This document shows positions 1 through 64,000 of a DNA stretch of 64,000 nt, piece after piece. Positions within the stretch are counted from its first letter, which is position 1. Every line of letters starts with the position of its first letter. The stretch is from a virus, in IMG/VR virus record IMGVR_UViG_3300022744_000001, positions 130,022-194,021 of that record; one strand, written 5' to 3'. The position numbers and the translations under genes were made by a program. The notes beneath the pieces are model-generated. The model was not told where the DNA came from. It searched no databases and worked only from the letters and a program-made list of their open reading frames with translations.

Positions 1-121
1 ATCGGGCCGGACATTCGCTGACCCGTGGACGAGCCTTGCGACTGCCTCGTGACGGTTCTCCCAACCCCTGACGTCTCTCCGCAGGTGCGCGCTCAGATCA
101 TTCGAGACACGGCCGCCGTGG

Positions 122-418
122 TCACGGGGGCGTTGGCGAAGCTGAAGGCTTCCGAGCCCGACGTTCGAGCTTCTTGTACAGGCCGACGCCGATCGAGTGG
201 GCGGAGATGATCTCGTAGCGCCACCCCTTGTGCCGCGTGTAGAAGCGCAAGACGACCTGGTACTCCCAACCGTAGGTGTCGTCCTCTTCCGTATCTACGA
301 CCGCACGGACGTAGTATTTGCCCGGTTTGCCGGTACGGACGGGGTGCCCGTGGCCGATCTCGGGCCCAAGGAAGACGTCCCCGATTTCCGGGGGCGGTGG
401 ATTCTTGCTTATCGCCAT
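122..418 (-). CDS. hypothetical protein
   Basis: 98-aa ORF with protein-like composition at the start of a minus-strand block; no recognisable motif. Confidence 0.4.
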   Translation of the reverse strand: MAISKNPPPPEIGDVFLGPEIGHGHPVRTGKPGKYYVRAVVDTEEDDTYGWEYQVVLRFYTRHKGWRYEIISAHSIGVGLYKKLERRARKPSASPTPP

Positions 419-428
419 CGACCCGGGC

Positions 429-845
429 TTAGCCTTCTTTGGGGTACTTGGCGAGGAGGGCTTGCAGGTCGGCCAGGAGGGCGCGCTTGGTCGCGCTGTT
501 CAGGTGGCGGTAGCGAATGCCGTTCACTGCCTCGGAGGTGGCCTTGAGGTTCTGGTCGAGGCTGCGTTCCGTGTTCGCCTCAGCGATGTCGGCCCGGATG
601 TGGGGCAGGTCGGGGCGGTAGACCGTGTAGGAGAAGCCGCCCGCACCCTGGCTCACACGGCTCCCAGTGTCCTTCTTGAGGCGGATCCCGTTCGCGAGCA
701 CGATCTGGGTCGCGGTTGTGCGCTCGACCTTGATCTCTTGCAGGTTGCTGTAGTCGCGACCGTTGAAGGCCAGGAATACATCACCGGGCTTGGCGTTCTC
801 GCGAGCTTCGCGCTCGAGCTTCATATGGGTTTGAAAGTCGCTCAT
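429..845 (-). CDS. hypothetical protein
   Basis: Internal ATG (MSDFQTHMKLE...) chosen inside the 215-aa ORF; the upstream part is Pro/Ala/Arg low-complexity and looks like a high-GC artefact. Confidence 0.55.
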   Translation of the reverse strand: MSDFQTHMKLEREARENAKPGDVFLAFNGRDYSNLQEIKVERTTATQIVLANGIRLKKDTGSRVSQGAGGFSYTVYRPDLPHIRADIAEANTERSLDQNLKATSEAVNGIRYRHLNSATKRALLADLQALLAKYPKEG

Positions 846-1138
846 CGATCTCTCCTTACCCCGGTAACGTGCCAGGTCGAGCGTTTCTATACCGGCTCGG
901 TGTACTTGACCCGGTGCGTACTCGGTACCTTTTCCAGCTCCGCGAGAATGAGTTCGGGGAGCCCCAGCTTCGGGATACCAAGGCGGAGGCTCGGGAGCGG
1001 CTCGAGCGGGAGCGGCGGGCTGTAGATAGCCTCTTCGGGGAGTGCCCTGTCCAGGCCGTCTTTGAGCACATGACACAGCAGGCTGTCAGGACGATGCAGG
1101 AAGAGGAGGATCGTCGCTTCTTTGAGCTTGTGGGGGCC

Positions 1139-1390
1139 TTAGAGAGCGAAGAACTGGTCCCGGGTCATTCCCCGCTCGACCTCGTAGAAGCGGACCCAGG
1201 ACTCGAGTTCGGCCCGGGTCATGCTCCCTTGGCCTCGGCACCCTTCCCAGGCTCGAGCCGGGCACCCTTCGAACGTATGCTCGTGACAGCAACACGCACA
1301 CGGGGCTAGCTCGTGGAGCTTGTCCACGTCCCCAGCCCATAGGGCAGCTTTGAGTTCGCGATCGAAATCAGTCACGCTGGGGGCCTCCAA
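1139..1390 (-). CDS. hypothetical Cys-rich small protein
   Basis: 83-aa ORF with a CACCCHEH/CxxC cluster, in the same strand block. Confidence 0.4.
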   Translation of the reverse strand: MEAPSVTDFDRELKAALWAGDVDKLHELAPCACCCHEHTFEGCPARAWEGCRGQGSMTRAELESWVRFYEVERGMTRDQFFAL

Positions 1391-1701
1391 CCGGCTTTGA
1401 CCGCCTCATCCATCCAAGGGAGCCAAAGCAGGGCCTTCTCTGCCTCGCAGACCTCTTCGGCGGCTTTGCAGGCCGCAAGCCCATCGTTCGCTGTCCCCTC
1501 GAGCGTCTTTCTCTGGTGGCGGAAGTTGCAGACTTCCACCCGCCACTGGTACACACCGTCCTCGGTCTTTGACACTCTGGCCACGATCGAGGCGGGCCAG
1601 TGCTCCCACATTCGACACACCCAAGGGGAGTAGTTGAGCGCTTTGGCTCCCCATTCATACTTCGTCCCCTTGGGAGGGAAGTAGTCCAGAAAGCGGCTCA
1701 T
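1372..1701 (-). CDS. hypothetical protein
   Basis: 109-aa ORF with Trp/Cys-containing globular-like composition, overlaps neighbours by a few nt. Confidence 0.5.
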   Translation of the reverse strand: MSRFLDYFPPKGTKYEWGAKALNYSPWVCRMWEHWPASIVARVSKTEDGVYQWRVEVCNFRHQRKTLEGTANDGLAACKAAEEVCEAEKALLWLPWMDEAVKAGWRPPA

Positions 1702-1994
1702 TGGCTTCCCTTGGGTTTGATGCCAGACTCGGGCAGCTCGGCCGCGGCAATCACTCGCTTGTACCGTTCCAGGGTCTCCGCGGAGGGCGGGAAGATCTCC
1801 GGGTCACGAAGCCGCTCAATCTCCCGGACCGCCCAGGCAAGGAGGCGGGTGGGGACCGTCTTGGGGGGCTCTCTGCCATTCTCCCCAATGATGGGGCGCG
1901 TCCGCCTATCGAGGGCCCTTTTGCACTCCTCGAGCGTTGGTATGGAGCGGGCTTCCGGCCGCTTCCCGTAAACCATGCGCTTCTTCGCAGCCAT
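1698..1994 (-). CDS. hypothetical protein
   Basis: 98-aa ORF whose stop overlaps the downstream gene (operon-like). Confidence 0.5.
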   Translation of the reverse strand: MAAKKRMVYGKRPEARSIPTLEECKRALDRRTRPIIGENGREPPKTVPTRLLAWAVREIERLRDPEIFPPSAETLERYKRVIAAAELPESGIKPKGSQ

Positions 1995-2136
1995 GGAGCC
2001 GATTGTATCTCGAGCTTCTATGATTTTCCAAGGCGGATTCGATCGCAGCGTCTACCCTTGCCTTGGTTTGCGGGTCTGCGCTAAAGACCCTGCCTTCGTC
2101 CACCCATTTCAAACTCATGATGAAGGGCTACACCAC

Positions 2137-2388
2137 ATGACCGTCATGTTCCAGAGTAAAAGCCACGAGTTGCACCTTCCCAACGGGACCGCGGCTGAGC
2201 TTCTCACCCTGCTTGGGATCCCTGTGGGTATTGGCACGGAGGGCAAAGTCGAGACGGTCAAGGTTCGAGAGAGTTTGGAGGCCGCTCGCGCGAAAGCCTC
2301 GGGGGCGATGCTCGAATACCTCAAAGACCTCGAGCAAATCATCAGCGAAATCGAGACTCACGGCGGCACAGCTCTCGAGTGGTTCTAA
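2137..2388 (+). CDS. hypothetical protein
   Basis: Internal start (MTVMFQSK...) inside ORF 1975..2388; the C-terminus is helical and charged. Confidence 0.35.
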   Translation: MTVMFQSKSHELHLPNGTAAELLTLLGIPVGIGTEGKVETVKVRESLEAARAKASGAMLEYLKDLEQIISEIETHGGTALEWF

Positions 2389-2396
2389 GAAAACCG

Positions 2397-2419
2397 CCTT
2401 CCGGTGTAGGGAGGGCATG
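2397..2419 (+). promoter_or_regulatory. start-proximal promoter-like motif (class 1)
   Basis: CCGGTGTAGGGAGGGCATG ending at the start codon. Confidence 0.45.
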
Positions 2420-3019
2420 CTTTTCTATGACAATGGCGAGAAAATCGAGAAGCCACACGTCTTCCAGCTCTATGACAGCAGCAAAGTGATGGGGGAATAC
2501 CGTTCCTGCATCTGGCTGAATGCGGGTGACCATGACATCTGGATTCGGTTTCGGAACCCGGCGATGGAGCACTCGACGCAGTACGAGGGCCCGGAGTGGC
2601 GTCATCGGGTGACGCTCTCTCAGCGGACGCCGTACCCGTTGATGGTGCCCGAAAGGTGGGATCCGTTTCATGACGGGCAACGGGAGTGGGCAATCCATGG
2701 GGGGCTCAGCTCGTCGTCCATGGAGTACACGACTCCGCTCCTCGGCGGCGTGTGCAAGGTTTCCGCATACAGCAGCTCGGCGCTCAACGCTGTGTGGACG
2801 TCCCCGGGGATGAACTTTTCCATGGTCCCGAGTCAAGCCGGGCACCTGCGGGACATCTTGGTCACGACGTTCGACCAGATGCAAAAGCGCATCTTCGACT
2901 TCGCGGACTTGGTTCAGCAGAAGCGGAGCCCGGCTGCGAAGGTGGCTCTGGGCGGCAAGGTCGAATGCCCGACGCACAAGTACGCATACGACGCGGCCAA
3001 GGGCTGTCCCTGGTGTTGA
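2417..3019 (+). CDS. hypothetical protein, paralogue family A (C-terminal VEC..H..YDA.KGC..C motif)
   Basis: Start follows the CCGGTGTAGGGAGGGCATG motif; shares QYEGPEW and the C-terminal GKVECPTHKYAYDAAKGCPWC motif with the CDS at 25249..25812. Confidence 0.7.
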   Translation: MLFYDNGEKIEKPHVFQLYDSSKVMGEYRSCIWLNAGDHDIWIRFRNPAMEHSTQYEGPEWRHRVTLSQRTPYPLMVPERWDPFHDGQREWAIHGGLSSSSMEYTTPLLGGVCKVSAYSSSALNAVWTSPGMNFSMVPSQAGHLRDILVTTFDQMQKRIFDFADLVQQKRSPAAKVALGGKVECPTHKYAYDAAKGCPWC

Positions 3020-3027
3020 GGTAGGCC

Positions 3028-3213
3028 ATGAACAAGAAGACGAATGACGGGCCGAGTTTCGCCGTTACCAAGACCTGTGACGGTTGCAAGCACTTCGTGG
3101 AGAAGGATGCAAACGACCGTGACGGGGGCAAGATCGGCTACTGCGGGGCCTCCAACAACCAGGTCATCCCCGGTGGGGGCCTCATCACTCCCGCCTGGTG
3201 CCCGAAGAGCTAG
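3028..3213 (+). CDS. small Cys-rich protein
   Basis: 61-aa ORF with CDGC...YCG...WCP (a 4-Cys zinc-ribbon-like pattern). Confidence 0.45.
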   Translation: MNKKTNDGPSFAVTKTCDGCKHFVEKDANDRDGGKIGYCGASNNQVIPGGGLITPAWCPKS

Positions 3214-3494
3214 TTCGCTGCTGCGTTCCCTCGGGCGAGGCGACATTCCGTGTTCCGGTACTGGCAGCCTACGTCCTTGTTCACGGGGCACTCGAGGGCG
3301 ACCAGGGTGTCGTCCACCTTGGCTGTGCACGAGACGTACCCGTTCTGGTCCGTGTCGAATTCCTGGCAGCGAGCCGTGATGTGGGTAGCGTCCGGGTAGA
3401 ACGTCTTGGCCCAGTCGATGGCGTCCGCGTTGCCCACGTGCCGTGCAAAGCATGCGGTGGCGAGAACGATTGTGCAGAGAAGCAGTTGTTTCAT
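3210..3494 (-). CDS. secreted Cys-rich small protein (signal peptide/lipobox-like LATAC)
   Basis: N-terminal MKQLLLCTIVLATAC signal; the D.D..GYVSC...LEC...GC pattern is shared with 38843..39157. Confidence 0.6.
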   Translation of the reverse strand: MKQLLLCTIVLATACFARHVGNADAIDWAKTFYPDATHITARCQEFDTDQNGYVSCTAKVDDTLVALECPVNKDVGCQYRNTECRLARGNAAAN

Positions 3495-3551
3495 GCTTCC
3501 AAGTACACCGGACGCAAACTTTTGCCGGAGGTTTGCGGTGTAATCGATTTC

Positions 3552-4427
3552 ATGTCTCACGAGAAAATCATCGAACTTGGGGCGCAGATTTCAACGCTCC
3601 AACAACAAATCAAGGGTTTGGCGGAGGCCAACAAAAAACGGGACACTCTTGCAGCTGAGGTGTCCCGTCTTGAGGGGGAGGTTGAGAGTCTGGGAAAGTT
3701 GTTGCAGGCAGCTCGGGAGCAGTTGGACAAGTTGGGTCCGCGAGTGGACGGGCAGAAGTTGGTGTTGGAGCTGTCGAGGAAGGAAAGCGAGCTGAAGCGC
3801 CTCATTACCCCTCAACCCATCACTTACTACGAGGCTATCCACGCGGTCATCGAGGACCTTACATCTGTTGGTTATACCCGGCAGGGGGGTTTGAGGTACG
3901 CCTATTTCGCGGGTAGGCCCGGAGAGAAAATCCTTGGTCAAACCTTCGACCAGATGCGTCGTGATGGGTGGCTTATTCGGAGCGCTATCAGGGGGCGTTA
4001 CATTTTTGGTTCAGCTCGTAGCGCTCCGGACATTCAAGCCATACTGGCACGCGTTGTTAGGGCCTACCCTTCGAGTCTTACTTTCGAGGACTACCGGGAG
4101 CAGTGGTACTCAGTGGCTTTTCTAGCTGAACTGGGTTACCTCACGGTTTCGGAGGCGGACCGGATCGTTAGTATGCCCCCGAAATCGTTTACCCGTTTGC
4201 TGCATGAGCTGCATGGCATGGATCTTCAGCAGGCGGCCAAGCATTTCGAGACGTGCTTGATCTCGTCGGGTGAATACGACTTTGTCCTTTTTGGGGCACC
4301 TGTTGCGCGGGAACTATTCGCCAAGGTCCAAAGCTCTCCTCGCGCAATTGGAGTACACCCCTACTCGCTTGTGGAGGGCAAGCTTTGCCGCAATGCCCCA
4401 CAGCCCCAGGCAGTGACGGTCGGTTAG
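3552..4427 (+). CDS. coiled-coil protein, hypothetical
   Basis: GGTGTAATCGATTTCATG motif at the start; N-terminal heptad-rich segment then a globular C-terminal domain. Confidence 0.7.
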   Translation: MSHEKIIELGAQISTLQQQIKGLAEANKKRDTLAAEVSRLEGEVESLGKLLQAAREQLDKLGPRVDGQKLVLELSRKESELKRLITPQPITYYEAIHAVIEDLTSVGYTRQGGLRYAYFAGRPGEKILGQTFDQMRRDGWLIRSAIRGRYIFGSARSAPDIQAILARVVRAYPSSLTFEDYREQWYSVAFLAELGYLTVSEADRIVSMPPKSFTRLLHELHGMDLQQAAKHFETCLISSGEYDFVLFGAPVARELFAKVQSSPRAIGVHPYSLVEGKLCRNAPQPQAVTVG

Positions 4428-4444
4428 CCGGTGTATCTGAGGGC

Positions 4445-5107
4445 ATGTCGAAGATCTATTTTGATCCGAAAACCATCATGAAAATGGGTCGAGTCGGAGT
4501 CAGCGTCAAGTTCGCTTCGCACGAGATGAAGCAAATCGTGCAGGTGGCTTTGAACCGACACAAATCTCAACGAGGGGCGAACCGACACGACCACAGTGTC
4601 AAAAGCAACGAGGGGGTCAAGAACGACCTTATCGGTGCGTTGGGGGAGGTCGCGGTTCGTGATGCGTTTGACTTCAAGGAAGCGGACCACATCACGGTCC
4701 TTCCCATTCCTCAGTGGGAGGCGATGCGGCGGGAGAAGAACCTGACCGACGTGGGCGGTTTCGAGGTGCGCTCGGTGGGTCGTGACCCAGAAGGGAGCCA
4801 GAAGACGAGCCTCATCGCGAAGCAGGACACGGATGCAGGCAAGAAGGACGTCATCTTTGTTCTGGCTGTACCCACGAAGACCTGGGGCCTTTTTGACTCC
4901 ACGGTTTTGGTCATGGGTTGGGCTTATGGTCGGGAGATCATGGTTCCGGAGTACATGGAGTTGAACGTTGACCGCCCAAACTATTTCATGCCCTTGGGTG
5001 ACACACGGTCGATCGAGTCGCTCTATGAGCTTCAGGGTAAGCCGTTCCCCAAGACCTTGCTCGAACAGGACGAAGAGAACTACCGCGACTTGAATCTCGC
5101 CGTGTAG
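4445..5107 (+). CDS. hypothetical protein
   Basis: CCGGTGTATCTGAGGGCATG motif at the start; 220 aa with coherent composition. Confidence 0.7.
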   Translation: MSKIYFDPKTIMKMGRVGVSVKFASHEMKQIVQVALNRHKSQRGANRHDHSVKSNEGVKNDLIGALGEVAVRDAFDFKEADHITVLPIPQWEAMRREKNLTDVGGFEVRSVGRDPEGSQKTSLIAKQDTDAGKKDVIFVLAVPTKTWGLFDSTVLVMGWAYGREIMVPEYMELNVDRPNYFMPLGDTRSIESLYELQGKPFPKTLLEQDEENYRDLNLAV

Positions 5108-5108
5108 A

Positions 5109-5471
5109 TCAGGCGGGCTTGATCTTCCGCCCGTTCTTGTGCTTGACCTCGACCTTGATCGTGATGTCGTCGTCAACCTTGAGGATCACCGGGATTGCCA
5201 GTTTGGTCAGGAAACTCTTGTTGACACCCGCGGGCTTCACCTTCACCGGTTTCCGAAACTGCTGTTTGAGGAGCCCCTCGACGATGTCGATGGGGGTTTT
5301 GCCCTTTGGCACCACGCCCCAAACCGAGTCGATATCGTTGCCGTCAACTTCAACGCGAAGGTCAAACTCCGCGGGCTCGGTGAGGTCGATTTTCTCGGCG
5401 GTGGGCAGGTCAGCTGCGGCGGCCACACGGAGGATCATTTCGGCGTCGTTGGGCATGACTACCTCTCGCAC
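5109..5471 (-). CDS. hypothetical protein
   Basis: 120-aa ORF; the start could instead be at MPNDAEM (5456). Confidence 0.55.
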   Translation of the reverse strand: MREVVMPNDAEMILRVAAAADLPTAEKIDLTEPAEFDLRVEVDGNDIDSVWGVVPKGKTPIDIVEGLLKQQFRKPVKVKPAGVNKSFLTKLAIPVILKVDDDITIKVEVKHKNGRKIKPA

Positions 5472-5480
5472 AAAAAGATT

Positions 5481-5663
5481 TTAGGGCCCCAGTTTGTACC
5501 GCTCCTTCTCAGCGGCGAGCATGGTATCGGCGACCCGTTCTGCTTCCTGTGGAGTGCTCCCCCGCGAAAGAGCAGCGATGGCGTAGGCACGCCACCCCTC
5601 GGCATCCAATGCGGTTTTGATCTCGACACGAGGCGGGGCAATTTGGGCACGAGTTCCATTCAT
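5481..5663 (-). CDS. small hypothetical protein
   Basis: 60-aa ORF between two minus-strand genes. Confidence 0.3.
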   Translation of the reverse strand: MNGTRAQIAPPRVEIKTALDAEGWRAYAIAALSRGSTPQEAERVADTMLAAEKERYKLGP

Positions 5664-5679
5664 GGGGATGGGTACACCA

Positions 5680-6411
5680 TCACCACAAGTGCTCGCTGAT
5701 CAAGATGCCGGGTTCCATAGTTTCTGGAACCTGACCGGCCGCGTGGGCGACGTCCCAAGCCTCGCGGCGGCCGACAAACTGGTCGTAGTTGGTCAAGAAG
5801 CCTTGCACGTGGTTCTCGACTCTATCGCGACCAAGGGTCTTGATTGCGTGAAGGATGACTTCGTCGTGTCGAGCCGGGGCAGGGAGGGCCCAGACGGTCC
5901 CGTCGGCGGTGCGGATTGCGGCGGCGGTTACCCGGGGTTGGGCTCGTCGAAACTGATGCTCCTCTTCGTTGTGGTCGAGCTTGCCGAGCTTGGCCAAACT
6001 AACGAGCGTTTTGTGCAGGAAGTTCCCCACTGGGTTGTTCGTCCACATGACCCCTTTGTGCTTGATGAAGGACTCTTGCCCGGGCTCCCACAAGCCGAGG
6101 GCGACCCCCAACTGGTGCTCGACACAGTCCCAGTCATCCCAGGTCTTGCTCACGGTCTCGAGAAAGGACTCTGTGGCCTTCGGTTTGATTCGGGCGGCTT
6201 TGAGCTTGTCCCGCTCGTACTCGATGACCAGTTTGGCATCACGTAGCCCCATGTTGTACGAGATGAAGGGCTGGCCGTTTACCACGCTCGTCACCTCGAC
6301 CTCGCCGCTACGTTTGCGGTAGGACTTGATGGCGGGAATCAACTGATTTTCGAGGATGAAGGTGCGCTCTTCATCGTTGATTGGCGGGAAATCATCGCGA
6401 TTGAACGTCAT
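5680..6411 (-). CDS. hypothetical protein
   Basis: Start at MTFNRDD gives a 4-nt overlap with the upstream gene's stop; 243 aa. Confidence 0.65.
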   Translation of the reverse strand: MTFNRDDFPPINDEERTFILENQLIPAIKSYRKRSGEVEVTSVVNGQPFISYNMGLRDAKLVIEYERDKLKAARIKPKATESFLETVSKTWDDWDCVEHQLGVALGLWEPGQESFIKHKGVMWTNNPVGNFLHKTLVSLAKLGKLDHNEEEHQFRRAQPRVTAAAIRTADGTVWALPAPARHDEVILHAIKTLGRDRVENHVQGFLTNYDQFVGRREAWDVAHAAGQVPETMEPGILISEHLW

Positions 6412-6890
6412 GGCTTGAACCCTTCCCAATCAACTTCATTCGAATAAACGAGGCGACCTTGCGAGGTATAGTTTACGTCGTGATGGTTGTCGTTCGCATG
6501 AAACCATTGGAGCGCCAGCGTGCGCTCGGGGCCTTCCAAGAGCAAACCGTGTGAAGCTAGTTCGCATCGAATCTCAGACCAATGCACAGTGCCGGGCTTG
6601 CAAGGCTTGTGCACGTACACGACACCATCAAACTCGCTTGTGACCCCCATCGTGTGCTCCTTGTGCTGGTGGAGCCACTCCAAGTGGATGGGCCCGATGC
6701 CATGGGCTTGGAGGCCGAGGTAGAAGTTCCCCTCCTCGAGCAGCTCCTTCAACGCGAGCAGGTCCGGCAAGTGGTTGAGAAGGAACTTCATCGAACCACA
6801 CCCGTTGTCCACGCCCCTCATGGGGCAGGTTTCAGCGCACGTTACGCAGTAGAGGTAGTGGTTGTGCCTTTTGTTTTCGGCCCGCGTCAT
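6408..6890 (-). CDS. hypothetical His/Cys-rich protein
   Basis: 160 aa with an N-terminal CxxCxxxC and a HLEWLHQHKEH His cluster (possible metal site). Confidence 0.6.
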   Translation of the reverse strand: MTRAENKRHNHYLYCVTCAETCPMRGVDNGCGSMKFLLNHLPDLLALKELLEEGNFYLGLQAHGIGPIHLEWLHQHKEHTMGVTSEFDGVVYVHKPCKPGTVHWSEIRCELASHGLLLEGPERTLALQWFHANDNHHDVNYTSQGRLVYSNEVDWEGFKP

Positions 6891-6925
6891 GGTTCCGACT
6901 ACACCACTTCGGTGTCATGTGGGGC

Positions 6926-7225
6926 ATGGCCAAGCCGATCACTCCAAAGGAAGTTCAGGACCTCAAGAACGCAACCTTTCCTGATGAGGTAATCGAGGTT
7001 TTCAACGAGTTGATCGTGGAAAACTGGGATGGGCACAGCGCCACCATCAAGCAAGATGTGGCGGCAGGGCGGATTGCCAAGCGGATGAAGATCACGCGAG
7101 CCAAGGTTTTTGACCGAAGCCTTCTCGACATAGAAGACGTGTTTCAAAAGGCAGGCTGGAAAGTCGATTACGACAAGCCTGGGTACAACGAAACCTACGA
7201 CGCATTTTTCCGATTCACGAAATGA
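6926..7225 (+). CDS. hypothetical protein
   Basis: TTCGGTGTCATGTGGGGCATG motif at the start; 99 aa. Confidence 0.65.
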   Translation: MAKPITPKEVQDLKNATFPDEVIEVFNELIVENWDGHSATIKQDVAAGRIAKRMKITRAKVFDRSLLDIEDVFQKAGWKVDYDKPGYNETYDAFFRFTK

Positions 7226-7252
7226 ACCCGGTGACCAGGTGTTAACCTCGGC

Positions 7253-7453
7253 ATGGACGACGGTGCAAAGGTCATTCTAGCCATTGTGCTCATGATTTTG
7301 GTGGGTGTTGCCTGCTGCTATGATCGCGCGCAGAACGAACAGGTGGAAAAGGCTTGTGTTCAGAAGCATTGCGCGGACGGGTCACACCCTGAGTGGTATC
7401 AGCCGTACAGGAGCCGGGGAATCTGCATTTGCCCGGGCGTTCTTGAGCCTTGA
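7253..7453 (+). CDS. small membrane/Cys-rich protein
   Basis: One transmembrane segment followed by a CC...C..HC...CIC cluster. Confidence 0.4.
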   Translation: MDDGAKVILAIVLMILVGVACCYDRAQNEQVEKACVQKHCADGSHPEWYQPYRSRGICICPGVLEP

Positions 7454-7470
7454 GGTGTACTAGGGGCATG
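7448..7470 (+). promoter_or_regulatory. start-proximal promoter-like motif (class 1)
   Basis: GAGGTGTACTAGGGGCATG; identical 19-mer core to the one at 35833..35853. Confidence 0.45.
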
Positions 7471-7746
7471 AGGAAACTTCTGCTCTTGCTCTCCCTCACT
7501 GCTTGCGCGGTAGACCCCGTAGAAACCAGGATCACGAGCAACCCGAACGTATCGGTTGCTCTGCTCTTCGAACATGAAGGGTGCCGGGTCTACCGGTTCT
7601 ATGACAACGGGGCGTCGCGTTACTACGCCAAGTGCCAGGGCGGGACTGCGACGGTCATGCATCAGGTCCAGAGTGGAGAGAACAACACGCGACCGGAGGA
7701 AATCACCACGGTCAACGTGGTGCCCCCGCATCAGGACGAGCCATGA
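7468..7746 (+). CDS. putative lipoprotein
   Basis: GAGGTGTACTAGGGGCATG motif; N-terminal MRKLLLLLSLTAC signal with lipobox. Confidence 0.6.
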   Translation: MRKLLLLLSLTACAVDPVETRITSNPNVSVALLFEHEGCRVYRFYDNGASRYYAKCQGGTATVMHQVQSGENNTRPEEITTVNVVPPHQDEP

Positions 7747-7958
7747 AGATTGGGGACAAGGTCTCGGCGACCCTCACGGTCACCGTGGACAGCGGCCCTA
7801 TCGGCGACTCCATTGCGGAGGAAACCTACGAAGGGATCGTCACGCAAACGGGTCGGGCCAAGTGCTTCATCGAGATCATGAAGGGGCCGAAAGACGGCGT
7901 TTACATGGTCGGTGAGGTTGGCGGTTTCGAAATGTCCCGCGTTCGCTTACGGAAGTGA
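7743..7958 (+). CDS. small hypothetical protein
   Basis: Start overlaps the previous stop (ATGA); 71 aa. Confidence 0.5.
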   Translation: MKIGDKVSATLTVTVDSGPIGDSIAEETYEGIVTQTGRAKCFIEIMKGPKDGVYMVGEVGGFEMSRVRLRK

Positions 7959-7977
7959 CTTCCGGTGTAAGCGGGGC

Positions 7978-8547
7978 ATGGATTTCAACGGCTACAAGCT
8001 GACTCGCTCCGACGCTCCCTCATGCTGGAGCAAGGGCGGGAACGGGCACCTGGTGCTCCCTCTCACGGGAGAGCATTTCGTTCGGCTCATCCACTACACG
8101 GACTGCCCGTTCCCGCATCTCGAGGTTTGCGGCCTTGGGGGCGAGGTTCTTGGCTGGTGCCGGATCGGCAAGGATGCGGTCGCTTGGGACAAGGCCCAAC
8201 GGTTGGTTGAGCTTCGGCTCTCTCGTGGAGATGGGCCTCGGGACCTGGCCAACTGGCTCGACGCGTTTCGTGTCCAAGACAGGCGGCCGAGCGATACCCC
8301 AAACGATTTGGTTCGAATTCGCCAGACGGTCGAATCTGTGCTGGGGTCGATGCACTACCTGGTCAAGGCAGTCAAGGACGCAGAAGTCGTCGTCGAATCG
8401 GTGGGGAGAAGGCTGAGCGACGTCACCACAATCAACGTGCACCTGGGCAACTTGAAGTCAAAGGTGTCCCGGTTGCGCGACCTCACCGGGGCGGCTGACT
8501 ATGTGGATCTGGAAGAGAAGCCGCCGACCCAGCCTGACCTTGCGTAG
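7978..8547 (+). CDS. hypothetical protein
   Basis: CCGGTGTAAGCGGGGCATG motif at the start; 189 aa. Confidence 0.65.
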   Translation: MDFNGYKLTRSDAPSCWSKGGNGHLVLPLTGEHFVRLIHYTDCPFPHLEVCGLGGEVLGWCRIGKDAVAWDKAQRLVELRLSRGDGPRDLANWLDAFRVQDRRPSDTPNDLVRIRQTVESVLGSMHYLVKAVKDAEVVVESVGRRLSDVTTINVHLGNLKSKVSRLRDLTGAADYVDLEEKPPTQPDLA

Positions 8548-8728
8548 CTGCCCAAGCACGAACATCGTCGATGGCTGCTTCCACGTGCCCTTGGGCGGCC
8601 CTCAAGTGGGCTTTGAACCCCTCTTCGGTTTCAGCTCCCTCCGCTGCCTGAATGCTTTCGCGGATCTTCTCAACCTTTTCCAGGATGAGATCGCACAGGG
8701 TGCCCTTTGGGGCCGTTGAATTCTCCAT
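8483..8728 (-). CDS. small hypothetical protein
   Basis: Internal start MENSTAP...; helical and charged. Its start sits only a few nt from the start of the divergent RHH gene. Confidence 0.3.
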   Translation of the reverse strand: MENSTAPKGTLCDLILEKVEKIRESIQAAEGAETEEGFKAHLRAAQGHVEAAIDDVRAWAATQGQAGSAASLPDPHSQPPR

Positions 8729-8731
8729 GGT

Positions 8732-8965
8732 TTGTCGCATACCATGGTGGCTATGGCGCGACAACCCACAGCAGTACGGGCAGAAACCCTTTTCAAACCC
8801 TCCGTGCACCGTCGATTCAAGGCGGCGGCCAAGCGCCACAACATCTCGGTGGCTGAGGCTCTTCGGTGCGCGGCCGAGCACTGGTTGCTGTTGGACGAGG
8901 TGGAGCACGAGGACGCCCAGCAACAGGCCCGTTATGTGCGGGCCAGGGAACGGAAGCGGAAGTGA
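8732..8965 (+). CDS. ribbon-helix-helix (CopG/Arc-like) DNA-binding protein
   Basis: KPSVHRRFKAAAKRHNISVAEALRCAAEHWL fits the beta-strand/helix/helix RHH pattern. Confidence 0.55.
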   Translation: MSHTMVAMARQPTAVRAETLFKPSVHRRFKAAAKRHNISVAEALRCAAEHWLLLDEVEHEDAQQQARYVRARERKRK

Positions 8966-9008
8966 CCTTCCCCGAGCTGGCCCTAAACCACTTGTAGGTG
9001 GTGTCGGT

Positions 9009-9605
9009 ATGCTCCTTCGGATCGCTCAACGTTTTCTCGAGGCCCGGTCGCTCGATTGGAAACGGTTCAAGGCCCTTGAGACCCCAGATGAGATGATCGC
9101 GTTCTGCATCGAGCAGGGCTTGCGACCCATGGGGGAGTCGAACCGGGTCGTGTTCGCGCTCAACTCTTCCAAGGTGCTGAAAATCGCAAAGCGTGACGCG
9201 TTGGGGCGTGACCAGAACCTGTCCGAGGCCAAGATCGCCAGCGACTCTCAGGCGGCCCCCGTGCTCACGAAGGTATTCGATTATGACCCGGAAGGCTGGT
9301 GGCTTGTAGCGGAGCTTGTGCGGCCCCTCAAGAGCGTCAAAGAGTGGCAGCAGATGATGGGCGGCGTGGAGCACTTGACTCCAAGAGTGCTCTACTCGTT
9401 GGCCCTACGAAATTTCCACCCGAACTACGTGACTGACACGGAGAAGAAAGAGCTGGCTTTCCCACGCGTGCAAAAGCTCGTTGAGCCTTTCACTGTTGTG
9501 GTGCGCAAACATCTTGTTCAAGAGCTAGGGAGCTACGACCACTGGGGCAAAACGTCCGATGGGCGGCTCGTGGTTCTCGACTACGGCTACCAGTTTAGCG
9601 GCTAG
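9009..9605 (+). CDS. hypothetical protein with protein-kinase-like motifs
   Basis: VLKIAK (VAIK-like), HPNY (catalytic-loop-like) and VVLDYGY (DFG-like) in 198 aa; shortened GGTGTCGGTATG motif at the start. Confidence 0.6.
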   Translation: MLLRIAQRFLEARSLDWKRFKALETPDEMIAFCIEQGLRPMGESNRVVFALNSSKVLKIAKRDALGRDQNLSEAKIASDSQAAPVLTKVFDYDPEGWWLVAELVRPLKSVKEWQQMMGGVEHLTPRVLYSLALRNFHPNYVTDTEKKELAFPRVQKLVEPFTVVVRKHLVQELGSYDHWGKTSDGRLVVLDYGYQFSG

Positions 9606-9625
9606 GTTCTGGTGTACCCCTCGGC

Positions 9626-9802
9626 ATGAAGATGAGAGTCACGAAAAAGCGCATCGAAACGATTCGGAGAGAACACACGGACATGGGCGAGCATGGCATT
9701 GATGCCGAGTCCGCTTGGGAGCTAGCCGAAGAGCTACTCAAAGCCGTGGACGAGCGGGATGAGTTGCTTGCCAAGTTGACTGAGGGCGGGTCGAAGGCTT
9801 AG
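9626..9802 (+). CDS. small hypothetical protein (58 aa)
   Basis: Below the ORF-track cutoff; CTGGTGTACCCCTCGGCATG motif directly at its ATG. Confidence 0.3.
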   Translation: MKMRVTKKRIETIRREHTDMGEHGIDAESAWELAEELLKAVDERDELLAKLTEGGSKA

Positions 9803-9857
9803 GGTAGCCCCAGCTCACCTGCCATGCGTAGGAGGAGCAGAGGGGTCGTTCTTGGAA

Positions 9858-9880
9858 ACGGGGGCGGCCCTCGTTTTTTC
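9858..9880 (+). terminator. putative intrinsic terminator
   Basis: ACGGGGG-cgg-CCCTCGT hairpin (one G.U pair) followed by TTTTTT. Confidence 0.35.
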
Positions 9881-9916
9881 GTGGAAAAGCACTGGGCTTG
9901 CGGTACAAATCCCCAG

Positions 9917-10288
9917 ATGGCGACGAAGAAACAAGCCCCTCCCCGCTTCCACAAGCTCTTCACCTGGGTTTGCCGGGAGCGCATCGTGGACCTTTTCCCT
10001 ACTGCGGAGCAGTTGGTAGAGGCCCTCACGGTCGAGTCCCTGCCTGACATCGACGTGCCGGGGGAGCTTTACGCGGCCGTCGTGGAGTTCCGGCACCTGC
10101 GGACGGTGGACCGGCTCCGGCGAGCCCAGACCTTCGTGTGGCGGGAGGACAATGCGCTTCAGGCCGACGTGAAGCGCAAAGACATCCTCGAGCGCGTCCC
10201 CAAGCTCACGGACGAACAGGTCGAGCTTCTGTACGTGGCCCTGAGCCGACTGCTTTACGGTCCGCCGCCGAAGGTGGCCAAGGGCTGA
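9917..10288 (+). CDS. hypothetical protein
   Basis: Start at MATKKQ; 123 aa. Confidence 0.6.
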   Translation: MATKKQAPPRFHKLFTWVCRERIVDLFPTAEQLVEALTVESLPDIDVPGELYAAVVEFRHLRTVDRLRRAQTFVWREDNALQADVKRKDILERVPKLTDEQVELLYVALSRLLYGPPPKVAKG

Positions 10289-10294
10289 AAAGAC

Positions 10295-10330
10295 AGAGCC
10301 CCAAGGGTTGGGGCCTCGGGGCTCTTATCC
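10295..10330. terminator. putative terminator hairpin between convergent genes
   Basis: AGAGCCCC...GGGGCTCT perfect 8-bp inverted repeat immediately after the stop at 10288. Confidence 0.5.
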
Positions 10331-10396
10331 CGGCCGTCCTAACGACGACCTCGTGGGCTAGGCCCACGCCCAAGATGGCCGCACCCCCTCCCGCCG

Positions 10397-10693
10397 TCAA
10401 GTGAACGGTTTCGGGTACAGGGGCGCATGAGCCGGGCAGAAGTGGCCCATAGCTCGAGGCTCGCACCGGCCCCCAAACTGCTTGCGCTCCCAGCGATCCC
10501 TGAGCTTGACCATAGGGGCAACATCCACAAACCCTTCGGCCAAAGCCACTTGAAAGACGCTGCGGTGTATTCCTTGAGGTCGAAGCCGACTCACAGCCTC
10601 GAAAGTCAGCTCTTCGTCAATGAAATTGCGCGGGCACTGGTTCCCGTTCTCGTCTTCGTGCTCACAGCGAACGACAGCTTGCAGCGTAATCAT
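10397..10693 (-). CDS. hypothetical protein
   Basis: 98-aa ORF, convergent on the 10295 hairpin. Confidence 0.5.
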   Translation of the reverse strand: MITLQAVVRCEHEDENGNQCPRNFIDEELTFEAVSRLRPQGIHRSVFQVALAEGFVDVAPMVKLRDRWERKQFGGRCEPRAMGHFCPAHAPLYPKPFT

Positions 10694-10844
10694 GCCAAAA
10701 ACCTCACACCTGCTGATAGCCTACCTCATCTGGGGCCTCTTTGCTTTGTGGTTTGGCGGATTTATGTGCGCACATCCACAGTGGTTTGACTGGGTAGGGC
10801 TCCCTCTTGGTTGTTGCTGCGACAAAACGGGGCACTGGTTCTAG
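10692..10844 (+). CDS. small membrane protein
   Basis: Start MPKTSHLLIAYLIWGLFALWF; its ATG overlaps the CAT of the divergent gene's start by 2 nt. Confidence 0.4.
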   Translation: MPKTSHLLIAYLIWGLFALWFGGFMCAHPQWFDWVGLPLGCCCDKTGHWF

Positions 10845-10863
10845 GCGAAATTCGACTCGGCAC

Positions 10864-10913
10864 GGTATAGAACCCTCAACCCCTGCGCGTTTCTAGGGCA
10901 AGAGGGAAAGCCA
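10864..10913 (+). promoter_or_regulatory. class-2 upstream motif (GGTATAGAAC-N11-GCGCGTT-N2-TAG)
   Basis: First of three near-identical upstream elements (also 11172..11220 and 12399..12434). Confidence 0.45.
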
Positions 10914-11165
10914 ATGTCTACGCTGAGTCGCCAGATTGTTGATTCCAACCACTGCCACGAGAATTCGATCACGATTCGCCCGAACGAACACTTGGGCATG
11001 ACGATCGAAATCGACTACAAGCCGCACCCGGCAGGTTGGGTTCGCGAGGTGATGATCGCGTATTTCCAGGGTCCCCTCTACGAGGAGCCCGCGTGGGAAG
11101 GCCCGACGCCCCTGGACCTCGTGCTCTCGAACTTCGCTGAAACCTACCACCAGAAGAACGCGTGA
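10914..11165 (+). CDS. hypothetical protein
   Basis: 83 aa, preceded by the class-2 motif. Confidence 0.6.
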   Translation: MSTLSRQIVDSNHCHENSITIRPNEHLGMTIEIDYKPHPAGWVREVMIAYFQGPLYEEPAWEGPTPLDLVLSNFAETYHQKNA

Positions 11166-11171
11166 TTCTGA

Positions 11172-11220
11172 GTATAGAACGCGCCACCCTCGCGCGTTCA
11201 TAGAGCAAGGAGAAGATGCC
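11172..11220 (+). promoter_or_regulatory. class-2 upstream motif with perfect dyad GAACGCGC-N7-GCGCGTTC
   Basis: GTATAGAACGCGCcaccctcGCGCGTTCaTAG; the 8-bp inverted repeat suggests an operator. Confidence 0.45.
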
Positions 11221-11433
11221 ATGGCAACGCTCAACACGCTCAAGGCCGCTGTCAAAGCCAACGATTACAAGCTCATTGCGGAGAACGTTCGCGGTTTTCG
11301 CAAGGCTGGTTTCAACGCCCGGGAAATCTACCGCATGGCTCTCGCAGCCGACCCTAACCTGGACTTTGACACGTGGACCGACACGGTGGCCACGGCTCTC
11401 GAGAAAAACCCGGAGAACCACAATGCCCGCTGA
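11221..11433 (+). CDS. hypothetical protein
   Basis: 70 aa, helical. Confidence 0.6.
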   Translation: MATLNTLKAAVKANDYKLIAENVRGFRKAGFNAREIYRMALAADPNLDFDTWTDTVATALEKNPENHNAR

Positions 11434-11767
11434 CCTGACCAAGATGTCTCACGCTGAGAAGGAAGCCTACGCCGCCAAGATGAAGCGGGCTTTCAGCCTT
11501 GTGGACCCGAGCATGTCCGGGGGTCACTGGAAGGATGTAATCAGCACCACGGCGACGCAGGACCTGTGGGACCGCCTCTGCAAGCTTCACGAGATCGCGT
11601 TCGAGGACATTCTCGAGGCCATCGAGTTCTACACGGCTACCAAGCCGGTGGTGCACAAGGAGCCGACCCAAGCGGCCATGAACGGGGCTGTGCGGCCGAG
11701 CAATCAGGAACTGCTGGTCTCGGTGCGAGCGGCGGGATACCGCCAGGGCCCGGCTGGAGACCACTAG
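11423..11767 (+). CDS. hypothetical protein
   Basis: Start MPADLTKM overlaps the previous gene by 11 nt. Confidence 0.55.
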   Translation: MPADLTKMSHAEKEAYAAKMKRAFSLVDPSMSGGHWKDVISTTATQDLWDRLCKLHEIAFEDILEAIEFYTATKPVVHKEPTQAAMNGAVRPSNQELLVSVRAAGYRQGPAGDH

Positions 11768-12129
11768 ACCAGACGAAGCCGCGGCACGAGGGGAGCAAAC
11801 CGAGGCACCCCGGCGACCTCGTCCTGCCACATGGCCCACGGCCGTACCCAGACCTCTCCCCCAGGCTTGAGCGCCACGTAAATGGCCGCCTTTTCCCCGG
11901 CTACGTAAGCCTTCGAGAGCCCTGCTGGAATGCACACCGCTAGGCCCTCTCGACCTTGGAACACGATGACGCCTGTGGGGATGGCCACCTTGCCGTCGTC
12001 CCCTTGAATCTCGGCCGCTTCGCTGAGCCTTCCAGTGCAAATGACGGCCGCGCCCTCCTCGAAATCCGAGACGATGAGTGCTTCCCCAAGGAAGCCGTAC
12101 GTTCCGCCCTTGTAATGCCGGTAAATCAT
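11764..12129 (-). CDS. DUF1653-family protein
   Basis: N-terminal MIYRHYKGGTYGFLGEA matches the hallmark start of the DUF1653 family. Confidence 0.7.
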   Translation of the reverse strand: MIYRHYKGGTYGFLGEALIVSDFEEGAAVICTGRLSEAAEIQGDDGKVAIPTGVIVFQGREGLAVCIPAGLSKAYVAGEKAAIYVALKPGGEVWVRPWAMWQDEVAGVPRFAPLVPRLRLV

Positions 12130-12146
12130 GCCCGCTTTTACACCGC

Positions 12147-12347
12147 CTAGCTGGCAGCCCAGAGCAGCGTGTGTACCGCTTGCTCGAGCGCCTGGGCCCG
12201 CAGAGCGTCGTCCTCGACCTCGAGCCACACATCCTCCCGATCCAGCTCGAGAACCGTCACCTCGAGCCCCCTACGCACCACCTGGACCCGAACCGGCCCC
12301 AAGCTGTCCCGCAACTCCCCTGCCCAAATCACTTTGTCCGTGCTCAT
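12147..12347 (-). CDS. small hypothetical protein
   Basis: Upstream of the DUF1653 gene on the same strand. Confidence 0.4.
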   Translation of the reverse strand: MSTDKVIWAGELRDSLGPVRVQVVRRGLEVTVLELDREDVWLEVEDDALRAQALEQAVHTLLWAAS

Positions 12348-12398
12348 GCGCAAAGGCTACGATGGCCCCAGGACAAAATATGTCGCGGCTCGCGGCTC

Positions 12399-12434
12399 GG
12401 TATAGAAACCCGCCCGCTTGCGCGTTCGTAGGAC
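12399..12434 (+). promoter_or_regulatory. class-2 upstream motif
   Basis: GGTATAGAAAcccgcccgcttGCGCGTTcgTAGgacATG. Confidence 0.45.
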
Positions 12435-12824
12435 ATGGAAAACCAATACAAGCGCACCGTCGAAGGCTCGATGCACGAGGCTCTCCTCAACCGTCTCTTG
12501 AAGGTCGGGAACGTGATTCGGGACGCTATCCCGGACCACTTCGCGGCCACTCGTCGCTGGTCGGGCCCGGCCCGGCAGGACCTGCCCCTGACCGTGTACG
12601 TCGAGTGCGAGGGCTACGCCTACGCCGACAACACGACCAAGGCGAACCTCATCGTCATGATCACGTTCGACCCGACCACCTGCACCACGGAAGTGCGGAT
12701 GAGCTACGGCGACGACACCAATCGGGCTATTCACGACCGTCGCACGTTCGCCCTGACCGAGGCCCACATAGCTGAGGCGTCTCTCGAGATGGTTCTTCGC
12801 CAGCTCGGCTCGGTGGTCCGCTGA
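12435..12824 (+). CDS. hypothetical protein
   Basis: 129 aa. Confidence 0.6.
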   Translation: MENQYKRTVEGSMHEALLNRLLKVGNVIRDAIPDHFAATRRWSGPARQDLPLTVYVECEGYAYADNTTKANLIVMITFDPTTCTTEVRMSYGDDTNRAIHDRRTFALTEAHIAEASLEMVLRQLGSVVR

Positions 12825-13023
12825 ACAAATAGGGGACGTCGGGGACCATTCGATTGATTTTAGCCTTGACCGCAGCCTCCAACAGCGTTTCGCACCCAGA
12901 AGCTTCAAGGATGTAGTCAGTTAGCTCTTCTACTGTCTTGGTAAGTGGCGAGCACTCTTTGTAGTAATGAGCCACAAGCTTCAGAAACTCGTGGAGTTCG
13001 ATGCGTGAGTCGTTCGATCTCAT
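12727..13023 (-). CDS. hypothetical protein
   Basis: Start at MRSNDSRIEL; the C-terminus overlaps the convergent gene by ~100 nt, so the true end is uncertain. Confidence 0.35.
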   Translation of the reverse strand: MRSNDSRIELHEFLKLVAHYYKECSPLTKTVEELTDYILEASGCETLLEAAVKAKINRMVPDVPYLFSGPPSRAGEEPSRETPQLCGPRSGRTCDGRE

Positions 13024-13087
13024 TGGCAATCCTATTAGCACAAAGGGCATGATTTGCAGAGGGGTTCTGCTATGAAGCCCGCCCCCA

Positions 13088-13408
13088 ATGAGTGTTCGTC
13101 GTATGCCTTCCCCCAACACTGATCAGACCCTCCTAAAGCTGCGAAAACGCATCAAAGAAGCGCCATCGGATCTCCCTCCCCGCTTCGATGGCATGAAACT
13201 TGTCCGCTATGTGCGACAAGGGCGTGGCCCAGACGCAGATTTTGCGTGGGCCATCTACATCAGCCACGACCCCTGCCACGACCGACGCGGCCACAAGGCG
13301 AATCGGCACACGGTTTTGGCGGTTCACCGACTCAACGGGACGTTCAAGATCCTGGGTCGGGAGCTTCCACTGAAGCATGCTCGAGCGCTGGCCAAGGGGG
13401 AGCTTTGA
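13088..13408 (+). CDS. hypothetical protein
   Basis: 106 aa. Confidence 0.5.
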   Translation: MSVRRMPSPNTDQTLLKLRKRIKEAPSDLPPRFDGMKLVRYVRQGRGPDADFAWAIYISHDPCHDRRGHKANRHTVLAVHRLNGTFKILGRELPLKHARALAKGEL

Positions 13409-13424
13409 TCGGGGTAGTAGGGGC

Positions 13425-13700
13425 ATGCCCAAACTACGACTTCAATGGGAGGACTACCCCACGCACTCCCAATTTCGCTGTGCTGGCCAACACCTTGAAG
13501 TTTACCCTCAGCAGTCCCATTTGGGTTTGATCAAAGGTTTCCTTTGGATAGCGGGGAAGCGTTCGGGGGTCTCTCGGACCCGTGAGTGGGCCAAATTCCG
13601 GGCGGAGGCCGCGGTGTATGCCAACCTGCTTGCCATGGCCGGTGCGTTCGGGCTTGAGGTAAAACCCTGTGAAGAAAAAGCTGGTAGCGCGAAATCATGA
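13425..13700 (+). CDS. hypothetical protein
   Basis: CGGGGTAGTAGGGGCATG motif at the start. Confidence 0.5.
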   Translation: MPKLRLQWEDYPTHSQFRCAGQHLEVYPQQSHLGLIKGFLWIAGKRSGVSRTREWAKFRAEAAVYANLLAMAGAFGLEVKPCEEKAGSAKS

Positions 13701-13902
13701 GCCAGGGCACCTGGACGAGTTCCGGAAGCTCCTCCTGGGAAAAGTCATTGTCGAGGTCCAAGCAGGCCGAGGTGACGAGGGGGACCACCTGTATTTGCGG
13801 TTGGAAGACCTTCACACAGGTGTGCGCGAGGGTGTAACCGTCTCGGTGGGCTCGATCTACGCTGAGCTGCTGTTCGAGAAGAAACCCAAGAAGTCGGTAT
13901 AG
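13669..13902 (+). CDS. hypothetical protein
   Basis: 77 aa, overlaps the previous gene. Confidence 0.45.
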   Translation: MKKKLVARNHEPGHLDEFRKLLLGKVIVEVQAGRGDEGDHLYLRLEDLHTGVREGVTVSVGSIYAELLFEKKPKKSV

Positions 13903-13931
13903 GGACTCGACCTCTCCCGCGTTCTCAGGGC

Positions 13932-14213
13932 ATGCGTACCAAGAGGACATACAGGGTGGTGAACTTCCGGCTCTTCGGCGTCCGCGGCCGAGAGGTTCTC
14001 GTGCTCCGGGCTGAGGAAGCTCGCGAGGCTCGGGCGCAGGGTGAGCGGCTGGTGCGCGAGGCGTGCATCAACTTCACCGGGCTCAAGGTGCTCGAGACGA
14101 CCTCCGAGGTTCTCTCCGGCTGGACAGGCTCGCTGACCCCCTCCGACGTCTTCTCTTGGGAGGCGGCTTGGGGGCGGCGGTTCGCGAAGAGCCAGGATGC
14201 TCGGTGGCGCTGA
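13932..14213 (+). CDS. hypothetical protein
   Basis: 93 aa, Arg/Glu-rich. Confidence 0.5.
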   Translation: MRTKRTYRVVNFRLFGVRGREVLVLRAEEAREARAQGERLVREACINFTGLKVLETTSEVLSGWTGSLTPSDVFSWEAAWGRRFAKSQDARWR

Positions 14214-14231
14214 CCGGTGTACCTAGCCCCC

Positions 14232-14708
14232 ATGACCAGCCAGAAGAAGCTCGGGCGGGGGCCCTCGGACGCCAATAGGCGGACGTCTCGGTACGGGGAC
14301 GAGCCAACCTACGAGAAGGTTCGGAGGCACGGTCGAACCATCTACCTCAAACACGTCGGCGGGAATCGCTCGGCCTACCGCCCCAGCGCGAAGCGGTGGC
14401 GGCTGGAAGACCTCTACGCGGCCATCAAAGCCCACCTCCTCGAGAAGCGGATCGGCTCCTCAGTGGAGCACTTGGCGGACCGCTTCAAGGCCAAGCCGGG
14501 GCTCGTGCACCAGTGCCTGCACCGGATGATTCGCGAGGGCACGGGGCTCTACGAGACGGCCAACAGTGGCCCCCACGACACGAGGCGGGACTACGGCCCC
14601 AAGTGGAAGGGGCGCCCGTACCCCATCGTAGACCTATCTCACTGGCCCAACGGTTGGATTGCGACCTACTACGCCTTCAGGGACGAACCCAAGACGGTCA
14701 GCGACTAA
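14232..14708 (+). CDS. hypothetical protein, possible winged-helix
   Basis: CCGGTGTACCTAGCCCCCATG motif at the start; the SSVEHLADRFKAKPGLVHQCLHRMIREG segment is HTH-like. Confidence 0.6.
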   Translation: MTSQKKLGRGPSDANRRTSRYGDEPTYEKVRRHGRTIYLKHVGGNRSAYRPSAKRWRLEDLYAAIKAHLLEKRIGSSVEHLADRFKAKPGLVHQCLHRMIREGTGLYETANSGPHDTRRDYGPKWKGRPYPIVDLSHWPNGWIATYYAFRDEPKTVSD

Positions 14709-15022
14709 GGGAGCCAGAGGAACCCAGGGACGGGCACCCACTGCCCTTGGAAACGTGGAGCTTTCGCGACCAAGACAGGCCCGGTGCTCGTTTTGACCCA
14801 GATCGCGCGTTGGCCGAAGTCATCGTAGAGCACCCATCGCACTTCCCATGCGTAGTCTTTGGCGCATTCTTGTACCCACTGCTCCGCTTGATAGTCGTAG
14901 TCCACCTCATTGTCAGCACAATGTGTGGGGCTGTTCTGTCGGGGGCTCTTGATGGGGTCGTTGTATTTGTCGTCGTGGTGTTCAAGGCGCATGGGGTGCC
15001 CCATAGTAGCTGAGCCAAACAC
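14705..15022 (-). CDS. hypothetical protein
   Basis: 105 aa, Trp-rich; start ambiguous (M1, M7 or M11). Confidence 0.45.
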   Translation of the reverse strand: MFGSATMGHPMRLEHHDDKYNDPIKSPRQNSPTHCADNEVDYDYQAEQWVQECAKDYAWEVRWVLYDDFGQRAIWVKTSTGPVLVAKAPRFQGQWVPVPGFLWLP

Positions 15023-15242
15023 CTCGGAAAATCAGAATGTCGAGGGCTATCAGCGCGATCGGAGTCAGATAAACGACCCCGGCAATGAAGAGGGCATAAG
15101 CCCACACTGCCAAGTAGTACAGGATTTCGATGGCCCTACTTGGGCTCGAGCACGAGGAAACGCTCGATTTTGCTGTGGTCGTTCTCATCGACTTCCATCG
15201 CAATGTAACCGTACCCGATAGAGTCAACACCGAAAATCCCAT
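14982..15242 (-). CDS. possible small membrane protein
   Basis: Hydrophobic ILYYLAVWAYALFIAGVVYLTPIALIALDILIF stretch; start unclear; overlaps the 3' end of 15136..15444 out of frame. Confidence 0.2.
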   Translation of the reverse strand: MGFSVLTLSGTVTLRWKSMRTTTAKSSVSSCSSPSRAIEILYYLAVWAYALFIAGVVYLTPIALIALDILIFRGVWLSYYGAPHAP

Positions 15243-15444
15243 TGATCAGGCCCAGAATCCCCACACGATTGTGTGCGGCGGAATCCAAAGTGACCTGAAT
15301 TGTCGGGTGGGCGGCTAGACTCTCGTTGCAGGGGACCCTGTATTTGAAGAGGGCTTCGACGGCTTTGCGGTCGAGAGTCAGAGCTTCATTCAAGACTTTC
15401 ACAGCGTTCTCGACCTGGGGGCGGTTGGGGAAATCAGTAGTCAT
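15136..15444 (-). CDS. hypothetical protein
   Basis: 102 aa. Confidence 0.55.
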   Translation of the reverse strand: MTTDFPNRPQVENAVKVLNEALTLDRKAVEALFKYRVPCNESLAAHPTIQVTLDSAAHNRVGILGLINGIFGVDSIGYGYIAMEVDENDHSKIERFLVLEPK

Positions 15445-15556
15445 ATCGAAACACTACACCGGGACGCACGGTACCGGAGACGTTTCAAGTAGCAAGGGCA
15501 GCCGAAATAAGCTAGTACGCTGGCCAGCAGGGCGACCTAGTGTGAAACTCATCGAA

Positions 15557-16117
15557 ATGTCACTCCATCTGCTGAGGACTGCTCCGACACGCTCCATAGC
15601 GGCGGGAGTAGTTATTTTGGTGAGTATTTCGCTCGTTGCTTTCCTGGACGCCTTGGACGGGGGCTCCACGCTGGGCTCGCTGTACACGATTGGAGTGGTG
15701 GCCAGCGCCTGGAGATGGGAGTTCCGAGGGGCGGTTGTTACTGTTGTGGTTTCCCTGGCCGCGGCTTTGACATCGGACTACTGGGGCGTCGAGCACCACG
15801 TAGAGTGCATGTCTATCTCTGGTATCTGGTGGACAGAGTTGGCTCGAGCATGTTCATTCCTGACTGCGGGAATGACAACAGCGAGCCTGCGTTTTACGCT
15901 GCGGGAACGAAACGCTTTTGTCACTCAGCTCGAGAAGGCCATGGCCGAAATTCAAGCGCTCGAGGCGTGCCTCCCCATCTGCGCTTGGTGCAAGCGCATT
16001 CGAGAAGGGGAGAAGTGGATGGAATACGACCGTTATTTAGCGACCAAGACCGCTATCACGCACGGCATCTGCCCCGAGTGTGCTCACAATCTTAGGCCGT
16101 CGATTCGGGCCGAATGA
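15557..16117 (+). CDS. membrane sensor-like protein with C-terminal CxxC...HGICPxC zinc-ribbon domain
   Basis: Four predicted TM helices, a coiled-coil, then LPICAWCKRIREGEKWMEYDRYLATKTAITHGICPECAHNL. That motif is seen at the C-termini of PAS/sensor proteins of delta-proteobacteria. Confidence 0.6.
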   Translation: MSLHLLRTAPTRSIAAGVVILVSISLVAFLDALDGGSTLGSLYTIGVVASAWRWEFRGAVVTVVVSLAAALTSDYWGVEHHVECMSISGIWWTELARACSFLTAGMTTASLRFTLRERNAFVTQLEKAMAEIQALEACLPICAWCKRIREGEKWMEYDRYLATKTAITHGICPECAHNLRPSIRAE

Positions 16118-16143
16118 ACCAAGCCCAGGCTTCGCCGAACCCC

Positions 16144-16359
16144 TCAACAGGGTCGAAGTAAGGCCATCCCGTCGTGGATGTTGGGGGCCCAGACGCGGAT
16201 GCCTTGCGGGGGCTCTCCAGGGCGCACGAACACGGTGAGGTTGCGAGAACCCTTCCACCACTCAAAGCTCTCCTCTTCGGCGCTCCCAGCTCGATGGGGC
16301 TCGACCCAGGTTGCCCCGGCCGCGGCCTTCCAGCGCTCTACCAGTTGGTCGCCGGTCAT
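16144..16359 (-). CDS. hypothetical protein
   Basis: 71 aa. Confidence 0.45.
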   Translation of the reverse strand: MTGDQLVERWKAAAGATWVEPHRAGSAEEESFEWWKGSRNLTVFVRPGEPPQGIRVWAPNIHDGMALLRPC

Positions 16360-16583
16360 AGTAGCTTGAATGCCCCGTTCTCACCAAAGAGGGCATCGAA
16401 GACCTTCTTGCGCAGATCGATCTTCGCTTGCTCGGTAGCCATGTAGTCGTCCCCCGTGCGCACGTGAGCCGTCACGTGGGCGACGGGCTCGAGCATGCTG
16501 ATCGCAGCGAGCAGAGGTTGAATGTCGTCGTCGCGGATCTCGCGCTTCAGGTGCACGGTGAGAGTGCGAATGCGGTCGGTCAT
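16356..16583 (-). CDS. hypothetical protein
   Basis: 75 aa, overlapping stops and starts. Confidence 0.5.
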   Translation of the reverse strand: MTDRIRTLTVHLKREIRDDDIQPLLAAISMLEPVAHVTAHVRTGDDYMATEQAKIDLRKKVFDALFGENGAFKLL

Positions 16584-16586
16584 GGT

Positions 16587-16946
16587 TCACCACCCTGGCT
16601 CTTTCGACACGCACGTGGTGCCATCGAAAATCCAACGCCACGAGCCGTCCTCCGAACTCAGCTCGAGGAACGAACCCGCCTTCACATAAGGGGCGATGGC
16701 CTTGAACATCTCTTTCTCTTCCCCCAACTTCTCGTTGGTCAGAGAGATGTTGGTGATGTTCCCTTGACCATCGTTCTTGGCTTCGTAGCCCCAGACCTCG
16801 AGTAGCTCTTCCAAGGTCTCGCAAGAGTCGGTATCCCCCTTTCTGACCCAATGGCCGTAGATCGGTTTGGCTGCGGCGAGCGCGGCTTCTTTGTGCTCGG
16901 CTGCGATGAAAAACTGTTTTCTGCTCAGGTGAATGCTCACGCTCAT
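16587..16946 (-). CDS. hypothetical protein
   Basis: 119 aa. Confidence 0.55.
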   Translation of the reverse strand: MSVSIHLSRKQFFIAAEHKEAALAAAKPIYGHWVRKGDTDSCETLEELLEVWGYEAKNDGQGNITNISLTNEKLGEEKEMFKAIAPYVKAGSFLELSSEDGSWRWIFDGTTCVSKEPGW

Positions 16947-16979
16947 GCGAGCGACTACACCGGCGGTGTTATGTTTCGC

Positions 16980-17294
16980 ATGGCATTCTATGCGTACGTG
17001 AAACAGAGAGGCGGCTGCGACTACACAATCGCGTGTGGCCAGAAGCTAACTCGATTGGAAGCTTTGACTTTGGAGGCGGCTCGAAAGGAAGCACAGGAGA
17101 TGTACGAGAACTACGGGCCCGAGGATGGCTTGAAGAATATCGAGATCATCGAGGGGCGAGTGGTTGAAACGATCGACCTAAAGGCTGTGCAGTTGGAAAG
17201 AGAGCGGGCGGAGAAAGAACGAGAAGAAACCCGTGAAAAAGAGCGCGAGCGGGCCGAGTACGAGCGGCTCAAAGCCAAGTTTGGGGACAAGTGA
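16980..17294 (+). CDS. hypothetical protein (Glu/Arg-rich C-terminus)
   Basis: GGCGGTGTTATGTTTCGCATG motif at the start. Confidence 0.5.
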   Translation: MAFYAYVKQRGGCDYTIACGQKLTRLEALTLEAARKEAQEMYENYGPEDGLKNIEIIEGRVVETIDLKAVQLERERAEKEREETREKERERAEYERLKAKFGDK

Positions 17295-17716
17295 TGGAAG
17301 AGAAGCCAATCATGTTCGGCATTCTCGAAAAACCGGATGAACCCGAACCGCCCCAGTACAAGAAGGGCAAACCGTGTTTGGCGCTCGTGGCGAGCGACGG
17401 GCAAGGCGTCATGCTGCTCGACCAGATCGGGGCGGGGCTCGATTTCTGGTTCGGGGAGTGCGGCACGGACCCCAACGACGAATTCCAAGACGCCCCCGTG
17501 GGCTTGTCCATCTGGGAGGGGCATCTGCATTCGAAACCTCCGGGGTGGTTCGAGGAAGGCATCTGCGAGCTTCGTGGGGACTACCGAGCTATCACAGCCG
17601 AGGAGTGGGAGAGCTACCGGGTCAACGGGTCCTTCTGGAACGCAGCAGACTGGTTCGAGCAGGGGCCCGCAGAACCGGCCGAGACTGACCCACCACTCGA
17701 GGAGCTTATCAAGTGA
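17291..17716 (+). CDS. hypothetical protein
   Basis: 141 aa, acidic. Confidence 0.6.
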   Translation: MMEEKPIMFGILEKPDEPEPPQYKKGKPCLALVASDGQGVMLLDQIGAGLDFWFGECGTDPNDEFQDAPVGLSIWEGHLHSKPPGWFEEGICELRGDYRAITAEEWESYRVNGSFWNAADWFEQGPAEPAETDPPLEELIK

Positions 17717-18057
17717 AATCGCCCGTGCGCCTTGATTACTTGGTTCTCCGGTGTCGAGACATTGAGCAGAGCAAACGCTTCTACGAGGCGTTGGGCTTGC
17801 GCTTCAAGCCCGAGCAGCACGAGACAGGCCCTGCTCACTACGCAAGCACGCTTGCGGAGGGTGTGGTTTTGGAGCTGTATCCGACCACAAAAGAGGTGGC
17901 CTCCCAACGTTTTGGGCTTTCCTTGAACGGGGTGGCTAACCGATACTGGCGCGCAAACCGTCGGGGCGGCGAACTCCTACGCCCATGGGACGGCTACACA
18001 TGCACGCTTCGTGACCCCAGTGGGCACGTGGTGGATTTGTGCGAGGAAAACGAATGA
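17713..18057 (+). CDS. VOC/glyoxalase-family protein
   Basis: LDYLVLRCRDIEQSKRFYEALGLRF is a typical glyoxalase/bleomycin-resistance N-terminal beta-alpha-beta motif. Confidence 0.7.
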   Translation: MKSPVRLDYLVLRCRDIEQSKRFYEALGLRFKPEQHETGPAHYASTLAEGVVLELYPTTKEVASQRFGLSLNGVANRYWRANRRGGELLRPWDGYTCTLRDPSGHVVDLCEENE

Positions 18058-18452
18058 CGACGACAACTGAGCCAGAGCTGGTGCGGTTCGAATGGTCGAA
18101 ACGGCAACGGGAGTTGCTCACTATGGGGTGCACCGTTGTGCACTCAGTGGCCACAACCCTCCTCGTCGAGCGTGTCGAAGGGGAGCAGGTCTTCACTCGG
18201 AACGGGGGTCGCTTGCACCTCGATTTGTGCAACCCGAAAACCATGAAACCTCCAACACTTGCGTTCATCCGCAAACTGGCCATCGAGCTGATCGGGGACT
18301 CCGAAGTCAAAGAGGACCCCGGCCCGCTCGGGACCAAAATCAGCATGGCTTTTTTCGAACGAGATGGGCTCACGCTGATTTCGGAGCACGTTTTTTACGG
18401 GGACCGTGACACGAGGACGCGGCGCGCGGTAGAATTCCTCCGGTGTTACTAG
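18054..18452 (+). CDS. hypothetical protein
   Basis: Start MTTTTEPELV overlaps the previous stop. Confidence 0.55.
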   Translation: MTTTTEPELVRFEWSKRQRELLTMGCTVVHSVATTLLVERVEGEQVFTRNGGRLHLDLCNPKTMKPPTLAFIRKLAIELIGDSEVKEDPGPLGTKISMAFFERDGLTLISEHVFYGDRDTRTRRAVEFLRCY

Positions 18453-18456
18453 GCGC

Positions 18457-18927
18457 ATGAAACGCATCGAAGAATTCGCAGAGGGTTTGAAGATTCTGGC
18501 CAAGTACGATTCCGACGGGTTCAGCGTGTGTGCTGAGCATGACGTTGTGTATGCGGGGCCCGGGGACGCAGATGAGGTTGACCCCGAGGACGCGGATCGG
18601 CTTCAGGAGCTGGGGTGGCACATCGACTCCGACGTGCACCGGTGGAGAAAATACATGACGAAGATGAAGGCTTCGGGCAGTTACATCCACGACTTTCCGC
18701 CGGTGTTGGTTGTACGGACCGACCTCACCGCGGATGAGGTTCGGGAGATCGCTCGAGAAAAGCTCGGGATTGAGGACCTCGAACCGATGGTCAACAACGA
18801 CCTGATCCACAACAAGGTGTTCGTCGAGATTGAGCCCCCAGACGCCAACGGCATGGCCTTGGCGCTCTACAACCATGACGGGGTCTATTCGGTTCGGCGG
18901 TACAAGCCGAGGCCGAAACCCGTATAG
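18457..18927 (+). CDS. hypothetical protein
   Basis: CCGGTGTTACTAGGCGCATG motif at the start. Confidence 0.6.
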   Translation: MKRIEEFAEGLKILAKYDSDGFSVCAEHDVVYAGPGDADEVDPEDADRLQELGWHIDSDVHRWRKYMTKMKASGSYIHDFPPVLVVRTDLTADEVREIAREKLGIEDLEPMVNNDLIHNKVFVEIEPPDANGMALALYNHDGVYSVRRYKPRPKPV

Positions 18928-18956
18928 ACTCCCGGCCGCTCGCGCGTTACCAGGGC

Positions 18957-19352
18957 ATGGGCAAAGACAAGAAGAAGGCCCCACACCGGAAACAGTGCAA
19001 GGCGTGCCCGTGGCGCAAAGACGTGGTTCCGGAGCGGGACATCCCAAACGGCTACTGCAAGACGAGGCACGAGAACCTCAAGAACACCATCGCGCGTCCG
19101 GGCGAGATCGTGTTCGGTGCGCTCCGAGTGATGGCTTGCCACGATAGCCCGGTTGGTCGCGAGGAGCCGTGCGTGGGTTGGGTCATGCACCAGCTGGGGC
19201 CCGGCAACAACATCGGGCTCCGGATGCGCGCCTTGGACGGTCGCTACAACAACTACGAGACGGTGGGCGAGCAGCACACTACGCTGGAAGCCACCCTGGG
19301 GCTCGAGGACGACGAGGAAGAGATCGACTGGGGCGACGAAGAGGACGAGTAG
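18957..19352 (+). CDS. hypothetical Cys-rich protein
   Basis: CKACPWRK...C...C pattern and an acidic tail; CGCGCGTTACCAGGGCATG upstream. Confidence 0.6.
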   Translation: MGKDKKKAPHRKQCKACPWRKDVVPERDIPNGYCKTRHENLKNTIARPGEIVFGALRVMACHDSPVGREEPCVGWVMHQLGPGNNIGLRMRALDGRYNNYETVGEQHTTLEATLGLEDDEEEIDWGDEEDE

Positions 19353-19721
19353 TCAGAGGTCCTTCAAGGCGACCCAGGCCCCATCAACCTCGACCTCGAT
19401 ATCGTCGGGGCCGACCTTCTTTTTGCTCACGAACTGGTGTCCTAAGAAGCGGCCGTACTTGTTCTGGTCCGGCTTCGTGTCCGCAGGCCACGGGAATCGA
19501 AGCAGCACGTTTCCATAGTGCTGTTTGATGTAGTCGGGGTCGTCTGAGAAGAACAGGTGAGCCCCGTCATCGTACTCGCTGTACGCATCGTTGAATGACG
19601 CAGCGGCTCCAGGAATGAGCCCTCGGCTTTTGATGGTGGTCAGCCTATCGGACCGTGTCCCATGGTAGGCGAATCGGCTGGCCAGGAACTTCCGAGCTAC
19701 GCGCAGAGGTAAGTGCGTCAT
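19353..19721 (-). CDS. hypothetical protein, possible ADP-ribosyltransferase-fold (YHGT motif)
   Basis: FAYHGTRSDRLTTIKSRGLIPG resembles the HGT strand of the Tpt1/ART fold; this is weak. Confidence 0.5.
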   Translation of the reverse strand: MTHLPLRVARKFLASRFAYHGTRSDRLTTIKSRGLIPGAAASFNDAYSEYDDGAHLFFSDDPDYIKQHYGNVLLRFPWPADTKPDQNKYGRFLGHQFVSKKKVGPDDIEVEVDGAWVALKDL

Positions 19722-20082
19722 GGTGCATAAACCCCCGACACAAGTAGATCACATCCCGCTCGAGCAATGCCTCGACCGTCGGGTCTACAAGCTCCGAGCG
19801 CGTGGTTTGCGCCTTGGGGTCTTCAACGCGTTGAACTCCAGGTTCATCGGCATTCGATGCGAGTGGGGCATCGACGTCCTGGGGCAGGAACTCCACTGGG
19901 ACGTGGGCGAGCCACATGGCACGGCAAAGCCTATGGAGCTGCTCCCAGACGTGCTATCCAGCCACGTCCCCCTGGTCAAGCACCTCCCATCCAAAGAGGG
20001 CGAGAGGGTGCTCCAAGAGAACGAGGAGCTGTTCGCATTCCTCATGGACGTCGAGCAGCGCTACCTCGACTGGCGGGGCTGA
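19720..20082 (+). CDS. hypothetical protein
   Basis: High GC3 in the coding frame; its ATG overlaps the CAT of the divergent gene's start; competing antisense ORFs exist. Confidence 0.3.
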   Translation: MVHKPPTQVDHIPLEQCLDRRVYKLRARGLRLGVFNALNSRFIGIRCEWGIDVLGQELHWDVGEPHGTAKPMELLPDVLSSHVPLVKHLPSKEGERVLQENEELFAFLMDVEQRYLDWRG

Positions 20083-20083
20083 G

Positions 20084-20650
20084 CTACTTGCCCAGCTGGT
20101 CGAAGGCGGGCGGGCTCCACACCGGCGGGCGGTCGTGAAGCTCAGGCAGCGGGGCGGGCTCCAGGGCGGGCTCTGGGGCTGCCTGGTCTGGGAGAGCTTC
20201 GGCCATCTGCGGCTCCGAGATGGAAGCATCGACCACGGGGGCAGGCGGAGGCTTGGGCTTTGTCGGCTTTTTCATGCCGGAGCCGATTCGACCGTACCCA
20301 CTGCCGAACCCGCTACCGCTACCCGATCCAGCGCCATGGCCAATCGTGCCGAAGCTGCCCAGGCCGATGCCCGCAACGGGCTCGGGAGGGGCCGAGATTT
20401 TCTTCGGCTGCTGCGCTTCCATGTAGCCCTCAAGATAGGACCGGAGCGCCACGAGGTCGTCATGGTTGCGAGCAGTGGCCGCAGAAGCCTCCTGGACGGC
20501 TTTCGCAAGCGTCTCGTAGGACATCTTCGTGCTCGTCTGGTCCTGGGGTTTGAAGGCCGCTCCGATGGCCGCAACGAGGGCGGTCAACGCTGTTACCAGC
20601 GTCACCCATTCTTTGACGGGGCTCGAGCTTTTGGGGTCGGTTTCAGCCAC
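20084..20650 (-). CDS. membrane-anchored Gly/Pro-rich protein
   Basis: GTG start preceded by AGGAGG; one TM helix, then a GSGSGSGFGSGYG run, then a PKPPPAPV linker (TonB/anti-sigma-like architecture). Confidence 0.6.
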   Translation of the reverse strand: MAETDPKSSSPVKEWVTLVTALTALVAAIGAAFKPQDQTSTKMSYETLAKAVQEASAATARNHDDLVALRSYLEGYMEAQQPKKISAPPEPVAGIGLGSFGTIGHGAGSGSGSGFGSGYGRIGSGMKKPTKPKPPPAPVVDASISEPQMAEALPDQAAPEPALEPAPLPELHDRPPVWSPPAFDQLGK

Positions 20651-20697
20651 AACTACCTCCTGTGAAAGAAAGGCGCACAAGAGGTGTACTGGTCGGG

Positions 20698-20940
20698 ATG
20701 AATCTCGAGGAATGCCTAGCCGCGACGACACGGCTGAACAGCTACGTTGACGAGTTGATCAAGGCCATTGAGGGGCGCGACGAACTCGAGGTGCGTCACT
20801 TGGCGGGCCATGTCAAGTACGAGGCCAAAAGGATTCGAGCTTTGCTCGGGATCACGGAGGGTGGAAATGAAAATGAAAATGCAAGCGTACACGGCGCAAT
20901 CGACTCGGATGGGGTACATCCTGGGGCTTCCGACTCTTGA
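20698..20940 (+). CDS. small hypothetical protein
   Basis: GAGGTGTACTGGTCGGGATG motif at the start; C-terminus low-complexity and overlaps the next gene. Confidence 0.35.
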   Translation: MNLEECLAATTRLNSYVDELIKAIEGRDELEVRHLAGHVKYEAKRIRALLGITEGGNENENASVHGAIDSDGVHPGASDS

Positions 20941-21241
20941 AAGAACGCTGGTTAAAGCGAAAGAGCTGGGAGAGAAGCTCTACGGAGACAAAGACCCGTA
21001 TGTGTTTCAGCCCCAGACCCATGAAGTCCCCACGAATGTCCACGTCTACCAGAACGTGCCGCCAGCTTGGATGTTCGTCGGCTATTTCAGCGGTGAGCCC
21101 ACCCCGGCTGACAAGAATGCCATGGGCGCAACGTTGACCGTTGTGTGGTTCAGCGACGTGGCAACGCCGATTTTCGATGACGTCATTCCCGAGGTTCAAG
21201 CGATTTGGGACGAGCACGCGAAGAACTACAACGACCTCTAA
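20867..21241 (+). CDS. hypothetical protein
   Basis: GGAGGG SD-like sequence before the MKMKMQAY start. Confidence 0.55.
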   Translation: MKMKMQAYTAQSTRMGYILGLPTLERTLVKAKELGEKLYGDKDPYVFQPQTHEVPTNVHVYQNVPPAWMFVGYFSGEPTPADKNAMGATLTVVWFSDVATPIFDDVIPEVQAIWDEHAKNYNDL

Positions 21242-21471
21242 TCCTCTTCCCACTCACAAGGGATGAGGCTGGTCCACTCCACGATCGCCGCTTGAACGCG
21301 ACCCCAACGGGTCTTGCGCCAGTATGAAGGGAGCATCCGAGTCAAGCTGCGATTGGGGTGCGATGCGATCATGGCAAGGTCGAAAACCAGGCCGAGGACC
21401 AACGAAACCACGGCGATCACGAGCAGGTATTTCGCGAAAAACCCCAGCGCGATTGTGAGACGCGTCAGCAT
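21238..21471 (-). CDS. small membrane protein
   Basis: Two hydrophobic helices. Confidence 0.45.
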   Translation of the reverse strand: MLTRLTIALGFFAKYLLVIAVVSLVLGLVFDLAMIASHPNRSLTRMLPSYWRKTRWGRVQAAIVEWTSLIPCEWEED

Positions 21472-21500
21472 GAGCCTAACTTACACTCTCGCGCTCCAAG

Positions 21501-21758
21501 TCAAGGCTCAATTCTACTTCCTCCCCCATGGCAATCTATTGCCGGGGTTTTCGACGGCACATACGGGTTGTTGACCCAGCTCGCTTCGAAGTAGAGGAGT
21601 GGGCGCGGCCAACCCCAGACCATCCACAGACGGTGGACGGGTTTCCCACAGATCGTGCGGTCGATGTACTCCGCTAGGTTCTCCCCCTCGATGAACCTAC
21701 CTTCGAAGAAGATTCGGCGAACGGGCCTCGGGTCATACTGGCGGTCGTACTGCCTCAT
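21501..21758 (-). CDS. hypothetical protein
   Basis: 85 aa. Confidence 0.45.
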   Translation of the reverse strand: MRQYDRQYDPRPVRRIFFEGRFIEGENLAEYIDRTICGKPVHRLWMVWGWPRPLLYFEASWVNNPYVPSKTPAIDCHGGGSRIEP

Positions 21759-21783
21759 TAGGCTGGGTACACCGGCACCGCGG

Positions 21784-22158
21784 TCAAAGCTTCTGGGCTA
21801 GAATGAGGCAGTTCATCGGTCTCGAGTGACGCCCAACGGCCCAGTCCTTCAACTCCCCGGTGAACCCGAACAAGAGGGCAATTTCCTGCGCCATCATTGG
21901 GTTGGGTAGCGCGGTCGTCTTGCCGTGGTCCACGGAGATGCTCAGGTGGCGGTACGCCCCGGAAGGCGTTCTCGTGAAGGAAAAGACGCAGCGAAAGTCG
22001 TTGAGCCACGTGGTGTGGTTGGGGTTGTCTCCGGGCGTGGGGCCCTTGTGCACAGGGAAGCTTGGCACGTAGAGGTTCTCGGGCTTGGAGGCATACTCCA
22101 CGATGCGAGCAACCTTCTCTCGAGCTTCGTCATTGACGTTGAGGATTCGGATCGTCAC
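21784..22158 (-). CDS. hypothetical protein
   Basis: GTG start with GGAGA upstream; the Cys-rich N-terminal extension of the ORF was rejected. Confidence 0.5.
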   Translation of the reverse strand: MTIRILNVNDEAREKVARIVEYASKPENLYVPSFPVHKGPTPGDNPNHTTWLNDFRCVFSFTRTPSGAYRHLSISVDHGKTTALPNPMMAQEIALLFGFTGELKDWAVGRHSRPMNCLILAQKL

Positions 22159-22343
22159 GGTATCTCCGGTGTTTAATCGTAGCGATGGGAAACCCAAAGG
22201 GCCAGAGCGAAGCCAAGAAGCCCCGCAACAGCCGCAGGCCACCAGGGGGCGGGGACGTAGATAGCCATGGCGGTCCCAGCGCTGGCACCCCCAGCAAGGC
22301 CGGTAACGAGGCGCGTGAGGGTGTTCGGTTTGTCTGTGACTCG

Positions 22344-22553
22344 ATGCGGCATCTTGTCTGCGTCCCCTATACTCTCGCGAATTTACACCGGATGGCGGAA
22401 ATCCTGGGAATCGGGCGTCACTGGTTCCATCGGGCCAAGTACCCCCACTACGACATCCCGAAACGCCGCGTCCGCGAGATCATGGGCCGCGTCGAGGTCG
22501 TGACACCACGCGAGCTTTTGCGTATTGTCCAGGCGGGAGTCAAGGATGTCTGA
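22344..22553 (+). CDS. DUF4031-family protein
   Basis: ILGIGRHWFHRAKYPHYDIP matches the hWFH...PHYD signature of DUF4031. Confidence 0.55.
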   Translation: MRHLVCVPYTLANLHRMAEILGIGRHWFHRAKYPHYDIPKRRVREIMGRVEVVTPRELLRIVQAGVKDV

Positions 22554-23166
22554 GCACTTTTCACAGTTCAAATGCAAGCCCGTCTACGTGAAGTTCATGG
22601 ACTTGCGTGTCGGGGACGAGTACATCGACGAATACGATGGCGGGGTGAGCATCGAGCAGGTCAAGGAACGCACGGAAACACATCTTGTTGCGTTCGATAG
22701 TCAAGGCGAATCGTGGTTTTACGACTTCGCGACCCTGTCTGAGCGATTGATGACTCGCGGGGTTTTGGTCATTTACCGCGAGCACCAGGACGTGACGCTC
22801 TATCGTCCCGTGGGGGACCGAGAGCTACAGCTCATCAAGGAGCTGGGCAAGTTCCCGCCGCGGCTCCCTGACCAGCTCATCTTCTATCCCGTCACGAACG
22901 AGCGCTACGCCTGGGAGATCGCCGAGGGCTGGAACCGCAAGGACGGCATCCACGTGGTCAAATTCACGGTGCGGGGCGACGTGCTGGCCAAGTATCCTGT
23001 GCAGACCGTGGGTCGTTCCTACCACACGGAGCACTGGATTCCCGCTGAGGAACTCGAGGCGTTCAATGCGGCGATCCTCGGACCCATCGAGGAGATCTTC
23101 AAGCGACTCCCGGATCTCTATGAAGAGCAGGTCTCGCAGATGCTCGAGGCCGGTGTACCCGAGTGA
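22546..23166 (+). CDS. hypothetical protein
   Basis: Start overlaps the previous stop; 206 aa. Confidence 0.65.
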   Translation: MSEHFSQFKCKPVYVKFMDLRVGDEYIDEYDGGVSIEQVKERTETHLVAFDSQGESWFYDFATLSERLMTRGVLVIYREHQDVTLYRPVGDRELQLIKELGKFPPRLPDQLIFYPVTNERYAWEIAEGWNRKDGIHVVKFTVRGDVLAKYPVQTVGRSYHTEHWIPAEELEAFNAAILGPIEEIFKRLPDLYEEQVSQMLEAGVPE

Positions 23167-23511
23167 ATGGGGCACGGCCGAAAAGCGTACAAACGAGTCG
23201 CCTATATCAGCAACAAATGGGCGCTCATCTCGGATGAGGTTGACCCTGGCATCCTTCGGCGCGTGCCCACTCGAGTCGCGTTTTTCGACTGTGGGTATTG
23301 CGGCCAGCTTGCTGGGCATCGGTGCATGGCGAACGGCTCCAGAATCTCCGGAGCCCACGGCGACCGAGGGCACGGCAAGCATGTGAAGTTCGAAGACCGG
23401 GTTGCGATGGCGGGAGGACTCATCGCAACCAAGCGCTTTGACGAAGTACAGCTCTTGGACGTCCGCGGTGTGCTTCGCAAAGCCGATGACGAGGACGACG
23501 ACGAGGGCTAG
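23167..23511 (+). CDS. hypothetical protein
   Basis: GCCGGTGTACCCGAGTGAATG motif at the start. Confidence 0.55.
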   Translation: MGHGRKAYKRVAYISNKWALISDEVDPGILRRVPTRVAFFDCGYCGQLAGHRCMANGSRISGAHGDRGHGKHVKFEDRVAMAGGLIATKRFDEVQLLDVRGVLRKADDEDDDEG

Positions 23512-24194
23512 ACCAGGTCGGGGTCGTTGCGGAAGACGTAATCCACGCTCTTCTGGTAGAGGCTCTTGAACCGATTGAAGAGCCAGGCGCCCAGGCGGCG
23601 AACCGGGTCATTCAAGATGGTGCCCACGAGCGAGAAAGGCCAGAGCAGCATCCACGCAGTGATGCGGCTCTTGTTCTCGGCCGCAGTTGGGCGATACTTC
23701 AAGTGCGCCTTGTAGATCCCGATGTGCTCTTTGAAAGCCTCCTCGAACGTCTGTACCTTGGGGCTGGGTACAGGCTTCGATGGGATGGACGGGGGACGAA
23801 GGTTGTCCTTTTCCCGTTGTGCCTCCCGTTGTGCCTGCTCGTGGGCTCTGATGGCCTCCCACTCCTGCAAGTCCCTCTCTTGCTTCGCTCGCAACTCTTG
23901 GTAGGGCTTTTTGAACAGCTCCTTCGCTTCACGGAATTCGTCGCGGAAGCGGTACAAGAAGCTGAACCACTTGATGAACGACCACGGGACACCAGTCGCG
24001 ATGTAGACCCCCGCGTAGGTGGCCGACTCAATCACGTGCATTCGCACATACGTGATGATGTCGAACACGTTGAAGTAGTGCATGGCAACCACCGAAGCGA
24101 TCAACGTGAGGGTAGCCAAACCCCACTTCTCGATTTCAGTGAAAATCGTTCCTACAATGAAGATTGCCAACGCAATCATGCCAATCAAAAACAT
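23508..24194 (-). CDS. membrane protein with coiled-coil
   Basis: Three to four TM segments plus a long Glu/Arg/Gln-rich helix. Confidence 0.7.
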   Translation of the reverse strand: MFLIGMIALAIFIVGTIFTEIEKWGLATLTLIASVVAMHYFNVFDIITYVRMHVIESATYAGVYIATGVPWSFIKWFSFLYRFRDEFREAKELFKKPYQELRAKQERDLQEWEAIRAHEQAQREAQREKDNLRPPSIPSKPVPSPKVQTFEEAFKEHIGIYKAHLKYRPTAAENKSRITAWMLLWPFSLVGTILNDPVRRLGAWLFNRFKSLYQKSVDYVFRNDPDLV

Positions 24195-24236
24195 TCGGTT
24201 TCCCTTTCGTTCTTGATTGGCAGTACACCGCGACTA

Positions 24237-24701
24237 TCACTCCAGCGGGCAAAGACTGACCAGGAGGGGCTTGGCAGGGTCGTAGGGCCACTCACGGCCG
24301 CTCCCGTCCACCGCGTTCATGATGCCTGCGTTCGGCCAGCACTTGACCGCGTAGAGGCCCTGGGGCTCCGGGAACCCGTAGGTTCCGGACTCGTTGGGTT
24401 GCAGCTCGAGATTCAACCCCGCGATCGGCAAGACCCAGTAGAACTCTTTCTCGTAGTTCCCGTCCCAGAGGGACCAGGAGAGCTTACTCCCGTCTTCTGG
24501 GGCCAGCAGGGTGCCTTCCCTGAGCCGTTCCGCCTCCGAGCGCACCGGTGGGTCCTTCTCGCGGAGCATCGACGGGCGAAGCTCCCAGAAGTCTTCCTGC
24601 GAGGTCCGGGTGATGGCCTGAGACTGGCGGGGGTTGAGCGGAGGCAGCTGGCGAGCCCAGCGGGTTCGGGTTCGTTGAATGCGGCGAGTAGCACTACCCA
24701 T
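24237..24701 (-). CDS. hypothetical protein
   Basis: 154 aa. Confidence 0.55.
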   Translation of the reverse strand: MGSATRRIQRTRTRWARQLPPLNPRQSQAITRTSQEDFWELRPSMLREKDPPVRSEAERLREGTLLAPEDGSKLSWSLWDGNYEKEFYWVLPIAGLNLELQPNESGTYGFPEPQGLYAVKCWPNAGIMNAVDGSGREWPYDPAKPLLVSLCPLE

Positions 24702-25137
24702 AAATCACTCGCGCGCCCCGGGTGGGCACCTGCCACCGGTTCCGAACCTCGTGAATGTCCGTGGACAGGTGGTAGGCCCCCTCAAGAACGTAGATGGGAT
24801 GAGAGCCCCTCCCGAATTGAGACCGAACGCGCCTTGGGTTTCCCGCGACTTCGACCTTGACCGCGACTGCCCATTCCTTGAGCCCCGGCCACAAGGAATT
24901 CCAGAAGTCTTCGGGGGTGGCATAGACGTCGGCCCCCAGGCTGTCCGGGTTGTTGCACTCATCGGCGCAGATCGACTTGATCTCGGCAAAAAGCTCGTCT
25001 TGGCTCAAGTCGGCCAGCTTTTTGCTACAGGTTACGCCAATCCACCCGTAGCTGGTTTCCGGCTCGCGTGCCCACTGGCCCAACCCCACCGCGGCTAGCC
25101 CGCCCGCGACCAAACCCAAGAAACCTCTTCGTTGCAT
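24694..25137 (-). CDS. secreted protein (Tat-like RRGFLGLVAGG signal)
   Basis: Internal start MQRRGFLGLVAGGLAAVGLGQWA; the longer N-terminal extension runs antisense to 25249..25812. Confidence 0.55.
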   Translation of the reverse strand: MQRRGFLGLVAGGLAAVGLGQWAREPETSYGWIGVTCSKKLADLSQDELFAEIKSICADECNNPDSLGADVYATPEDFWNSLWPGLKEWAVAVKVEVAGNPRRVRSQFGRGSHPIYVLEGAYHLSTDIHEVRNRWQVPTRGARVIYG

Positions 25138-25248
25138 TTCCCGTACCTCCCATCTCTTTGACACCGACTGCATTTTCTGTGAGCGGGGAAACTCCCAGGT
25201 GCAATTTCTGCTGGCGTTTCTCATAGGCTTTGAGTAAAGCCGTCGCCC

Positions 25249-25812
25249 ATGCTCATCTTCCTGAACAACAAAGAGCATCGCTATCACCGCGTGGACGGCC
25301 CTCACGTCATCATTGACCACGTGCCTGCCGGAACCTTTGACTTTCACATCAAGTTTCGGCCACGGCATACCAGAGACTCTGACCAATACGAGGGGCCGGA
25401 GTACAAAGGGAAGATCTCGGGAACTCAAACCTTCTCGGCCTATATCGAGGTGCCGCGACGCTTCGACCCCATCAACGAGAATGGGACCCAGTGGAGTGTG
25501 GAACGCAGGGCCCACCATATTCAGTACAGCCAGGCGCTCTACGGCGGGTCTTTGATCGTGACCCCTTCGGTTGATGGGAGCGTGGATGTTGCATGGGGTT
25601 TTGGGTCGCTCAAACTGACCGAGCATGTCAACGAAGACACGCTGTTCACGGTGTTGAGCGAGGGGCGTCGGGTCATGTCCAACCAGATCCGCTACTGGGT
25701 CGATTCGATTCGGCCGTACATTGCCCAGGATGCCAAGCCCAAGTCGGGCATGGTCGAGTGCAAGAGCCACGGCTTTTACGACGCGTCTAAGGGTTGCACT
25801 TACTGCAAGTGA
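25249..25812 (+). CDS. hypothetical protein, paralogue family A
   Basis: QYEGPEY and the C-terminal GMVECKSHGFYDASKGCTYCK motif match 2417..3019. Confidence 0.7.
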   Translation: MLIFLNNKEHRYHRVDGPHVIIDHVPAGTFDFHIKFRPRHTRDSDQYEGPEYKGKISGTQTFSAYIEVPRRFDPINENGTQWSVERRAHHIQYSQALYGGSLIVTPSVDGSVDVAWGFGSLKLTEHVNEDTLFTVLSEGRRVMSNQIRYWVDSIRPYIAQDAKPKSGMVECKSHGFYDASKGCTYCK

Positions 25813-25829
25813 GCCTGTACCCTGAGACC

Positions 25830-26045
25830 ATGGACGACGTGCCTCAGAATTACTGGCAGCTGGGCCGCAAGCACGGCTGGAAGGTCGCAGTTGCTGTAGG
25901 GTTTATGCACGTCATTAGTGGCCCTGTGTACTACTGGCGCCGGTTCAAGTGGTGGGTCACTGGGGAGCTACATGAACCAGCTGACGACCCAAATGAGCAG
26001 GACGGGGAGCCCGAAGATCACCAGGAGAAAGACGAGAGCCATTAG
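25830..26045 (+). CDS. small membrane protein
   Basis: One TM helix, acidic tail. Confidence 0.4.
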   Translation: MDDVPQNYWQLGRKHGWKVAVAVGFMHVISGPVYYWRRFKWWVTGELHEPADDPNEQDGEPEDHQEKDESH

Positions 26046-26091
26046 CTGGTCTTTCGGCTCGGTCGGCATCTCCCCGTAGGGCCAATCCTCA

Positions 26092-26457
26092 TCATCCATG
26101 GGCGCCTCGGCGTGCCAGGTTCTTGGCTGTCCCGCTCTTCTCACGCCCCGGGCGGACCCAGGCGATATCGTGCGTCGAGGCCGCGGTCATCGCTTCGTCT
26201 CGCTCACGGTCGCTCTTGAAGCCGCCCACTGTGCGAAACTGGAGCCCGAAGTTGTTCCGAGGCGTTTCGAACATATGGTAGACGGTGACCCGATTGCACA
26301 CAGACAAGAACAACTGTGCATGGGAATCCGCGCCCCGGGCATCGCCCACGACGAACGAGGCTCCGGCCGCGAGCGCGTCTCGGATTCGGGGCTCGTAGTG
26401 TTTGGTGAACTCCTCGCGGGTAAGGTCGAGGTGACCGGAGATGAAGTAAATCATCAC
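26092..26457 (-). CDS. SLOG/YpsA-like Rossmann-fold protein
   Basis: IYFISGHLDL...ASFVVGDARGADSHAQ fits the SLOG-type glycine-rich nucleotide-binding pattern. Confidence 0.5.
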   Translation of the reverse strand: MMIYFISGHLDLTREEFTKHYEPRIRDALAAGASFVVGDARGADSHAQLFLSVCNRVTVYHMFETPRNNFGLQFRTVGGFKSDRERDEAMTAASTHDIAWVRPGREKSGTAKNLARRGAHG

Positions 26458-26732
26458 CGCTCCATGTAGTGAAAAGGGTTATAGCCACTGTTCAGGCTGA
26501 CCCCAAGGCGCGCGGCCATGTTGAGGAATTCCTGGTTGTCGGTCACGACGGTGAACTGATTCGGCGCGAGCTTGACCTGGACGTCCGAGTGTTTGCCGAG
26601 CACTTCTCCGAAGTAAACCACCTTCCCGTAGCTCTCCTCGAGTTGCTTCTGCCCCTCTTCGTCCAGGACGAAACGCCCGGTCAGACTCCCCATGCGACCG
26701 CAGTCAAGTTCGAATTCGTAGAGTTTTCTCAT
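26454..26732 (-). CDS. hypothetical protein
   Basis: 92 aa, overlaps the neighbouring gene. Confidence 0.5.
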   Translation of the reverse strand: MRKLYEFELDCGRMGSLTGRFVLDEEGQKQLEESYGKVVYFGEVLGKHSDVQVKLAPNQFTVVTDNQEFLNMAARLGVSLNSGYNPFHYMER

Positions 26733-26749
26733 CCCTACGGATACACCGC

Positions 26750-27256
26750 CTAGCGGTCTTGCAGCTTCCCGCGACGGTGGATCGTGACGGCGTTCCAGAA
26801 CGCAGTGTCGAGTCTCGGGTGCCCTTCCGTGATGTTGCCGATGCCCACGATCCAGAACGGCTCCCGGCGGTTCCCTTCGAGGGGCTCGACGCTCAGGCTG
26901 ATCTGGTAAGCCGGGACGCTCGCCCTGTCGGCAAGGTGTAGAAGTAGTCGCATGACTTCGGCGGAAGCCTCGGGGCTCAGGACGTCCTCGGGCACCGGCG
27001 GCTGCTTCTTTGCCTCCGCGTTCGCGACGAGCTGGCGGTTCTCTTCCAGGGTCAGGCCCCCGAAGTTCGGGTTGCGGACGCCCAGGGCAATCTCAGCCAG
27101 GCAGCGAGGACAGTTGCCCGTGGCCCAGTGATCACCCTCGTACTCCTCGCTCTGGTGTTTGAGGTTGAGGATGTGTTCGAGAGCTGCTTTGGTCTCTGGC
27201 TTCATTAGCGAAGGTTCGACTGTTCTCCACCGCAATTCAAGCTCTTCCCTGTTCAT
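26750..27256 (-). CDS. hypothetical protein
   Basis: 168 aa. Confidence 0.55.
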   Translation of the reverse strand: MNREELELRWRTVEPSLMKPETKAALEHILNLKHQSEEYEGDHWATGNCPRCLAEIALGVRNPNFGGLTLEENRQLVANAEAKKQPPVPEDVLSPEASAEVMRLLLHLADRASVPAYQISLSVEPLEGNRREPFWIVGIGNITEGHPRLDTAFWNAVTIHRRGKLQDR

Positions 27257-27281
27257 CCCCCTAAACCTCCAAGGTTTCCCT

Positions 27282-27770
27282 ATGGCATCCGCCGAAGAAG
27301 TGCAAGCGTTTGTAGAGAATCTCGCAGAAAACCTTCAAGCCAGGCTCGAGCTACCCCGGGTCTATGTCCAGGTCAGCACGCACGGTACGTGGCGCATCGA
27401 AGCCCATCTCCTCGAGAACGGGGGTGAGGGTCAGGCCACAGCGGAGCATGTAACCCTGGAAGAAACCATCGTGGAGTTTGAGGAGAGCGTCCAGAAGGAG
27501 CGGGACCGCATCGTCGCGGCCATGGACTGGTCGGACTGCATCGACACGGAGGAGGCTTCCAAAGGTCGCCTGGAGGCCATCGAGGCCCAGCTAGCGGCCC
27601 GGTTCGGGCTCACGGGTGACGTGCGCGCCCAGCTCCGCCAGATGGATTTGGAAAACAAGCTGGACGAGGACAACTTGGTAGCAGATTGGCACCAGGAAGT
27701 GGCTTGGTACGAGAGCTGCTGGGAAGATAACCCGAGTCAAATCGAGCCACTAGAGACCCAATCTCATTGA
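27282..27770 (+). CDS. hypothetical acidic protein
   Basis: 162 aa. Confidence 0.6.
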   Translation: MASAEEVQAFVENLAENLQARLELPRVYVQVSTHGTWRIEAHLLENGGEGQATAEHVTLEETIVEFEESVQKERDRIVAAMDWSDCIDTEEASKGRLEAIEAQLAARFGLTGDVRAQLRQMDLENKLDEDNLVADWHQEVAWYESCWEDNPSQIEPLETQSH

Positions 27771-27783
27771 CTTTCAGCCTAAA

Positions 27784-27829
27784 CCGAACCAGGCCAGCAA
27801 CGAAAAACCGTTGCGTTTGCCTGGTTCGG
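27784..27829 (+). terminator. long imperfect hairpin (terminator or RNA structure)
   Basis: CCGAACCAGGC...GCCTGGTTCGG 11-bp stem plus an inner GCAACG/CGTTGC stem around an AAAAA loop, directly after the stop at 27770. Confidence 0.4.
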
Positions 27830-27863
27830 TGTAAAGAGAGGCGAAAATCAACGCGGGGTAGCT

Positions 27864-28529
27864 GTGGCGGACGAGAAGAAACCAGAGAAGCCGAAGAAAA
27901 GCTGGACAACGCTGTTCGTGCGGGACGAAGAGGAAGCCCCCGCTGCGGCCCCTCCCGTGCCTGCACCTATCCCTGGGGCGGCTACCCGCCCTGCGGTGAT
28001 TCCTATGCCCGCTCCCATGCCTGTGGCGGAGGTGGTGGACCAGGGGATGGTGGACCGCATCCTCGGCGCGCTCCTGGAGTCGGCTCCGGAGGGGTACAAG
28101 GATTTCGTCGCGGACCTGTCCACGCTGGCGGAGGCTCTGCCGACTGAGGACCTGCTCTACAAGGCCGCGCTACGGCTCGCGGTGAGCAAACAGGGGCACT
28201 CGGTGCCCGGGCTCCTGCTCGACTTCGACAAGTGCCTTCGCTTGCTCGAGGAACAGGACCGGTCCTTCAACGTTGATGTGGAAGAGCAGGTCAAGAATCG
28301 GGTCGGGGGTCGCCAAGCCGAGGTCGCTCGCTTGGAAGGGGAAATCAACGCGCTGCGAGAGCAGATGGCCCAGCTCCAAGCTCAGCGAGATGCCGAAGCA
28401 GCGGCCATCGCAACCGACACGGCGAAAATCGAGTCGGCCAAGGTGAAGTTCAAGGGGGCCTACCAAGTGGCCTACTCCCAGCTCCTCGACCAGAAGAACA
28501 AGCTTTCGCTGTATGGCGGAAAGGGTTGA
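27864..28529 (+). CDS. coiled-coil protein (PspA-like composition)
   Basis: GTG start; Pro/Ala-rich N-terminus then long Ala/Glu/Gln heptads. Confidence 0.65.
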   Translation: MADEKKPEKPKKSWTTLFVRDEEEAPAAAPPVPAPIPGAATRPAVIPMPAPMPVAEVVDQGMVDRILGALLESAPEGYKDFVADLSTLAEALPTEDLLYKAALRLAVSKQGHSVPGLLLDFDKCLRLLEEQDRSFNVDVEEQVKNRVGGRQAEVARLEGEINALREQMAQLQAQRDAEAAAIATDTAKIESAKVKFKGAYQVAYSQLLDQKNKLSLYGGKG

Positions 28530-29581
28530 ACGTCGTGAACCAGATCGTGAAAAAGAGCTACTGGGAGAAGCCAGAGGGCAAGTTGGGGGCAGGTCTTCTC
28601 ACGGTAGGAACCGTGGGCGCTGGCATCGCAGGACTGCTCTTCTGGTCGCAGATCGTGACCTGGGTAATCGCCCTGCTCGCGAACACGCTGATCGCAGCGG
28701 GTTTGGGCATTGCCGTCATCACCTTGTTTTTCCTGGCCACGAACCCCAACATTCAGGCGGCCATTGAGTTCCTCTTCAAGCGAGGGACGTACAACCTGAC
28801 CAACGCGATCTACACGATCGACCCCATCGGCGTGCTCCGTGTCGCGGTCATGAACATGCGCAAAAAGGTCAAGGAAATGACCGCGCTGAAGCAAGACCTT
28901 GCGCAGCACGTCAAGCTCCTTGCTCGCACGATCCGGCAGAACGAGGCGGAAAGCCAGAAGGCAGCCCAGAGTCTCGAGAGACTGGACAAGTACGATCGCT
29001 TCGTCGAGAAGCGGCAGGCTGAACGTCTCGCCAACTCAAACGTGGACTATCGTGCGGCCCTCAAGCAGCTCCAGGGTATCGACGCGTGCTTGGACATCTA
29101 CATCAAGGTGACGACGGCGCTGGCCCAGGACTCGGAGAACGAGGCCAACAACCAAGAGAAGGACCGCAACAACCTGCTCAAGAGTCACCGCATCCTCAAG
29201 GCCGCGGCCAAGACTTTGAAGGACCATGAGGCGGCGATGGATATGTTCAACCAGGGCTTGGAAATCCTGGTCGCTGAGCGTACGAACCTTCTCGCTGAGG
29301 TGGACAACTTCGCCCAAATCATCACGGATGCCGTGGGCAAGATCGACGTCGATGCTGGCATCGTCGGTCCCGACGGCAACACGGTCAACGAGTGGGAGCA
29401 GAACGCCCACGTGCTCGAGAAGAAGGTGGACCTGCTTCTCCTCGGTCCCGGTCAGCCCAACCCGCTGAACACAGCGATCGACGCAACCCCCAAGAACCTC
29501 GCCTACGCGAACCGAACCACGAAGAGGGTCACTGGTCGTTCGACCTATACCGACCTGTTCGGCGACGACGACAAGAAGTGA
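28526..29581 (+). CDS. membrane-anchored coiled-coil protein
   Basis: Two N-terminal TM helices then ~250 aa of coiled-coil; TTG or GTG start. Confidence 0.7.
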   Translation: MNVVNQIVKKSYWEKPEGKLGAGLLTVGTVGAGIAGLLFWSQIVTWVIALLANTLIAAGLGIAVITLFFLATNPNIQAAIEFLFKRGTYNLTNAIYTIDPIGVLRVAVMNMRKKVKEMTALKQDLAQHVKLLARTIRQNEAESQKAAQSLERLDKYDRFVEKRQAERLANSNVDYRAALKQLQGIDACLDIYIKVTTALAQDSENEANNQEKDRNNLLKSHRILKAAAKTLKDHEAAMDMFNQGLEILVAERTNLLAEVDNFAQIITDAVGKIDVDAGIVGPDGNTVNEWEQNAHVLEKKVDLLLLGPGQPNPLNTAIDATPKNLAYANRTTKRVTGRSTYTDLFGDDDKK

Positions 29582-29617
29582 ACGTTTTCTAGGGCAAGAA
29601 AGAAGGAATCAAATCAA

Positions 29618-31306
29618 ATGGCATCGAGACTAACACCCCTGACCAAAGGCATCATTGGCGCCGTTCTTTTCGGCGGGATGGCCTACGGGTACATGCACCT
29701 GAAGAAGAACGGCACCATCCCCGCGAGCCCCGAGGCCGCGGAGGCTGCCAACAACGCCAGTGGCGGGGGAGAGGCGTTCCCGGCCCTTGGCGGCGGAGGC
29801 GGCGGCAACAAAGCCTTCCTGAGCGACGTAGGCACCATGGCGAACCCCCTCACGGTGAGCCTGGTGGAGTTCCAGGGGTACGCAGGCTTGCTCGCTGCGA
29901 ACGGTGGCTCCCTGGTCACCCAGCCGGGCTCCATCATGGCGGAGAAGGGAGTCTACGTGAAGGCCATCCTCCAGAACGACGTCCCGGCCCTGCCCGCCCT
30001 GTTTGGCTCGGGCATCGCCCACTGCGCGTGGCGAACCTCGGACTTCTGGGCTCAGGAGCAGCCGAACGTTCGCACGGCGGGCTTCGACGGCCGCGGCATC
30101 GTGATCGTGGACAACACCCAAGGTGCGGACGCGATCATCGCCAAAGACCCCGCGATTCGTAGCGTCGAGGACTTGGCAGGGCACACCGTGGGCCTCTTGG
30201 AGTTCACCCCGTCCCACGGCCTTCTGCTCTACGCCCTCGAGAATTCGAGCCTCAGCGCCCGGAAGCAAGCATCGGTCAAGGTCATCCCCACCAACATCGA
30301 TGAGGGGCTCGCTGGGGTCCGCGCCCAGCTCGAGAGCAGCAACGTGGATGCCGTGGTGCTCTGGGACCCGGAGCTGTCCGTGGCTCTGGAGACCATCCCC
30401 GGTGCCCACGTGGTCTATTCGACCAAGGACGCCAGCTCGCTCATCTACGACGTCATGGTATGCGACAACCGAATCGTGTCGGACAAGGCCAACGACGACG
30501 TCCTGACCGCTTTCGTGGATGGCTGGCTCGAGGGCAACAAGCGGGTCAATGCCAACCCGAAGCTCGGCACCCAGGCGCTCGTCGCCAACGAGGAGATGTA
30601 CAAGCTCCTGGCTGGAAAGAAGAGCCCCGAGTTCATCACGCACCTGTTCAAAAACCTGGTGCTCACCAACCTGACGGACAACGTGCGCATCCTCGGCTTG
30701 GCAGGAGACACAAACCAGTACGAGAACGTCTATGCCATGTTCGATCGCATCTACCGCGGCACGAAACGCACGCTGAAGGACCAGAACGCACCGATCATTC
30801 AGCCGAGCAACTCGTTCGAGTACAAGTACATCAAGAGGTTGCAGGCGAAGGACTCGTCCGTGACGGCCGCGGCTCAGAAGCCGGAGTTCGTGTTCACGGC
30901 AAGCGAGGCCCAGGTGGCGGCCAAGAAGGCCCCCGTGCTCACCAAGCCGGTCGAGATCAACTTCGCCACCAACAGCACGGAGTTGACCAAGGACGGTGAG
31001 AACGTCATCGACAACGACCTCATGCCGATCCTCCAGAGCAACAGCTCGGCCTACGTGCGCGTCAGTGGCAACACGGACTCGACGGGCTCCGCCGCGGTCA
31101 ACCATCGCATCTCCTACGGCCGCGCCAACGTCGTGGTGAAGTACATGGTCGAGCAGTGGGGTATCAGCCACGACCGTTTCCTGGTCGAAGGTAACGGCCC
31201 GGATAAACCCCTCTGCAACGAGCTGAGCCCCGAAGACGGCCTCTCCCTTGAGCAGTGCCGTGCCCGTAACCGCACAACCCGAGTAGCTGTCCTCCCAAGA
31301 GAATGA
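29618..31306 (+). CDS. ABC transporter substrate-binding protein (NMT1/SsuA-like) fused to a C-terminal OmpA/MotB-like domain
   Basis: N-terminal TM/signal; SsuA/TauA-like periplasmic binding fold; the C-terminal ...VSGNTDSTGSAAVNHRISYGRANVV...NRTTRVAVL matches the OmpA-C peptidoglycan-binding motif. Confidence 0.8.
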   Translation: MASRLTPLTKGIIGAVLFGGMAYGYMHLKKNGTIPASPEAAEAANNASGGGEAFPALGGGGGGNKAFLSDVGTMANPLTVSLVEFQGYAGLLAANGGSLVTQPGSIMAEKGVYVKAILQNDVPALPALFGSGIAHCAWRTSDFWAQEQPNVRTAGFDGRGIVIVDNTQGADAIIAKDPAIRSVEDLAGHTVGLLEFTPSHGLLLYALENSSLSARKQASVKVIPTNIDEGLAGVRAQLESSNVDAVVLWDPELSVALETIPGAHVVYSTKDASSLIYDVMVCDNRIVSDKANDDVLTAFVDGWLEGNKRVNANPKLGTQALVANEEMYKLLAGKKSPEFITHLFKNLVLTNLTDNVRILGLAGDTNQYENVYAMFDRIYRGTKRTLKDQNAPIIQPSNSFEYKYIKRLQAKDSSVTAAAQKPEFVFTASEAQVAAKKAPVLTKPVEINFATNSTELTKDGENVIDNDLMPILQSNSSAYVRVSGNTDSTGSAAVNHRISYGRANVVVKYMVEQWGISHDRFLVEGNGPDKPLCNELSPEDGLSLEQCRARNRTTRVAVLPRE

Positions 31307-31551
31307 CCGACTGGGAGACAGCCTGGGTTGTCCTTGTGGTGGTGCTTGTGCCGCCGCTCCTGTCCCCCTTCCTGGCAGTCTGGGTGTACCCGATTCAGGC
31401 GGGGTTGTACCTGCCGTTTTGCGCGCTGCTCTACCTGGTCAGTCGGAAGGGTCGAGATAGTCGAGAGAGGTTTACCCAGGGGTTCTGTGTTGCAGTTTTC
31501 GTAGCCCAAATAGCGGGCTTCGTTCTTTACCTAGCCGCGCACATCGAATGA
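31303..31551 (+). CDS. small membrane protein
   Basis: Two TM segments. Confidence 0.45.
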   Translation: MTDWETAWVVLVVVLVPPLLSPFLAVWVYPIQAGLYLPFCALLYLVSRKGRDSRERFTQGFCVAVFVAQIAGFVLYLAAHIE

Positions 31552-31557
31552 GGAGTC

Positions 31558-32343
31558 ATGTGGAATCCGTATAAATCGCTGCCCGCCACGACGGGGAACG
31601 CTTTGAGTGTAGGGTCGGTTGCTGTGGTGCTCTTGGTCTGGTCGCTGCTGAGCGGCTTGGACATTGTGCCGCCCTCCAAGCTCCCGTCGCCCTGGGAGAC
31701 CGCACAGGCTCTTGTTCACTTGGCTTGGGACGGCAAGGAGAGCTTGCTCGGGCAAGCCATCCTGGCCTCGGTCATGCGCATCGTGTGGGCCAGCATCTTC
31801 GTGTTCGTCATCGGCATCATCTTCGGCGTGGGAATGGGGGCTTCCCCGGTCATCAATGCGATCATCTCGCCCCTCATTGACCCGTTTCGTTCTGCCCCGG
31901 TGGCGGCGCTTCTGCCCATCCTGATCATGTGGTTTGGCATCGGCGAGACCATGAAAGTCGTGTTCCTGTACATCGGCGCCGTGGTCTACTTCATCCCCAT
32001 GGTTCGGGATGCGGTTCGTAGCGTCCCACAGAACTACTGGATCAGTGCCTACGACTTGAACGCAACGAAGTTCGAGTCGGTGATGAAAGGCGTGGTCCCC
32101 CTGGCCAAACCCCGTATCGCGGATGCCTTCGTGGCGGCAGTGTCCATCGAGTGGACGTACATCACGGTGGCGGAGTTCGTGAATGCGCAATCCGGGCTCG
32201 GCCAGATCATCTCGAATGCGAAGCGGTTCTCAGCGATGGACAGCATCTTTGCCACCATCGGCGTGATCATCGCGCTCGCCCTCATCACCTACCACGGCAT
32301 GATGGCGATCAAAAAGAACCTCTACCCCTGGGAAGTCGAGTAG
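31558..32343 (+). CDS. ABC transporter permease (SsuC/TauC/NrtB-type)
   Basis: Six TM helices with a BPD-type permease loop. Confidence 0.85.
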   Translation: MWNPYKSLPATTGNALSVGSVAVVLLVWSLLSGLDIVPPSKLPSPWETAQALVHLAWDGKESLLGQAILASVMRIVWASIFVFVIGIIFGVGMGASPVINAIISPLIDPFRSAPVAALLPILIMWFGIGETMKVVFLYIGAVVYFIPMVRDAVRSVPQNYWISAYDLNATKFESVMKGVVPLAKPRIADAFVAAVSIEWTYITVAEFVNAQSGLGQIISNAKRFSAMDSIFATIGVIIALALITYHGMMAIKKNLYPWEVE

Positions 32344-32345
32344 CC

Positions 32346-32684
32346 ATGGAAGTTCGCCTTCGAAGGGATACCTCCCGACCTACCGAGTACATGATGCGCT
32401 GGCTTGGTGCTGTAGCGGCCCTCCACGCGTTTCGGGAGCACCAGGACCGAACCAAGCGGCCCACTGCATGGTCGCATCACGATACTTTGGCTCTCATCGC
32501 CACGAATGTTCGCAAGCATATGACCGACCCGAGATGGTTTCTCCGGCCCACGGAGGAAGACATCACGAAGGTCATCGCGTACGGGCACGAGAACTTTCGC
32601 GAATACCTCAGTGATGGGTTGAGAGACCTGAACCAACTTCAAACCTTCTTTGATCTTCTCAACCAGGACGCCGTGGCATCATGA
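32346..32684 (+). CDS. hypothetical protein inside the ABC operon
   Basis: 113 aa between the permease and ATPase genes. Confidence 0.5.
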   Translation: MEVRLRRDTSRPTEYMMRWLGAVAALHAFREHQDRTKRPTAWSHHDTLALIATNVRKHMTDPRWFLRPTEEDITKVIAYGHENFREYLSDGLRDLNQLQTFFDLLNQDAVAS

Positions 32685-33544
32685 GTGAAAACACGAAATA
32701 CCCCATGCTTGTCCTTGACAAGATCACGCAGGACTTCCCTTCCCCAGAGGGTCCGGTACGAGTTCTCGACGACATTTCACTCGCCTTCGACGGTCCTGGG
32801 ATGAACATGCTCATGGGGCCCTCGGGCTCGGGCAAGTCCACGCTCATGCGGCTCATGGGCGGCGTGCGCATTCCTTTCGACGTGAAGTGCCCGACGTCCG
32901 GCCGAATCTTCATCGACGGCAAGGAAGTGGGAGACGACCAGCACGACGACGTGGTGACCGTCTTCCAAGCGTACAACAACCGGCCCGACCTCACTGTGTT
33001 CGAGAACGTCATGTTCCCGTTCACCCTGAAATACTGGCGAAAGAAGGTCTCCAAGGAAGAGGCCAAGAAGCGGGTGACCGACATACTCGAGGTCGTGGGT
33101 CTGGCGGACAAGGCCAAGCTCCGGCCCGCGGCCCTCAGCGGCGGCCAGAAGCAGCGTGTGGCCATCGCTCGAGCCCTGGCCCTCCGCCCCCGCATCCTGC
33201 TCATGGACGAACCTTTCGGCGCGCTCGACGCCCAGACCCGGGCGGACCTGCAACGGTTCATGGTCAAGATGCACAAGGAATACCCGTGCCTCACCATCTT
33301 CGTGACCCATGACGTCACGGAGGCCATCACGTTGGGGGATCGGATCATCGTGCTCTCTGCTCGACCGGCACGCATTGCAGAGCAGATCGTGGTCGCCCAA
33401 CCCCAAGACCAGCGGGCGGAATGGCTGCACTCGGCGGAGGCCAAGCTGTACGAACAGCAGATCATCCAGGTCTTGCAGAACACGAAAAGCCCTGGCCAGG
33501 TTCGTGTCAGCGTCGGCGTGAGCCCCGCTCCGGCAACCCCGTGA
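32681..33544 (+). CDS. ABC transporter ATP-binding protein
   Basis: Walker A GPSGSGKST, signature LSGGQKQR, Walker B ILLMDEP, H-loop VTHD. Confidence 0.9.
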   Translation: MSENTKYPMLVLDKITQDFPSPEGPVRVLDDISLAFDGPGMNMLMGPSGSGKSTLMRLMGGVRIPFDVKCPTSGRIFIDGKEVGDDQHDDVVTVFQAYNNRPDLTVFENVMFPFTLKYWRKKVSKEEAKKRVTDILEVVGLADKAKLRPAALSGGQKQRVAIARALALRPRILLMDEPFGALDAQTRADLQRFMVKMHKEYPCLTIFVTHDVTEAITLGDRIIVLSARPARIAEQIVVAQPQDQRAEWLHSAEAKLYEQQIIQVLQNTKSPGQVRVSVGVSPAPATP

Positions 33545-33726
33545 CCGACAAGCGCAAGATTTTGATCCGAACCCTTCTCGCGGAAACGGGTGCTTCCTAC
33601 AGCACGTGTGCGAAGTACCTCGACAAGCACAAAGGGAACTACGACACGGCCCTGGCTGAGCTGAAATTCGGCCCGAAAAAGAAGGGAGGACGACGTGCCC
33701 GCAGTGCAGAAGACCCCAAAGCCTAG
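33541..33726 (+). CDS. small UBA-like protein
   Basis: GTG start; ILIRTLLAETGASYSTCAKYLDKHKGNYDTALAEL resembles the EF-Ts N-terminal UBA-like helices. Confidence 0.45.
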   Translation: MTDKRKILIRTLLAETGASYSTCAKYLDKHKGNYDTALAELKFGPKKKGGRRARSAEDPKA

Positions 33727-33973
33727 ATGCAAGCACGAGGTCGAAGAGGGCGGTGGGTCGCACTCGTGGTTCACTCAGTGTAGCCGAGCCGAGCACCACA
33801 CGGGGGAGCACCGCTACCACCTCTCGTTCAAGGAAATGTTGGCCGAGGGCACGGCGGTCTACAACATCGAGCGCGAAACCAAGTGCCGTGAGCAAGAAAT
33901 CGTAAAGCATCACGAGCAAATCGCGAAGCTGCAAGAAGAGATCAAGAACCTACGAACGAAGGGCGAGCCATGA
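33695..33973 (+). CDS. hypothetical protein
   Basis: GTG start preceded by GGAGGA. Confidence 0.5.
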   Translation: MPAVQKTPKPRCKHEVEEGGGSHSWFTQCSRAEHHTGEHRYHLSFKEMLAEGTAVYNIERETKCREQEIVKHHEQIAKLQEEIKNLRTKGEP

Positions 33974-34836
33974 CCAACGCAGAAATTACGAGGCACGAGG
34001 TTGAGGCCCTCTACAGCCGTGAGGCTGTTGTTGAGCCGGTCATGCGAGCCATTGGTCGCGCATGCGAAGAGCCGATGGCCATGGTTCGGTTTCTGAGTCG
34101 GTACGCCAACCTCAACGGGTGGTTTGGTTCCGGCGTGGCGGCCCTGGCGGGCAAGATTGGCCGCAGTCGTTCTGTGTTCCTCGACCCCGAGGAGCCCATC
34201 GAGGATATTGCGGATCGTTCTGTGCTCGTGGGCTCGTATTTCTTCGACGCGGCTCGAGACGAGTTCGACGACCGGGATACGCCTCATCGGGATACACACC
34301 GGTGCCTTGCTCAAGCGTGCATCAAAGCCACGTATTTTTACTACCTGAATACAAGCCAACTGAGGGGCCACCAGGTTTTCACGACCGTCAATGAGATGCT
34401 CAAACAACCGTTGTGGTTGCAGGGCATCGGGTCGCGAGTGGCCACGGGCTACGGCGTGACCACGTCGGACATCAGCATCGAGTTGTTCCGCTCCATGGGC
34501 TACCACTTGGGGAGCGAGATTCTGGCCGACGCGGAGTTCTCTCTGATCGACGTGGCCATGCGAAATCGGCTCCCTGCTTTGACCCACTACCTCCAAACCA
34601 CGGAGGTCGAAATCGCAGGACAGAAGCACAACGGGTACGCCTGGATCGGCTTACACTCGGGTCATGGGGCATCCAAGGAAGCCGACCACTTCGCTTGGGC
34701 AACCCAGGGGGTCAATGAGGCGCTCAAGTACACCCGTCCGGAGAACCGAGACGAGCTGCGTCACCAAGTGCACCTGGGAATCGGCTCGTTCGTGCGTGAC
34801 CACCAGGAGTTCTTCGCTCACGTGAGTCTCGACTGA
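33970..34836 (+). CDS. hypothetical protein (possibly a heme-oxygenase-like helical fold)
   Basis: 288 aa, all-helical; His/Asp-rich HRDTHRC...DHFAWAT segments. Confidence 0.6.
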   Translation: MTNAEITRHEVEALYSREAVVEPVMRAIGRACEEPMAMVRFLSRYANLNGWFGSGVAALAGKIGRSRSVFLDPEEPIEDIADRSVLVGSYFFDAARDEFDDRDTPHRDTHRCLAQACIKATYFYYLNTSQLRGHQVFTTVNEMLKQPLWLQGIGSRVATGYGVTTSDISIELFRSMGYHLGSEILADAEFSLIDVAMRNRLPALTHYLQTTEVEIAGQKHNGYAWIGLHSGHGASKEADHFAWATQGVNEALKYTRPENRDELRHQVHLGIGSFVRDHQEFFAHVSLD

Positions 34837-35135
34837 TGACTCCGGATGAAGCAGTTGCAGCTCTGGAAAAGGCGGGCTTGGTAGCCCAGCACTTCACGGA
34901 GAGGGACGAATACCTCCGCATTCAAGGCGGGACGTCCATACAAGTACGTGGAGGCTTCAGGGGGTATGTGAACCCCTTCGTGGTTGCTGAGCTAGACGAC
35001 GGGACTTACGAGGCCATCCTTCCACGGCCCGGTTACGTACATCCTCACATCGTGCCGGTGGAGTCGTTGGAGGCCGCGGTGGGCGCCGTGCTCGAGAACT
35101 TCCACGCCTCCCCTTTGACGATCGGGGACGAATAG
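34836..35135 (+). CDS. hypothetical protein
   Basis: 99 aa. Confidence 0.5.
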   Translation: MTPDEAVAALEKAGLVAQHFTERDEYLRIQGGTSIQVRGGFRGYVNPFVVAELDDGTYEAILPRPGYVHPHIVPVESLEAAVGAVLENFHASPLTIGDE

Positions 35136-35356
35136 AAAGACAGGAACACCAGCTCCTGTTGCTTGCCCGTCGCGGGGTTGAACAGCATCAGCTTGGCGCC
35201 GGGAGTGGCTTTGAGCATCTCGTAGATGGCGTAGTAGGTCCTCAACGCATCGCGAAGCACACCTGAAACAGAGGATACCCGAGTCTCCCTCTTCAGCTCG
35301 TTGAGCAACGACGTGTACTTCTCATTGAGATTCAACTGGATTCTCTTATCAGCCAT
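35045..35356 (-). CDS. ribbon-helix-helix-like protein
   Basis: MADKRIQLNLNEKYTSLLNELKRE... fits a beta-strand followed by two helices; the C-terminal extent is uncertain. Confidence 0.5.
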   Translation of the reverse strand: MADKRIQLNLNEKYTSLLNELKRETRVSSVSGVLRDALRTYYAIYEMLKATPGAKLMLFNPATGKQQELVFLSFYSSPIVKGEAWKFSSTAPTAASNDSTGTM

Positions 35357-35386
35357 GTGGCTACTAACACCGGTGTAGAGGGTGCC

Positions 35387-35833
35387 ATGAGAGTTTCCTA
35401 TGGAAGAAGGCTCGGCAAACGGAAGCTGAAGAAGCTGCTTGGGGCGCACACCTTCAACCGTCTTACCGAGATGCCCGCGGCCCCCAAGGTCGGGGACATC
35501 ATCACGACGTGCGAGGGGCTCAACCGGATCATCACCGTGATCAACCCCGACATCCGGCGAGTTCGGAACCGCGCCGCAATCATGGACTACGAAATCCTGG
35601 TGGACTCGGGGATGTACCACTCACTTCTCAGCTGCTGTAACTGGCCAGCGCTGACCAAGGCTGAGATTGAGAAGGACTGGGCCTACTGGGCCACGCCAGA
35701 GGGTCGGAAGCAGGTCGCAGACGACTACGGGTGCCCAGAATGGATAACCGTCGCGGAGGCTCTTGCGAACGGGGAAATCTTGTTCGATGAGCGTGGGGTT
35801 CCCACGGCCCGGTACAACGAGCTGAGAACCTGA
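35387..35833 (+). CDS. hypothetical protein
   Basis: ACCGGTGTAGAGGGTGCCATG motif at the start. Confidence 0.6.
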   Translation: MRVSYGRRLGKRKLKKLLGAHTFNRLTEMPAAPKVGDIITTCEGLNRIITVINPDIRRVRNRAAIMDYEILVDSGMYHSLLSCCNWPALTKAEIEKDWAYWATPEGRKQVADDYGCPEWITVAEALANGEILFDERGVPTARYNELRT

Positions 35834-35853
35834 TCCGGTGTACTAGGGGCATG
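35833..35853 (+). promoter_or_regulatory. start-proximal promoter-like motif (class 1)
   Basis: CCGGTGTACTAGGGGCATG. Confidence 0.45.
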
Positions 35854-36042
35854 AAGGTCAAGCTCCAATCGAGGGATGGTGAACCTGTTGCGGAGATCGA
35901 AATCCCGCTCTTCAAGATGCTCCCAGGGGTCATTGTGTGGGGAGAGCGAACATTCGTGCACTACGGCCCGGATCTTAGCCCCTCCAACCCCCTCACTCCC
36001 GTGTACATGGAAGTGTTCGCCTATACGGTACCCGTCGTATGA
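35851..36042 (+). CDS. small hypothetical protein
   Basis: CCGGTGTACTAGGGGCATG motif, identical core to the one at 7468. Confidence 0.45.
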   Translation: MKVKLQSRDGEPVAEIEIPLFKMLPGVIVWGERTFVHYGPDLSPSNPLTPVYMEVFAYTVPVV

Positions 36043-36458
36043 CTCGCTACGTCGTTCCGCTCCTCGGCATGGGGATCGCCACCTACCGGATCTACCGATT
36101 CGGCACCCCGAACAGTGCGTGGGTCGCTCTGTGGCTCGTGCTCGGCACGGCGGCCATCATGGTGGCCTTCGTTTGGTACGGCCTGCGGAAGGCGGCCCAG
36201 GGGGCGCCAAAGGCCCTCTTCGAGGTCACCTGCTCCTGTGGGGAGAGCCTTCTCCGGGCGGGTCCTGGGACGGCGAGCGAGATGTCCTTCACGCTGCAAT
36301 GCCCCCGGTGCAACGAACGAGTTCGGGTAGACCCGTTCTCGAACGAGGGGGACGGCGGCTCCATCGTGATCGAAGCTCGTATCGAGGGTCGGTTACGGGT
36401 CAAAGGCCCCTTGACCCTCTCCTCGAAAGGTCCCCTCACTCGGGTTCTGGCGCGCTAA
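36039..36458 (+). CDS. membrane protein with Zn-ribbon
   Basis: Two TM helices plus CSCG...CPRC. Confidence 0.55.
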   Translation: MTRYVVPLLGMGIATYRIYRFGTPNSAWVALWLVLGTAAIMVAFVWYGLRKAAQGAPKALFEVTCSCGESLLRAGPGTASEMSFTLQCPRCNERVRVDPFSNEGDGGSIVIEARIEGRLRVKGPLTLSSKGPLTRVLAR

Positions 36459-36534
36459 CCTCCCGGAGCAACCAGCCGAGAACAAGGTAGGCCAGGGCGA
36501 CGAGGACGGCGGCTCCAAAAATCCTGAGTGACAT
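36436..36534 (-). CDS. possible 32-aa hydrophobic peptide
   Basis: MSLRIFGAAVLVALAYLVLGWLLREVSAPEPE; below the ORF cutoff. Confidence 0.2.
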   Translation of the reverse strand: MSLRIFGAAVLVALAYLVLGWLLREVSAPEPE

Positions 36535-36619
36535 GGGCTAGTTAACACCGAGCCCCTAGACTCGAACAGCCCATAGCGCTATGTAGCCCAATATGGGCGC
36601 ATATCGCGAAGATAAGCCG

Positions 36620-36736
36620 ATGATTTACGTGCTAATCACGGTCGCAGTGATCTCGGCCGTTCTAACCATCGACCTTTTTTGGCGGCGGGCTGCCCAGATG
36701 CCGAAACCCCCTGTCACTTCTTCCGGGCATCCCTAA
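36620..36736 (+). CDS. possible 38-aa hydrophobic peptide
   Basis: MIYVLITVAVISAVLTIDLFWRRAAQMPKPPVTSSGHP. Confidence 0.2.
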   Translation: MIYVLITVAVISAVLTIDLFWRRAAQMPKPPVTSSGHP

Positions 36737-37136
36737 TTGCCAGCTCCTTGAGGGTCGCGTCGGCCTCCTTGAGCCGCTGCGCGAACTCCGGATCGACCTT
36801 CTTGAGCCCCTTCCCCCGACGCTTGAGGAGCGCGCGAGCGTCCTCCAGGGTCATAGGGTCGAGGCCGTTGGGGAGCTGGCAGTCGCGCTTGTAGAAGTCC
36901 CTCGCATCGTTGTTGATGGTCTCCTGCACCAAAGGGTCGAGCACCTCGGAGAGGCCGATTCCCGTCAACCACGAAAGCCGGGCTTTGTCCGCAAGGAAAT
37001 CATGAAGCGCCATGCTTTGTTCGTCGGTCAAGGCGCGGAGACCCTTTTCCTCGGTGAGATTTTCCGGGATGAGGTCGGTGGGTCTCTCCCCGCAGAGCAG
37101 GGTGAGTAGGTCGAGTATGGCTTCTGCGTAGGTCAT
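36714..37136 (-). CDS. hypothetical protein
   Basis: Start MTYAEAILDL. Confidence 0.55.
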   Translation of the reverse strand: MTYAEAILDLLTLLCGERPTDLIPENLTEEKGLRALTDEQSMALHDFLADKARLSWLTGIGLSEVLDPLVQETINNDARDFYKRDCQLPNGLDPMTLEDARALLKRRGKGLKKVDPEFAQRLKEADATLKELAIRDARKK

Positions 37137-37226
37137 GGTTGGTAGTTTCAACTCCCGGCCCTATCAGGGCTTCAAAAGTATCAACTAAACCCGTGGTGCG
37201 CTCAATGCTCCGGTGTCAAAAGGGGC

Positions 37227-37436
37227 ATGAACATCACAGAAGCCGAACTCAAGCAGCTCGAAAACACCAAAAGTGAAGACGAGTGGAACGACACCTGCAC
37301 CCAGATCAAGAAGGCGCGGAATGGGATGTACCCGCCCGATTGGTGGGCCAAGGTGATGGTGTCGGGGATGGGTCGGCGGGTCATGGAGGGCTGGTCGAAG
37401 CCGGGGACCCCAGATATCCAGGTCACCTCCGAATGA
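37227..37436 (+). CDS. small hypothetical protein
   Basis: CCGGTGTCAAAAGGGGCATG motif at the start. Confidence 0.45.
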   Translation: MNITEAELKQLENTKSEDEWNDTCTQIKKARNGMYPPDWWAKVMVSGMGRRVMEGWSKPGTPDIQVTSE

Positions 37437-37681
37437 CCCCTCGAGAAGAGGCTGAGCGCGACCCCAAGGTGCGGCAGATCTCCCGCATCCTGCTCAGGAT
37501 GTACCTGGGGTATCTGGTGCTGTTCTTGTTGCTGATCTGGCTCAAAGCGTCGCCATGGCTCATCTTGTCCGTGTGCATCTCCGGGCTCATTGCCGCACCG
37601 GTGATGCTGGTCGTCTTTTGGGTCGCGTACCTTGACGCTCGAGCTAGGGTTTCCCGCCGACGACGTGGGCTCGAACCGTGA
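37433..37681 (+). CDS. small membrane protein
   Basis: Start overlaps the previous stop; two TM helices. Confidence 0.5.
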   Translation: MTPREEAERDPKVRQISRILLRMYLGYLVLFLLLIWLKASPWLILSVCISGLIAAPVMLVVFWVAYLDARARVSRRRRGLEP

Positions 37682-38858
37682 TGGGGGCGTCCTCGGGCCC
37701 GCGCCAGTAGGGCTCGATGTGGATGGCCTTCCGGAGGCTGTGATTTGGCCCGTGGGCCTGGAACTTCCAGTGGCCCCGGACCAGGCTTTGGATGGTCGGG
37801 GAGCTTCGGCGCTTGCCTTCCAGGTAGTCGGCGAGGGCAGGCCGCACGTCAAGCTCGATGGGTTTGCCGACCCTAAAAGTCCGGGCGAGGGGCTCCGGGT
37901 TCGTCCGGCCCCCTTCCTTGGGGCTCATCATCGCGCTCTTGTGTTTGCCCACCTGCTTGACGTTGGCGGGGTCGCTCATGGCCAGGCACGTGTTCAAGAC
38001 CAAGCGGGTGAGAAGAACGAGGGTACGAGAGTCCCGGGTGTCGAGGCTCCCTCCCGTCGCTTCGGGGAAGGCTGTGAGGGACTTGTCCGAGGTCATCTCC
38101 CGTACCGGCCATTTGGTGCGGTGCAGGTTCACGGAACGGCTGTGGGCCAAGATGGACCACTTGTCCCCGATGGTAGTCACGTGGATGAAGTCGATGGGCT
38201 CATCCACCCCAGACTCAGAATTCGCAGTGAAAAGAAAGTTGGTTGGTAGGTCGATGATGAACGACGACCATGGAGGCAGGATCTCAACGTCGGGGACCGA
38301 GGTCGCCATGAGAGCAGCGGCGTAGCGGTGACCTCCGAGCTGGAGCACCGGGTAGGCGTTGTGAGCCCACTGGGCGGCCCCCAGCATCAGCTCCTGGCTC
38401 GAGGGGTCCTCCTGGAGCGCTTTGTAGGCCCACGTGGCGTTGACCTGCACCAGCATGTTCAGCATGGCTTTGCCCATGCGAGCGGTGGTGTCGAGGGTGT
38501 CCATGCGGTAGCCGTTGCCGAAGGTGAGAGGCCACCAGTATTGACCCAAACTCATGAGGTAGTCCTTCGTCACTACCGTGGTCCCAGGCGGACCATCCAT
38601 GTACACCAGGGGTTTCCCGCCCTCTGGAGCTGCAATGCACACAGCAAGCTGCGCCATCTCGCGCGCTTTGGCCAGGAAGTCATCCGGCGGCACCAGGCGG
38701 TTTGGGTCGGGGGTTCTCTGCAAAAGAACTTGCCTGACCCGTTCCGGAAGGTCGAGCTTCGCGGCAACAAGGTTCACCAGGTCGAGAAAACTATGCACGT
38801 GCTGTTCCTCGGTGTCAGAGCAAGAGTACACCTGGGGGACGTATGCTGAAGGCGGCAT
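37644..38858 (-). CDS. hypothetical 404-aa protein
   Basis: The largest unassigned ORF; coherent composition; C-terminal VRGHWKFQAHGPNHSLRKAIHIEPYWRGP segment was not recognised. Confidence 0.7.
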   Translation of the reverse strand: MPPSAYVPQVYSCSDTEEQHVHSFLDLVNLVAAKLDLPERVRQVLLQRTPDPNRLVPPDDFLAKAREMAQLAVCIAAPEGGKPLVYMDGPPGTTVVTKDYLMSLGQYWWPLTFGNGYRMDTLDTTARMGKAMLNMLVQVNATWAYKALQEDPSSQELMLGAAQWAHNAYPVLQLGGHRYAAALMATSVPDVEILPPWSSFIIDLPTNFLFTANSESGVDEPIDFIHVTTIGDKWSILAHSRSVNLHRTKWPVREMTSDKSLTAFPEATGGSLDTRDSRTLVLLTRLVLNTCLAMSDPANVKQVGKHKSAMMSPKEGGRTNPEPLARTFRVGKPIELDVRPALADYLEGKRRSSPTIQSLVRGHWKFQAHGPNHSLRKAIHIEPYWRGPEDAPITVRAHVVGGKP

Positions 38859-39157
38859 CTGACAGATGGGGTCTGGAAAAGGTGGTGTTCGTGGTTCTCG
38901 GCGGCGTCATGGCGACCGTGGCAGGGTCCTACCTGCTCGCCTGGGCCAGCTCGGAGAACACGGCGTTAGCTCGAGCACGTCGTTTCGCTCGAGCGGAGGG
39001 CCTGAAGAACTCCGGCGTTTCGTGCACCGTCGAGGACCCCGATAGGGACGGGTTCGTCTCATGCAGCATCGCATTGAAGGACTTCTTCTTTCCCCTCGAA
39101 TGCACAACCGAGTGGACGTTGGGCCCCGGGTGTCGCATCGGTGAGCTGGCGCCCTGA
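38843..39157 (+). CDS. secreted Cys-rich small protein (paralogue of 3210..3494)
   Basis: N-terminal hydrophobic segment; the DPDRDGFVSC...LECTTEW...GC pattern is shared. Confidence 0.5.
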   Translation: MLKAASDRWGLEKVVFVVLGGVMATVAGSYLLAWASSENTALARARRFARAEGLKNSGVSCTVEDPDRDGFVSCSIALKDFFFPLECTTEWTLGPGCRIGELAP

Positions 39158-39180
39158 GCTGTGGCGGTGTAGTCCCTGGC

Positions 39181-39420
39181 ATGGAGAACGCCAAGGACTC
39201 TCTCGAGGTCCTGACGACACGCAATTTGCTTGCTCCCTACGTGACCGGGCTGGACCTCGAAATCGTCGTGATGATGCTTGACGGCAAGAGGCCAACAGAG
39301 ATCGCTCGTGCGCTAGGTCTGACCGAGGGGCGGGTTCGCCACCGCTATTTCACGGTGTTTCGGAGGTTGGACGTGGTCTGTAAGCTCCTGCAACGGCTCC
39401 CGGTGGTGCTCCCCGTATGA
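39181..39420 (+). CDS. small sigma-70 region-4/LuxR-type HTH protein
   Basis: LDLEIVVMMLDGKRPTEIARALGLTEGRVRHRY is HTH-like; GGCGGTGTAGTCCCTGGCATG motif at the start. Confidence 0.55.
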   Translation: MENAKDSLEVLTTRNLLAPYVTGLDLEIVVMMLDGKRPTEIARALGLTEGRVRHRYFTVFRRLDVVCKLLQRLPVVLPV

Positions 39421-39743
39421 CCGAGCTTCTGCAACGGGTTCGGTTCGGCGTTGTGGTGGACCGCAAGCTCGAGCTTGCCCCCAACGTGCATCGTCTCTGC
39501 CACGCCTTTGGGCTCACCACTGCTGAGGCCCTGGTGGCCTACGCGCGCTCAAACCCTGTCGGTGTCGCCCTCGGCCTGTGCTGGACCGAGGAGGAAGTGC
39601 TCGAGGCAGCCACGGATCTGGAAAAGAGCTTGAAGCCGCCGCCCGAGGTCGAATGTGGCAACTGCCGGGGAACTGGCTTTTTGTGCTACGCCTGCGGGCC
39701 AAAGGAGGTGGCTGGTGTAATCGAGGGGTGGACAAAGGGGTAA
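39417..39743 (+). CDS. hypothetical protein with C-terminal CxxC...CxxC
   Basis: ECGNCRGTGFLCYACG. Confidence 0.55.
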   Translation: MTELLQRVRFGVVVDRKLELAPNVHRLCHAFGLTTAEALVAYARSNPVGVALGLCWTEEEVLEAATDLEKSLKPPPEVECGNCRGTGFLCYACGPKEVAGVIEGWTKG

Positions 39744-39913
39744 CCTTCCAACAGGCCATCCTACTCGGGCTCGCCTTCGGCTTTGCTTCTGGGGTGGGCT
39801 TCTACCTCATTACGAACCGGGGCGATATCGCAGCCCTCGTAGGGCTTGCAGAGGCGGTCGTTGGGGTGGCGACATTTCCCATGGTCATGCCTCGGAGACA
39901 TCGCAGATGGTAG
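39728..39913 (+). CDS. small membrane protein
   Basis: GTG start; two TM helices. Confidence 0.3.
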   Translation: MDKGVTFQQAILLGLAFGFASGVGFYLITNRGDIAALVGLAEAVVGVATFPMVMPRRHRRW

Positions 39914-40042
39914 ACAAAACAGGACGCAGGGCAGGGAAAACAGGGGACCCGTTTTTCTGGAGCAAGCTCGCCCGCGGGTGGATCGACCCTGACTGGTGGA
40001 AAAAGCCCCCGTATAACCAGCCACAGCAGCGGTGTACTGAGA

Positions 40043-40369
40043 ATGATGGAACAGAATAACTCAGAAGTCGCTGCTCGAATCATGAACCTCGTTGTGGAGA
40101 GGTACCAGAAGGACGGCCCTCTCGTCCTTGCCCCGACCATCTACAACCAAGTCTTCGAAGCGCTGGAGGCTAACTCCACGTCTCTCGACCTCCACGGCCC
40201 GGAGATGCAGGAGGTGTTCTCCAATCTCGTCGAAATCGTTCGGTCGGTGGCGGTAGACGTTCTCCCCGAAGACCTTCGGGACGTGCTGATGAACCGCTTC
40301 GCGTCAGCGATGGAAGGTTTCGAGGACCGGATGCAGGCTCAACTCGACGGGGTCAGTCCAACTCGTTGA
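40043..40369 (+). CDS. hypothetical protein
   Basis: GCGGTGTACTGAGAATG motif at the start. Confidence 0.55.
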   Translation: MMEQNNSEVAARIMNLVVERYQKDGPLVLAPTIYNQVFEALEANSTSLDLHGPEMQEVFSNLVEIVRSVAVDVLPEDLRDVLMNRFASAMEGFEDRMQAQLDGVSPTR

Positions 40370-40781
40370 TCGCGGCAACGAAGGCGTCTTCCAAACTCTC
40401 ACCCCGGCGGATGTTGCGTTTGAAGGCAATCTCGGCAAGGGTAGCTCGAGCCGCTTTCTTGCGCGGGTCTCGTTCCATGTCCGCGGCTACCAGTCGAGCG
40501 AGACGAGCCATGGTCATGATTTGGTCTTCGCGAATCTCCTCAACTCGTTTGAGTGCGAGTTCGCTTTGGTTGTGACAAGAGTCAAAGGAATCCTTCAACG
40601 GGGGATGAGATTCCTTGGCTAGGTTGTGCTCGATGAGCTGGTCTTTCGTTATAACCGAAGAGACTCCGCTCCAGATGGTCTTGCTACCAGCGTACAATGA
40701 CGCGACAAGACTCAACCCTACCCCAATTAGGGTAAGGTAAGACTTAGCTTTCTCGGCAGGCCGAAGAGACGGTGTCGCCAC
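40353..40781 (-). CDS. membrane-anchored hypothetical protein
   Basis: N-terminal TM helix. Confidence 0.5.
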   Translation of the reverse strand: MATPSLRPAEKAKSYLTLIGVGLSLVASLYAGSKTIWSGVSSVITKDQLIEHNLAKESHPPLKDSFDSCHNQSELALKRVEEIREDQIMTMARLARLVAADMERDPRKKAARATLAEIAFKRNIRRGESLEDAFVAAINELD

Positions 40782-40804
40782 ATTGGGTCTACACCAGAAA
40801 TGGG

Positions 40805-41239
40805 TTACCCAAGATGAAAGACCTCTGTCACCCCGTGGTCGGCCACCAGGACAGCCAACCCGGTCGCCTCTTGCAGCTTCCGACCGGACTCAGCGTCGTA
40901 CAGCGTGAGCGCTTCCAAGAGGCCCTGTCGGGTCGCGAGACCTCGAGCGAAGGGGACTTCCCCCTTGTCCCGGTGCTGCTGCCAATCATGCCCGGGCATG
41001 AGCGCGTCGGCGAGTGCGCCCCCAAAGGGAGTATCCACGTTCAAGAGCACAATGACTACCTCGCGGGGGTCGAGCCCTCGTTCCTTGACCCGGTTCGCAA
41101 AGTGGCGGACCCGTTCCTCTTGCTGGGTGAATGTGTTCCGGCAGTTGAACTTCTCGACTGCTTGGATCACCCCCAAGGCTACGGGGTCCTCCAAGACAAG
41201 CTGCCCGTTCACCTCTCGTACGATCCCGATCTCAGACAT
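40805..41239 (-). CDS. hypothetical protein
   Basis: Internal start MSEIGIVREV; the upstream extension is Arg/Ser low-complexity. Confidence 0.55.
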   Translation of the reverse strand: MSEIGIVREVNGQLVLEDPVALGVIQAVEKFNCRNTFTQQEERVRHFANRVKERGLDPREVVIVLLNVDTPFGGALADALMPGHDWQQHRDKGEVPFARGLATRQGLLEALTLYDAESGRKLQEATGLAVLVADHGVTEVFHLG

Positions 41240-41477
41240 GGTCACCTCCCTGCTTTTGCTGGAGTCGTTCCTCGACCTTCTCGACCAGCATTTCGATCTG
41301 CTCGTCCGTGGCCTCGTAGACCTGAAGGTCCGGCGTGGGGGAGAGCAACCAGCTCTCCGTAGGGAAGCGCTGGGCCAAGGACGACTCGCCCCCAAGGGCA
41401 GCTTGTAGGAGCACGCATCCGGGCCGAATCAGGTTGCAATCGAACGCGATCTTTCGCGTTGCCTTGGATTCTGTCAT
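41232..41477 (-). CDS. small hypothetical protein
   Basis: Start MTESKATRK. Confidence 0.4.
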   Translation of the reverse strand: MTESKATRKIAFDCNLIRPGCVLLQAALGGESSLAQRFPTESWLLSPTPDLQVYEATDEQIEMLVEKVEERLQQKQGGDHV

Positions 41478-41558
41478 TTGGGCCGAGAGTCTTGCACAAC
41501 ACGTGCCGGAAAACAACTGGCAACCAGCGCTTTGATGGTGGGCCGGTGTAACCAGGGT

Positions 41559-41951
41559 ATGCCGCGCGTCATGGCTTGGATCAAGGGTGTGCTCGGGCCT
41601 CGAGTTCGTACCTGGCACGTTGAGGCTGTCTTCGTGGCTGTCTTCCTGTGTTCCGTGGCCATGTGGAGCAAGAAGGGGCTCATTGAGTGGGTGGGCACTC
41701 TGGCGGTCTTCTTCACCTGGTTGCATGCGTCTGTGGCGGACCGGCTTGCAGAGGGGCCCGCGGCCGAGCGCTCAGGAGTGGAGTGCGCGTGGAAGCTCGT
41801 GCCGTACTACTACGTTAAGGAAGCTCTTTGGTGTGCCTATTTCTCTTGGCTCGGCGCATGGTCTGCACTGGCTGGGTCGGTTCTATTTATCGGGTACGGT
41901 ATGTGGCGTCGAGCGTGGCGCAGGTACCAAGCTGGGTTGCCACCAGCATAG
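41559..41951 (+). CDS. membrane protein
   Basis: CCGGTGTAACCAGGGTATG motif at the start; three to four TM helices. Confidence 0.5.
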   Translation: MPRVMAWIKGVLGPRVRTWHVEAVFVAVFLCSVAMWSKKGLIEWVGTLAVFFTWLHASVADRLAEGPAAERSGVECAWKLVPYYYVKEALWCAYFSWLGAWSALAGSVLFIGYGMWRRAWRRYQAGLPPA

Positions 41952-41958
41952 AGGAATC

Positions 41959-42198
41959 ATGGCTCATGAAATCACCCTGCAAGCGCTCTGGGTACTCGGC
42001 ACCAAACTGCTGATTGTCCCCATCGTTCTTGTTTACGGGACGGCATTGTGGGTGAGCAAGTATCGCATCGAGTTTTTCGAAGCGTTCATCTCGCCCGTTG
42101 AGTTTTTCATGGAGGGTCGAAACCTCTGGGTGAAGACCTTGTCTGCCCTCTACATCATCTGGATTGCGTACATCTTTGGGCGCGGTCTTTTGTTCTGA
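41959..42198 (+). CDS. small membrane protein
   Basis: Two TM helices. Confidence 0.45.
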   Translation: MAHEITLQALWVLGTKLLIVPIVLVYGTALWVSKYRIEFFEAFISPVEFFMEGRNLWVKTLSALYIIWIAYIFGRGLLF

Positions 42199-42205
42199 GG
42201 GGCCT

Positions 42206-42679
42206 ATGAATCATTACACTTCAATGTGCGAGTGCGGGGACGTCCAACATTGGACGGCGCAGACAAACACGCGAACGCACTGCCCGAAGTGCAATGGGAC
42301 CAACCTCAAGATCGAATGTCAAAGGGTCGGTGCGGACGACAAACTCACCCGTGCTCTTGCCCCGACCGTGGTGGTGCCCGCGATTCGGAAAGGCACCCTA
42401 TCCGATCCTCCGTTGGGCCGCAGGACCAAACGCCCCCGAGGTGCCTCGTTCCCGCCCGCCCCTCCACTCCCGGCGCCTGGGAACGTCCCCTCCGTGATGG
42501 CAGATCCGCTCGAGCTGCTCCTGACCACGCTCACGGTCAAGACCCAAACGGCCGAGGTTCAACGAGTCTGGGCGGAACGTTTCGGCACGTCCGAGGAGTT
42601 CGCCGCGGCCAAGGCGAGCCAAGAAGCGTATCAAGACACACTGAAAATGCTGCAAGACGTGCTGCGTCCGCGCAGATAG
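42206..42679 (+). CDS. hypothetical protein with N-terminal Zn-ribbon
   Basis: CECG...CPKCNG. Confidence 0.55.
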   Translation: MNHYTSMCECGDVQHWTAQTNTRTHCPKCNGTNLKIECQRVGADDKLTRALAPTVVVPAIRKGTLSDPPLGRRTKRPRGASFPPAPPLPAPGNVPSVMADPLELLLTTLTVKTQTAEVQRVWAERFGTSEEFAAAKASQEAYQDTLKMLQDVLRPRR

Positions 42680-42719
42680 TGCGGGACTGCACCAGCGATT
42701 TCCGCTAGATTTTTCGCTG

Positions 42720-43019
42720 GTGCCCAAGCACTTCCGCCCGCCGTCCAAGAAAGAGGAAGCCCTGCTTCAGGCGCTGCTCAAGCGCGAAGGGTTCGGGCTC
42801 GACCTCGCCCAACGGTGCAAGATCTCAAGGGGCACCGTCTACGTGACGTTGAGCCGTCTCGAGGTCAAGGGCTATGTCGTGTCTCGGCAGGAGACACGTG
42901 AAGGCGCCATCGGCCTTCCGATCCGGATCTACGCGATCACAGAGCTGGGGAAGCGGCTGCTCGAGGCGCTCAAGCTAGCTCAGGAGCATCTCAATTCTTC
43001 TCCCCGCCCCCGCGGATGA
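42720..43019 (+). CDS. PadR/MarR-like winged-helix regulator
   Basis: GTG start; ISRGTVYVTLSRLEVKGYV is wHTH-like. Confidence 0.5.
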   Translation: MPKHFRPPSKKEEALLQALLKREGFGLDLAQRCKISRGTVYVTLSRLEVKGYVVSRQETREGAIGLPIRIYAITELGKRLLEALKLAQEHLNSSPRPRG

Positions 43020-43428
43020 CCCCGAACTTGCGCTTGGGGGGCTCGGAGGTGGTGGCCGGGACCTGGGCGTCCACCGGAGGCAGGTCCTTCACGGTGGTGG
43101 CCGTGGACGACGACGTGGCTACGGGCTCTTCACGGTGGAACGCGACGACGTAGTTCTCTTGGTTCGTGAACTGCGCACAGGCGCCCCAGGGGATCTTCAC
43201 GAAGTACAGGTTCCCTTTGAAGCTCAACGTTCCCGACCAGCCTTCGTCGGTGAGCTTCAAGTCAGGGATCTGTGGCCCCGATTCGAAAGCGAGCTTGAAC
43301 GCCACAGCCTCTTGCCCTTGCAGGTGAGGGGGCACTTCCACTCCCGGGTAGGTCAAATCGACCGATACCCAGGGAAACGAGTGCTTCAAGAGGGTTTGGA
43401 GGAGTTCTTTCTTCATCCGGTTGTTCAT
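42991..43428 (-). CDS. SspB-like ClpXP adaptor protein
   Basis: VDLTYPGVEVPPHLQGQEAVAFKLAFESG...LYFVKIPWGACAQF matches the SspB substrate-binding domain pattern and is followed by a disordered tail. Confidence 0.55.
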   Translation of the reverse strand: MNNRMKKELLQTLLKHSFPWVSVDLTYPGVEVPPHLQGQEAVAFKLAFESGPQIPDLKLTDEGWSGTLSFKGNLYFVKIPWGACAQFTNQENYVVAFHREEPVATSSSTATTVKDLPPVDAQVPATTSEPPKRKFGVIRGGGEKN

Positions 43429-43472
43429 GCACCTAAAGCCTTGCGAAAAGTAGATTCGGTGTAGTCGTGGGC

Positions 43473-43970
43473 ATGACCGACGACGAGGCCGAAGCCCTGC
43501 TTGTGAAACTGTCCGAGCACTACAAGACACCGGTGATGCCAGTGACTCGCTACTGCAAGTCGTTCGAGCAGTGGCGGGAGGCGCTGGACAACCGAGTGCG
43601 CCGTCATCTGGAGAAGCTGTATCCGGATGTGAAAGCGGACAGGAAGTCCCCGGAGTACGAAGCGGCTTGGAAGCTCTACCATCAGGAGAAAGCCGCTCTA
43701 CCCGAGGAGGAGGAACGGAGGAGGCGGGTAGGGCGTTTGCGTGACCTGGAACAGGACATGCGTGGTATCAATCAGGTGAGCCTCATGATCCGCAAGTCGA
43801 GCCTCCTGTTTCGGCTCATCTACTGCGGCGAGAAGCTCCGACCTACCATGTGCCCCGAGCACAAAGGGGAGTGGTCAGGGCTGGAGATGCCTCCCATACC
43901 CGAACACGGCATCGAGGGGAACGTTTGCCCTCACGGCTGCCACTTGACCGGGTGGATTCCGGAAAGGTGA
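43473..43970 (+). CDS. hypothetical protein
   Basis: TTCGGTGTAGTCGTGGGCATG motif at the start. Confidence 0.6.
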   Translation: MTDDEAEALLVKLSEHYKTPVMPVTRYCKSFEQWREALDNRVRRHLEKLYPDVKADRKSPEYEAAWKLYHQEKAALPEEEERRRRVGRLRDLEQDMRGINQVSLMIRKSSLLFRLIYCGEKLRPTMCPEHKGEWSGLEMPPIPEHGIEGNVCPHGCHLTGWIPER

Positions 43971-43974
43971 GTCA

Positions 43975-44565
43975 ATGCCAAACCCTCCTCGCGCCGAAGA
44001 CTTCGAATACGACGAAACCTGGAATCCTTCCGGGTTTCGTGTAGACCCTCAAACAGGCGAGGTAATTGGGACGACCTCAGCAGGAGGCGGGGGTTCGGAC
44101 AGAGAGCGCCACCCCTCTATCGAAGTGGGCCTCAAAGCGGAGGATGTGCAAGGCGGTAGGGTTGAGGAAGGTCAGTTCTATGCCCTTCTGAAGCCTATGC
44201 TGGCGTTGGTGCAAGCACGCAAAGCTGAAGGTATTTGCGAGTTCCGAGTGTGGGACCGAAGCGAGAACACCTGTTTCACGGTGCCTGAGAACACTCGGTT
44301 TCTCTGGTATCAGGGCGAGTTGGAACTCGAGGGCTCTCTCGCCAAAAACGTGGGTCCCGGGACGATCTTCATCCACCGGCCAACGAATCGCCTGTTCTTC
44401 ATCGGGCCCGAGGCGCGGGAAAAGCAGCGAGTGCAAGTGCTAGCGGACTGGGATGTCAAGCTGAATTTAGGAGAAACACTCTGGGCTCGCGAGGTCTCGC
44501 TGTACTACAATCCGAAGATTGATTGGGGCCCGAAGCAGGCAAGTCGGTTTGACCTGATCGGCTAG
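43975..44565 (+). CDS. hypothetical protein
   Basis: 196 aa. Confidence 0.6.
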   Translation: MPNPPRAEDFEYDETWNPSGFRVDPQTGEVIGTTSAGGGGSDRERHPSIEVGLKAEDVQGGRVEEGQFYALLKPMLALVQARKAEGICEFRVWDRSENTCFTVPENTRFLWYQGELELEGSLAKNVGPGTIFIHRPTNRLFFIGPEAREKQRVQVLADWDVKLNLGETLWAREVSLYYNPKIDWGPKQASRFDLIG

Positions 44566-44568
44566 GAG

Positions 44569-44766
44569 GTGCGGATGCGACGGCACTTGGCCAAAGTTCT
44601 CACGGTTTCCCCTTGGCTTCTGGCTCTGGTCGGCGTGTTTGGAAAAGGGGCCGGGGGCGTCCAGCTTGTTGTGGCCCTCCTCGTCTGGATCGCAGCCGTT
44701 GCGGGGATGCTCCTGGTGGCTACGCTCATCGAAGCCAGCCGCCTCAAGGAGCCAGAAGATGAGTGA
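44569..44766 (+). CDS. small membrane protein
   Basis: GGAGG SD; two TM helices. Confidence 0.5.
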   Translation: MRMRRHLAKVLTVSPWLLALVGVFGKGAGGVQLVVALLVWIAAVAGMLLVATLIEASRLKEPEDE

Positions 44767-44944
44767 AGCCGTTCGAGCCTATTGCCCCCGGTGCAAAGGG
44801 TGTCTGCTGGGAGGAGAGTGGTTTCAAGGGCGCGTGTGCGGCACATGCCATGGCGAGACCATTCCGGAGGACGATGCCCCGCCCGAGGGGGAAGCTCCGC
44901 CGCTCGAGCCCGGGGTGGTCGCCGACTTACTCGCGCTCGACTGA
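44759..44944 (+). CDS. small Zn-ribbon protein
   Basis: CPRCKG...CGTCHG. Confidence 0.45.
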   Translation: MSEAVRAYCPRCKGCLLGGEWFQGRVCGTCHGETIPEDDAPPEGEAPPLEPGVVADLLALD

Positions 44945-44975
44945 CCGATACTGTGTTTATGGCCTTGACATAGAC

Positions 44976-45593
44976 ATGGACGTAAAGGTCTGTATTGGGT
45001 GTCGTCACGAGAAGCCTTTAGAGGACTTCACTAAACACCCTCGCATGAAAAGTGGGCGGCAAAGCCGGTGTCGAGAGTGCACTCGCAATGGGCGAAGGGA
45101 TAAAGCAAACAACAATCGAGGGAAGGGTCTATGCTTTTGTGGTGAGAAGCCAGCCCCCAACTCGAAACTGTGTTTGTTTCATCAGGACAAAGCGAGCCAC
45201 TACCACCGCAATTACATGAAGGATCCAGTAAAGAAGTCGGCGCTTCAGAAGCGGAACCGAGAGTTGCAACAACAGCTCAAGCTGGAAACTTTCGACGCCT
45301 ATGGGGGCCGAAGTTGTAGCTGTTGTGGCGAGCACCGAATCGAGTTCCTATCCATAGACCACATTCAAGGTTCGCCCAGACGAGGGTCTAGGCTTGGAGT
45401 GAAAAATGGAGAAGGGCAGTTCAAAGCACCTCCTAGACAAGCCACCAATCGAACTGGTGGTGGCTTGTACCGTTGGCTGAAAAAGAACAGCTACCCGAAA
45501 GGGTTTCGAGTGCTTTGCATGAACTGCAACTTCGCACACGGGCATGCTGGCTATTGCCCTCACGAACTGGAACGACAGGCCGTCTCAGCCTAG
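44976..45593 (+). CDS. HNH endonuclease with N-terminal Zn-finger
   Basis: CSCCGEHRIEFLSIDHIQG...LCMNCNFAHGH is an HNH motif. Confidence 0.7.
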   Translation: MDVKVCIGCRHEKPLEDFTKHPRMKSGRQSRCRECTRNGRRDKANNNRGKGLCFCGEKPAPNSKLCLFHQDKASHYHRNYMKDPVKKSALQKRNRELQQQLKLETFDAYGGRSCSCCGEHRIEFLSIDHIQGSPRRGSRLGVKNGEGQFKAPPRQATNRTGGGLYRWLKKNSYPKGFRVLCMNCNFAHGHAGYCPHELERQAVSA

Positions 45594-45610
45594 TCGGTGT
45601 TATCTACACC

Positions 45611-45874
45611 ATGAAAACGATGCTTGCTGCCCTCGGGGTTCTTCTCGCCACGCAAACCAGAGAGGGGTGTGACCCCCCGAAACAGCGCCCGTTGGAACCG
45701 GGGGAGCACGCCACCTTCATCAGCGAACTCACCTACGTGAAGGACGATCGCGTGGGAATCTGCTACGCGGTGAAAGCTTCGCGTACGCATAACGGCTACA
45801 TGGTTCAAGCTTTTACAGCGGTCCCGTGTGACAAGGTTGAGATACTGACCAACCAGAAAATCCGATGCCAATGA
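45611..45874 (+). CDS. small secreted protein
   Basis: MKTMLAALGVLLATQ signal peptide. Confidence 0.5.
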   Translation: MKTMLAALGVLLATQTREGCDPPKQRPLEPGEHATFISELTYVKDDRVGICYAVKASRTHNGYMVQAFTAVPCDKVEILTNQKIRCQ

Positions 45875-46476
45875 CCGACCTAACACGTAACAGAATCAGC
45901 AAATTCCTCAGCTATGTGCTCCGCCACCATCCGGAGGCTGTCGGGCTCCAACTCGACGAGAACGGCTGGGTGAGCCTCAACCTGCTCGTTGATGCGTGCA
46001 ACGCCAAGGGGCAGGAGATGACTCGAGGTCAGGTCATCGACGTCGTGAACACGAGCGAGAAGAAACGGTTCGCGCTCAGCGAGGATGGGCAGCGCATCCG
46101 GGCAAGCCAGGGGCACTCGGTCGAAGTGGATTTGGCCTACGAGGAGAAGGCACCCCCGATGGTGCTCTACCACGGGACCGTGGCCAAGTTCCTGCAACCA
46201 ATCCAGGCCGAGGGGCTCAAGAAGATGGCGCGTCACCACGTGCATCTATCTGAGGATGTCGAGACTGCTGAACGAGTAGGGATGCGTCGCGGCCGTCCCG
46301 TCGTCCTTCGCGTCGATGCGGATGAGATGGCCGCAGCCGGGCACCGATTCTACCAGTCCGCCAACGGCGTATGGCTCACCGAGCACGTTCCGGCGAAGTA
46401 CATCGGGTTCCCCGATGGAGCGACCTGGGTTTACCTTCACGAGATCCGCAATGACGAACAAACCGCTCACGGTTGA
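45865..46476 (+). CDS. kptA: RNA 2'-phosphotransferase Tpt1/KptA
   Basis: SKFLSYVLRHHPE, RASQGHS, LYHGT and RHHVHLS...GVWLT match the Tpt1 family motifs across the full length. Confidence 0.85.
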   Translation: MPMTDLTRNRISKFLSYVLRHHPEAVGLQLDENGWVSLNLLVDACNAKGQEMTRGQVIDVVNTSEKKRFALSEDGQRIRASQGHSVEVDLAYEEKAPPMVLYHGTVAKFLQPIQAEGLKKMARHHVHLSEDVETAERVGMRRGRPVVLRVDADEMAAAGHRFYQSANGVWLTEHVPAKYIGFPDGATWVYLHEIRNDEQTAHG

Positions 46477-46699
46477 GAAGCTCCTCAACGGCGTCATCAT
46501 CGACACCCTTGGGGGTCCCGGCGGCGGGCCCGACGCCTGCAACTGCCATGCAGCGGCCAAAGCCTTCATTGCGCTCAAGCTGCTGAACCTGCCCATCGAG
46601 GATGAAGAGGCGATGCGGCACGGGTTGCGTGAGGACAACCTGTACAACATGGACTTCCTTGAAGCCGAGGGGTGGCCGCGCGACAAAGATTCGGTGTAA
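46451..46699 (+). CDS. hypothetical protein
   Basis: 82 aa; its stop TAA lies inside the next GGTGTAATCG motif. Confidence 0.45.
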   Translation: MTNKPLTVEKLLNGVIIDTLGGPGGGPDACNCHAAAKAFIALKLLNLPIEDEEAMRHGLREDNLYNMDFLEAEGWPRDKDSV

Positions 46700-46709
46700 T
46701 CGAGGCATG
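46687..46709 (+). promoter_or_regulatory. start-proximal promoter-like motif (class 1), pointing antisense into the phosphatase gene
   Basis: TTCGGTGTAATCGAGGCATG; the downstream ORF largely overlaps the minus-strand phosphatase CDS. Confidence 0.4.
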
Positions 46710-46791
46710 CACATCTGCGGGGACGAAATCAACGCAGCAGTCGCGTGTGTGACCTCAGCCCCTCACGCGATCCCTGCTTTCATCGGATGGG

Positions 46792-47667
46792 TTAGGGGCG
46801 TGCTTGTCGGTTTCCGTGTACGCGACCGATCGCCTGCTGAAACCCCAAGGTGCTCGGGATGTACGTCGGAACCGGGCAATACTCCTTCCGCGCTCGGACC
46901 TGAAAAATCTCCTTCGTGTTGAGACACAGGGCGGTCAAGTGGCCGCCGTGCACCGCTCCCGTGTCGATGCCCCAGCACTCGACTCCCGTGGCTTCGTTGA
47001 CGTGCCAGAGCGGTTGGGTGAGGTTGAACGCCTCGTGTCCGAACACGACGTTGCTGGGCCCGTCCCATTTGCGTGTCCAGTGGTAGGCTTCGGGCTTGGG
47101 CGGATAGCCGAGTAGCTCGGGCTTGGCGTAATCGACGGGCACGAACTTCTTCTCGTCCGTGACCCACATCAGCCGCATGACGTCGTTCAAGTCTTGCTGC
47201 TCGAGCGCAACCCCGGGCATGAGGCCGCCATGGACCAGGGTCCAATGCGTGTGCTGGGTGAAAGACGTCCAGTGCCTCCCCTCCCCTTGGGTCACGAAGT
47301 TCCCCGGCCACAGCTGCACCATGTGCGGGAGCGCCTTGAGCCACTCCAGGTCTTCCTGGCTCAGCTTCGCATTGGCCGCGGCGTCCGCGGGCTTCAGCGG
47401 TCGCATGTTGTTGGGCCGACCCGTGGTGAGCTTCAGAAGCTCGTTCTTCCGCCATCGGATGTGGATCTCGTCGTGGTTGCCCTTCACGGCTTTGAAGCCG
47501 CTCTCGCGGATGAACCGAACGACCTCAGCCCCATAAGGCCCCTTGTCAAGGAAGTCCCCCACGAAATAGACCGTGTCCCCTTGGCCAGGACCGATCTTAT
47601 CGAGCAAGTCACGTAGCTCGTAGTAGCAGCCGTGAACGTCACCAATGCAGTAAATTTTGGAGTCCAT
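46792..47667 (-). CDS. Ser/Thr phosphatase-type metallophosphoesterase (PP-lambda/ApaH-like)
   Basis: GDVHGC, GDFLDKGP and GNHD motifs. Confidence 0.85.
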   Translation of the reverse strand: MDSKIYCIGDVHGCYYELRDLLDKIGPGQGDTVYFVGDFLDKGPYGAEVVRFIRESGFKAVKGNHDEIHIRWRKNELLKLTTGRPNNMRPLKPADAAANAKLSQEDLEWLKALPHMVQLWPGNFVTQGEGRHWTSFTQHTHWTLVHGGLMPGVALEQQDLNDVMRLMWVTDEKKFVPVDYAKPELLGYPPKPEAYHWTRKWDGPSNVVFGHEAFNLTQPLWHVNEATGVECWGIDTGAVHGGHLTALCLNTKEIFQVRARKEYCPVPTYIPSTLGFQQAIGRVHGNRQARP

Positions 47668-47683
47668 CTCGAGGGATACACCG

Positions 47684-47983
47684 CTAGTCGCACACGGCTT
47701 CGACTTCAGAAATCGTCAACGACACAGGGTCGCCATCTTTGACATCCATCTCGAGCACGGGGTCGTTGTCCAAAACCCCATGCAGAGTTTCACCCTCGAC
47801 CCGACCAATCTTGACCCACATATGCTCAATGCGGGTCTCTTGGGTTCGCGGGTCCCGCCCCTCGAAAGCTTTCTTGACAAACTTTCCGACCAACGTCGAA
47901 GGGTTAACCCCTGTAAACTTCCCACTCTTTGGGGCATGATCGGGGCATACTAAACCGATATTCGCTATGCTTTCTCGTGCCAT
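47684..47983 (-). CDS. hypothetical protein
   Basis: Internal start MARESIANIG. Confidence 0.5.
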   Translation of the reverse strand: MARESIANIGLVCPDHAPKSGKFTGVNPSTLVGKFVKKAFEGRDPRTQETRIEHMWVKIGRVEGETLHGVLDNDPVLEMDVKDGDPVSLTISEVEAVCD

Positions 47984-48036
47984 TTGGTGTAGAGGATACG
48001 CGCGTAGTAGCAAAGTCAAGCTGAAAGACAGAAGCC

Positions 48037-48255
48037 ATGGACACACAAAACGGCCCCTCCCCGGACCGAGTTGAACGACGCCCTGACGGGTGGTGGGCGA
48101 TCTGCGCAAACCTTGAACCCCCGCTTCAGAAGGACGGTTGGGCGCCGTTGCAGGAGCTTGGGCCGTTCCGCTCCATCGAGGCTGCGTCGGCCATGGTCAG
48201 TTCCATGCGAAATCTGAAAAGGTTCCTGTACCCACAGCTGTCCCGGGCGGTGTAA
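48037..48255 (+). CDS. small hypothetical protein
   Basis: 72 aa. Confidence 0.35.
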   Translation: MDTQNGPSPDRVERRPDGWWAICANLEPPLQKDGWAPLQELGPFRSIEAASAMVSSMRNLKRFLYPQLSRAV

Positions 48256-48262
48256 TCGTGGG

Positions 48263-48763
48263 ATGGAACAAGTTGAGATCCGGAATGGTTACGCGTTGTT
48301 CTGGGGGCAGTGGCCGTCCAACTGGATGATCTCCCCCATGGTCATCGACGGGGTGACTTACAACTGTGTCGAGCAGTACATGATGGCGGAGAAAGCACGC
48401 CTCTTCAAAGACACAGAAACCCTCGCGAAAATCCTGGAGACTCAGCACCCGGCCGACCAGAAGATTCTCGGGCGGGAGGTGCGCGGGTACGACGATGCTA
48501 AGTGGGCAGCCGTGCGCTACGGGGTGGTTTTGCGCGCGAGCATCGAGAAGTACCGCCAAAACTACGAGTTGAAGCGTCTCCTCTTTGCTACGGGAGATGC
48601 CATCTTCGTGGAGGCCAGCCCGAAGGACCAGATTTGGGGCATCGGAATGGCGCGTAGCCATCCTGACGCAACCAACCCGGCTAAGTGGCGCGGGGAGAAC
48701 CTCCTCGGAAAGGCCATCACCGAGGCGCGCAAGATCCTGAGAGACCTGGAGGGCTCGGTGTAA
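48263..48763 (+). CDS. NADAR (YbiA/DUF1768) domain protein
   Basis: FWGQWPSNW...YNCVEQYMMAEKA...ATGDAIFVEASPKDQIWGIG matches the NADAR signature. Confidence 0.8.
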   Translation: MEQVEIRNGYALFWGQWPSNWMISPMVIDGVTYNCVEQYMMAEKARLFKDTETLAKILETQHPADQKILGREVRGYDDAKWAAVRYGVVLRASIEKYRQNYELKRLLFATGDAIFVEASPKDQIWGIGMARSHPDATNPAKWRGENLLGKAITEARKILRDLEGSV

Positions 48764-48771
48764 CTATCCGA

Positions 48772-49428
48772 GTGGTAAGGAGAAAAGCCGTCAGCGAGGT
48801 AGAGCTAGCCAAACCCGTGGTGGCCTACTTCGAATCGAACTCCTGGGAGGTTTACCAGGAGGTCAGCCACCATGGCGGCGTTGCGGATATTGTGGTGACT
48901 CGAGGCCCCGTTGTAGGGGTCGTGGAGGCCAAGAACACCCTCTCCTTGCACCTCATCGGGCAAGCTCGTCGCTGGGTCAAGTTCGCCAACCTCGTCTGGG
49001 TGGCGGTCCCCGAGGCGCGAGAGCGCTCCCACCAGAGCTTGGATGCCGCGAAGTGGGTCTGTGAGACCCTGGGCCTGGGCCTCATCACGCTCAACCGCTA
49101 CGGCGTTCGGGAGCAGGTGCGCCCGCCCTTCCTCCGCAAGGTCATCCCGGGCCTCAAAGAAGCTCTCCTGCCCCAGCACAAGCAAGCTGTGGCGGGCTCG
49201 CCCGCGGGCACCGTCTGGACGCCCTACAAGCACACGTGCCAGGAACTCCTGCAACACGTGAGGGGCAACCCCGGCGTGACGCTCAAGGCCGCCCTGAAAG
49301 CCATCAAGCACCACTACCGCAAAGACACGACCGCCCGAACCTGCATGGCCCGGAACATCGACGAAGGGATCGTGCCAGGCGTTTCCCTTCGTCGGGAAAA
49401 CGGCGAGCTTAAGTTGTATCCGGCATGA
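48772..49428 (+). CDS. PD-(D/E)xK nuclease-like protein with C-terminal helical domain
   Basis: GVADIVV...VVGVVEAK fits a D...ExK core (Hjc/NucS-like); GTG start. Confidence 0.5.
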   Translation: MVRRKAVSEVELAKPVVAYFESNSWEVYQEVSHHGGVADIVVTRGPVVGVVEAKNTLSLHLIGQARRWVKFANLVWVAVPEARERSHQSLDAAKWVCETLGLGLITLNRYGVREQVRPPFLRKVIPGLKEALLPQHKQAVAGSPAGTVWTPYKHTCQELLQHVRGNPGVTLKAALKAIKHHYRKDTTARTCMARNIDEGIVPGVSLRRENGELKLYPA

Positions 49429-49435
49429 TTTTTCT

Positions 49436-49738
49436 ATGCCAACGAAGGCCCACTGGTGTAAAGGGCTACGCCCACAGAAGGGGGACTCAATGGGATGGAA
49501 AGTTGAGCGGCACGGCGGCAAGCAGAACGACAGGTGGATCGCGGTCTACGACGGCGACGAAGAGGCCCAGGCCCGCACGATTTACGAGCAGAAGAGGCGA
49601 GAGCTTCGACAGGGTGGTGTCCGACTCTCCGAGAATGACGAGGTCAAGGAGAAGTTCGAGAAGCCTCGGCTGAACCGCGTCCCGATGCGAAACCCCAAGG
49701 CCGCCGCCGCGGCTGCTGCTGCGCGTCACAACCGATAG
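49436..49738 (+). CDS. hypothetical protein
   Basis: Poly-Ala C-terminus. Confidence 0.4.
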   Translation: MPTKAHWCKGLRPQKGDSMGWKVERHGGKQNDRWIAVYDGDEEAQARTIYEQKRRELRQGGVRLSENDEVKEKFEKPRLNRVPMRNPKAAAAAAAARHNR

Positions 49739-49747
49739 GAGCCTCCC

Positions 49748-50638
49748 ATGTGTTGCACTCTTGGGCCAGCAAAGCTGTCCGACACGATTGTCTACGCCTA
49801 CAAGATGCCCGACGGGCGTCATGTGCTCGGCTACCAGAACAAAGCCACCAGTGGCTTTGACGACGAGGGCGACAGCTTCTATGGCACTTGGCCACGCAGA
49901 GGGGCCCTGAACCCCTGGGGTGGTAAAACCCAACCCCCGCAGAGCTGGAACGCTATGGTGCTGCCCATCCCTGCAAAGGGAGAGATGACCGCGGCGAATG
50001 CAGTAGACCTCACTGCGGACAAGACCGTCCTCCGGGACTACGCCGAGCTAGTCAAAGCTCACGATCACATGAAGAGCAGGAGTCGGGGTTTCGGGGATGA
50101 CCTCATCGGCGCCGCGGCCGTGAACTCAGTGCAGGTGTTCAAGACGGGCTCATACGAGGTCGTCATGGCTCGCCAACCCAAGCTCATCCCTGACGTAGTG
50201 AAGGAGCTTCACCCAGAGGTCTCCGTGAGTAAGGACCTCATGGAGGTGTACGCGCGGTACTACCTCGGCTGGAACGTGGCCGTGTGCTTCTGGCAAGGGA
50301 CGCTCGAGCCTGAGCCCATCATGTTCACGTACGAGCCGAAATACCCAACCCACCTGTTCATCCCTACGCTCGACGCCCATGATGGTGGGGCCCCGAAGTC
50401 CCATGCATCCCTCGACCACACGATCGTGTTGGGTACGACGGGCACCACGGGGCATGGGCTTCGTCGCCAAGTTTCCCCAGTCAACCGACCCTACCTCGCC
50501 TCTCGAGTGAAGGGCTTTGAGGCTCACCAGACGACGCTGAATGGCGACTACTGGTTCCCGCTCGCCTACGAGGACATCGAATCCGAATGGGTTCAGCACG
50601 CTATGGTTCGACTCCCAGCAGGAGTGAAACCCGCGTGA
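49748..50638 (+). CDS. hypothetical protein
   Basis: 296 aa. Confidence 0.65.
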   Translation: MCCTLGPAKLSDTIVYAYKMPDGRHVLGYQNKATSGFDDEGDSFYGTWPRRGALNPWGGKTQPPQSWNAMVLPIPAKGEMTAANAVDLTADKTVLRDYAELVKAHDHMKSRSRGFGDDLIGAAAVNSVQVFKTGSYEVVMARQPKLIPDVVKELHPEVSVSKDLMEVYARYYLGWNVAVCFWQGTLEPEPIMFTYEPKYPTHLFIPTLDAHDGGAPKSHASLDHTIVLGTTGTTGHGLRRQVSPVNRPYLASRVKGFEAHQTTLNGDYWFPLAYEDIESEWVQHAMVRLPAGVKPA

Positions 50639-50775
50639 GCCCCCGCGTCAACCTCATCTGGCTGATCACCACAGTGGTTGTGCTGTTGGGGCTCCGATGG
50701 TGGGGAGCCATCGTCTGCTTGGTCGTTGGCGTCTTCATCGGCTACTACTGGCCCCGTAAAGGGCGCCGCCGGTGA
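50635..50775 (+). CDS. small membrane protein
   Basis: GTG start; two TM helices. Confidence 0.3.
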   Translation: MSPRVNLIWLITTVVVLLGLRWWGAIVCLVVGVFIGYYWPRKGRRR

Positions 50776-51417
50776 CTACTTGGCTTCTTCGGCCGTCGTG
50801 TTGATGACCGAGGGCAAGCTCTTGCCAAGAGCTGCCAGTTTCATCAGGACGGGGCGAAGAGCTGCCAACTTCTCGCTGGCCACCTCTTGGGTCGAGGCCG
50901 TCATGACGAGGCCGCAAACCTTCGAGACGTTCTCCTTCTCGGGCAGGTTGGTGACCTCGGCCAGGTAGGCGAGCAACGTGGCCCCCGCTGCCTTACCAAG
51001 CGAACGACCCAGATCGTCTTTCAGCAACGGTTGCAGCTGAGGGAACATGGCTCCGATGGCCTCGAGCGAAAGCTCTCCAGCTTCGTTGGCCAGGGCCAGA
51101 TGAGCACCGGTCTTCACGGAATCGAGAAGCTTGCTCATCGGGTTTGGAGTCGTTGCGGTTGCTGCTGCTTTTTCGGCCACTGGGGTCTCCTTTTTCGGTT
51201 CGTAGGCGTAAAGGACCTTGAAGGTCTGTTCATCGAGAACGAAGTAGTTGTTGTCGTTGTGGTGCGTGATGATCCCTGCGGGAAGCTCTTGGCCACAAGC
51301 CCACTGCATGTAGGCTCGGAGGATTCCGTTACGGGAGTCCATCCCCGTGGGAGGTATGAGTTTGTTTTTCGCTAGCAAGTCACGGATCTCGGAAACCAAT
51401 CTGGTGGTTTGCCCCAT
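50776..51417 (-). CDS. hypothetical protein
   Basis: 213 aa. Confidence 0.65.
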   Translation of the reverse strand: MGQTTRLVSEIRDLLAKNKLIPPTGMDSRNGILRAYMQWACGQELPAGIITHHNDNNYFVLDEQTFKVLYAYEPKKETPVAEKAAATATTPNPMSKLLDSVKTGAHLALANEAGELSLEAIGAMFPQLQPLLKDDLGRSLGKAAGATLLAYLAEVTNLPEKENVSKVCGLVMTASTQEVASEKLAALRPVLMKLAALGKSLPSVINTTAEEAK

Positions 51418-51474
51418 TTTCTAAACTCCCGTTGGGCTGTCTACACCAAACCGAACGTTTTGCCACAAGGAAAC

Positions 51475-51497
51475 GATTCGGTGTAATCGAGGGCATG
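51475..51497 (+). promoter_or_regulatory. start-proximal promoter-like motif (class 1)
   Basis: TTCGGTGTAATCGAGGGCATG. Confidence 0.45.
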
Positions 51498-51797
51498 ACC
51501 GTCCAAGTGTTCACTCGTGGTAAAAAAGAACCCGACTTTGAAATCGAGGAGTTCAAGGGCATCTGCCCGTTCTGCATTCAGGAGGGGCAGACGAGCCGAC
51601 TCTATGAGGGTGGTTGCTCTTCAACGATGATGTACTGCAAGCCCTTCTACGATGAGCAAGGGGTTCGACATCACCATGACTCGAACACCAAGAGTTATGG
51701 GTTCAACTGCTCAAACGGGCATCGATTCGGACTTGACCGCAAAGGCTCCTGTCAATGCGGGTGGACCGGGGGCCTGGCGAAGATCACGCTCTACTGA
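51495..51797 (+). CDS. Cys-rich Zn-binding protein
   Basis: TTCGGTGTAATCGAGGGCATG motif at the start; CPFC...CQCG. Confidence 0.55.
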   Translation: MTVQVFTRGKKEPDFEIEEFKGICPFCIQEGQTSRLYEGGCSSTMMYCKPFYDEQGVRHHHDSNTKSYGFNCSNGHRFGLDRKGSCQCGWTGGLAKITLY

Positions 51798-51820
51798 GCT
51801 TGAGGTGGTGTAGTGGGGGC

Positions 51821-52351
51821 ATGCTCATCACCGCAGACCAGCTCATTGCTCATGCTGTTGGCGACTACATCCTCCAATCGGACTGGATGGCCAACACCAA
51901 AACCCAGAAATCCAGCGCGGCCCTCGCGCATGTCCTGACCTACTTCCTCCCCTTCCTGTTCCTCACGACCTCGTGGAAGGCATTGGCGGTCATCATCGGG
52001 ACGCACTTCGTGATCGACCGTTGGCGCTTGGCTCGCTACGTTTGCTGGGCCAAAAACTTCTTGGCACCCAAGTGGATCGTTCCGATTGTCCCGCTTGCCC
52101 AGCCTTTGTCTGGGGGCTCCATCAAGCTCAACGCAGGTCGAGCCGGGGTGAGCGAGGATGACTCCGAGGACAACGAGCAAACCACCATCGCCAAGGTCTC
52201 CAAGCCGATTCGGAACCACCCGTGGTCTGAGTGCTCCGGCACGGGCTACTACAAGGAGCGGCCCCCATTTCTTGCCGTATGGCTGCTCATCGCAGCCGAC
52301 AACATCATGCACGTGATTATCAACGGGCTCGCGCTCAAGTACCTTGGTTGA
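51821..52351 (+). CDS. DUF3307-like membrane protein
   Basis: HAVGDYILQSDWMA matches the DUF3307 N-terminal motif. Confidence 0.55.
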   Translation: MLITADQLIAHAVGDYILQSDWMANTKTQKSSAALAHVLTYFLPFLFLTTSWKALAVIIGTHFVIDRWRLARYVCWAKNFLAPKWIVPIVPLAQPLSGGSIKLNAGRAGVSEDDSEDNEQTTIAKVSKPIRNHPWSECSGTGYYKERPPFLAVWLLIAADNIMHVIINGLALKYLG

Positions 52352-52359
52352 GGTCTCCC

Positions 52360-52887
52360 ATGTTCAGCTTCAGCGTCGATAAGAACAGCACGGTCACGAT
52401 CAAAATCGAACTCGGGCGTTTGAACCTACTCAAGAAGGAGAAGGCATACGTCAACTGGGCCCCTCCGTGGACCAACTTTTTCGAGGGGGTTCACTTTGGG
52501 GAGAAGCCCTCGACCTATGACCAGCTTTCCATGTGGGCCTATGCTCGAGCGCCCGGGTTCATCCGGATCGCCGGGCTCGAGATGGGTTGGATCGACGCCC
52601 CGGCGGACATCCTCAAGAAGCACCCAGAAGCCCTCGACCTCGGGATTCCTCGCCCCTCGCGCGCTACGCCGGTGAAGAGGGTGGAGATCGTGGACAACGT
52701 CGAGATCATCCGCATGGTCACGGACCGCGGAGAGGCGGTCTTCCCACGGGACATTTGGTTCAAGCTGGCAAACAAGTTCCGCAGCATGCGGATGGACAAG
52801 CAGGGCTTTACCTGGATTACCCCTGAGCTGAAAGTGCCCAATCCGGTGCTTATGTGCGCTCTTGAGGGTTTCCAGATACACGCATAA
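52360..52887 (+). CDS. hypothetical protein
   Basis: 175 aa. Confidence 0.6.
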   Translation: MFSFSVDKNSTVTIKIELGRLNLLKKEKAYVNWAPPWTNFFEGVHFGEKPSTYDQLSMWAYARAPGFIRIAGLEMGWIDAPADILKKHPEALDLGIPRPSRATPVKRVEIVDNVEIIRMVTDRGEAVFPRDIWFKLANKFRSMRMDKQGFTWITPELKVPNPVLMCALEGFQIHA

Positions 52888-52928
52888 TTCCGCGGGTGTG
52901 CGGGGTCGTTCCGGTGTCCAAATCAGAC

Positions 52929-53417
52929 ATGGGGGCAATGACTGAGGTGGACACCCAAGACGAATATATGTGCTGTATTCCGCTACGCAGCACTCTGAAA
53001 ACCACGGTATGCGCCAAGCGCCACCTGATGGCTCGGAGTGATGGGGATTGCGATGAAGGGGTACGCAGCTCAGCGTGTCGTAACTGCCCCACCGGGGAAC
53101 TCAACGTAAGCCTGGTTCAGGTCACCCGTCCAAAGGGGACTCGGGCCTTCCAGGCTTACCAGAAGATCCCTTTGTCCCCTCGAGAATGCGAAACGTGCGG
53201 CCGTGAGTATCAGCCGACAGGGTCGCGCCAGAGGTCTTGCAAGAAACCGGACTGTCAGCCTGTGGTGCCCGGTCCGTTTGCGCCGGAGACAACCCAGGTT
53301 CGTCCCCGTAAAGCTCCCCGGGAGAACCAAGGCGCAAGGGGCGACGAATCAAGGCGACAAGCTTCCGTGGTCCCTCTGAAAGCTCGAGCAACAGCAAAAC
53401 GAACAAAGACCGCATAG
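52929..53417 (+). CDS. Zn-finger protein
   Basis: Multiple CxxC pairs. Confidence 0.5.
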   Translation: MGAMTEVDTQDEYMCCIPLRSTLKTTVCAKRHLMARSDGDCDEGVRSSACRNCPTGELNVSLVQVTRPKGTRAFQAYQKIPLSPRECETCGREYQPTGSRQRSCKKPDCQPVVPGPFAPETTQVRPRKAPRENQGARGDESRRQASVVPLKARATAKRTKTA

Positions 53418-53470
53418 GTACGTACACCAACATCGAGGCGAGATACTAACAGCTCGGTGTCAGGTAAAGC

Positions 53471-54073
53471 ATGAAAAGCGGAAAAGCAAAGCTAGAAAAG
53501 CTGCGCGTGGACTGGCGAGCGATGATTGTCGAGCTGACCCGCAGTGCCTCCGAAGTCCGGATGACCTTGGAGACCTACGCCCACGTGCAGAGGTCTGGCG
53601 GCTTCAACCGCCACAACTTCCAGCCAACGAGCGAGACCGGGGTTTTCGGGCACATGCTCGAGGGGCGACGCGCGAAGGTTGTGGTTGACCAGAAGCTCGA
53701 CGACAACAACATCGTGATTGTCAAGAAGGGAGTTGGGCGACCCCATACCCTTGGCCAACTCGATGAGCTACAGCGGAGAGGGAACACGATTCGGGCGGTT
53801 CCGGTGTCCGCGAAGGCCAAACCACGGAAGCCAACTCAGATCGATCACGCCACAGATCCAGATCACAACACCGTGATACGGGTTAGGCTTGATTTCGTGG
53901 TGGAAATGAAAGGCGACCAGGTGATCCCCGATGCGTTTGGGCCCCAAGTGCGCCAATTTATCTTCCATGGCCTTCAGGGAACCAAAGTCCGTGCACACAA
54001 AGTCCTCCCCGGGACCAAGGCGAGTTGTACGGTAGTTAACATGCAACGCCTCCTCAAAGCGAAAAGAGCCTGA
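53471..54073 (+). CDS. hypothetical protein
   Basis: CTCGGTGTCAGGTAAAGCATG motif at the start. Confidence 0.6.
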   Translation: MKSGKAKLEKLRVDWRAMIVELTRSASEVRMTLETYAHVQRSGGFNRHNFQPTSETGVFGHMLEGRRAKVVVDQKLDDNNIVIVKKGVGRPHTLGQLDELQRRGNTIRAVPVSAKAKPRKPTQIDHATDPDHNTVIRVRLDFVVEMKGDQVIPDAFGPQVRQFIFHGLQGTKVRAHKVLPGTKASCTVVNMQRLLKAKRA

Positions 54074-54233
54074 CATCTTCGCCGTCCTGGTGTAAGAGGA
54101 GGTACGGCGTTCGCTCCCGAACCGCTTTGGCTACTGTGCGTTGGGTATTGACTTGAGTTGGGGAACGTCCAAGTCTATCCCGCAGGCCGAAAAGCATGGG
54201 GGCGAACGCCTACTTACGAGCTGGGGGCGGAAA

Positions 54234-54437
54234 ATGGCGACAATTCGAGTGGGGTTGGAACACCGTGGGGACGGTGTTTACCTCATCCTGAGACCAGCGG
54301 GGGAACTCCGGGAGCGTGGGTGGCGCCCTCTCGAGCGAGGCCCCTACAAGGACGAGGAAGCGGCTCGAGCTGATGAGGCTAGGGTGTTGGGGGCGATGGA
54401 GTCCGACTACACCATGACCCGACGGCGTGCCTTCTAG
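54234..54437 (+). CDS. small hypothetical protein
   Basis: Possible TTGACT-N17-AAGTCT sigma-70-like promoter upstream. Confidence 0.4.
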   Translation: MATIRVGLEHRGDGVYLILRPAGELRERGWRPLERGPYKDEEAARADEARVLGAMESDYTMTRRRAF

Positions 54438-54850
54438 CCTATCATGTCGAACCGGGTCCGGACGTCTTCGGGGCGGGCCCCGTCGATGAGGGTCTTCCGG
54501 ACGGTCACCAGCTTTGGACGAAGGAGCGAGGCCCACGGCCCCTCCGCCGTCTGAAGCTCACTCTCCCAGATTCGGACCAAAGCCATTTTGAGCTGGTAGG
54601 GGGCCTCTGCGTACCGCCAGAGATTCGAGGCGGTCACCATGATCAACGGGAAGATTTCCCGGAGGTCTTTGGGCTCGCGCTCCCAACGGCCGCTCACCGT
54701 GCCCACCAGCGTGTAGCGGCGGTTGAGGTTGGCCGCCAGGGTGAGCACGTCGTAAGGGGACAAGCCTCCGATGTCCACGTAATGCGTGTGGGTCGTAGCG
54801 CTCGTCGTCTGCTCTAGGATGAGGACCGTCACCCTAGTTTTGTACACCAA
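54434..54850 (-). CDS. hypothetical protein
   Basis: 138 aa. Confidence 0.55.
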   Translation of the reverse strand: MVYKTRVTVLILEQTTSATTHTHYVDIGGLSPYDVLTLAANLNRRYTLVGTVSGRWEREPKDLREIFPLIMVTASNLWRYAEAPYQLKMALVRIWESELQTAEGPWASLLRPKLVTVRKTLIDGARPEDVRTRFDMIG

Positions 54851-55198
54851 TCAGTCCTTGTTCACCATTTTGGTCCGACGTACGCGCCAGTTTTCAAGGT
54901 CAAACTCCTCCCCCAGGGTGCCTTGTTTGACCGTCTCGGCAACCTCCTTGGGCCCGAACGGAACCTTGTGCGGGGGCGCGCTCGCGTACGAAGGCTCGTC
55001 GAAGAACATGGTTGCGTGGTCCTTGGTCCAGAGCTTGGACTCGAGGTCAAACTGGAGGAGCTTGCCACCGCCCAAAACCGTGAGCTTGAGGCTGGGGCCC
55101 GTCCAACCCAGGCCGTAACGATCCTTGTGAGGGTCTTTGACCAAGAACTCGTACCCGGTGCCTTCGATGGTGATTTTGCGTGCGTTGGGGAGACTCAT
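54851..55198 (-). CDS. hypothetical protein
   Basis: Start MSLPNARKITIEG. Confidence 0.5.
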   Translation of the reverse strand: MSLPNARKITIEGTGYEFLVKDPHKDRYGLGWTGPSLKLTVLGGGKLLQFDLESKLWTKDHATMFFDEPSYASAPPHKVPFGPKEVAETVKQGTLGEEFDLENWRVRRTKMVNKD

Positions 55199-55212
55199 TG
55201 CTCTCTGCTTTC

Positions 55213-55419
55213 TTACGGGGTTCCAATCCAATCACGGGGAGCTTCTACTGCATGGGCGAGAAACGCCTCGCTCCACTGGAGAGAGGCTCGGTCGAAATAG
55301 TCGCGTGCATCGCGCTCTTCTGTAAATAGCGTGACGTCCGGCACCCCTTCACGGATGATGACCACCATCCAAGGCATGCCCCTCTCGGTCATAGGTTCAG
55401 CCTTGTCGTGATATACCAC
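55213..55419 (-). CDS. small hypothetical protein
   Basis: 68 aa. Confidence 0.4.
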   Translation of the reverse strand: MVYHDKAEPMTERGMPWMVVIIREGVPDVTLFTEERDARDYFDRASLQWSEAFLAHAVEAPRDWIGTP

Positions 55420-55766
55420 TGGGGTTCTGCCGGGACCGGCCAGCCCACTGCTTCGGCCGCTTTGGCAAGCCGCTCAGCCCAATCCGGCTGAGGGGTCAAG
55501 TCTGTGGGAACCGGGTAGGGAGCAGCGTTGACTCGGCAACGAGCTTCTCGAATCGCCAACCCGATCCGCTCATCGTCCGACTGAACCCCATACCAAACCG
55601 GCTCCACCCCAAACGGCTCGAGCACGGTGGCCAAGGTGTCGATGAATTTGGCAAACCCAGGCTCAAAGAGCAGAGACAACTCAACCTCTTTGGGCAAGCC
55701 ACTATTGCCAAACCGCTCTTTTTCACTAGCGGCTAGGCCGAACCATAACGTTGCCGACACATCCAT
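55389..55766 (-). CDS. hypothetical protein
   Basis: 125 aa. Confidence 0.5.
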   Translation of the reverse strand: MDVSATLWFGLAASEKERFGNSGLPKEVELSLLFEPGFAKFIDTLATVLEPFGVEPVWYGVQSDDERIGLAIREARCRVNAAPYPVPTDLTPQPDWAERLAKAAEAVGWPVPAEPQWYITTRLNL

Positions 55767-55782
55767 AGCAGGTTTCTACACC

Positions 55783-55805
55783 GTTGTGGTGTAATCGAGC
55801 GCATG
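55783..55805 (+). promoter_or_regulatory. start-proximal promoter-like motif (class 1)
   Basis: TGTGGTGTAATCGAGCGCATG. Confidence 0.45.
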
Positions 55806-56381
55806 CCAACACTGAAAGACATCAACCTTCTTGCGTTTGGGCACACGATTCAGCTCGCCGGTGCCATCTTCCAGGGGGAAGATCGCACCCTTCTCTGCTT
55901 TTTCCCGGAAGATGGGCCCGACGGGGCTCTCGAGCCTTTCGAGCTTTCCCAGGAGGACTGGCAGGCCCTGGTGAAGCAGACCGACCTTCTCGAGACCGAG
56001 GTGCTCGCCAAGGCGTCCGACGGCACCCTGGCCAAGATCGTCCTGCGCAAGAGCCAGCGGCAGATCGATGCAGGGGTGCAGTGGAAGGTCTTTCAGCGGG
56101 ACAACTACTCGTGCCGCTACTGCGCCATCACCGGTGTGCCCCTCACGGTGGACCATCTGGTGACCTGGGAGGAAGGCGGGCCGACCACTCCGGAGAACCT
56201 GCTCAGCGCCTGCAAGAAGTGCAACAAGACGCGAGGGAACCTTTCCTACGCGGATTGGCTCAAGCACCCGCGTTACCAGGACCTGTCCAGGAAGCTCAGC
56301 GAGACTGTGCGAGCGGCAAACGAGGCAGTCGTGGCCACCCTGGCTGCCATCCCCCGCAACCTGCACCAGAGGACGCGCTGA
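55803..56381 (+). CDS. HNH endonuclease
   Basis: CRYCAITGVPLTVDHLV...LLSACKKCNKTRG; TGTGGTGTAATCGAGCGCATG motif at the start. Confidence 0.75.
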   Translation: MPTLKDINLLAFGHTIQLAGAIFQGEDRTLLCFFPEDGPDGALEPFELSQEDWQALVKQTDLLETEVLAKASDGTLAKIVLRKSQRQIDAGVQWKVFQRDNYSCRYCAITGVPLTVDHLVTWEEGGPTTPENLLSACKKCNKTRGNLSYADWLKHPRYQDLSRKLSETVRAANEAVVATLAAIPRNLHQRTR

Positions 56382-56590
56382 TGGCCACCCCCGATATGTG
56401 GCGGCGGTATCGGGACAACGGCCCTCTCAAAGAGGCCGAGCTGGTCGCCCTTCACGCCGAGGTGAGTGCCGCTATGCCCTACCTCAGCTCCAACCACCGT
56501 GAAGCAGCCGACCAAGCTCGAGCGGACATGCGACGGCTCGAAAGCCGCATCATAACCGCTCAAGAGCTACCTTGGAGAGCAGAGCGGTAG
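56381..56590 (+). CDS. small hypothetical protein
   Basis: Start overlaps the HNH gene's stop. Confidence 0.4.
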   Translation: MATPDMWRRYRDNGPLKEAELVALHAEVSAAMPYLSSNHREAADQARADMRRLESRIITAQELPWRAER

Positions 56591-56592
56591 CC

Positions 56593-57474
56593 TCACAAAA
56601 GGCCCTGCTTTTTCACAGCTCGCTCCAACTTCAACAGTAGCTCGATGCCTTCGGGTGTTGTCGCCACAAGCACGAGCTTTCTTCGGTGCTCAGTCGCAAT
56701 GTGGTCGTAGCTTTCAGGGTAAGCCCAGCGACAACGTCGGCATACCGCCGGGTCTTTCTGGGTTGTGAAGTTGGGGCAAGCTCGACATTCCTTGTCCTTT
56801 TCTGTGTTGCATGAAGCGCAAACCCCTTGGAAGGCGTCGAGTCCTTCTACCTCATGCAGCTCGTTCTCTACGATTCCATACGGCACACGGTGGTCGGCCT
56901 CTTTGCACGTCTTCTCTCGGCACAATGGGCAAATACCTTCAGTCCGTGCAAACAGCTCCCTCTTCTCGGTCTTTGTCAGGGGCTTTCGCCGCCCAATTCG
57001 TCGAACAAACGTCTCGGGACTCCAACGATAAATGGTCCCGTTTCCATCTGGCCCGCGATACGGAGCGGTGGACAAGGTCACGCCGGTCCGTGTTAGTTCG
57101 AAGACCGCCACGGGGTCATACGGGATTGCTTTGATTTGGTTGGTTGTGACGTAGCCTTGCTCGAACAACAACCCTCGCACTGCCTTCGCCATTCGCACAA
57201 GCCGTCGGTCAAGTACAGCCTCTAGGTACTCGACACAAGACCGGTCAAGTAAATCTTCCACTACCTCGGAGTCAGCTCGAGGTACTTCGGCCAGGATAAG
57301 AGCCCGCCAGCTCGCTCGATCTTCCAACGGAGGGAACGCCCGTTGTTTGGGCCGCATTAAATCGAGAAGCTCCTCCGCCTCGCTTTCCTCCGCCTCAACC
57401 TCTGCGAGCTTAGCAATGGCCCACTGAGGTTCAGGCTTCGGAAGGAACATCTCCAGGTCGTCGTCCTCATCCAT
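56593..57474 (-). CDS. HNH-domain protein with acidic N-terminus and extra Cys cluster
   Basis: GICPLCREKTCKEADHRVPY...GVCASCNTEKD plus CRACPNF...CRRCRW. Confidence 0.65.
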   Translation of the reverse strand: MDEDDDLEMFLPKPEPQWAIAKLAEVEAEESEAEELLDLMRPKQRAFPPLEDRASWRALILAEVPRADSEVVEDLLDRSCVEYLEAVLDRRLVRMAKAVRGLLFEQGYVTTNQIKAIPYDPVAVFELTRTGVTLSTAPYRGPDGNGTIYRWSPETFVRRIGRRKPLTKTEKRELFARTEGICPLCREKTCKEADHRVPYGIVENELHEVEGLDAFQGVCASCNTEKDKECRACPNFTTQKDPAVCRRCRWAYPESYDHIATEHRRKLVLVATTPEGIELLLKLERAVKKQGLL

Positions 57475-57521
57475 AGCTGGAGGAATACACCGACGGGTCG
57501 TAAACGGTGTAGCTCTCCTCC

Positions 57522-57893
57522 ATGAAAATCAGCAGCGAATACGTCAAGCAGATCCAAGACACCTTCGCGAACCACGGGGACTATGACACGGACGACCTTC
57601 TCAGGTGGGTTGAAAGCCTGTGCCAGGCCGTGGAAGAGCGCGATCAGGTGATTGCCAAAGCCCTGGAATTCGCACGAGACGGGCAGGTCGATGGGGCCCA
57701 CCACAAGATGTGGACCATCGACCAGATGGTGCGTGCGTTGACATCGTGCCCCATGGAACAGAAGACGCGCACACTTCGTTCTGGAGAAACCTACCAGAAC
57801 GAAGTGCAGGGGGAGTCTGAAGAGTACAAGAAGTTCGTTAAGGACTACGAGGGAGACGGCGGCGAATACAAGTGGGATGTCGGTATCCCGTGA
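57522..57893 (+). CDS. hypothetical protein
   Basis: CGGTGTAGCTCTCCTCCATG motif at the start. Confidence 0.55.
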   Translation: MKISSEYVKQIQDTFANHGDYDTDDLLRWVESLCQAVEERDQVIAKALEFARDGQVDGAHHKMWTIDQMVRALTSCPMEQKTRTLRSGETYQNEVQGESEEYKKFVKDYEGDGGEYKWDVGIP

Positions 57894-59651
57894 TCAATCC
57901 CAGAGGTTGTTCACCGTGTTGCAGGTAGAGAGAACAACCCACCCGCCTTGCGACGTGATCCAGACCATCCGTGCCGAGGTGTTCGTGCCGATGTCGAGGC
58001 CGTTATTTTGGTTGCTCGTGAATGACACGTACACCAGGTCTGTACCGCTGTTCACGCCGTTCACAATCTCTTTGACTGCGCCGTCCGTACCATCGGCAAG
58101 ATGAGCGTAAGTGGTCCCGCCCGTCGTGTTGATGACGACACAAAACTGCTTCGTTGGGTCGAGGGGGGCCGGGTTCTCGTTGACATTGTTGTCAGTCGTT
58201 AACGTGACGACTTCGAACCCTTTGACCATGGCAGCAAGGTTGTCGAGTGCCTGAGCGACCTGCACTGGTGCGCTGGTGCCCCAGTTGGCGGGAGTCGCCG
58301 GGGTGTACCCGACAAGGTTCGCCTGGTCCAAACGGGTGAGGGTGAGCTGTCCGCTGTGGCCGGGTTGGTTGAGAGAAACTTGGCTTTCAGCGTTGGTCGT
58401 GATGGACAGGTAACCGCTGCCACGGATCGTGTTATCTGCGACCTGGCTGCTTCCGGAAAGGTACAAATCAAGACCGTAAGAGCTGAGTTCAATCAGCTCT
58501 CCATCCGGACTCCCAGACCCCTGAATTGTAGTGTTCTCGAGGTAGACAGTAGCTCCACCTTGACTCAGGTTGATGCCTGCAACACTCGAACCGTTATAAA
58601 ACGCGCAGTTTTTGGCGTAAATATTGCGGCTAAGGGGGGTGTAGGGTGCCGTTGCGCTTACGTTGAAAACGACTGAGAGGTTTTCAACCCTGAGATCTGC
58701 GTCGTTATTGAGCTGAACCCCCTCGTTGAAGATCATAGCGGAATTCAGATTTGGGGCAGCACCCCGGAATGTGATGTTCTGCTGGTCGTAGGTTCCGGCC
58801 GGGACAGCATCGTTGCTGTCGATGACAACCACGCAGGAGCGACCATAATCCTGTGCCGCAGACAGGGCCTCCGCAAGCGTGGGGTATATGTATGGGGCTC
58901 GTGTATTCGAGCGCCAGATAAAGACCGGCTCCGGAACTTGCTCGAGTTGTTCATACGAGAGTTCACCCAAAAACGAGGGTTGACTCGAACTAAACGAACT
59001 GGAGAGATCGACTCGGACAGAAGCGAAGGAAACGTTGTCCCCGGAGAGAATGTCGTAACCCGCGTCGCTTTGCTCAAAGAGCGAAAGAGTTACACCGCCC
59101 TGATTCACTACACGGAAGCAACTGCTGTTGCTGAAACCACCTCCGTAGCAGGTGACCGACAATCCCGCTTCACCAGAGCCATCGATGAGAACGAGGGGAG
59201 CTGAACTTTGGTTGTCAAGGTAGGCGTGATCAAACACCCAGTCCTCGTATACGCCAGCAATGGTGATTGGAGTTCCGTTGCTGGCGCTCTGAAGAGTCAG
59301 GTTTTTGACTGTCCCCAAATGAGTCACGGTTGCTGGGTTGCCCTCAGCGTCTCCGAGAACCAGTCGGTCTCCATTGGTGCGGTACCCACAGAGCGTGACT
59401 CCAGCGAAATCGTACGTCCCCGATCCTGTGGGGGCCCCGCCTTGAATCAAGGAGGTATCGACGTAAATCGTTGCTACCCCGGCTGCCTTCGCTGCGTCAT
59501 ACGCTTCTTGAAAGGTTGCGTAGACGTTGCCCGCGGGGCTTGGCTCGCTGTTTCGGTAGACGAAACTCGATGAGCTGCCCCCACCTCCGCCCCCTTGACC
59601 GATGTTTTTGACGATAGTGCCGAAGCCGTCGTTTTGAATCGCCATGGTCAC
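57894..59651 (-). CDS. tailspike/tail-fibre-like right-handed beta-helix protein (pectate-lyase fold)
   Basis: 585 aa, rich in Asn/Ser/Thr/Gly repeats of ~22 aa as in parallel beta-helix coils; N-terminal Gly-rich linker; local GC is lower than the window. Confidence 0.7.
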   Translation of the reverse strand: MTMAIQNDGFGTIVKNIGQGGGGGGSSSSFVYRNSEPSPAGNVYATFQEAYDAAKAAGVATIYVDTSLIQGGAPTGSGTYDFAGVTLCGYRTNGDRLVLGDAEGNPATVTHLGTVKNLTLQSASNGTPITIAGVYEDWVFDHAYLDNQSSAPLVLIDGSGEAGLSVTCYGGGFSNSSCFRVVNQGGVTLSLFEQSDAGYDILSGDNVSFASVRVDLSSSFSSSQPSFLGELSYEQLEQVPEPVFIWRSNTRAPYIYPTLAEALSAAQDYGRSCVVVIDSNDAVPAGTYDQQNITFRGAAPNLNSAMIFNEGVQLNNDADLRVENLSVVFNVSATAPYTPLSRNIYAKNCAFYNGSSVAGINLSQGGATVYLENTTIQGSGSPDGELIELSSYGLDLYLSGSSQVADNTIRGSGYLSITTNAESQVSLNQPGHSGQLTLTRLDQANLVGYTPATPANWGTSAPVQVAQALDNLAAMVKGFEVVTLTTDNNVNENPAPLDPTKQFCVVINTTGGTTYAHLADGTDGAVKEIVNGVNSGTDLVYVSFTSNQNNGLDIGTNTSARMVWITSQGGWVVLSTCNTVNNLWD

Positions 59652-60091
59652 ACCAGCCTGACGAAAAGGGTTTGAGAGGACGTGAGCGTGTTTCGCACGG
59701 TTGTCGTGGTGAACGTGTTGTTGTGGGAGATATCCACGGTGCCCGTGGCATCTACCCAGGTAGAACCTACTTGCTTCAGCACCAAGACTTGAGGAGGAAG
59801 CCCGAAGCCATGCGAGAGGGTCAGCGTATCCCCTGCACCGCCGTAGGCGTCGAGCGTGTCCTGGTCCTCCAGGGTAACGATGCCCTGGTTCTTCCAGGCA
59901 TGAAGGTCACCCTTGAATGCACTACGAAGCACCTCAGAGGTGTTTGGTAGGTACACGAATTGGCCGGGCGCCAGGTAGCGATCTTCGCCCGCTCGCCCCT
60001 CTACCTGGGATGCATGGGTGATTCGCAGGTCGCGAAGGTAAAGCCTTCTGGTCCCAACGTTGGTGATTTTCACAGGGCCTCCATCCATCAA
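59648..60091 (-). CDS. putative virion/tail-associated protein
   Basis: Immediately upstream of the tailspike gene on the same strand; beta-rich composition. Confidence 0.5.
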   Translation of the reverse strand: MMDGGPVKITNVGTRRLYLRDLRITHASQVEGRAGEDRYLAPGQFVYLPNTSEVLRSAFKGDLHAWKNQGIVTLEDQDTLDAYGGAGDTLTLSHGFGLPPQVLVLKQVGSTWVDATGTVDISHNNTFTTTTVRNTLTSSQTLFVRLV

Positions 60092-60163
60092 AGCCCCAAA
60101 AAAGGATCACCTGCTGAATGAAGGTTCGATTTTTCGGTGTCATTCGCCTATGGAGGCACACAC

Positions 60164-61414
60164 ATGCCGGTAGGCGGTAAAGCAATTGTCTTGGGAGGGG
60201 GCACGTTCTTTCACGTGAGGCCGCATCTGGCCCTAGCCGCCCCCGCATTCGGAACAACGGCGGATCAGATCGGGGCCATGCTCCGGCAAAAGGGGTGGGA
60301 GGACACCACGGTTGTCAAAACCCGCATGGCCGGAGGAGATGCCAGCCTCGTCACGAACAATGACGTGGCCAAACTCCTCAATCTCATCCTGCAAGACCGG
60401 AATGTGAAAGTGCTCGTGATGAACGTAGCGCTGTGCGATTTCGAGGGCTCTATCGCGAACGAGAATGGGCTGACCCTCAGCGGGAAAGACCAACCTCGGC
60501 TCAAGACCTCGGAGGGCGGGCAGGTCATGCAGCTGGTTCCGGCGGACAAGCTCCTGGGCCGCATCCGGAAAGAGCGCAAGGACATTTTCCTGGTCGGGTT
60601 CAAAACGACCGCAGGGGCGAGCTACGAAGAGCAATACCGAGCCGGGCTCGAGCTGCTCAAGAAGTCCTCGTGCAACCTGGTTTTCGCGAACGACGTGCAA
60701 ACCCGCCAGCAAATGATCATCACGCCGGAGCAAGCGATCTACGGCGAATCCATGCACAGGTATGAGGCGCTTGAGCTGCTGGCTCAAATGACCACGGAGC
60801 GCGCCAACCTCACGTTCACCCGTTCCACCGTAGTCGAGGGCAAGGCAGTGCCCTGGAGTGCGACAGAGGTCCCCGCCTCTTTGCGCAAGGTCGTGGACCA
60901 CCTGATCAAGCGAGGGGCCTACAAGCCGTTCCTGGGCTCAACCGTCGGGCACTTCGCGGTGAAGGTGGCCGAGGGCCGGTTCCTCACCTCGATTCGCAAA
61001 TCGAACTTCAACAAGCTGGACGAGACCGGGCTCGTTCTGGTGGAGTCGATGGGCAACGACCGAGTCATCGCCCACGGGGCTCGACCCAGTGTCGGCGGGC
61101 AGTCCCAGCGGCTGATCTTCGGGGATCACCCGGACACCGACTGCATCGTCCACGCACACGTGCCTTTGCGCGACGAGGCCGGGGTCATTCCGATCGTCCC
61201 CCAGCGCCCCTACGAGTGTGGCTCGCACGAATGCGGGAAAAACACGAGCGAAGGTCTCCACGACTTCGGAGGCGGGCTCAAGGCCGTCATGCTAGACCAG
61301 CATGGGCCAAACGTCGTGTTCAATCGCAACATGGACCCCGACCGTGTGATCGAGTTCATCGAGCGAAATTGGGACCTGACCCGAAGCACGGATGGGGTAC
61401 TGACAGCTCCATGA
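60164..61414 (+). CDS. fusion protein: CoaB-like (phosphopantothenate-cysteine ligase fold) N-domain + class II aldolase/adducin-like C-domain
   Basis: N-terminus: GGGTFFHVRP...TTVV and ...IFLVGFKTTAGASYEEQYRAGLELLKKSSCNLVFANDV parallel the CoaB GGT..VR and VGFAAET...LDLICANDV motifs. C-terminus: RPSVGGQSQRLIFGDHPDTDCIVHAHVP parallels the class II aldolase PSSE..H..IY..RPDV.AVVHTHS metal-site motif. Confidence 0.7.
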   Translation: MPVGGKAIVLGGGTFFHVRPHLALAAPAFGTTADQIGAMLRQKGWEDTTVVKTRMAGGDASLVTNNDVAKLLNLILQDRNVKVLVMNVALCDFEGSIANENGLTLSGKDQPRLKTSEGGQVMQLVPADKLLGRIRKERKDIFLVGFKTTAGASYEEQYRAGLELLKKSSCNLVFANDVQTRQQMIITPEQAIYGESMHRYEALELLAQMTTERANLTFTRSTVVEGKAVPWSATEVPASLRKVVDHLIKRGAYKPFLGSTVGHFAVKVAEGRFLTSIRKSNFNKLDETGLVLVESMGNDRVIAHGARPSVGGQSQRLIFGDHPDTDCIVHAHVPLRDEAGVIPIVPQRPYECGSHECGKNTSEGLHDFGGGLKAVMLDQHGPNVVFNRNMDPDRVIEFIERNWDLTRSTDGVLTAP

Positions 61415-61920
61415 AGGACACCTACTGCTCCCATTGTGGCGCTCTCCACCAGGACGATGACGCCTACCCTCGCAAGTGCCGCGAGTGCTTCGAGTACGTC
61501 TATCAGAACCCAACCCCTGTGGTAGTGGTTCTGTTGCCGATTGGGGAAGGGCTTCTGACCGTTCGCCGCGCTATCCCGCCGCAGGTAGGTCAACTCTGCT
61601 TGCCCGGGGGCTTCCAGGACATCGAGACCTGGCGCAACGGGTGCGCGCGAGAACTCAAGGAGGAGGCTGGCATCGTTGTGGACCCGAACGCGATCCAGCT
61701 GTTTCGTGAACCCTGCTCCACTGCTTACTGCGACATTCAGCTCATCTTCGGGCTCGCTCCCGGCTTTGCCTCGGAGGAGGAACTCCGCGCACAGGCCACG
61801 CCCCATGACGACGAAGTTAGTGAGTTGGTCGTGATTTACGAGGACTTTGGGGAGCTAGCGTTCCCCACTCACACGGAGATGGCTCGAGCCTACTTCGAAG
61901 GACGCCTTCAGAAGACGTGA
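61411..61920 (+). CDS. NudC-like Nudix hydrolase with N-terminal Zn-ribbon
   Basis: CSHCG...CREC then the Nudix box GGFQDIETWRNGCARELKEEAGI; ATGA overlap with the upstream gene. Confidence 0.8.
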   Translation: MKDTYCSHCGALHQDDDAYPRKCRECFEYVYQNPTPVVVVLLPIGEGLLTVRRAIPPQVGQLCLPGGFQDIETWRNGCARELKEEAGIVVDPNAIQLFREPCSTAYCDIQLIFGLAPGFASEEELRAQATPHDDEVSELVVIYEDFGELAFPTHTEMARAYFEGRLQKT

Positions 61921-62201
61921 AGTACGACCTGTACCCAGTGTGGATGTGGGTTCACCAGAAAGAGGGGTTCGTTCGAAAAGAGCGCCCTTCAATGGATCCC
62001 TCTAACTGGGCACAGGGGATCGTGTGGTACGAGATTCGCGACACGGAAGGCCGAATCCTGGATTCGCAGTACACCTACGAAAGCGCCATGAAGGCTCTGG
62101 AAACGGTTTTCGAGCTGGATTCAATACTACAGGCGGTGCGAGACCATGCCCGACTTCATCCTGACCCCAACGAAGCTCCTCAATCCGAAGGACATCCGTA
62201 G
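61917..62201 (+). CDS. hypothetical protein
   Basis: GTG start overlapping the Nudix gene's stop. Confidence 0.4.
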   Translation: MKYDLYPVWMWVHQKEGFVRKERPSMDPSNWAQGIVWYEIRDTEGRILDSQYTYESAMKALETVFELDSILQAVRDHARLHPDPNEAPQSEGHP

Positions 62202-62472
62202 CGTAGACCTCTCTCAGCTTGGAGAGGGCTTTGTCCACCTGGAGACGTTCGGGGGCGAGCGCGAGACACTCACGGGGCCCCAGGCCATCGAGGCCGTCAT
62301 GGCTCTTCGCCCCTCCGCGCTCGAGGGCCATCGCCTCAAATGGCCGAGGCACACCTGGGCGCTCCACAACCTGGTCGGGCACCCGCTCATGCAGCTCTTG
62401 GCGTTCGTCAAGCTCTACAAAGCAGCCATGTGGGTGCACGATGTGACTGTCCCGAAACCAAAATCGGTGTAG
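62146..62472 (+). CDS. hypothetical protein
   Basis: 108 aa. Confidence 0.5.
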   Translation: MPDFILTPTKLLNPKDIRSVDLSQLGEGFVHLETFGGERETLTGPQAIEAVMALRPSALEGHRLKWPRHTWALHNLVGHPLMQLLAFVKLYKAAMWVHDVTVPKPKSV

Positions 62473-62481
62473 TTTCCGGGC

Positions 62482-62874
62482 ATGCCAGACACGTTTGACT
62501 TCAAAGCGGGAGACCTCGTTCGAATCGCCGTTCAACCGGCGGACCAACTCGCGCAAATTGTAGGGAAAGTTGGGATCCTCAACGAGGTTGACGAAAGGAG
62601 CGCTTCCATTTCCGCGTTCAACTTGGATGGGCGGGGCAATGGGGCGGGAACCGTCCCCCTTTCCTGCCTGGTCCTCGAGACCCGCCCCGAGTGGGTTCGA
62701 GCCAAGCAACTCCGGGAGGAAGAGCAGGCTCGGTACAATGCTCGAGCGGACGCCGCCGCCGCGAAGTGGGACAAGAGCGTGGATGAGGTAGCCCAGAAAT
62801 ACGGGGTCTCTGCTCTGACCGCCGTGTGCATCTACCAGGACCTCAGCGCGGCCCACCGAGACAGCTGGCGCTAG
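62482..62874 (+). CDS. hypothetical protein
   Basis: ATCGGTGTAGTTTCCGGGCATG motif at the start. Confidence 0.55.
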   Translation: MPDTFDFKAGDLVRIAVQPADQLAQIVGKVGILNEVDERSASISAFNLDGRGNGAGTVPLSCLVLETRPEWVRAKQLREEEQARYNARADAAAAKWDKSVDEVAQKYGVSALTAVCIYQDLSAAHRDSWR

Positions 62875-63221
62875 GGCAGGTCTTCTTCGTTCGAGGCGTC
62901 GGGCAGAACTGTCCATGACCCTTCGAACGAAGAGGCATCGATCTCAACATCCCAGTTGGAGTCCACCCAGTAGATGTGGAATCCGGGCCGGGCAAAATGC
63001 AGGCGTCCCGCGGATGACCAGCGAAACACTAGGTCGCCATCGAGCTGGAATCGTGCGAGAGGGTTCGCTTGCAGGGCGGGCAGTACGCCACCCAGGAACG
63101 ATGTGTCTTCGGGCCAAGGCATACTACAGCGGAGGATAGAAAGACTTTCAATGCTTGATTCCCACCGCGAGATCCAATAGTTTCTAAAGTCAAGGTTGAC
63201 CGCTGGGCTTGAGAGGGCCAT
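62871..63221 (-). CDS. hypothetical protein
   Basis: 116 aa, Trp-rich. Confidence 0.45.
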   Translation of the reverse strand: MALSSPAVNLDFRNYWISRWESSIESLSILRCSMPWPEDTSFLGGVLPALQANPLARFQLDGDLVFRWSSAGRLHFARPGFHIYWVDSNWDVEIDASSFEGSWTVLPDASNEEDLP

Positions 63222-63243
63222 GGAAGCGGCGAGTTAACCTGGG

Positions 63244-63291
63244 GCCCGGGGTAGAGCCTTTCCTACCGGGCCTTTTTTATCGGGGTTCCCA
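63244..63291 (+). terminator. intrinsic terminator
   Basis: GGCCCGGGGTAG-agcctttc-CTACCGGGCC stem-loop followed by TTTTTTAT. Confidence 0.6.
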
Positions 63292-64000
63292 TGAAGCTCC
63301 TGACTCGTGACCAGTTTCGTGACCAGGTATTCGCTCGAGACAGAAACCGTTGTGTTTTCTGCCCTAAACCTGCCGTCGATGCCCACCACATCCTGGAACG
63401 GAGGTTGTGGCCTGATGGGGGTTATTACCTGGACAATGGGGCCTCGGTTTGCGAAGAGCACCACCTGGCTTGCGAGCGTACCGACTTCTCGGTTGAGGAG
63501 GTTCGAAAGGCATGCGGGATCACTCGAGTCGTTCTGCCCCCACACTTGAGCGAGGAGGATGCCTACGACAAGTGGGGCAACCAGGTGCTCCCCAACGGGC
63601 AGCGGCTCCGGGGCGAGCTGTTCCACACGGAGCCCGTCCAGAAGATGCTGGCGGACAAGCTCACGCTGTTCACCCCCTGGGTCAAGTACCCAAGAACATT
63701 GCATTTGCCGTGGTCTCCGGGCCTCAAAGGAGACGACAAACTCATCGACTCCCTGGCTGCCTTTGAGGGCCAGCGGGTCATCGTGACCGAGAAAATGGAT
63801 GGCGAGAACACGACGCTGTACCGCGGCTATATGCATGCTCGGAGCGTCGATGGTCGCCACCACCTCTCACGGGACTGGGTCAAGCAGTTCCACGGGGGCA
63901 TCCAGCATGACATCCCCGAGGGTTGGCGCGTCTGCGGGGAGAACGTCTATGCAGAGCACTCCATCCCCTACTCGGACCTGCGTAGCTACTTCCTCGGCTT
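63291..64000 (+). CDS. HNH domain fused to ATP-dependent RNA ligase-like nucleotidyltransferase (3' end truncated by the window)
   Basis: N-terminal CVFCPKP...DAHHILERR...CEEHH HNH motif; then KYPRTLHLPWSPG and the TEKMDGEN KxDG adenylyltransferase motif I. Confidence 0.7.
   Translation, partial: MKLLTRDQFRDQVFARDRNRCVFCPKPAVDAHHILERRLWPDGGYYLDNGASVCEEHHLACERTDFSVEEVRKACGITRVVLPPHLSEEDAYDKWGNQVLPNGQRLRGELFHTEPVQKMLADKLTLFTPWVKYPRTLHLPWSPGLKGDDKLIDSLAAFEGQRVIVTEKMDGENTTLYRGYMHARSVDGRHHLSRDWVKQFHGGIQHDIPEGWRVCGENVYAEHSIPYSDLRSYFLG

Follow-up and report, generated by a model that had tools for sequence, protein, structure and literature searches.

A phage-borne cassette combining an ABC importer, a peptidoglycan-binding substrate-binding protein and coiled-coil proteins

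The cassette and its limits

The ABC transporter genes in the 64,000-nucleotide stretch of viral DNA analysed here (the window) are the core of a ~7-kb cassette, 27864..34836 on the plus strand, carried by a phage genome of ~448 kb. The cassette encodes, in order, a 221-residue coiled-coil protein (cc221, 27864..28529), a 351-residue coiled-coil protein with two transmembrane segments (T351, 28526..29581), a 562-residue substrate-binding protein fused to an OmpA-like domain (SBP-OmpA, 29618..31306), a TauC/SsuC-type permease (31558..32343), an ABC ATPase (32681..33544) and a 288-residue heme-oxygenase-like diiron enzyme (HDO, 33970..34836). Our preferred reading, in which we place middling confidence, is that these genes form an envelope-spanning, wall-tethered import system together with a membrane scaffold that would condition the host envelope.

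The limits of the cassette come from comparison with locus L005, which shares the six proteins with the window (42, 44, 56, 65, 64 and 66% identity, in the order above) and nothing else. The initial annotation had drawn the block at 29581-33544; its five ORFs are all confirmed at their coordinates on the plus strand, and the conserved unit reaches past that block at both ends. Stop and start codons overlap at 28526/28529, 31303/31306, 32681/32684 and 33970/33973, the first of these being the 4-bp overlap of the cc221 stop with the T351 start.

The proteins of the cassette

The fusion of the binding protein to an OmpA/MotB-type domain, proposed earlier from the letters, withstands profile searches. 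Residues 449-535 of SBP-OmpA match Pfam OmpA at E 1.1e-12 (48.5 bits versus a gathering score of 27.2), and a PDB profile search returns OmpA-like domains at E 8e-14. D487 and R502 are both there, and the GNTD(487)STG...LS..R(502)A motif and the Cys533/Cys547 pair are invariant in our family alignment (A1). Judged by these matches and residues, the C-terminal domain is a genuine OmpA-type peptidoglycan-binding domain. Ahead of it, residues ~1-27 hold a conserved '+LTxxxK' motif with a hydrophobic anchor; a linker rich in Gly and Ala leads to a divergent binding domain of NMT1/SsuA type (~72-400), and a further linker joins this to the OmpA-like domain itself at ~440-558. The binding domain is weak in Pfam (NMT1 16.9 bits, below the cut-off of 20.5), its NCBIfam matches (TIGR03427 at E 9.5e-18, SsuA_fam at E 1.7e-13) lie far below the curated cut-offs, and only residues ~168-257 can be aligned to solved binding proteins. 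The N-terminal motif is retained even in phage G and LR756501 and is conserved across Gram-negative and Gram-positive hosts. The hydropathy of the N-terminus falls below a standard transmembrane threshold, and the segment may therefore be cleaved as a signal peptide.

The initial annotation took fusions of this kind to be unusual. That view does not hold: more than 1000 homologues share the architecture at 49-67% identity, the NCBI name for it is routine, and it has been published in a PspA-linked operon (see below). The canonical G-N-T-D...LS..RA peptidoglycan-binding motif in a C-terminal domain is shared with the MotB, Pal and YiaD anchors, and the pairing of membrane anchor and peptidoglycan-binding domain with MotB in particular. 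Unlike those proteins, SBP-OmpA holds a complete solute-binding domain between anchor and OmpA domain, and it is partnered by an ABC transporter where they have a stator or the Tol system.

The permease matches BPD_transp_1 (E 8e-19) and the TauC model (E 3.5e-36), has five transmembrane helices in a hydropathy scan and an EAA-like loop, SAYDLNATKFESVMKGVVPLAKP, and is 62-65% identical to its bacterial (62%) and L005 (65%) orthologues. The ATPase matches ABC_tran at E 5.4e-29 and is 53-64% identical to its orthologues (bacterial 53%, L005 64%). As first noted, all of its canonical motifs can be read: Walker A GPSGSGKST, signature LSGGQKQR, Walker B LLMDEP and H-loop THD. Together these genes support the presence of a complete binding-protein-dependent ABC system in the window.

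Several smaller ORFs are interspersed with the conserved genes. The small membrane protein of the initial annotation (31303..31551, 82 residues) has two predicted transmembrane helices; its only homologues are copies of the same contig, and it is a lineage-specific insert. The next ORF (32346..32684) is present, at 112 residues rather than the 113 first given, and the public gene call makes it 97. It has a low GC3 (0.66) and no homologue in Pfam, NCBIfam or the other loci, and we consider it either doubtful as a gene or an insert specific to this lineage, with both its start and its reality uncertain. Between the ATPase and HDO genes, public gene calls place two mutually overlapping ORFs of 61 (33541..33726) and 92 residues (33695..33973); other loci hold no homologues of them save same-contig copies, and both are lineage-specific. 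Unrelated small ORFs also lie nearby in other cassettes, for example a 46-residue ORF in L005 and gp244 in phage G.

cc221 is soluble; its N-terminal half is rich in Pro and Ala, and a coiled coil makes up its C-terminal part. Profile comparisons with A_236, the first gene of a related bacterial operon, indicate that the two are homologous (hhalign probability 93%, E 3.7e-7; hmmsearch E 1.7e-5). T351 has transmembrane segments at residues 20-38 and 47-65 followed by ~250 residues of long helices, and belongs to a family of 1073 representatives at 50% identity. Twelve of 44 family members match Pfam PspA_IM30, collinearly and below the cut-off. The window protein itself has no Pfam match, Foldseek and hhalign searches with it gave nothing significant, and its comparison with the operon PspA profile was no better than the reversed control. 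An AF2 model, of low confidence (mean pLDDT 61), places a helical hairpin at 100-152/155-225. We tentatively describe T351 as a membrane-anchored coiled-coil protein of PspA/ESCRT-III-like type. Outside the coiled coil, the motifs KSFWxRPEG and IDPIGVL are strongly conserved, which suggests specific contacts.

The last conserved gene encodes a protein of the heme-oxygenase-like diiron oxidase/oxygenase fold. No HDO gene lies within 7 kb of any of the 35 IMG/VR cassettes described below, which places it outside the universal core.

Distribution and related systems

A T351 profile retrieved 35 IMG/VR contigs, which range from 19 to 389 kb and in 22 cases reach 100 kb or more; some may be misclassified bacterial DNA. 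cc221 lies directly 5' of T351 in all 35, and T351 is followed collinearly by SBP-OmpA in 31. The permease and ATPase come next in 28 of those 31 (one ATPase match is an 88-residue ORF); L123 stops at the permease, and L108 and L109 stop at the binding protein. Among the remainder, the sequence ends directly after T351 in L102, L103 and L116, L115 has nothing of the cassette in the ~7 kb past T351, and L121 has permease and ATPase after T351 without a binding-protein match. The peptidoglycan-binding motif is present in 30 of 37 binding-protein matches.

Full-length SBP-OmpA is also encoded by phage G (gp249 and gp250), 15 Lak megaphages and LR756501. T351 stands immediately 5' of it in the Lak megaphages and LR756501, and the five-gene order from cc221 to the ATPase recurs in the Lak megaphages and a 735-kb phage. 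In the literature we came across no account of the cassette as it occurs in phages.

Bacillus phage G resembles the window in being a huge phage whose gp243-gp250 cluster holds homologues of the permease, the ATPase and, over its full length, SBP-OmpA (27-32% identical), together with a coiled-coil protein of membrane-stress type. The annotations there read only 'ABC-like transporter permease', 'ABC transporter' and 'OmpA/MotB domain'. It differs in its Gram-positive host, its gene order, its lack of an HDO gene and its two SBP-OmpA paralogues, gp249 with the peptidoglycan-binding Asp replaced and gp250 with the motif lost. In place of T351 it has gp247, a soluble protein that scores 29.6 bits against the operon PspA profile (reversed sequence -2.7 bits; 200 shuffles at most 9.2 bits) and that this match identifies as a PspA homologue.

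The bacterial counterpart is an operon reading A_236, SBP-OmpA, permease, ATPase, A_284, (HDO), PspA, AAA, TerB, which recurs in ~80 genomes of Lysobacterales, Burkholderiales, Myxococcota and Geobacter. The association of PspA and AAA+ with genes for an ABC ATPase, a permease and the solute- and peptidoglycan-binding protein PBPB-OmpA has been published from comparative genomics only (Ravi et al. 2024, mSystems, PMC11237479). This PspA/Snf7 and AAA+ operon has orthologues, in unchanged order, of the window's SBP-OmpA (51%), permease (62%) and ATPase (53%); it opens with the cc221 homologue A_236 and, in about half of cases, includes an HDO-fold gene (48% identical). Unlike it, the window has T351 5' of the binding protein, is carried by a phage and has transporter genes that branch outside the bacterial clade; PspA_IM30, AAA+ and TerB genes are missing from the window, as is a transmembrane protein of A_284 type.

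Possible functions

In the wall-tethered import system that we favour, SBP-OmpA would be exported and probably held in the inner membrane by its conserved N-terminal segment, while its OmpA domain would grip peptidoglycan; membrane anchor and wall grip together would fix the ligand-binding domain between wall and membrane. The binding protein would pass a small periplasmic solute to the permease and ATPase for import, and the diiron enzyme may oxidise the imported solute in the cytoplasm. At that site, a scaffold attached to the membrane would be built from T351 and cc221, the corresponding place being taken by PspA in phage G and in the bacterial operon. The cassette might thereby do more than scavenge a nutrient, allowing the phage to keep the interface of inner membrane and wall intact, or remodelled, through a long infection. 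Defence-system models gave no match to it.

The initial annotation suggested an auxiliary metabolic function in nitrate, sulfonate or bicarbonate transport, and at the level of families the similarity is real. On this account, a NitT/TauT-type importer of a sulfonate, taurine, nitrate, a urea-like compound or an osmolyte would feed or osmotically protect the host, the diiron enzyme would be a catabolic oxygenase, and the coiled-coil genes would be unrelated or regulatory. TauC is the closest model to the permease, with ProW and choline permeases also matched; the binding protein matches urea, SsuA and taurine models; and PHROGs labels the ATPase family 'moron, auxiliary metabolic gene'. An oxygenase adjoining the importer is the classic layout of Tau and Ssu systems, and the window shares with TauABC/SsuABC this layout, the Type I importer architecture with its permease and ATPase families, and the NMT1/SsuA-type fold. 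We nevertheless regard a plain nutrient importer as unlikely. Every substrate-specific NCBIfam model falls far below its cut-off, and the binding protein is very divergent and alignable to solved structures only over the short segment given above. It differs from the Tau and Ssu binding proteins in its N-terminal anchor and C-terminal OmpA domain, and nutrient-binding proteins are not known to be tethered to peptidoglycan. Unlike TauD and SsuD, the oxygenase here is of the HDO fold, and most phage cassettes lack it. cc221 precedes T351 in every one of the 35 loci, SBP-OmpA follows in 31 of them, and the bacterial version is tied to PspA, AAA+ and TerB. The invariable linkage of the transporter to two coiled-coil/membrane proteins points to a role at the envelope more than to simple nutrient scavenging.

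A second alternative, to which we give the same low weight, would make cc221, T351 and SBP-OmpA a wall-anchored periplasmic sensor of ligand or strain controlling a cytoplasmic membrane scaffold, with the permease and ATPase as an accessory energising or signalling module. A Bacteroidota-like chromosome carries the trio without an adjoining permease or ATPase, so the transporter may be dispensable for the core function. The conserved T351 motifs, the retention of the cytoplasmic N-terminal motif of SBP-OmpA across phyla and the two paralogues kept by phage G are also consistent with sensing. Against it, permease and ATPase follow in fixed order in 28 of the 35 viral loci and in every proteobacterial operon whose sequence reaches far enough, and the ATPase motifs and EAA-like loop are intact, as expected of a working importer.

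Origin of the block

The phage-like context first proposed is borne out by the flanks, which are rich in ORFans, include phage-type genes (a NinI-like phosphatase, Tpt1, an AcrVA2-like protein and HNH) and contain no housekeeping genes; 493 phage records hold full-length homologues of a 793-residue protein encoded ~5 kb beyond the window. Other elements share the cassette alone and not its flanks. In a tree, the window and other phage-borne transporter copies fall outside a monophyletic bacterial clade. The core genes have a GC3 of 0.82-0.86 against a window mean of 0.73, and a codon adaptation index trained on the other genes of the window is higher for the block too, indicating that the block follows the window's codon preference and is more strongly biased. 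Identical arrangement and flanks occur in independent ENA (448,224 bp) and Logan assemblies, and the T351 gene is near-identical on a 447,761-bp JGI contig. Recently captured host DNA, as the initial annotation alternatively proposed, an assembly chimera or a bacterial chromosome is thus very improbable: full-length bacterial homologues at 49-56% identity and the raised GC3 speak for capture, but other phage-like copies are at least as close as any bacterial one, codon preference matches the window, the assemblies agree, and the flanks are of phage type.

Non-coding elements

A strong RNA hairpin at 27783..27830 (plus strand; inverted repeat I1) lies between the upstream gene, which ends at 27770, and cc221, and marks the 5' edge of the cassette. 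The region 27768-27862 folds at -42.5 kcal/mol (z = -5.9), with none of 200 shuffles equally stable. No U-tract lies 3' of the hairpin, which may be a terminator or a processing site.

The motif reported at the start of the original block is present on the plus strand as the 13-mer TTCTAGGGCAAGA (29587..29599), or in its longer form TTTCTAGGGCAAGA (29586..29599), 19 nt before the SBP-OmpA ATG. Relaxed versions of TTCTAGGGCAAGA show no enrichment. One more exact copy lies at 10891 (10890-10903 for TTTCTAGGGCAAGA), 11 nt before the ORF at 10914, and two exact copies of the 13-mer in 64 kb are more than expected by chance.

A predicted ABC importer within a five-gene cassette

The five ORFs that the initial annotation read as a complete ABC importer are all found on the plus strand, with their positions unchanged: a solute-binding protein fused to an OmpA-like domain (SBP-OmpA, 29618..31306), an 82-aa ORF with two predicted transmembrane helices, a permease (31558..32343), an ORF of 112 aa rather than 113 (32346..32684), and an ATPase (32681..33544). 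The translated ATPase has an intact Walker A, Q-loop, signature, Walker B and H-loop (GPSGSGKST, VFQ, LSGGQKQR, LLMDEPFGALD and THD) and matches ABC_tran at E 5.4e-29 (102 bits versus 25). The permease belongs to BPD_transp_1 (Pfam PF00528, 68.5 bits versus a cut-off of 26.4), and its EAA coupling loop, SAYDLNATKFESVMKGVVPLAKP, aligns with SARDLGATPWEAVRHAVLPMAMP in the bacterial orthologue; its best NCBIfam model is TauC (E 3.5e-36), yet at 125 bits versus a cut-off of 342. By these motifs and profiles, the two proteins are predicted to be components of a type I binding-protein-dependent ABC importer of the NitT/TauT group. The 112-aa ORF is doubtful because profile searches found no homologues for it and its GC3 is low.

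The OmpA-like C-terminus proposed for the 562-aa binding protein withstood profile searches, with PF00691 covering residues 449-535 (Pfam E 1.1e-12; 48.5 bits versus a gathering score of 27.2) and solved OmpA-like domains matched at E 8e-14 in a PDB profile search. In OmpA-like domains, as structures of A. baumannii OmpA and Pal show, an Asp and an Arg touch the diaminopimelate of peptidoglycan. The corresponding motif, GNTD(487)STG...N..IS..R(502)A, is present here. Both D487 and R502 are invariant across the family alignment, the Arg even in the copies of phage G and the Lak phages, and we predict that Asp487 and Arg502 bind peptidoglycan. The domain also contains an invariant Cys pair.

The middle of the protein is a very divergent NMT1/SsuA-type binding domain, scoring 16.9 bits against Pfam NMT1, under the cut-off of 20.5. 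It matches the NCBIfam models TIGR03427 ('urea ABC SBP'; E 9.5e-18, 64 bits, curated cut-off 334) and SsuA_fam (E 1.7e-13, 50 bits, curated cut-off 164), and its homologues carry precomputed PF09084 assignments. These matches support membership of the NMT1/SsuA superfamily only. Alignment to solved binding proteins (SsuA 2x26, 3e4r) is limited to about 90 residues (~168-257), and the pocket-like motifs CAWRTSDFWAQEQPN, VDNTQGxD, WDPDLS, YSTK and LIYD are strongly conserved in the family. At the N-terminus, a '+LTxxxK' motif followed by a hydrophobic stretch, itself of modest hydropathy, persists in copies ranging from the Proteobacteria type to those of phage G and LR756501; this favours a retained membrane anchor over a cleaved signal peptide.

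Two further genes, cc221 (27864..28529) and T351 (28526..29581), precede the transporter, and the window therefore holds cc221, T351, SBP-OmpA, permease and ATPase on one strand and in cassette order across 27864..33544. A 183-kb phage-like contig (L005) has 27864..34836 in common with the window and nothing else, with identities of 42% for cc221, 44% for T351, 56% for SBP-OmpA, 65% for the permease, 64% for the ATPase and 66% for a 288-aa protein that follows (33970..34836, plus strand). Stop and start codons overlap throughout the block. In the 93-nt gap 5' of the first cassette gene lies a stem-loop (27783-27830) with a 12-bp outer and a 6-bp inner stem, computed at -42.5 kcal/mol in a 95-nt context (z = -5.9) and followed by no U-tract. 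The exact 14-mer TTTCTAGGGCAAGA occurs at 10890-10903 and 29586-29599, 11-19 nt 5' of plus-strand start codons: TTCTAGGGCAAGA stands 19 nt upstream of the SBP start, and its sole other exact copy stands 11 nt upstream of the ORF at 10914. Versions of TTTCTAGGGCAAGA with one mismatch were not enriched. This element may be a phage promoter or a translational element.

A PDB sequence search with the 288-aa protein returned no matches. A fold search assigned it to the heme-oxygenase-like helical fold, and it has an invariant His/Glu/Asp set compatible with a dimetal site. Heme-oxygenase-like diiron oxidases/oxygenases (HDO) outscored TenA, and no ThiY-specific signal was found; on these grounds, thiamine-pyrimidine salvage by a ThiXYZ-like importer and a TenA-fold protein was set aside as the less likely reading.

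The fusion and its operon are widespread in bacteria

The initial annotation considered the joining of a binding protein to an OmpA domain unusual. Our searches contradict this, with 1014 matches at E <= 1e-5 among 5.8 billion proteins; the best 120 of them show 86-100% query coverage, 49-67% identity and PF00691, and several are named 'phosphate ABC transporter substrate-binding/OmpA family protein' by NCBI. One-genome-per-species data contain relatives at 212 loci, in Lysobacterales (Tahibacter, Agrilutibacter), Burkholderiales (Undibacterium, Accumulibacter), Myxococcota and Geobacter. The Agrilutibacter operon opens with the coiled-coil gene A_236, continues through SBP-OmpA, permease and ATPase to A_284, whose coiled-coil product has a hydrophobic segment at its N-terminus, and A_285, and closes with genes for PspA_IM30, an AAA+ ATPase of 608 aa and a TerB-like protein. 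This order is conserved over 80 bacterial loci by tblastn. Among all 90 loci, A_236 was detected in 77, A_284 in 75, PspA in 56, AAA in 55, A_285 in 45 and TerB in 39.

The association of ABC/PBPB-OmpA operons with PspA and AAA+ proteins was described by comparative genomics (Ravi et al. 2024, PMC11237479), and thus both the domain fusion and the bacterial operon are already known. The SBP-OmpA, permease and ATPase of the window are collinear with those of Agrilutibacter and 51%, 62% and 53% identical to them, respectively. Unlike that operon, the window has no genes for PspA_IM30 and the two-domain AAA+ ATPase: profiles of the operon PspA, AAA, TerB and A_284 gave zero matches in any frame of its 64 kb. 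We consider cc221 homologous to A_236, the gene that opens the bacterial operon, because hhalign gives a probability of 93% (E 3.7e-7) and hmmsearch an E of 1.7e-5.

The cassette recurs in very large phages

Among 50,697 phage records, full-length homologues of SBP-OmpA form three groups, 26-27% identical to it over residues ~72-559. Bacillus phage G (497 kb) encodes SBP-OmpA as gp249 and gp250, adjoining a permease (gp243) and an ATPase (gp245); all 15 of 15 Lak megaphages (540-552 kb), from human and animal gut, have the gene; and a full-length copy is present in the record-sized LR756501/LR756503 (735 kb). Matches also came from a few small gut fragments. The PHROGs family phrog_25518, which is unannotated, matches the entire fusion (E 1.4e-40). 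T351 homologues lie directly upstream of SBP-OmpA in Lak and LR756501. The five-gene order is also found in L005, L088-L090 and LR756501, and in Lak every gene except cc221 was detected. The transporter genes of phage G are those of the window but stand in a different order. By megablast, the 24 kb around the block had no match in the same 50,697 records, and searching IMG/VR with exact 50-mers did not recover this contig.

Scanning IMG/VR with the T351 family recovered 35 viral contigs, between 19 and 389 kb long; 22 reach 100 kb or more. Directly 5' of T351 stands cc221 in all 35 loci; the collinear run extends into SBP-OmpA in 31 and, in 28 of those, through permease and ATPase, a count that takes in one locus (L128) whose ATPase match is an 88-aa ORF only. 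The incomplete loci stop at the permease (L123) or at the SBP (L108, L109), or their sequence ends right after T351 (L102, L103, L116); L115 has nothing after T351 within ~7 kb, and L121 has permease and ATPase without an SBP match. The peptidoglycan-binding motif is retained in 30 of 37 SBP matches. HDO, PspA and AAA+ are absent within 7 kb in all 35 loci. The HDO gene, also present at L005 and L088-L090, is thus an addition that these loci share with the proteobacterial type.

Bacteria can have the T351-type arrangement too: a Bacteroidota-like chromosome (L092) has cc221, T351 and SBP-OmpA. This trio (ENA ERZ511480 NODE_269, 8323-11846) has no adjacent ABC permease or ATPase and is followed by a gene for an AAA_15/AAA_21-type ATPase; the missing transporter suggests that the trio can work without one. 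Matches to 'Acinetobacter phage MD-2021a' were left out of the phage instances. These are multi-contig records with tauC and ssuC genes, and look like bacterial DNA filed as phage.

We found no literature account of a phage-borne cassette of this kind, and none that gives the fixed five-gene order or reports the cassette in phage G, Lak or the 735-kb phage. In a review of 224 jumbo-phage genomes, ABC comes up solely with SbcC and a DNA-modification ATPase, and the terms OmpA, PspA, solute and permease are absent; the only related remark we found, in a Jug-phage paper, concerns a pspA-like gene beside terD.

T351 is a membrane-anchored, possibly PspA-like coiled coil

T351 has two N-terminal transmembrane helices followed by long helices, and its family comprises 1073 representatives at 50% identity, with the sharply conserved motifs KSFWxRPEG and IDPIGVL beside the coiled coil. 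Pfam PspA_IM30 (PF04012) is matched by 12 of 44 family members (best E 7.3e-8), and the next most frequent Pfam family by 4. Two members that we examined score 19-21 bits versus the PF04012 cut-off of 33.9, collinear from profile position 22. The T351 of the window itself has no PspA match in a Pfam profile search. Local hhalign gave no significant match of T351 to the operon PspA, A_284 or A_236, and against the operon PspA neither hhalign nor hmmsearch did better than a reversed-sequence control; for these reasons we stop short of calling T351 a homologue of PspA. The AF2 model has a low mean pLDDT of 61, with a hairpin (100-152/155-225) at pLDDT ~80, and Foldseek against the PDB returned non-significant helical bundles (E above 0.01), including BAR, eisosome and CdvB2 proteins.

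The phage G cassette holds a soluble PspA homologue, gp247: the operon PspA profile gives it 29.6 bits, its reversed sequence -2.7 bits and 200 shuffles 9.2 bits at most. This lends indirect support to the PspA-likeness of T351, which is possibly a PspA/ESCRT-III-like protein anchored in the membrane.

A proposed role at the host envelope

Most likely, we infer, the cassette stabilises or remodels the host envelope during a long infection with a large burst. The N-terminal segment of the SBP would serve as a membrane anchor and its OmpA domain would grip peptidoglycan, holding the binding domain between membrane and wall, where it would pass a small solute on to a dimeric TauC-type permease driven by the ATPase. 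At the same site T351, in the membrane, and cc221, in the cytoplasm, would form a scaffold, a role that in bacteria and phage G would be taken by PspA, with or without the AAA+ ATPase. The putative diiron enzyme may convert the imported compound.

Two rivals to this envelope role are less likely. The cassette may be a plain auxiliary metabolic gene (AMG) set for a nutrient or osmolyte, much as the initial annotation suggested; the closeness of the permease to TauC favours this reading, and the predicted wall anchor and the constant company of cc221 and T351 speak against it. It may alternatively be a sensor or anchor device in which transport is secondary, a reading supported by the Bacteroidota-like trio and opposed by the 28 loci that run through permease and ATPase. 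PADLOC matched no system-specific defence model, only generic domains (the OmpA-like part of ZorB and ABC-type ATPases).

A bolder form of the envelope role, which we hold to be unlikely, is that the five genes constitute a phage-encoded membrane-remodelling machine typical of the largest phages, with an ESCRT-III/PspA-like scaffold placed by a wall-anchored ABC system. Such a machine would build or stabilise the host-membrane vesicles, invaginations or repair patches needed by a very large virion factory, and would amount to a 'phage shock' system belonging to the phage and not the host.

Translation, CRISPR and metabolic genes are known cargo of huge phages. In the literature searched, a conserved envelope module has so far been absent from that picture. 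If the cassette maintains or remodels host membrane and wall, a requirement specific to very large phages would have been identified. A widespread bacterial operon and a large family of orphan proteins (>1000 clusters) would also gain a function, and there would be a reason why a solute-binding protein is attached to peptidoglycan. The fusion itself is ordinary; the putative envelope module conserved in huge phages is experimentally accessible in phage G, which is cultivable.

The cassette is a long-standing resident of a huge phage

Capture of the transporter block from a host, the other origin allowed by the initial annotation, is largely refuted by the tree, codon usage, independent assemblies and phage-type flanks. 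In a tree built by neighbour joining from concatenated SBP, permease and ATPase sequences, all bacterial (A_284/PspA-type) loci form one clade, and outside it fall all T351-type/phage loci: the window, L005, L088-L090, Lak, LR756501 and phage G. Comparison of codon usage cut both ways: the GC3 of the core genes (0.82-0.86) does lie above the window mean (0.73 ± 0.07), but their codon preference is that of the window, which speaks against a foreign origin. A codon adaptation index derived from the other genes of the window puts them at the 90-99th percentile. Together with the high GC3, this indicates that the same preferred codons are used more strongly, as expected of well-expressed resident genes.

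Assemblies made independently, from ENA (448,224 bp) and Logan, show the same arrangement and flanks, and a JGI contig of 447,761 bp has a near-identical T351 gene; the nearly equal sizes of 448,224 and 447,761 bp suggest that the genome may be complete. Around the block lie ORFans and phage-type genes (NinI-like phosphatase, RNA 2'-phosphotransferase, AcrVA2-like, HNH, NUDIX, RNA ligase), and no tRNA genes were found in the 64-kb window. On the extension past the 3' end (L091), ~5 kb beyond the window, a 793-aa protein (15124-17505) aligns end to end with phrog_2426 (E 4e-178). Full-length homologues, 35% identical, occur in 493 phage genomes and include some with a vWFA-domain annotation; this is evidence that the contig is phage. 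We conclude that the element is a huge phage in which the cassette has long been resident.

Several neighbours merit mention on their own account. A 404-aa ORF on the minus strand (37644-38858; 384 aa in the public gene call) has a precomputed match to AcrVA2-like PF26125, a possible anti-CRISPR, and matches phrog_15934 at its C-terminus. RNA-repair-type genes occupy 45865-47667 and 63291-64000 (continuing at L091 10810-11823), and comprise a Tpt1 RNA 2'-phosphotransferase (phrog_5470, E 4e-68), a NinI-like metallophosphatase encoded on the other strand and, running off the 3' end of the window, an RNA ligase. At 60137-61414, a 425-aa ORF (416 aa in the Logan gene call) combines DFP/CoaB-like and class II aldolase-like domains (phrog_35624, E 2e-41) and is followed by a NUDIX hydrolase (61411-61920). 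A minus-strand gene (57894-59651) encodes a 585-aa protein whose right-handed beta-helix signal and PHROG match are both weak; it may be fibre-, spike- or depolymerase-like.

Follow-up and report, generated by a model that had tools for sequence, protein, structure and literature searches.

The gene at positions 60164..61414 (+ strand) of the window, the 64,000-nucleotide stretch of huge-phage DNA analysed here, encodes a 416-aa fusion of a CoaB-like domain and a class II aldolase-like domain, and the conserved companion of this fusion is a small His-rich protein of 108 aa (62146..62472, + strand) rather than the Nudix hydrolase encoded directly downstream of it. The fusion belongs to a common but functionally undescribed family of big phages and host-dependent bacteria. 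On the strength of gene context, fusion and partner can be assigned, tentatively, to the NAD+/ADP-ribose network as a two-component metalloenzyme module.

The reading frame of the fusion is open from a GTG (60137..61414), with ATG 60164 as the likely start codon; a Shine–Dalgarno sequence, GGAGG, can be read directly at 60152..60156 (+ strand), 7 nt 5' of this ATG, and the equivalent Met is also used by homologues. Both halves are matched by Pfam (DFP, residues 6–185, 30.7 bits with a cut-off of 22; Aldolase_II, residues 259–334, 32.3 bits with a cut-off of 22.2), and the AlphaFold model of the monomer (pLDDT 94.4, pTM 0.90) predicts both folds in one rigid two-domain body, bearing out the architecture that an earlier note on this DNA had proposed. 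The same note had considered that the fusion might be two genes separated by an undetected frameshift. The 120 homologues among the matches listed are 402–591 aa long, span no less than 96% of the query and show 55–70% identity to it across both halves; because all 120 are near full length and the two-domain model is confident, a hidden frameshift can be ruled out. In an alignment of 33 sequences, 54–70% identical to the window protein, 92 residues are invariant, among them 11 Arg/Lys, 6 His and 2 Cys. Family representatives of 512–600 aa, when checked for domains, proved to be artefacts or insertions and to carry no extra domains.

The N-terminal half (60164..60808, + strand; approximately residues 1–215) has a three-layer, Rossmann-like CoaB/DFP fold, for which CoaB is by far the closest match, at an identity of 14–20% to CoaB proteins (PF04127 DFP; S. 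pneumoniae 2gk4, E. coli 1u7z and M. smegmatis 6th2). Its invariant residues are GGT12–14, H21, T53xMA, A89xxD92, R112-L113, K129, R138, FKTTxG and ANDxxTR. They include the AAxxD motif with the ribose-binding Asp and the ANDV motif, in which A89, D92, N176 and D177 do not vary in the family or in the phage versions of the domain that stand alone. The catalytic Asn of CoaB and its S-S/T-G-x-x-G triphosphate loop (the region of E. coli N210) are replaced: in the profile alignment, ‘SITNHSTGHLG’ of 2gk4 lies opposite ‘alaapayGkta’ of the fusion, so that, relative to the I-T-N-x-S-S/T-G loop of CoaB, the Asn is aligned with a conserved Ala and the Gly-rich loop has become AAPAYG. E. coli K289, the Lys of K-I-x-K, is aligned to the invariant Arg112 of ‘PRLxT’, which has the same charge but is a different residue. 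Scores with the CoaB/CoaBC equivalog models (TIGR00521, 28.8 bits; TIGR02114, 19.7 bits; PRK06732, 29.5 bits) are below all three cut-offs (219.7, 217.2 and 265 bits, respectively), the partner domain is aldolase-like instead of CoaC/flavoprotein, and CoA-pathway families are absent from the neighbour tallies (25 most frequent families per tally). A true CoaB was rejected on the equivalog scores and the replaced Asn and loop; judged by its sequence, the fusion is not one. The acyl-nucleotidylate ligase chemistry of CoaB, on which the earlier note had drawn, cannot be assumed here, given the substitution of that Asn and loop.

The C-terminal half (60875..61411, + strand; approximately residues 238–416) has a class II aldolase fold and is shorter, at ~175 aa, than the class II aldolase/adducin proteins (PF00596; FucA, AraD, MtnB and HMPDdc). 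It carries a His triad, H330/H332/H380, invariant in the 33 sequences: H330 and H332 align to FucA H92 and H94, and H380 corresponds, by inspection and via an HG motif, to FucA H155. Where the PSSE motif stood, the fusion has PSVGGQSQR, so that an invariant Gly-Gly takes the place of the catalytic Glu73 of FucA (P-S-S-E), which is aligned to the invariant G311. The phosphate pocket of FucA consists of Asn29, Thr43, Gly44, Ser71 and Ser72 (PMC11841055); in the fusion, Ser71 is kept as S309, T275 lies near Thr43, and Asn29 and Ser72 become H263 and V310. The region of FucA Tyr113', which is contributed by a neighbouring subunit of the homotetramer, is replaced in the aligned fusion by an invariant insert, ECGSxxCG. 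With three His and no sequence-equivalent Glu, this half is nearer to the Fe(II)-dependent pyruvic oxime dioxygenase than to the aldolases; a true aldolase was rejected on the residue tests (His triad kept, catalytic Glu replaced by Gly), and by these residues it is not a canonical aldolase. The database labels ‘phosphopantothenoylcysteine decarboxylase’ and ‘class II aldolase/adducin family protein’ are unlikely to describe the function of family members.

The earlier note took the Nudix gene as the companion of the fusion and overlooked the conserved partner at 62146..62472. The ATGA overlap that it described is confirmed at 61411–61414: the stop codon of the fusion, TGA at 61412–61414, overlaps the ATG at 61411 of a gene (61411..61920, + strand) for a 169-aa protein with a Zn ribbon and a Nudix domain (Pfam NUDIX, E 6e-9). 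This protein has an intact Nudix box, GX5EX7REUXEEXGU, read from the sequence as GGFQDIETWRNGCARELKEEAGI, and, directly ahead of the Nudix fold, a zinc ribbon (C6-x2-C9 and C23-x2-C26) that aligns with the zinc region of NudC (5iw4, 1vk6) and of 3cng; its structure matches are PDB 3cng (E 2.5e-8) and, at E ~2e-3, NadM-Nudix and NudC. The hallmarks of NudC are an N-terminal domain and an SQPWPFPxS signature after the Nudix box. The former is absent from the 169-aa protein, which begins at the Zn ribbon at residue 4, and inspection of residues 90–169 found no such signature; with the NCBIfam NAD(+) diphosphatase model NF001299 it scores 19.8 bits against a cut-off of 158. Its description as ‘NudC-like’ is weak: it holds for the Nudix box and the four-Cys zinc motif, and fails for the family score, the signature and the N-terminal domain. 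Nor is the coupling to the fusion conserved: tblastn found a relative of this Nudix protein near the fusion in just one of 160 other loci, on the opposite strand. The Nudix gene is an insertion, specific to this lineage, that separates the fusion from its partner. A further frame, orf94 (61917..62201, + strand), overlaps the Nudix stop by GTGA and is called as a gene on the source contig; it has no Pfam, PHROG or PADLOC match, and is doubtful as a coding gene because tblastn found no relative in any locus.

The partner, by contrast with the Nudix gene, recurs near the fusion, in 52 of the 154 loci with sufficient downstream sequence; in each of the 53 loci that carry it, its gene lies downstream of the fusion in the same orientation, and the protein database also places the two on shared contigs. 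E60, W71, H74, N75, H79, P80, Q83, H98, T101 and P103 of the partner are invariant, and its fold, a helical hairpin with a small β-sheet, matches no known fold.

The start of the fusion bears a motif, as the earlier note had observed. TCGGTGTM occurs 15 times in the window, where 4.1 ± 2.0 copies are expected and none of 100 shuffles reaches 15, and the majority of the copies inspected lie 8–25 nt upstream of start codons. One copy, TCGGTGTC at 60134..60141 (+ strand), is 23 nt 5' of ATG 60164 and is a candidate phage promoter element; another, TCGGTGTA at 62464..62471 (+ strand), lies 10 nt 5' of ATG 62482 and probably marks the end of a four-gene unit, 60164..62472. The gene overlaps and the motif copies at both ends suggest that these four genes would be co-transcribed from TCGGTGTM. 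There is no sigma-70-like promoter in 59600–63300, no excess of terminators around the genes of the unit and no tRNA gene within the window, and the PADLOC defence library gave no match for the fusion, the partner, the Nudix protein or flanking ORFs. Two further proteins of the window, looked up on the source contig, had no record.

The fusion had been presented as novel, with no described protein of this architecture. In fact, the family comprises more than 3,400 sequence clusters and is found on at least 114 viral contigs and in at least 99 bacterial species genomes, and JGI labels some members with both domain names. The part of that claim that stands concerns function, of which no description was found in the literature searched; there, ‘CoaB’ mostly returns the Pf phage coat protein. 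The bacterial carriers are Saccharibacteria and other CPR, Bdellovibrionales, Micavibrio and Polyangiaceae. The species-genome carriers were found by an alignment-based scan; a single-sequence scan of the species genomes gave zero matches. The CoaB-like domain also stands alone as an abundant small protein in phages of ~100 kb, within co-directional blocks of small genes; this N-domain-only subfamily shows no alternative domain combinations, and a 318-aa protein of phage Milchi was rejected as a DUF4326–CoaB-like fusion, its extension being a Zn ribbon. Even without a link to NAD, this is an abundant family that combines a CoaB fold minus the catalytic Asn with an aldolase fold minus the catalytic Glu, paired with a small protein of unassigned fold.

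Gene neighbourhoods were compared over 160 other loci, the scans taking in 80 viral and 80 cellular loci. Overall, the neighbours of the fusion include ADP-ribosylglycohydrolase, His_Phos_1, Macro, Nudix, DUF4326, CYTH and RNA ligases. In three Saccharibacteria loci from two lineages (L056, L077 and L083; fusions 61% identical), the fusion lies within a full NAD salvage cluster consisting of NAD synthase, NrtR (NrtR_WHD, E 2e-28), nicotinamidase, NAPRTase and PnuC, together with NadR/NadD-type adenylyltransferases, a second Nudix, ADP-ribosylglycohydrolase and His_Phos_1; such linkage occurs in only 3–4 of ~35 Saccharibacteria loci. Among the viral loci, ADP-ribosylglycohydrolase lies near the fusion in 12 (a raw count) and His_Phos_1 in six (also a raw count: five scanned loci plus L003), with single cases of Macro and Nudix. 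In cultured and uncultured phages of ~100 kb, the standalone CoaB-like domain adjoins DUF4326 or lies 1.1–1.5 kb from it; DUF4326 is predicted to process terminal phosphates on the ribose of ADP-ribose products (Iyer et al. 2022, PMC9503650). These Saccharibacteria clusters and phage neighbours lend contextual support to the earlier guess of a nucleotide-derived substrate, for instance a derivative of NAD. An NAD/ADP-ribose gene is absent within 5–6 kb in most of the 160 loci, and the families that dominate an unbiased Pfam tally of the genes downstream lack an evident role in NAD metabolism: CYTH in viruses (8 of 127 ORFs) and, in cells, M23-like (9 of 90 ORFs) along with MaoC (5 of 90 ORFs). 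Much of the phage signal for ADP-ribosylglycohydrolase, CYTH and RNA ligases comes from one clade of related phages. In the window itself, an HNH + RNA-ligase gene starts downstream of the unit (63291..64000, + strand) and runs past the window end (PF09414; 13128–14141 of source contig L001); full-length relatives adjoin the fusion in L086, L139 and L028, and a second, unrelated short RNA-ligase type (Rnl) adjoins it in nine other viral loci. Locus L028 is a 330-kb contig binned as Pseudobdellovibrionaceae.

In the reading that we favour, the module would, during infection by the phage, most likely process or recycle a phosphorylated product of NAD+ breakdown that contains ribose. By homology, the CoaB-like domain, which retains D92 and is rich in invariant basic residues, would hold the nucleotide moiety; with the CoaB Asn and Gly-rich triphosphate loop missing, it may therefore hold or activate the nucleotide in a way unlike CoaB. 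The three-His site of the aldolase-like domain (with Zn, Fe or Mn) would polarise a carbonyl or enolisable group on a sugar-phosphate-like or acid moiety, presumably without the canonical Glu base. More speculatively, the partner might complete or regulate the metal site through its own invariant His, Glu and Asp. In this phage, the inserted Nudix hydrolase would cut the pyrophosphate of a dinucleotide substrate or product.

Several neighbours would fit an RNA-centred role equally well. The module could work at RNA ends or put right a nucleotide that has been damaged or modified, as an accessory of RNA (tRNA) repair that works with phage RNA ligases against host anticodon nucleases. The RNA ligases flanking the fusion are of two unrelated types and in differing arrangements, CYTH, which has a triphosphatase fold, is present in 13 viral loci and, weakly, three Saccharibacteria loci, Thg1 and a SpoU methylase are each found once among the downstream genes, and KptA ties RNA repair to the NAD/ADP-ribose network (PMC9503650). 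However, the RNA-ligase and CYTH signals derive largely from one phage clade (CYTH 63–87% identical), a relative of either RNA ligase lies within 6 kb in only two of the 80 cellular loci scanned (57% identical in L028 and, weakly, 28% in L033), no nucleic-acid-binding domain is visible in fusion or partner, and the NAD salvage context would be left unexplained; we regard this explanation as unlikely. We give distinctly less credence to the synthesis or turnover of a small molecule or nucleotide precursor that carries an amide linkage or another modification. In this case, the CoaB-like half would be an NTP-dependent carboxylate–amine ligase, and the aldolase-like half would serve as lyase, decarboxylase or oxygenase. 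CoaB is known to form amides via an acyl-nucleotidylate, M23-like peptidase genes follow the fusion in nine alphaproteobacterial loci and the standalone N-domain in phage L170, and the GSP_synth and R2K ATP-grasp amide ligases are among the neighbours; these peptide-related neighbours are few and heterogeneous, however, no known DNA-hypermodification genes were seen nearby, and with the CoaB Asn and triphosphate loop replaced, ligase activity is only putative.

The proximity of the N-terminal fold to CoaB could also point to non-orthologous salvage of CoA or a pantetheine-type cofactor, in which a CoaB-like ligase joined to a decarboxylase-like domain would stand in for CoaBC in bacteria that depend on a host. 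CPR and predatory bacteria, in which the family is enriched, are generally limited in their biosynthetic capacity, and genes for MaoC-like proteins (an acyl-thioester hydratase fold) lie downstream in five CPR loci. Such a role is very improbable given that the equivalog scores are far under the cut-offs of 217–265 bits, the catalytic Asn is lost and none of CoaA, CoaC, CoaD and CoaE appears in the neighbourhood tallies; moreover, a His3-metal aldolase fold offers no evident counterpart to the flavin-dependent chemistry of CoaC, and a need for it in more than 100 large phages and in the N-domain-only phages of ~100 kb is hard to see. Loss of that Asn and the abundance of the N-domain as a small protein of its own in the latter phages would suit a protein that binds nucleotides without catalysis and, as a sponge or sensor, takes a host immune signal out of circulation, but 92 invariant residues, many of them polar, and a complete His triad, kept across phages and bacteria, would argue for catalysis, and in 32 cellular loci the placement is housekeeping-like, with a dedicated regulator. 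We consider this the most remote of the explanations, with hardly any probability attached to it.

For the phage, an NAD+/ADP-ribose module would have a selective rationale in the established pathways (NARP1–3) by which phages restore NAD+ when defences deplete it. The loss of NAD+ and signals derived from ADP-ribose hold a central place in bacterial immunity to viruses, and only three NAD+-restoring phage pathways have been described so far. The high conservation of the two-gene module, its spread among hundreds of large phages and its place in the NAD clusters of some Saccharibacteria therefore make it a testable candidate for new NAD/ADP-ribose chemistry. It is conceivable, if doubtful, that fusion and partner form the core of an unrecognised route for NAD+ breakdown products common to huge phages and host-dependent bacteria, coupling a nucleotide-binding CoaB-like domain to a three-His metal centre, and either recycling ADP-ribose-type molecules towards NAD+ or destroying a metabolite or signal made from ADP-ribose; in phages, the route would oppose immunity that depletes NAD, and in Saccharibacteria and other CPR, Bdellovibrionota and Myxococcota it would serve salvage.

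NARP1 consists of Adps and Namat, with or without Adpp, NARP2 of Nampt and Nmnat, and NARP3 of PnuC and NadR. Like these, the fusion and its partner would be a small phage operon for NAD+ or the products of its cleavage, and phosphatase, Macro and Nudix accessories recur around both. Unlike them, the module has an unrelated set of folds, none of the NARP proteins being homologous to fusion or partner; tblastn with NAPRTase, PnuC and NadR queries found no NARP-type genes near the fusion in the 80 viral loci, and the fusion is not mentioned in the papers on NARP1, NARP2 and NARP3, the aRES phosphatase and the RyR domain. The NAD+/ADP-ribose conflict network of Iyer, Burroughs, Anantharaman and Aravind comprises Macro, NADAR, SLOG, Nudix, ARG/ADP-ribosylglycohydrolase and DUF4326 (PMC9503650, PMC7824862); neither paper mentions CoaB, DFP or aldolase, and ‘pantothen’ occurs once, in an unrelated reference title in PMC9503650. 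With this network the fusion shares ADP-ribosylglycohydrolase, Nudix, Macro, DUF4326 and RNA ligases as neighbours, and fusion and partner would be additions to it.

The fusion, which joins a CoaB/DFP-like N-terminal domain to a class II aldolase-like C-terminal domain, is encoded on the plus strand by an open reading frame (ORF) that opens with GTG at 60137 and ends at 61414. The preferred start is the ATG at 60164 (+), which has a GGAGG Shine–Dalgarno sequence 7 nt upstream and is equivalent to the Met at which homologues start; the product is therefore 416 aa long. The fusion shares an ATGA stop–start overlap with a Nudix ORF (61411..61920, +), whose 169-aa product combines a four-Cys ribbon with a complete Nudix box. 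Sequence and domain matches confirm what the earlier note had observed of these two genes: the fusion ORF, the ATGA overlap and the Zn-ribbon Nudix. A hidden frameshift was excluded because, among the matches listed, 120 of 120 homologues match the query over ≥96% of its length, with identities of 55–70%.

The fusion is a common architecture. A word-indexed search gave at least 3,417 clusters at 90% identity, and an exhaustive comparison with 1.84 billion representatives clustered at 50% identity yielded 300 at E ≤ 1e-30, mostly full-length, with a clear N-domain-only subset and a few C-only entries. Its carriers comprise at least 114 IMG/VR contigs (many of 200–570 kb), the 595-kb huge phage LR756511, and no fewer than 99 GTDB species genomes, all of them MAGs, including Saccharibacteria and other CPR, Bdellovibrionales, Micavibrio, Polyangiaceae, and Rickettsiales-like and other Alpha- and Gammaproteobacteria; some cellular loci lie on contigs of 0.7–1.4 Mb. 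The window corresponds to about 7.1–71.1 kb of a 448-kb contig whose gene content (PHROG-only matches, mostly orphan genes) is consistent with a huge phage. Standalone N-domain proteins, of ~200 aa in Otagovirus-like Pseudomonas phages and about 260 aa in Caulobacter Bertelyvirus phages, retain every N-domain invariant of the fusion. JGI annotation already gives some members both domain names, and NCBI labels in use include ‘class II aldolase/adducin family protein’ and ‘phosphopantothenoylcysteine decarboxylase’. Given known folds for both halves and an abundant architecture, the earlier statement that no such protein had been described holds only in that the family is uncharacterised.

Residues were read by aligning the family profile to solved structures, with invariant columns taken from the family alignment. 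The CoaB-like half shares with CoaB the fold, the GGT strand-1 motif, AAxxD (A89, D92) and ANDV (N176, D177), whereas the CoaB Asn and triphosphate loop (S-S/T-G-x-x-G) align opposite ‘LAAPAYG’, and an invariant Arg112 stands where CoaB has the Lys of K-I-x-K; the fusion scores ~29 bits against cut-offs of 217–265 for the CoaB/CoaBC equivalog models. The His triad (H330, H332, H380) is common to FucA and the aldolase-like half, but the catalytic Glu73 of FucA becomes an invariant Gly inside PSVGGQSQR, its phosphate binders Asn29 and Ser72 become His263 and Val310, and the region of Tyr113 is replaced by an invariant ECGSxxCG segment (FucA residue roles from PMC11841055). Judged from these alignments, the fusion has both predicted folds yet misses one defining catalytic feature of CoaB and one of class II aldolases. 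Its 92 invariant residues include 11 Arg/Lys and 6 His, a set that would suit binding of a nucleotide-like polyanion as well as a metal site.

Relatives of the partner, a His-rich 108-aa protein (62146..62472, +), and of the Nudix were located by tblastn, which mitigates the weakness of the crude ORF picker used for gene calls in the fetched loci and unreliable in GC-rich DNA. A partner of ~110 aa is encoded downstream in 31 cellular loci and 22 viral ones, without exception co-directional with the fusion, at a distance of ≤100 nt in 29 and with about one gene between in 18. A relative of the window Nudix is near the fusion in 1 of 160 other loci, on the opposite strand, so that the Nudix coupling proposed earlier is not a shared trait. 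The window order is fusion, Nudix, orf94 and partner, with Nudix and orf94 (61917..62201, +) forming an insertion; in the closest viral relative, L086, the slot is filled by a sigma-factor-like gene. orf94 overlaps the Nudix gene (GTGA) and the partner gene (56 nt), and no relatives were detected in the fetched loci or libraries; it may be a gene confined to this lineage, or possibly not a gene. Zn-ribbon elements recur around the family: besides that of the window Nudix, a small Zn-ribbon protein lies directly upstream in the L089 clade (L089 4306..4970), and N-terminal Zn-ribbon extensions are present in the Milchi N-domain protein (L167 6659..7015) and P0235 (residues 1–122).

Two copies of TCGGTGTM (60134 and 62464) bracket the four genes at 60164..62472, the first three of which overlap end to end. 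Because of the overlaps (ATGA, GTGA and 56 nt), fusion, Nudix, orf94 and partner are read as one putative transcription unit. The window holds 15 copies of the motif, against 4.1 ± 2.0 expected and with 0 of 100 shuffles reaching 15, at 897, 6909, 25167(−), 27826, 38809, 39559, 43456, 46691, 48755, 51478, 53454, 57493(−), 60134, 61140(−) and 62464. Most copies inspected lie 8–25 nt before a start codon, often with a G-rich stretch and then ATG, and TCGGTGTM looks like a promoter or leader element specific to the phage; nothing resembling a sigma-70 promoter was found near the fusion. Elsewhere in the window, a 404-aa ORF at 37644..38858 (−) corresponds to a gene called as 384 aa on the source contig; that call has a precomputed Pfam match to the anti-CRISPR-related AcrVA2-like family (PF26125), which suggests an accessory or counter-defence region, and also matches PHROG 15934 (no assigned function). 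A run at 29618..33544 (+), unusual for phages, encodes a 562-aa OmpA-domain protein, an ABC-transporter permease (BPD_transp_1) and an ABC ATPase.

Neighbouring genes were clustered and Pfam matches tallied over viral and cellular loci, as raw counts. Near phage fusions are CYTH (13 loci), ADP-ribosylglycohydrolase (12), metallophosphoesterase (5), His_Phos_1 (6 loci, being 5 scanned viral loci and L003), and Macro, Nudix, Thg1, SpoU and R2K ATP-grasp (one phage case each). Two unrelated RNA-ligase types also occur: a short one in nine loci of one phage clade, and an HNH-like Cys/His N-terminus fused to an RNA ligase (PF09414), which is present in the window (63291..64000, +, continuing past its end) and has full-length relatives adjoining the fusion in L086, L139 and L028. 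The L028 contig, 330 kb long and assigned by binning to Pseudobdellovibrionaceae, carries this window-type gene and so may be phage DNA placed in the wrong bin; three tandem paralogous ~200-aa genes follow its fusion (7249..9169). The RNA ligases, CYTH, Thg1 and SpoU would fit an RNA-repair accessory, which is nevertheless unlikely given the clade bias of the neighbour signal and the presence of RNA-ligase relatives in two cellular loci only. In phage PE09 a DUF4326 gene overlaps the standalone N-domain gene. Two divergent ~100-kb phages have DUF4326 and the N-domain gene in one gene block, with DUF4326 1.1–1.5 kb upstream, and in one of these two a weak M23-like gene comes after the N-domain gene. 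The predicted role of DUF4326 is the processing of terminal phosphates on the ribose of ADP-ribose products (PMC9503650).

The sharpest functional clue is cellular. In three Saccharibacteria loci (L056, L077, L083) the fusion sits among NAD synthase, NrtR (NrtR_WHD, E 2e-28), an isochorismatase-type nicotinamidase, NAPRTase, PnuC, NadR/NadD-type adenylyltransferases, a second Nudix, ADP-ribosylglycohydrolase and His_Phos_1, and some of these genes also occur on the short contig L061; the loci fall into two lineages, with fusion proteins 61% identical. A divergent TrmB-like gene in 32 cellular loci implies dedicated regulation of the fusion by some ligand; its helix-turn-helix product (~255 aa, weak Pfam TrmB match; for example, L067 5084..5851, −) is found in most CPR loci. 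An M23-like gene separates fusion and partner in nine alphaproteobacterial loci (listed in L024, L036, L042, L048, L052, L053, L060 and L070, at about 7224–7770 in most), and a weak M23-like gene (L170 4606–5280) overlaps the end of a standalone CoaB-like gene in a ~100-kb phage; the alphaproteobacterial MAG proteins (~180 aa) have no obvious signal peptide. This recurrence is independent, and none of the explanations fits it well. M23-like and ATP-grasp neighbours lend support to an amide-forming or small-molecule biosynthetic role, which we consider rather improbable. CoA-type salvage draws on the likeness to the CoaB fold, MaoC neighbours (five cellular loci) and carriage by host-dependent lineages, but the CoaB score and residue tests come out against it, as does occurrence in phages, and it is very unlikely; that the fusion is a non-catalytic sponge is least likely.

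We tentatively place the module of fusion and partner in the NAD+/ADP-ribose metabolite network, the favoured reading and a realistic possibility, with NAD-cluster linkage seen in few loci; that it forms an unrecognised NAD/ADP-ribose-handling route is doubtful. Folds, conserved residues and gene linkages are observed; each chemical step of the NAD+/ADP-ribose reading is inferred. The CoaB-like domain would hold a nucleotide moiety while the three-His metal domain would act on a carbonyl-bearing or sugar-phosphate-like group joined to that moiety. The His-rich partner might complete or control the metal site, and the Nudix inserted in this phage would cleave substrate or product at its pyrophosphate.

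Within the literature library searched, no paper describes fusion or partner; the words CoaB, DFP and aldolase are absent from two surveys by the Aravind lab, one on jumbo phages and the other on NAD/ADP-ribose systems of viruses, where ‘pantothen’ appears once, in an unrelated reference title. Nor was any description found of the joining of a CoaB fold without CoaB’s Asn to an aldolase fold without its Glu, of the small conserved partner with no assigned fold, or of the spread over huge phages and host-dependent or predatory bacteria. The known phage NAD+ reconstitution pathways, NARP1 (Adps and Namat, with an optional phosphatase), NARP2 (Nampt and Nmnat) and NARP3 (PnuC and NadR), are each built from proteins unrelated to those of the module.
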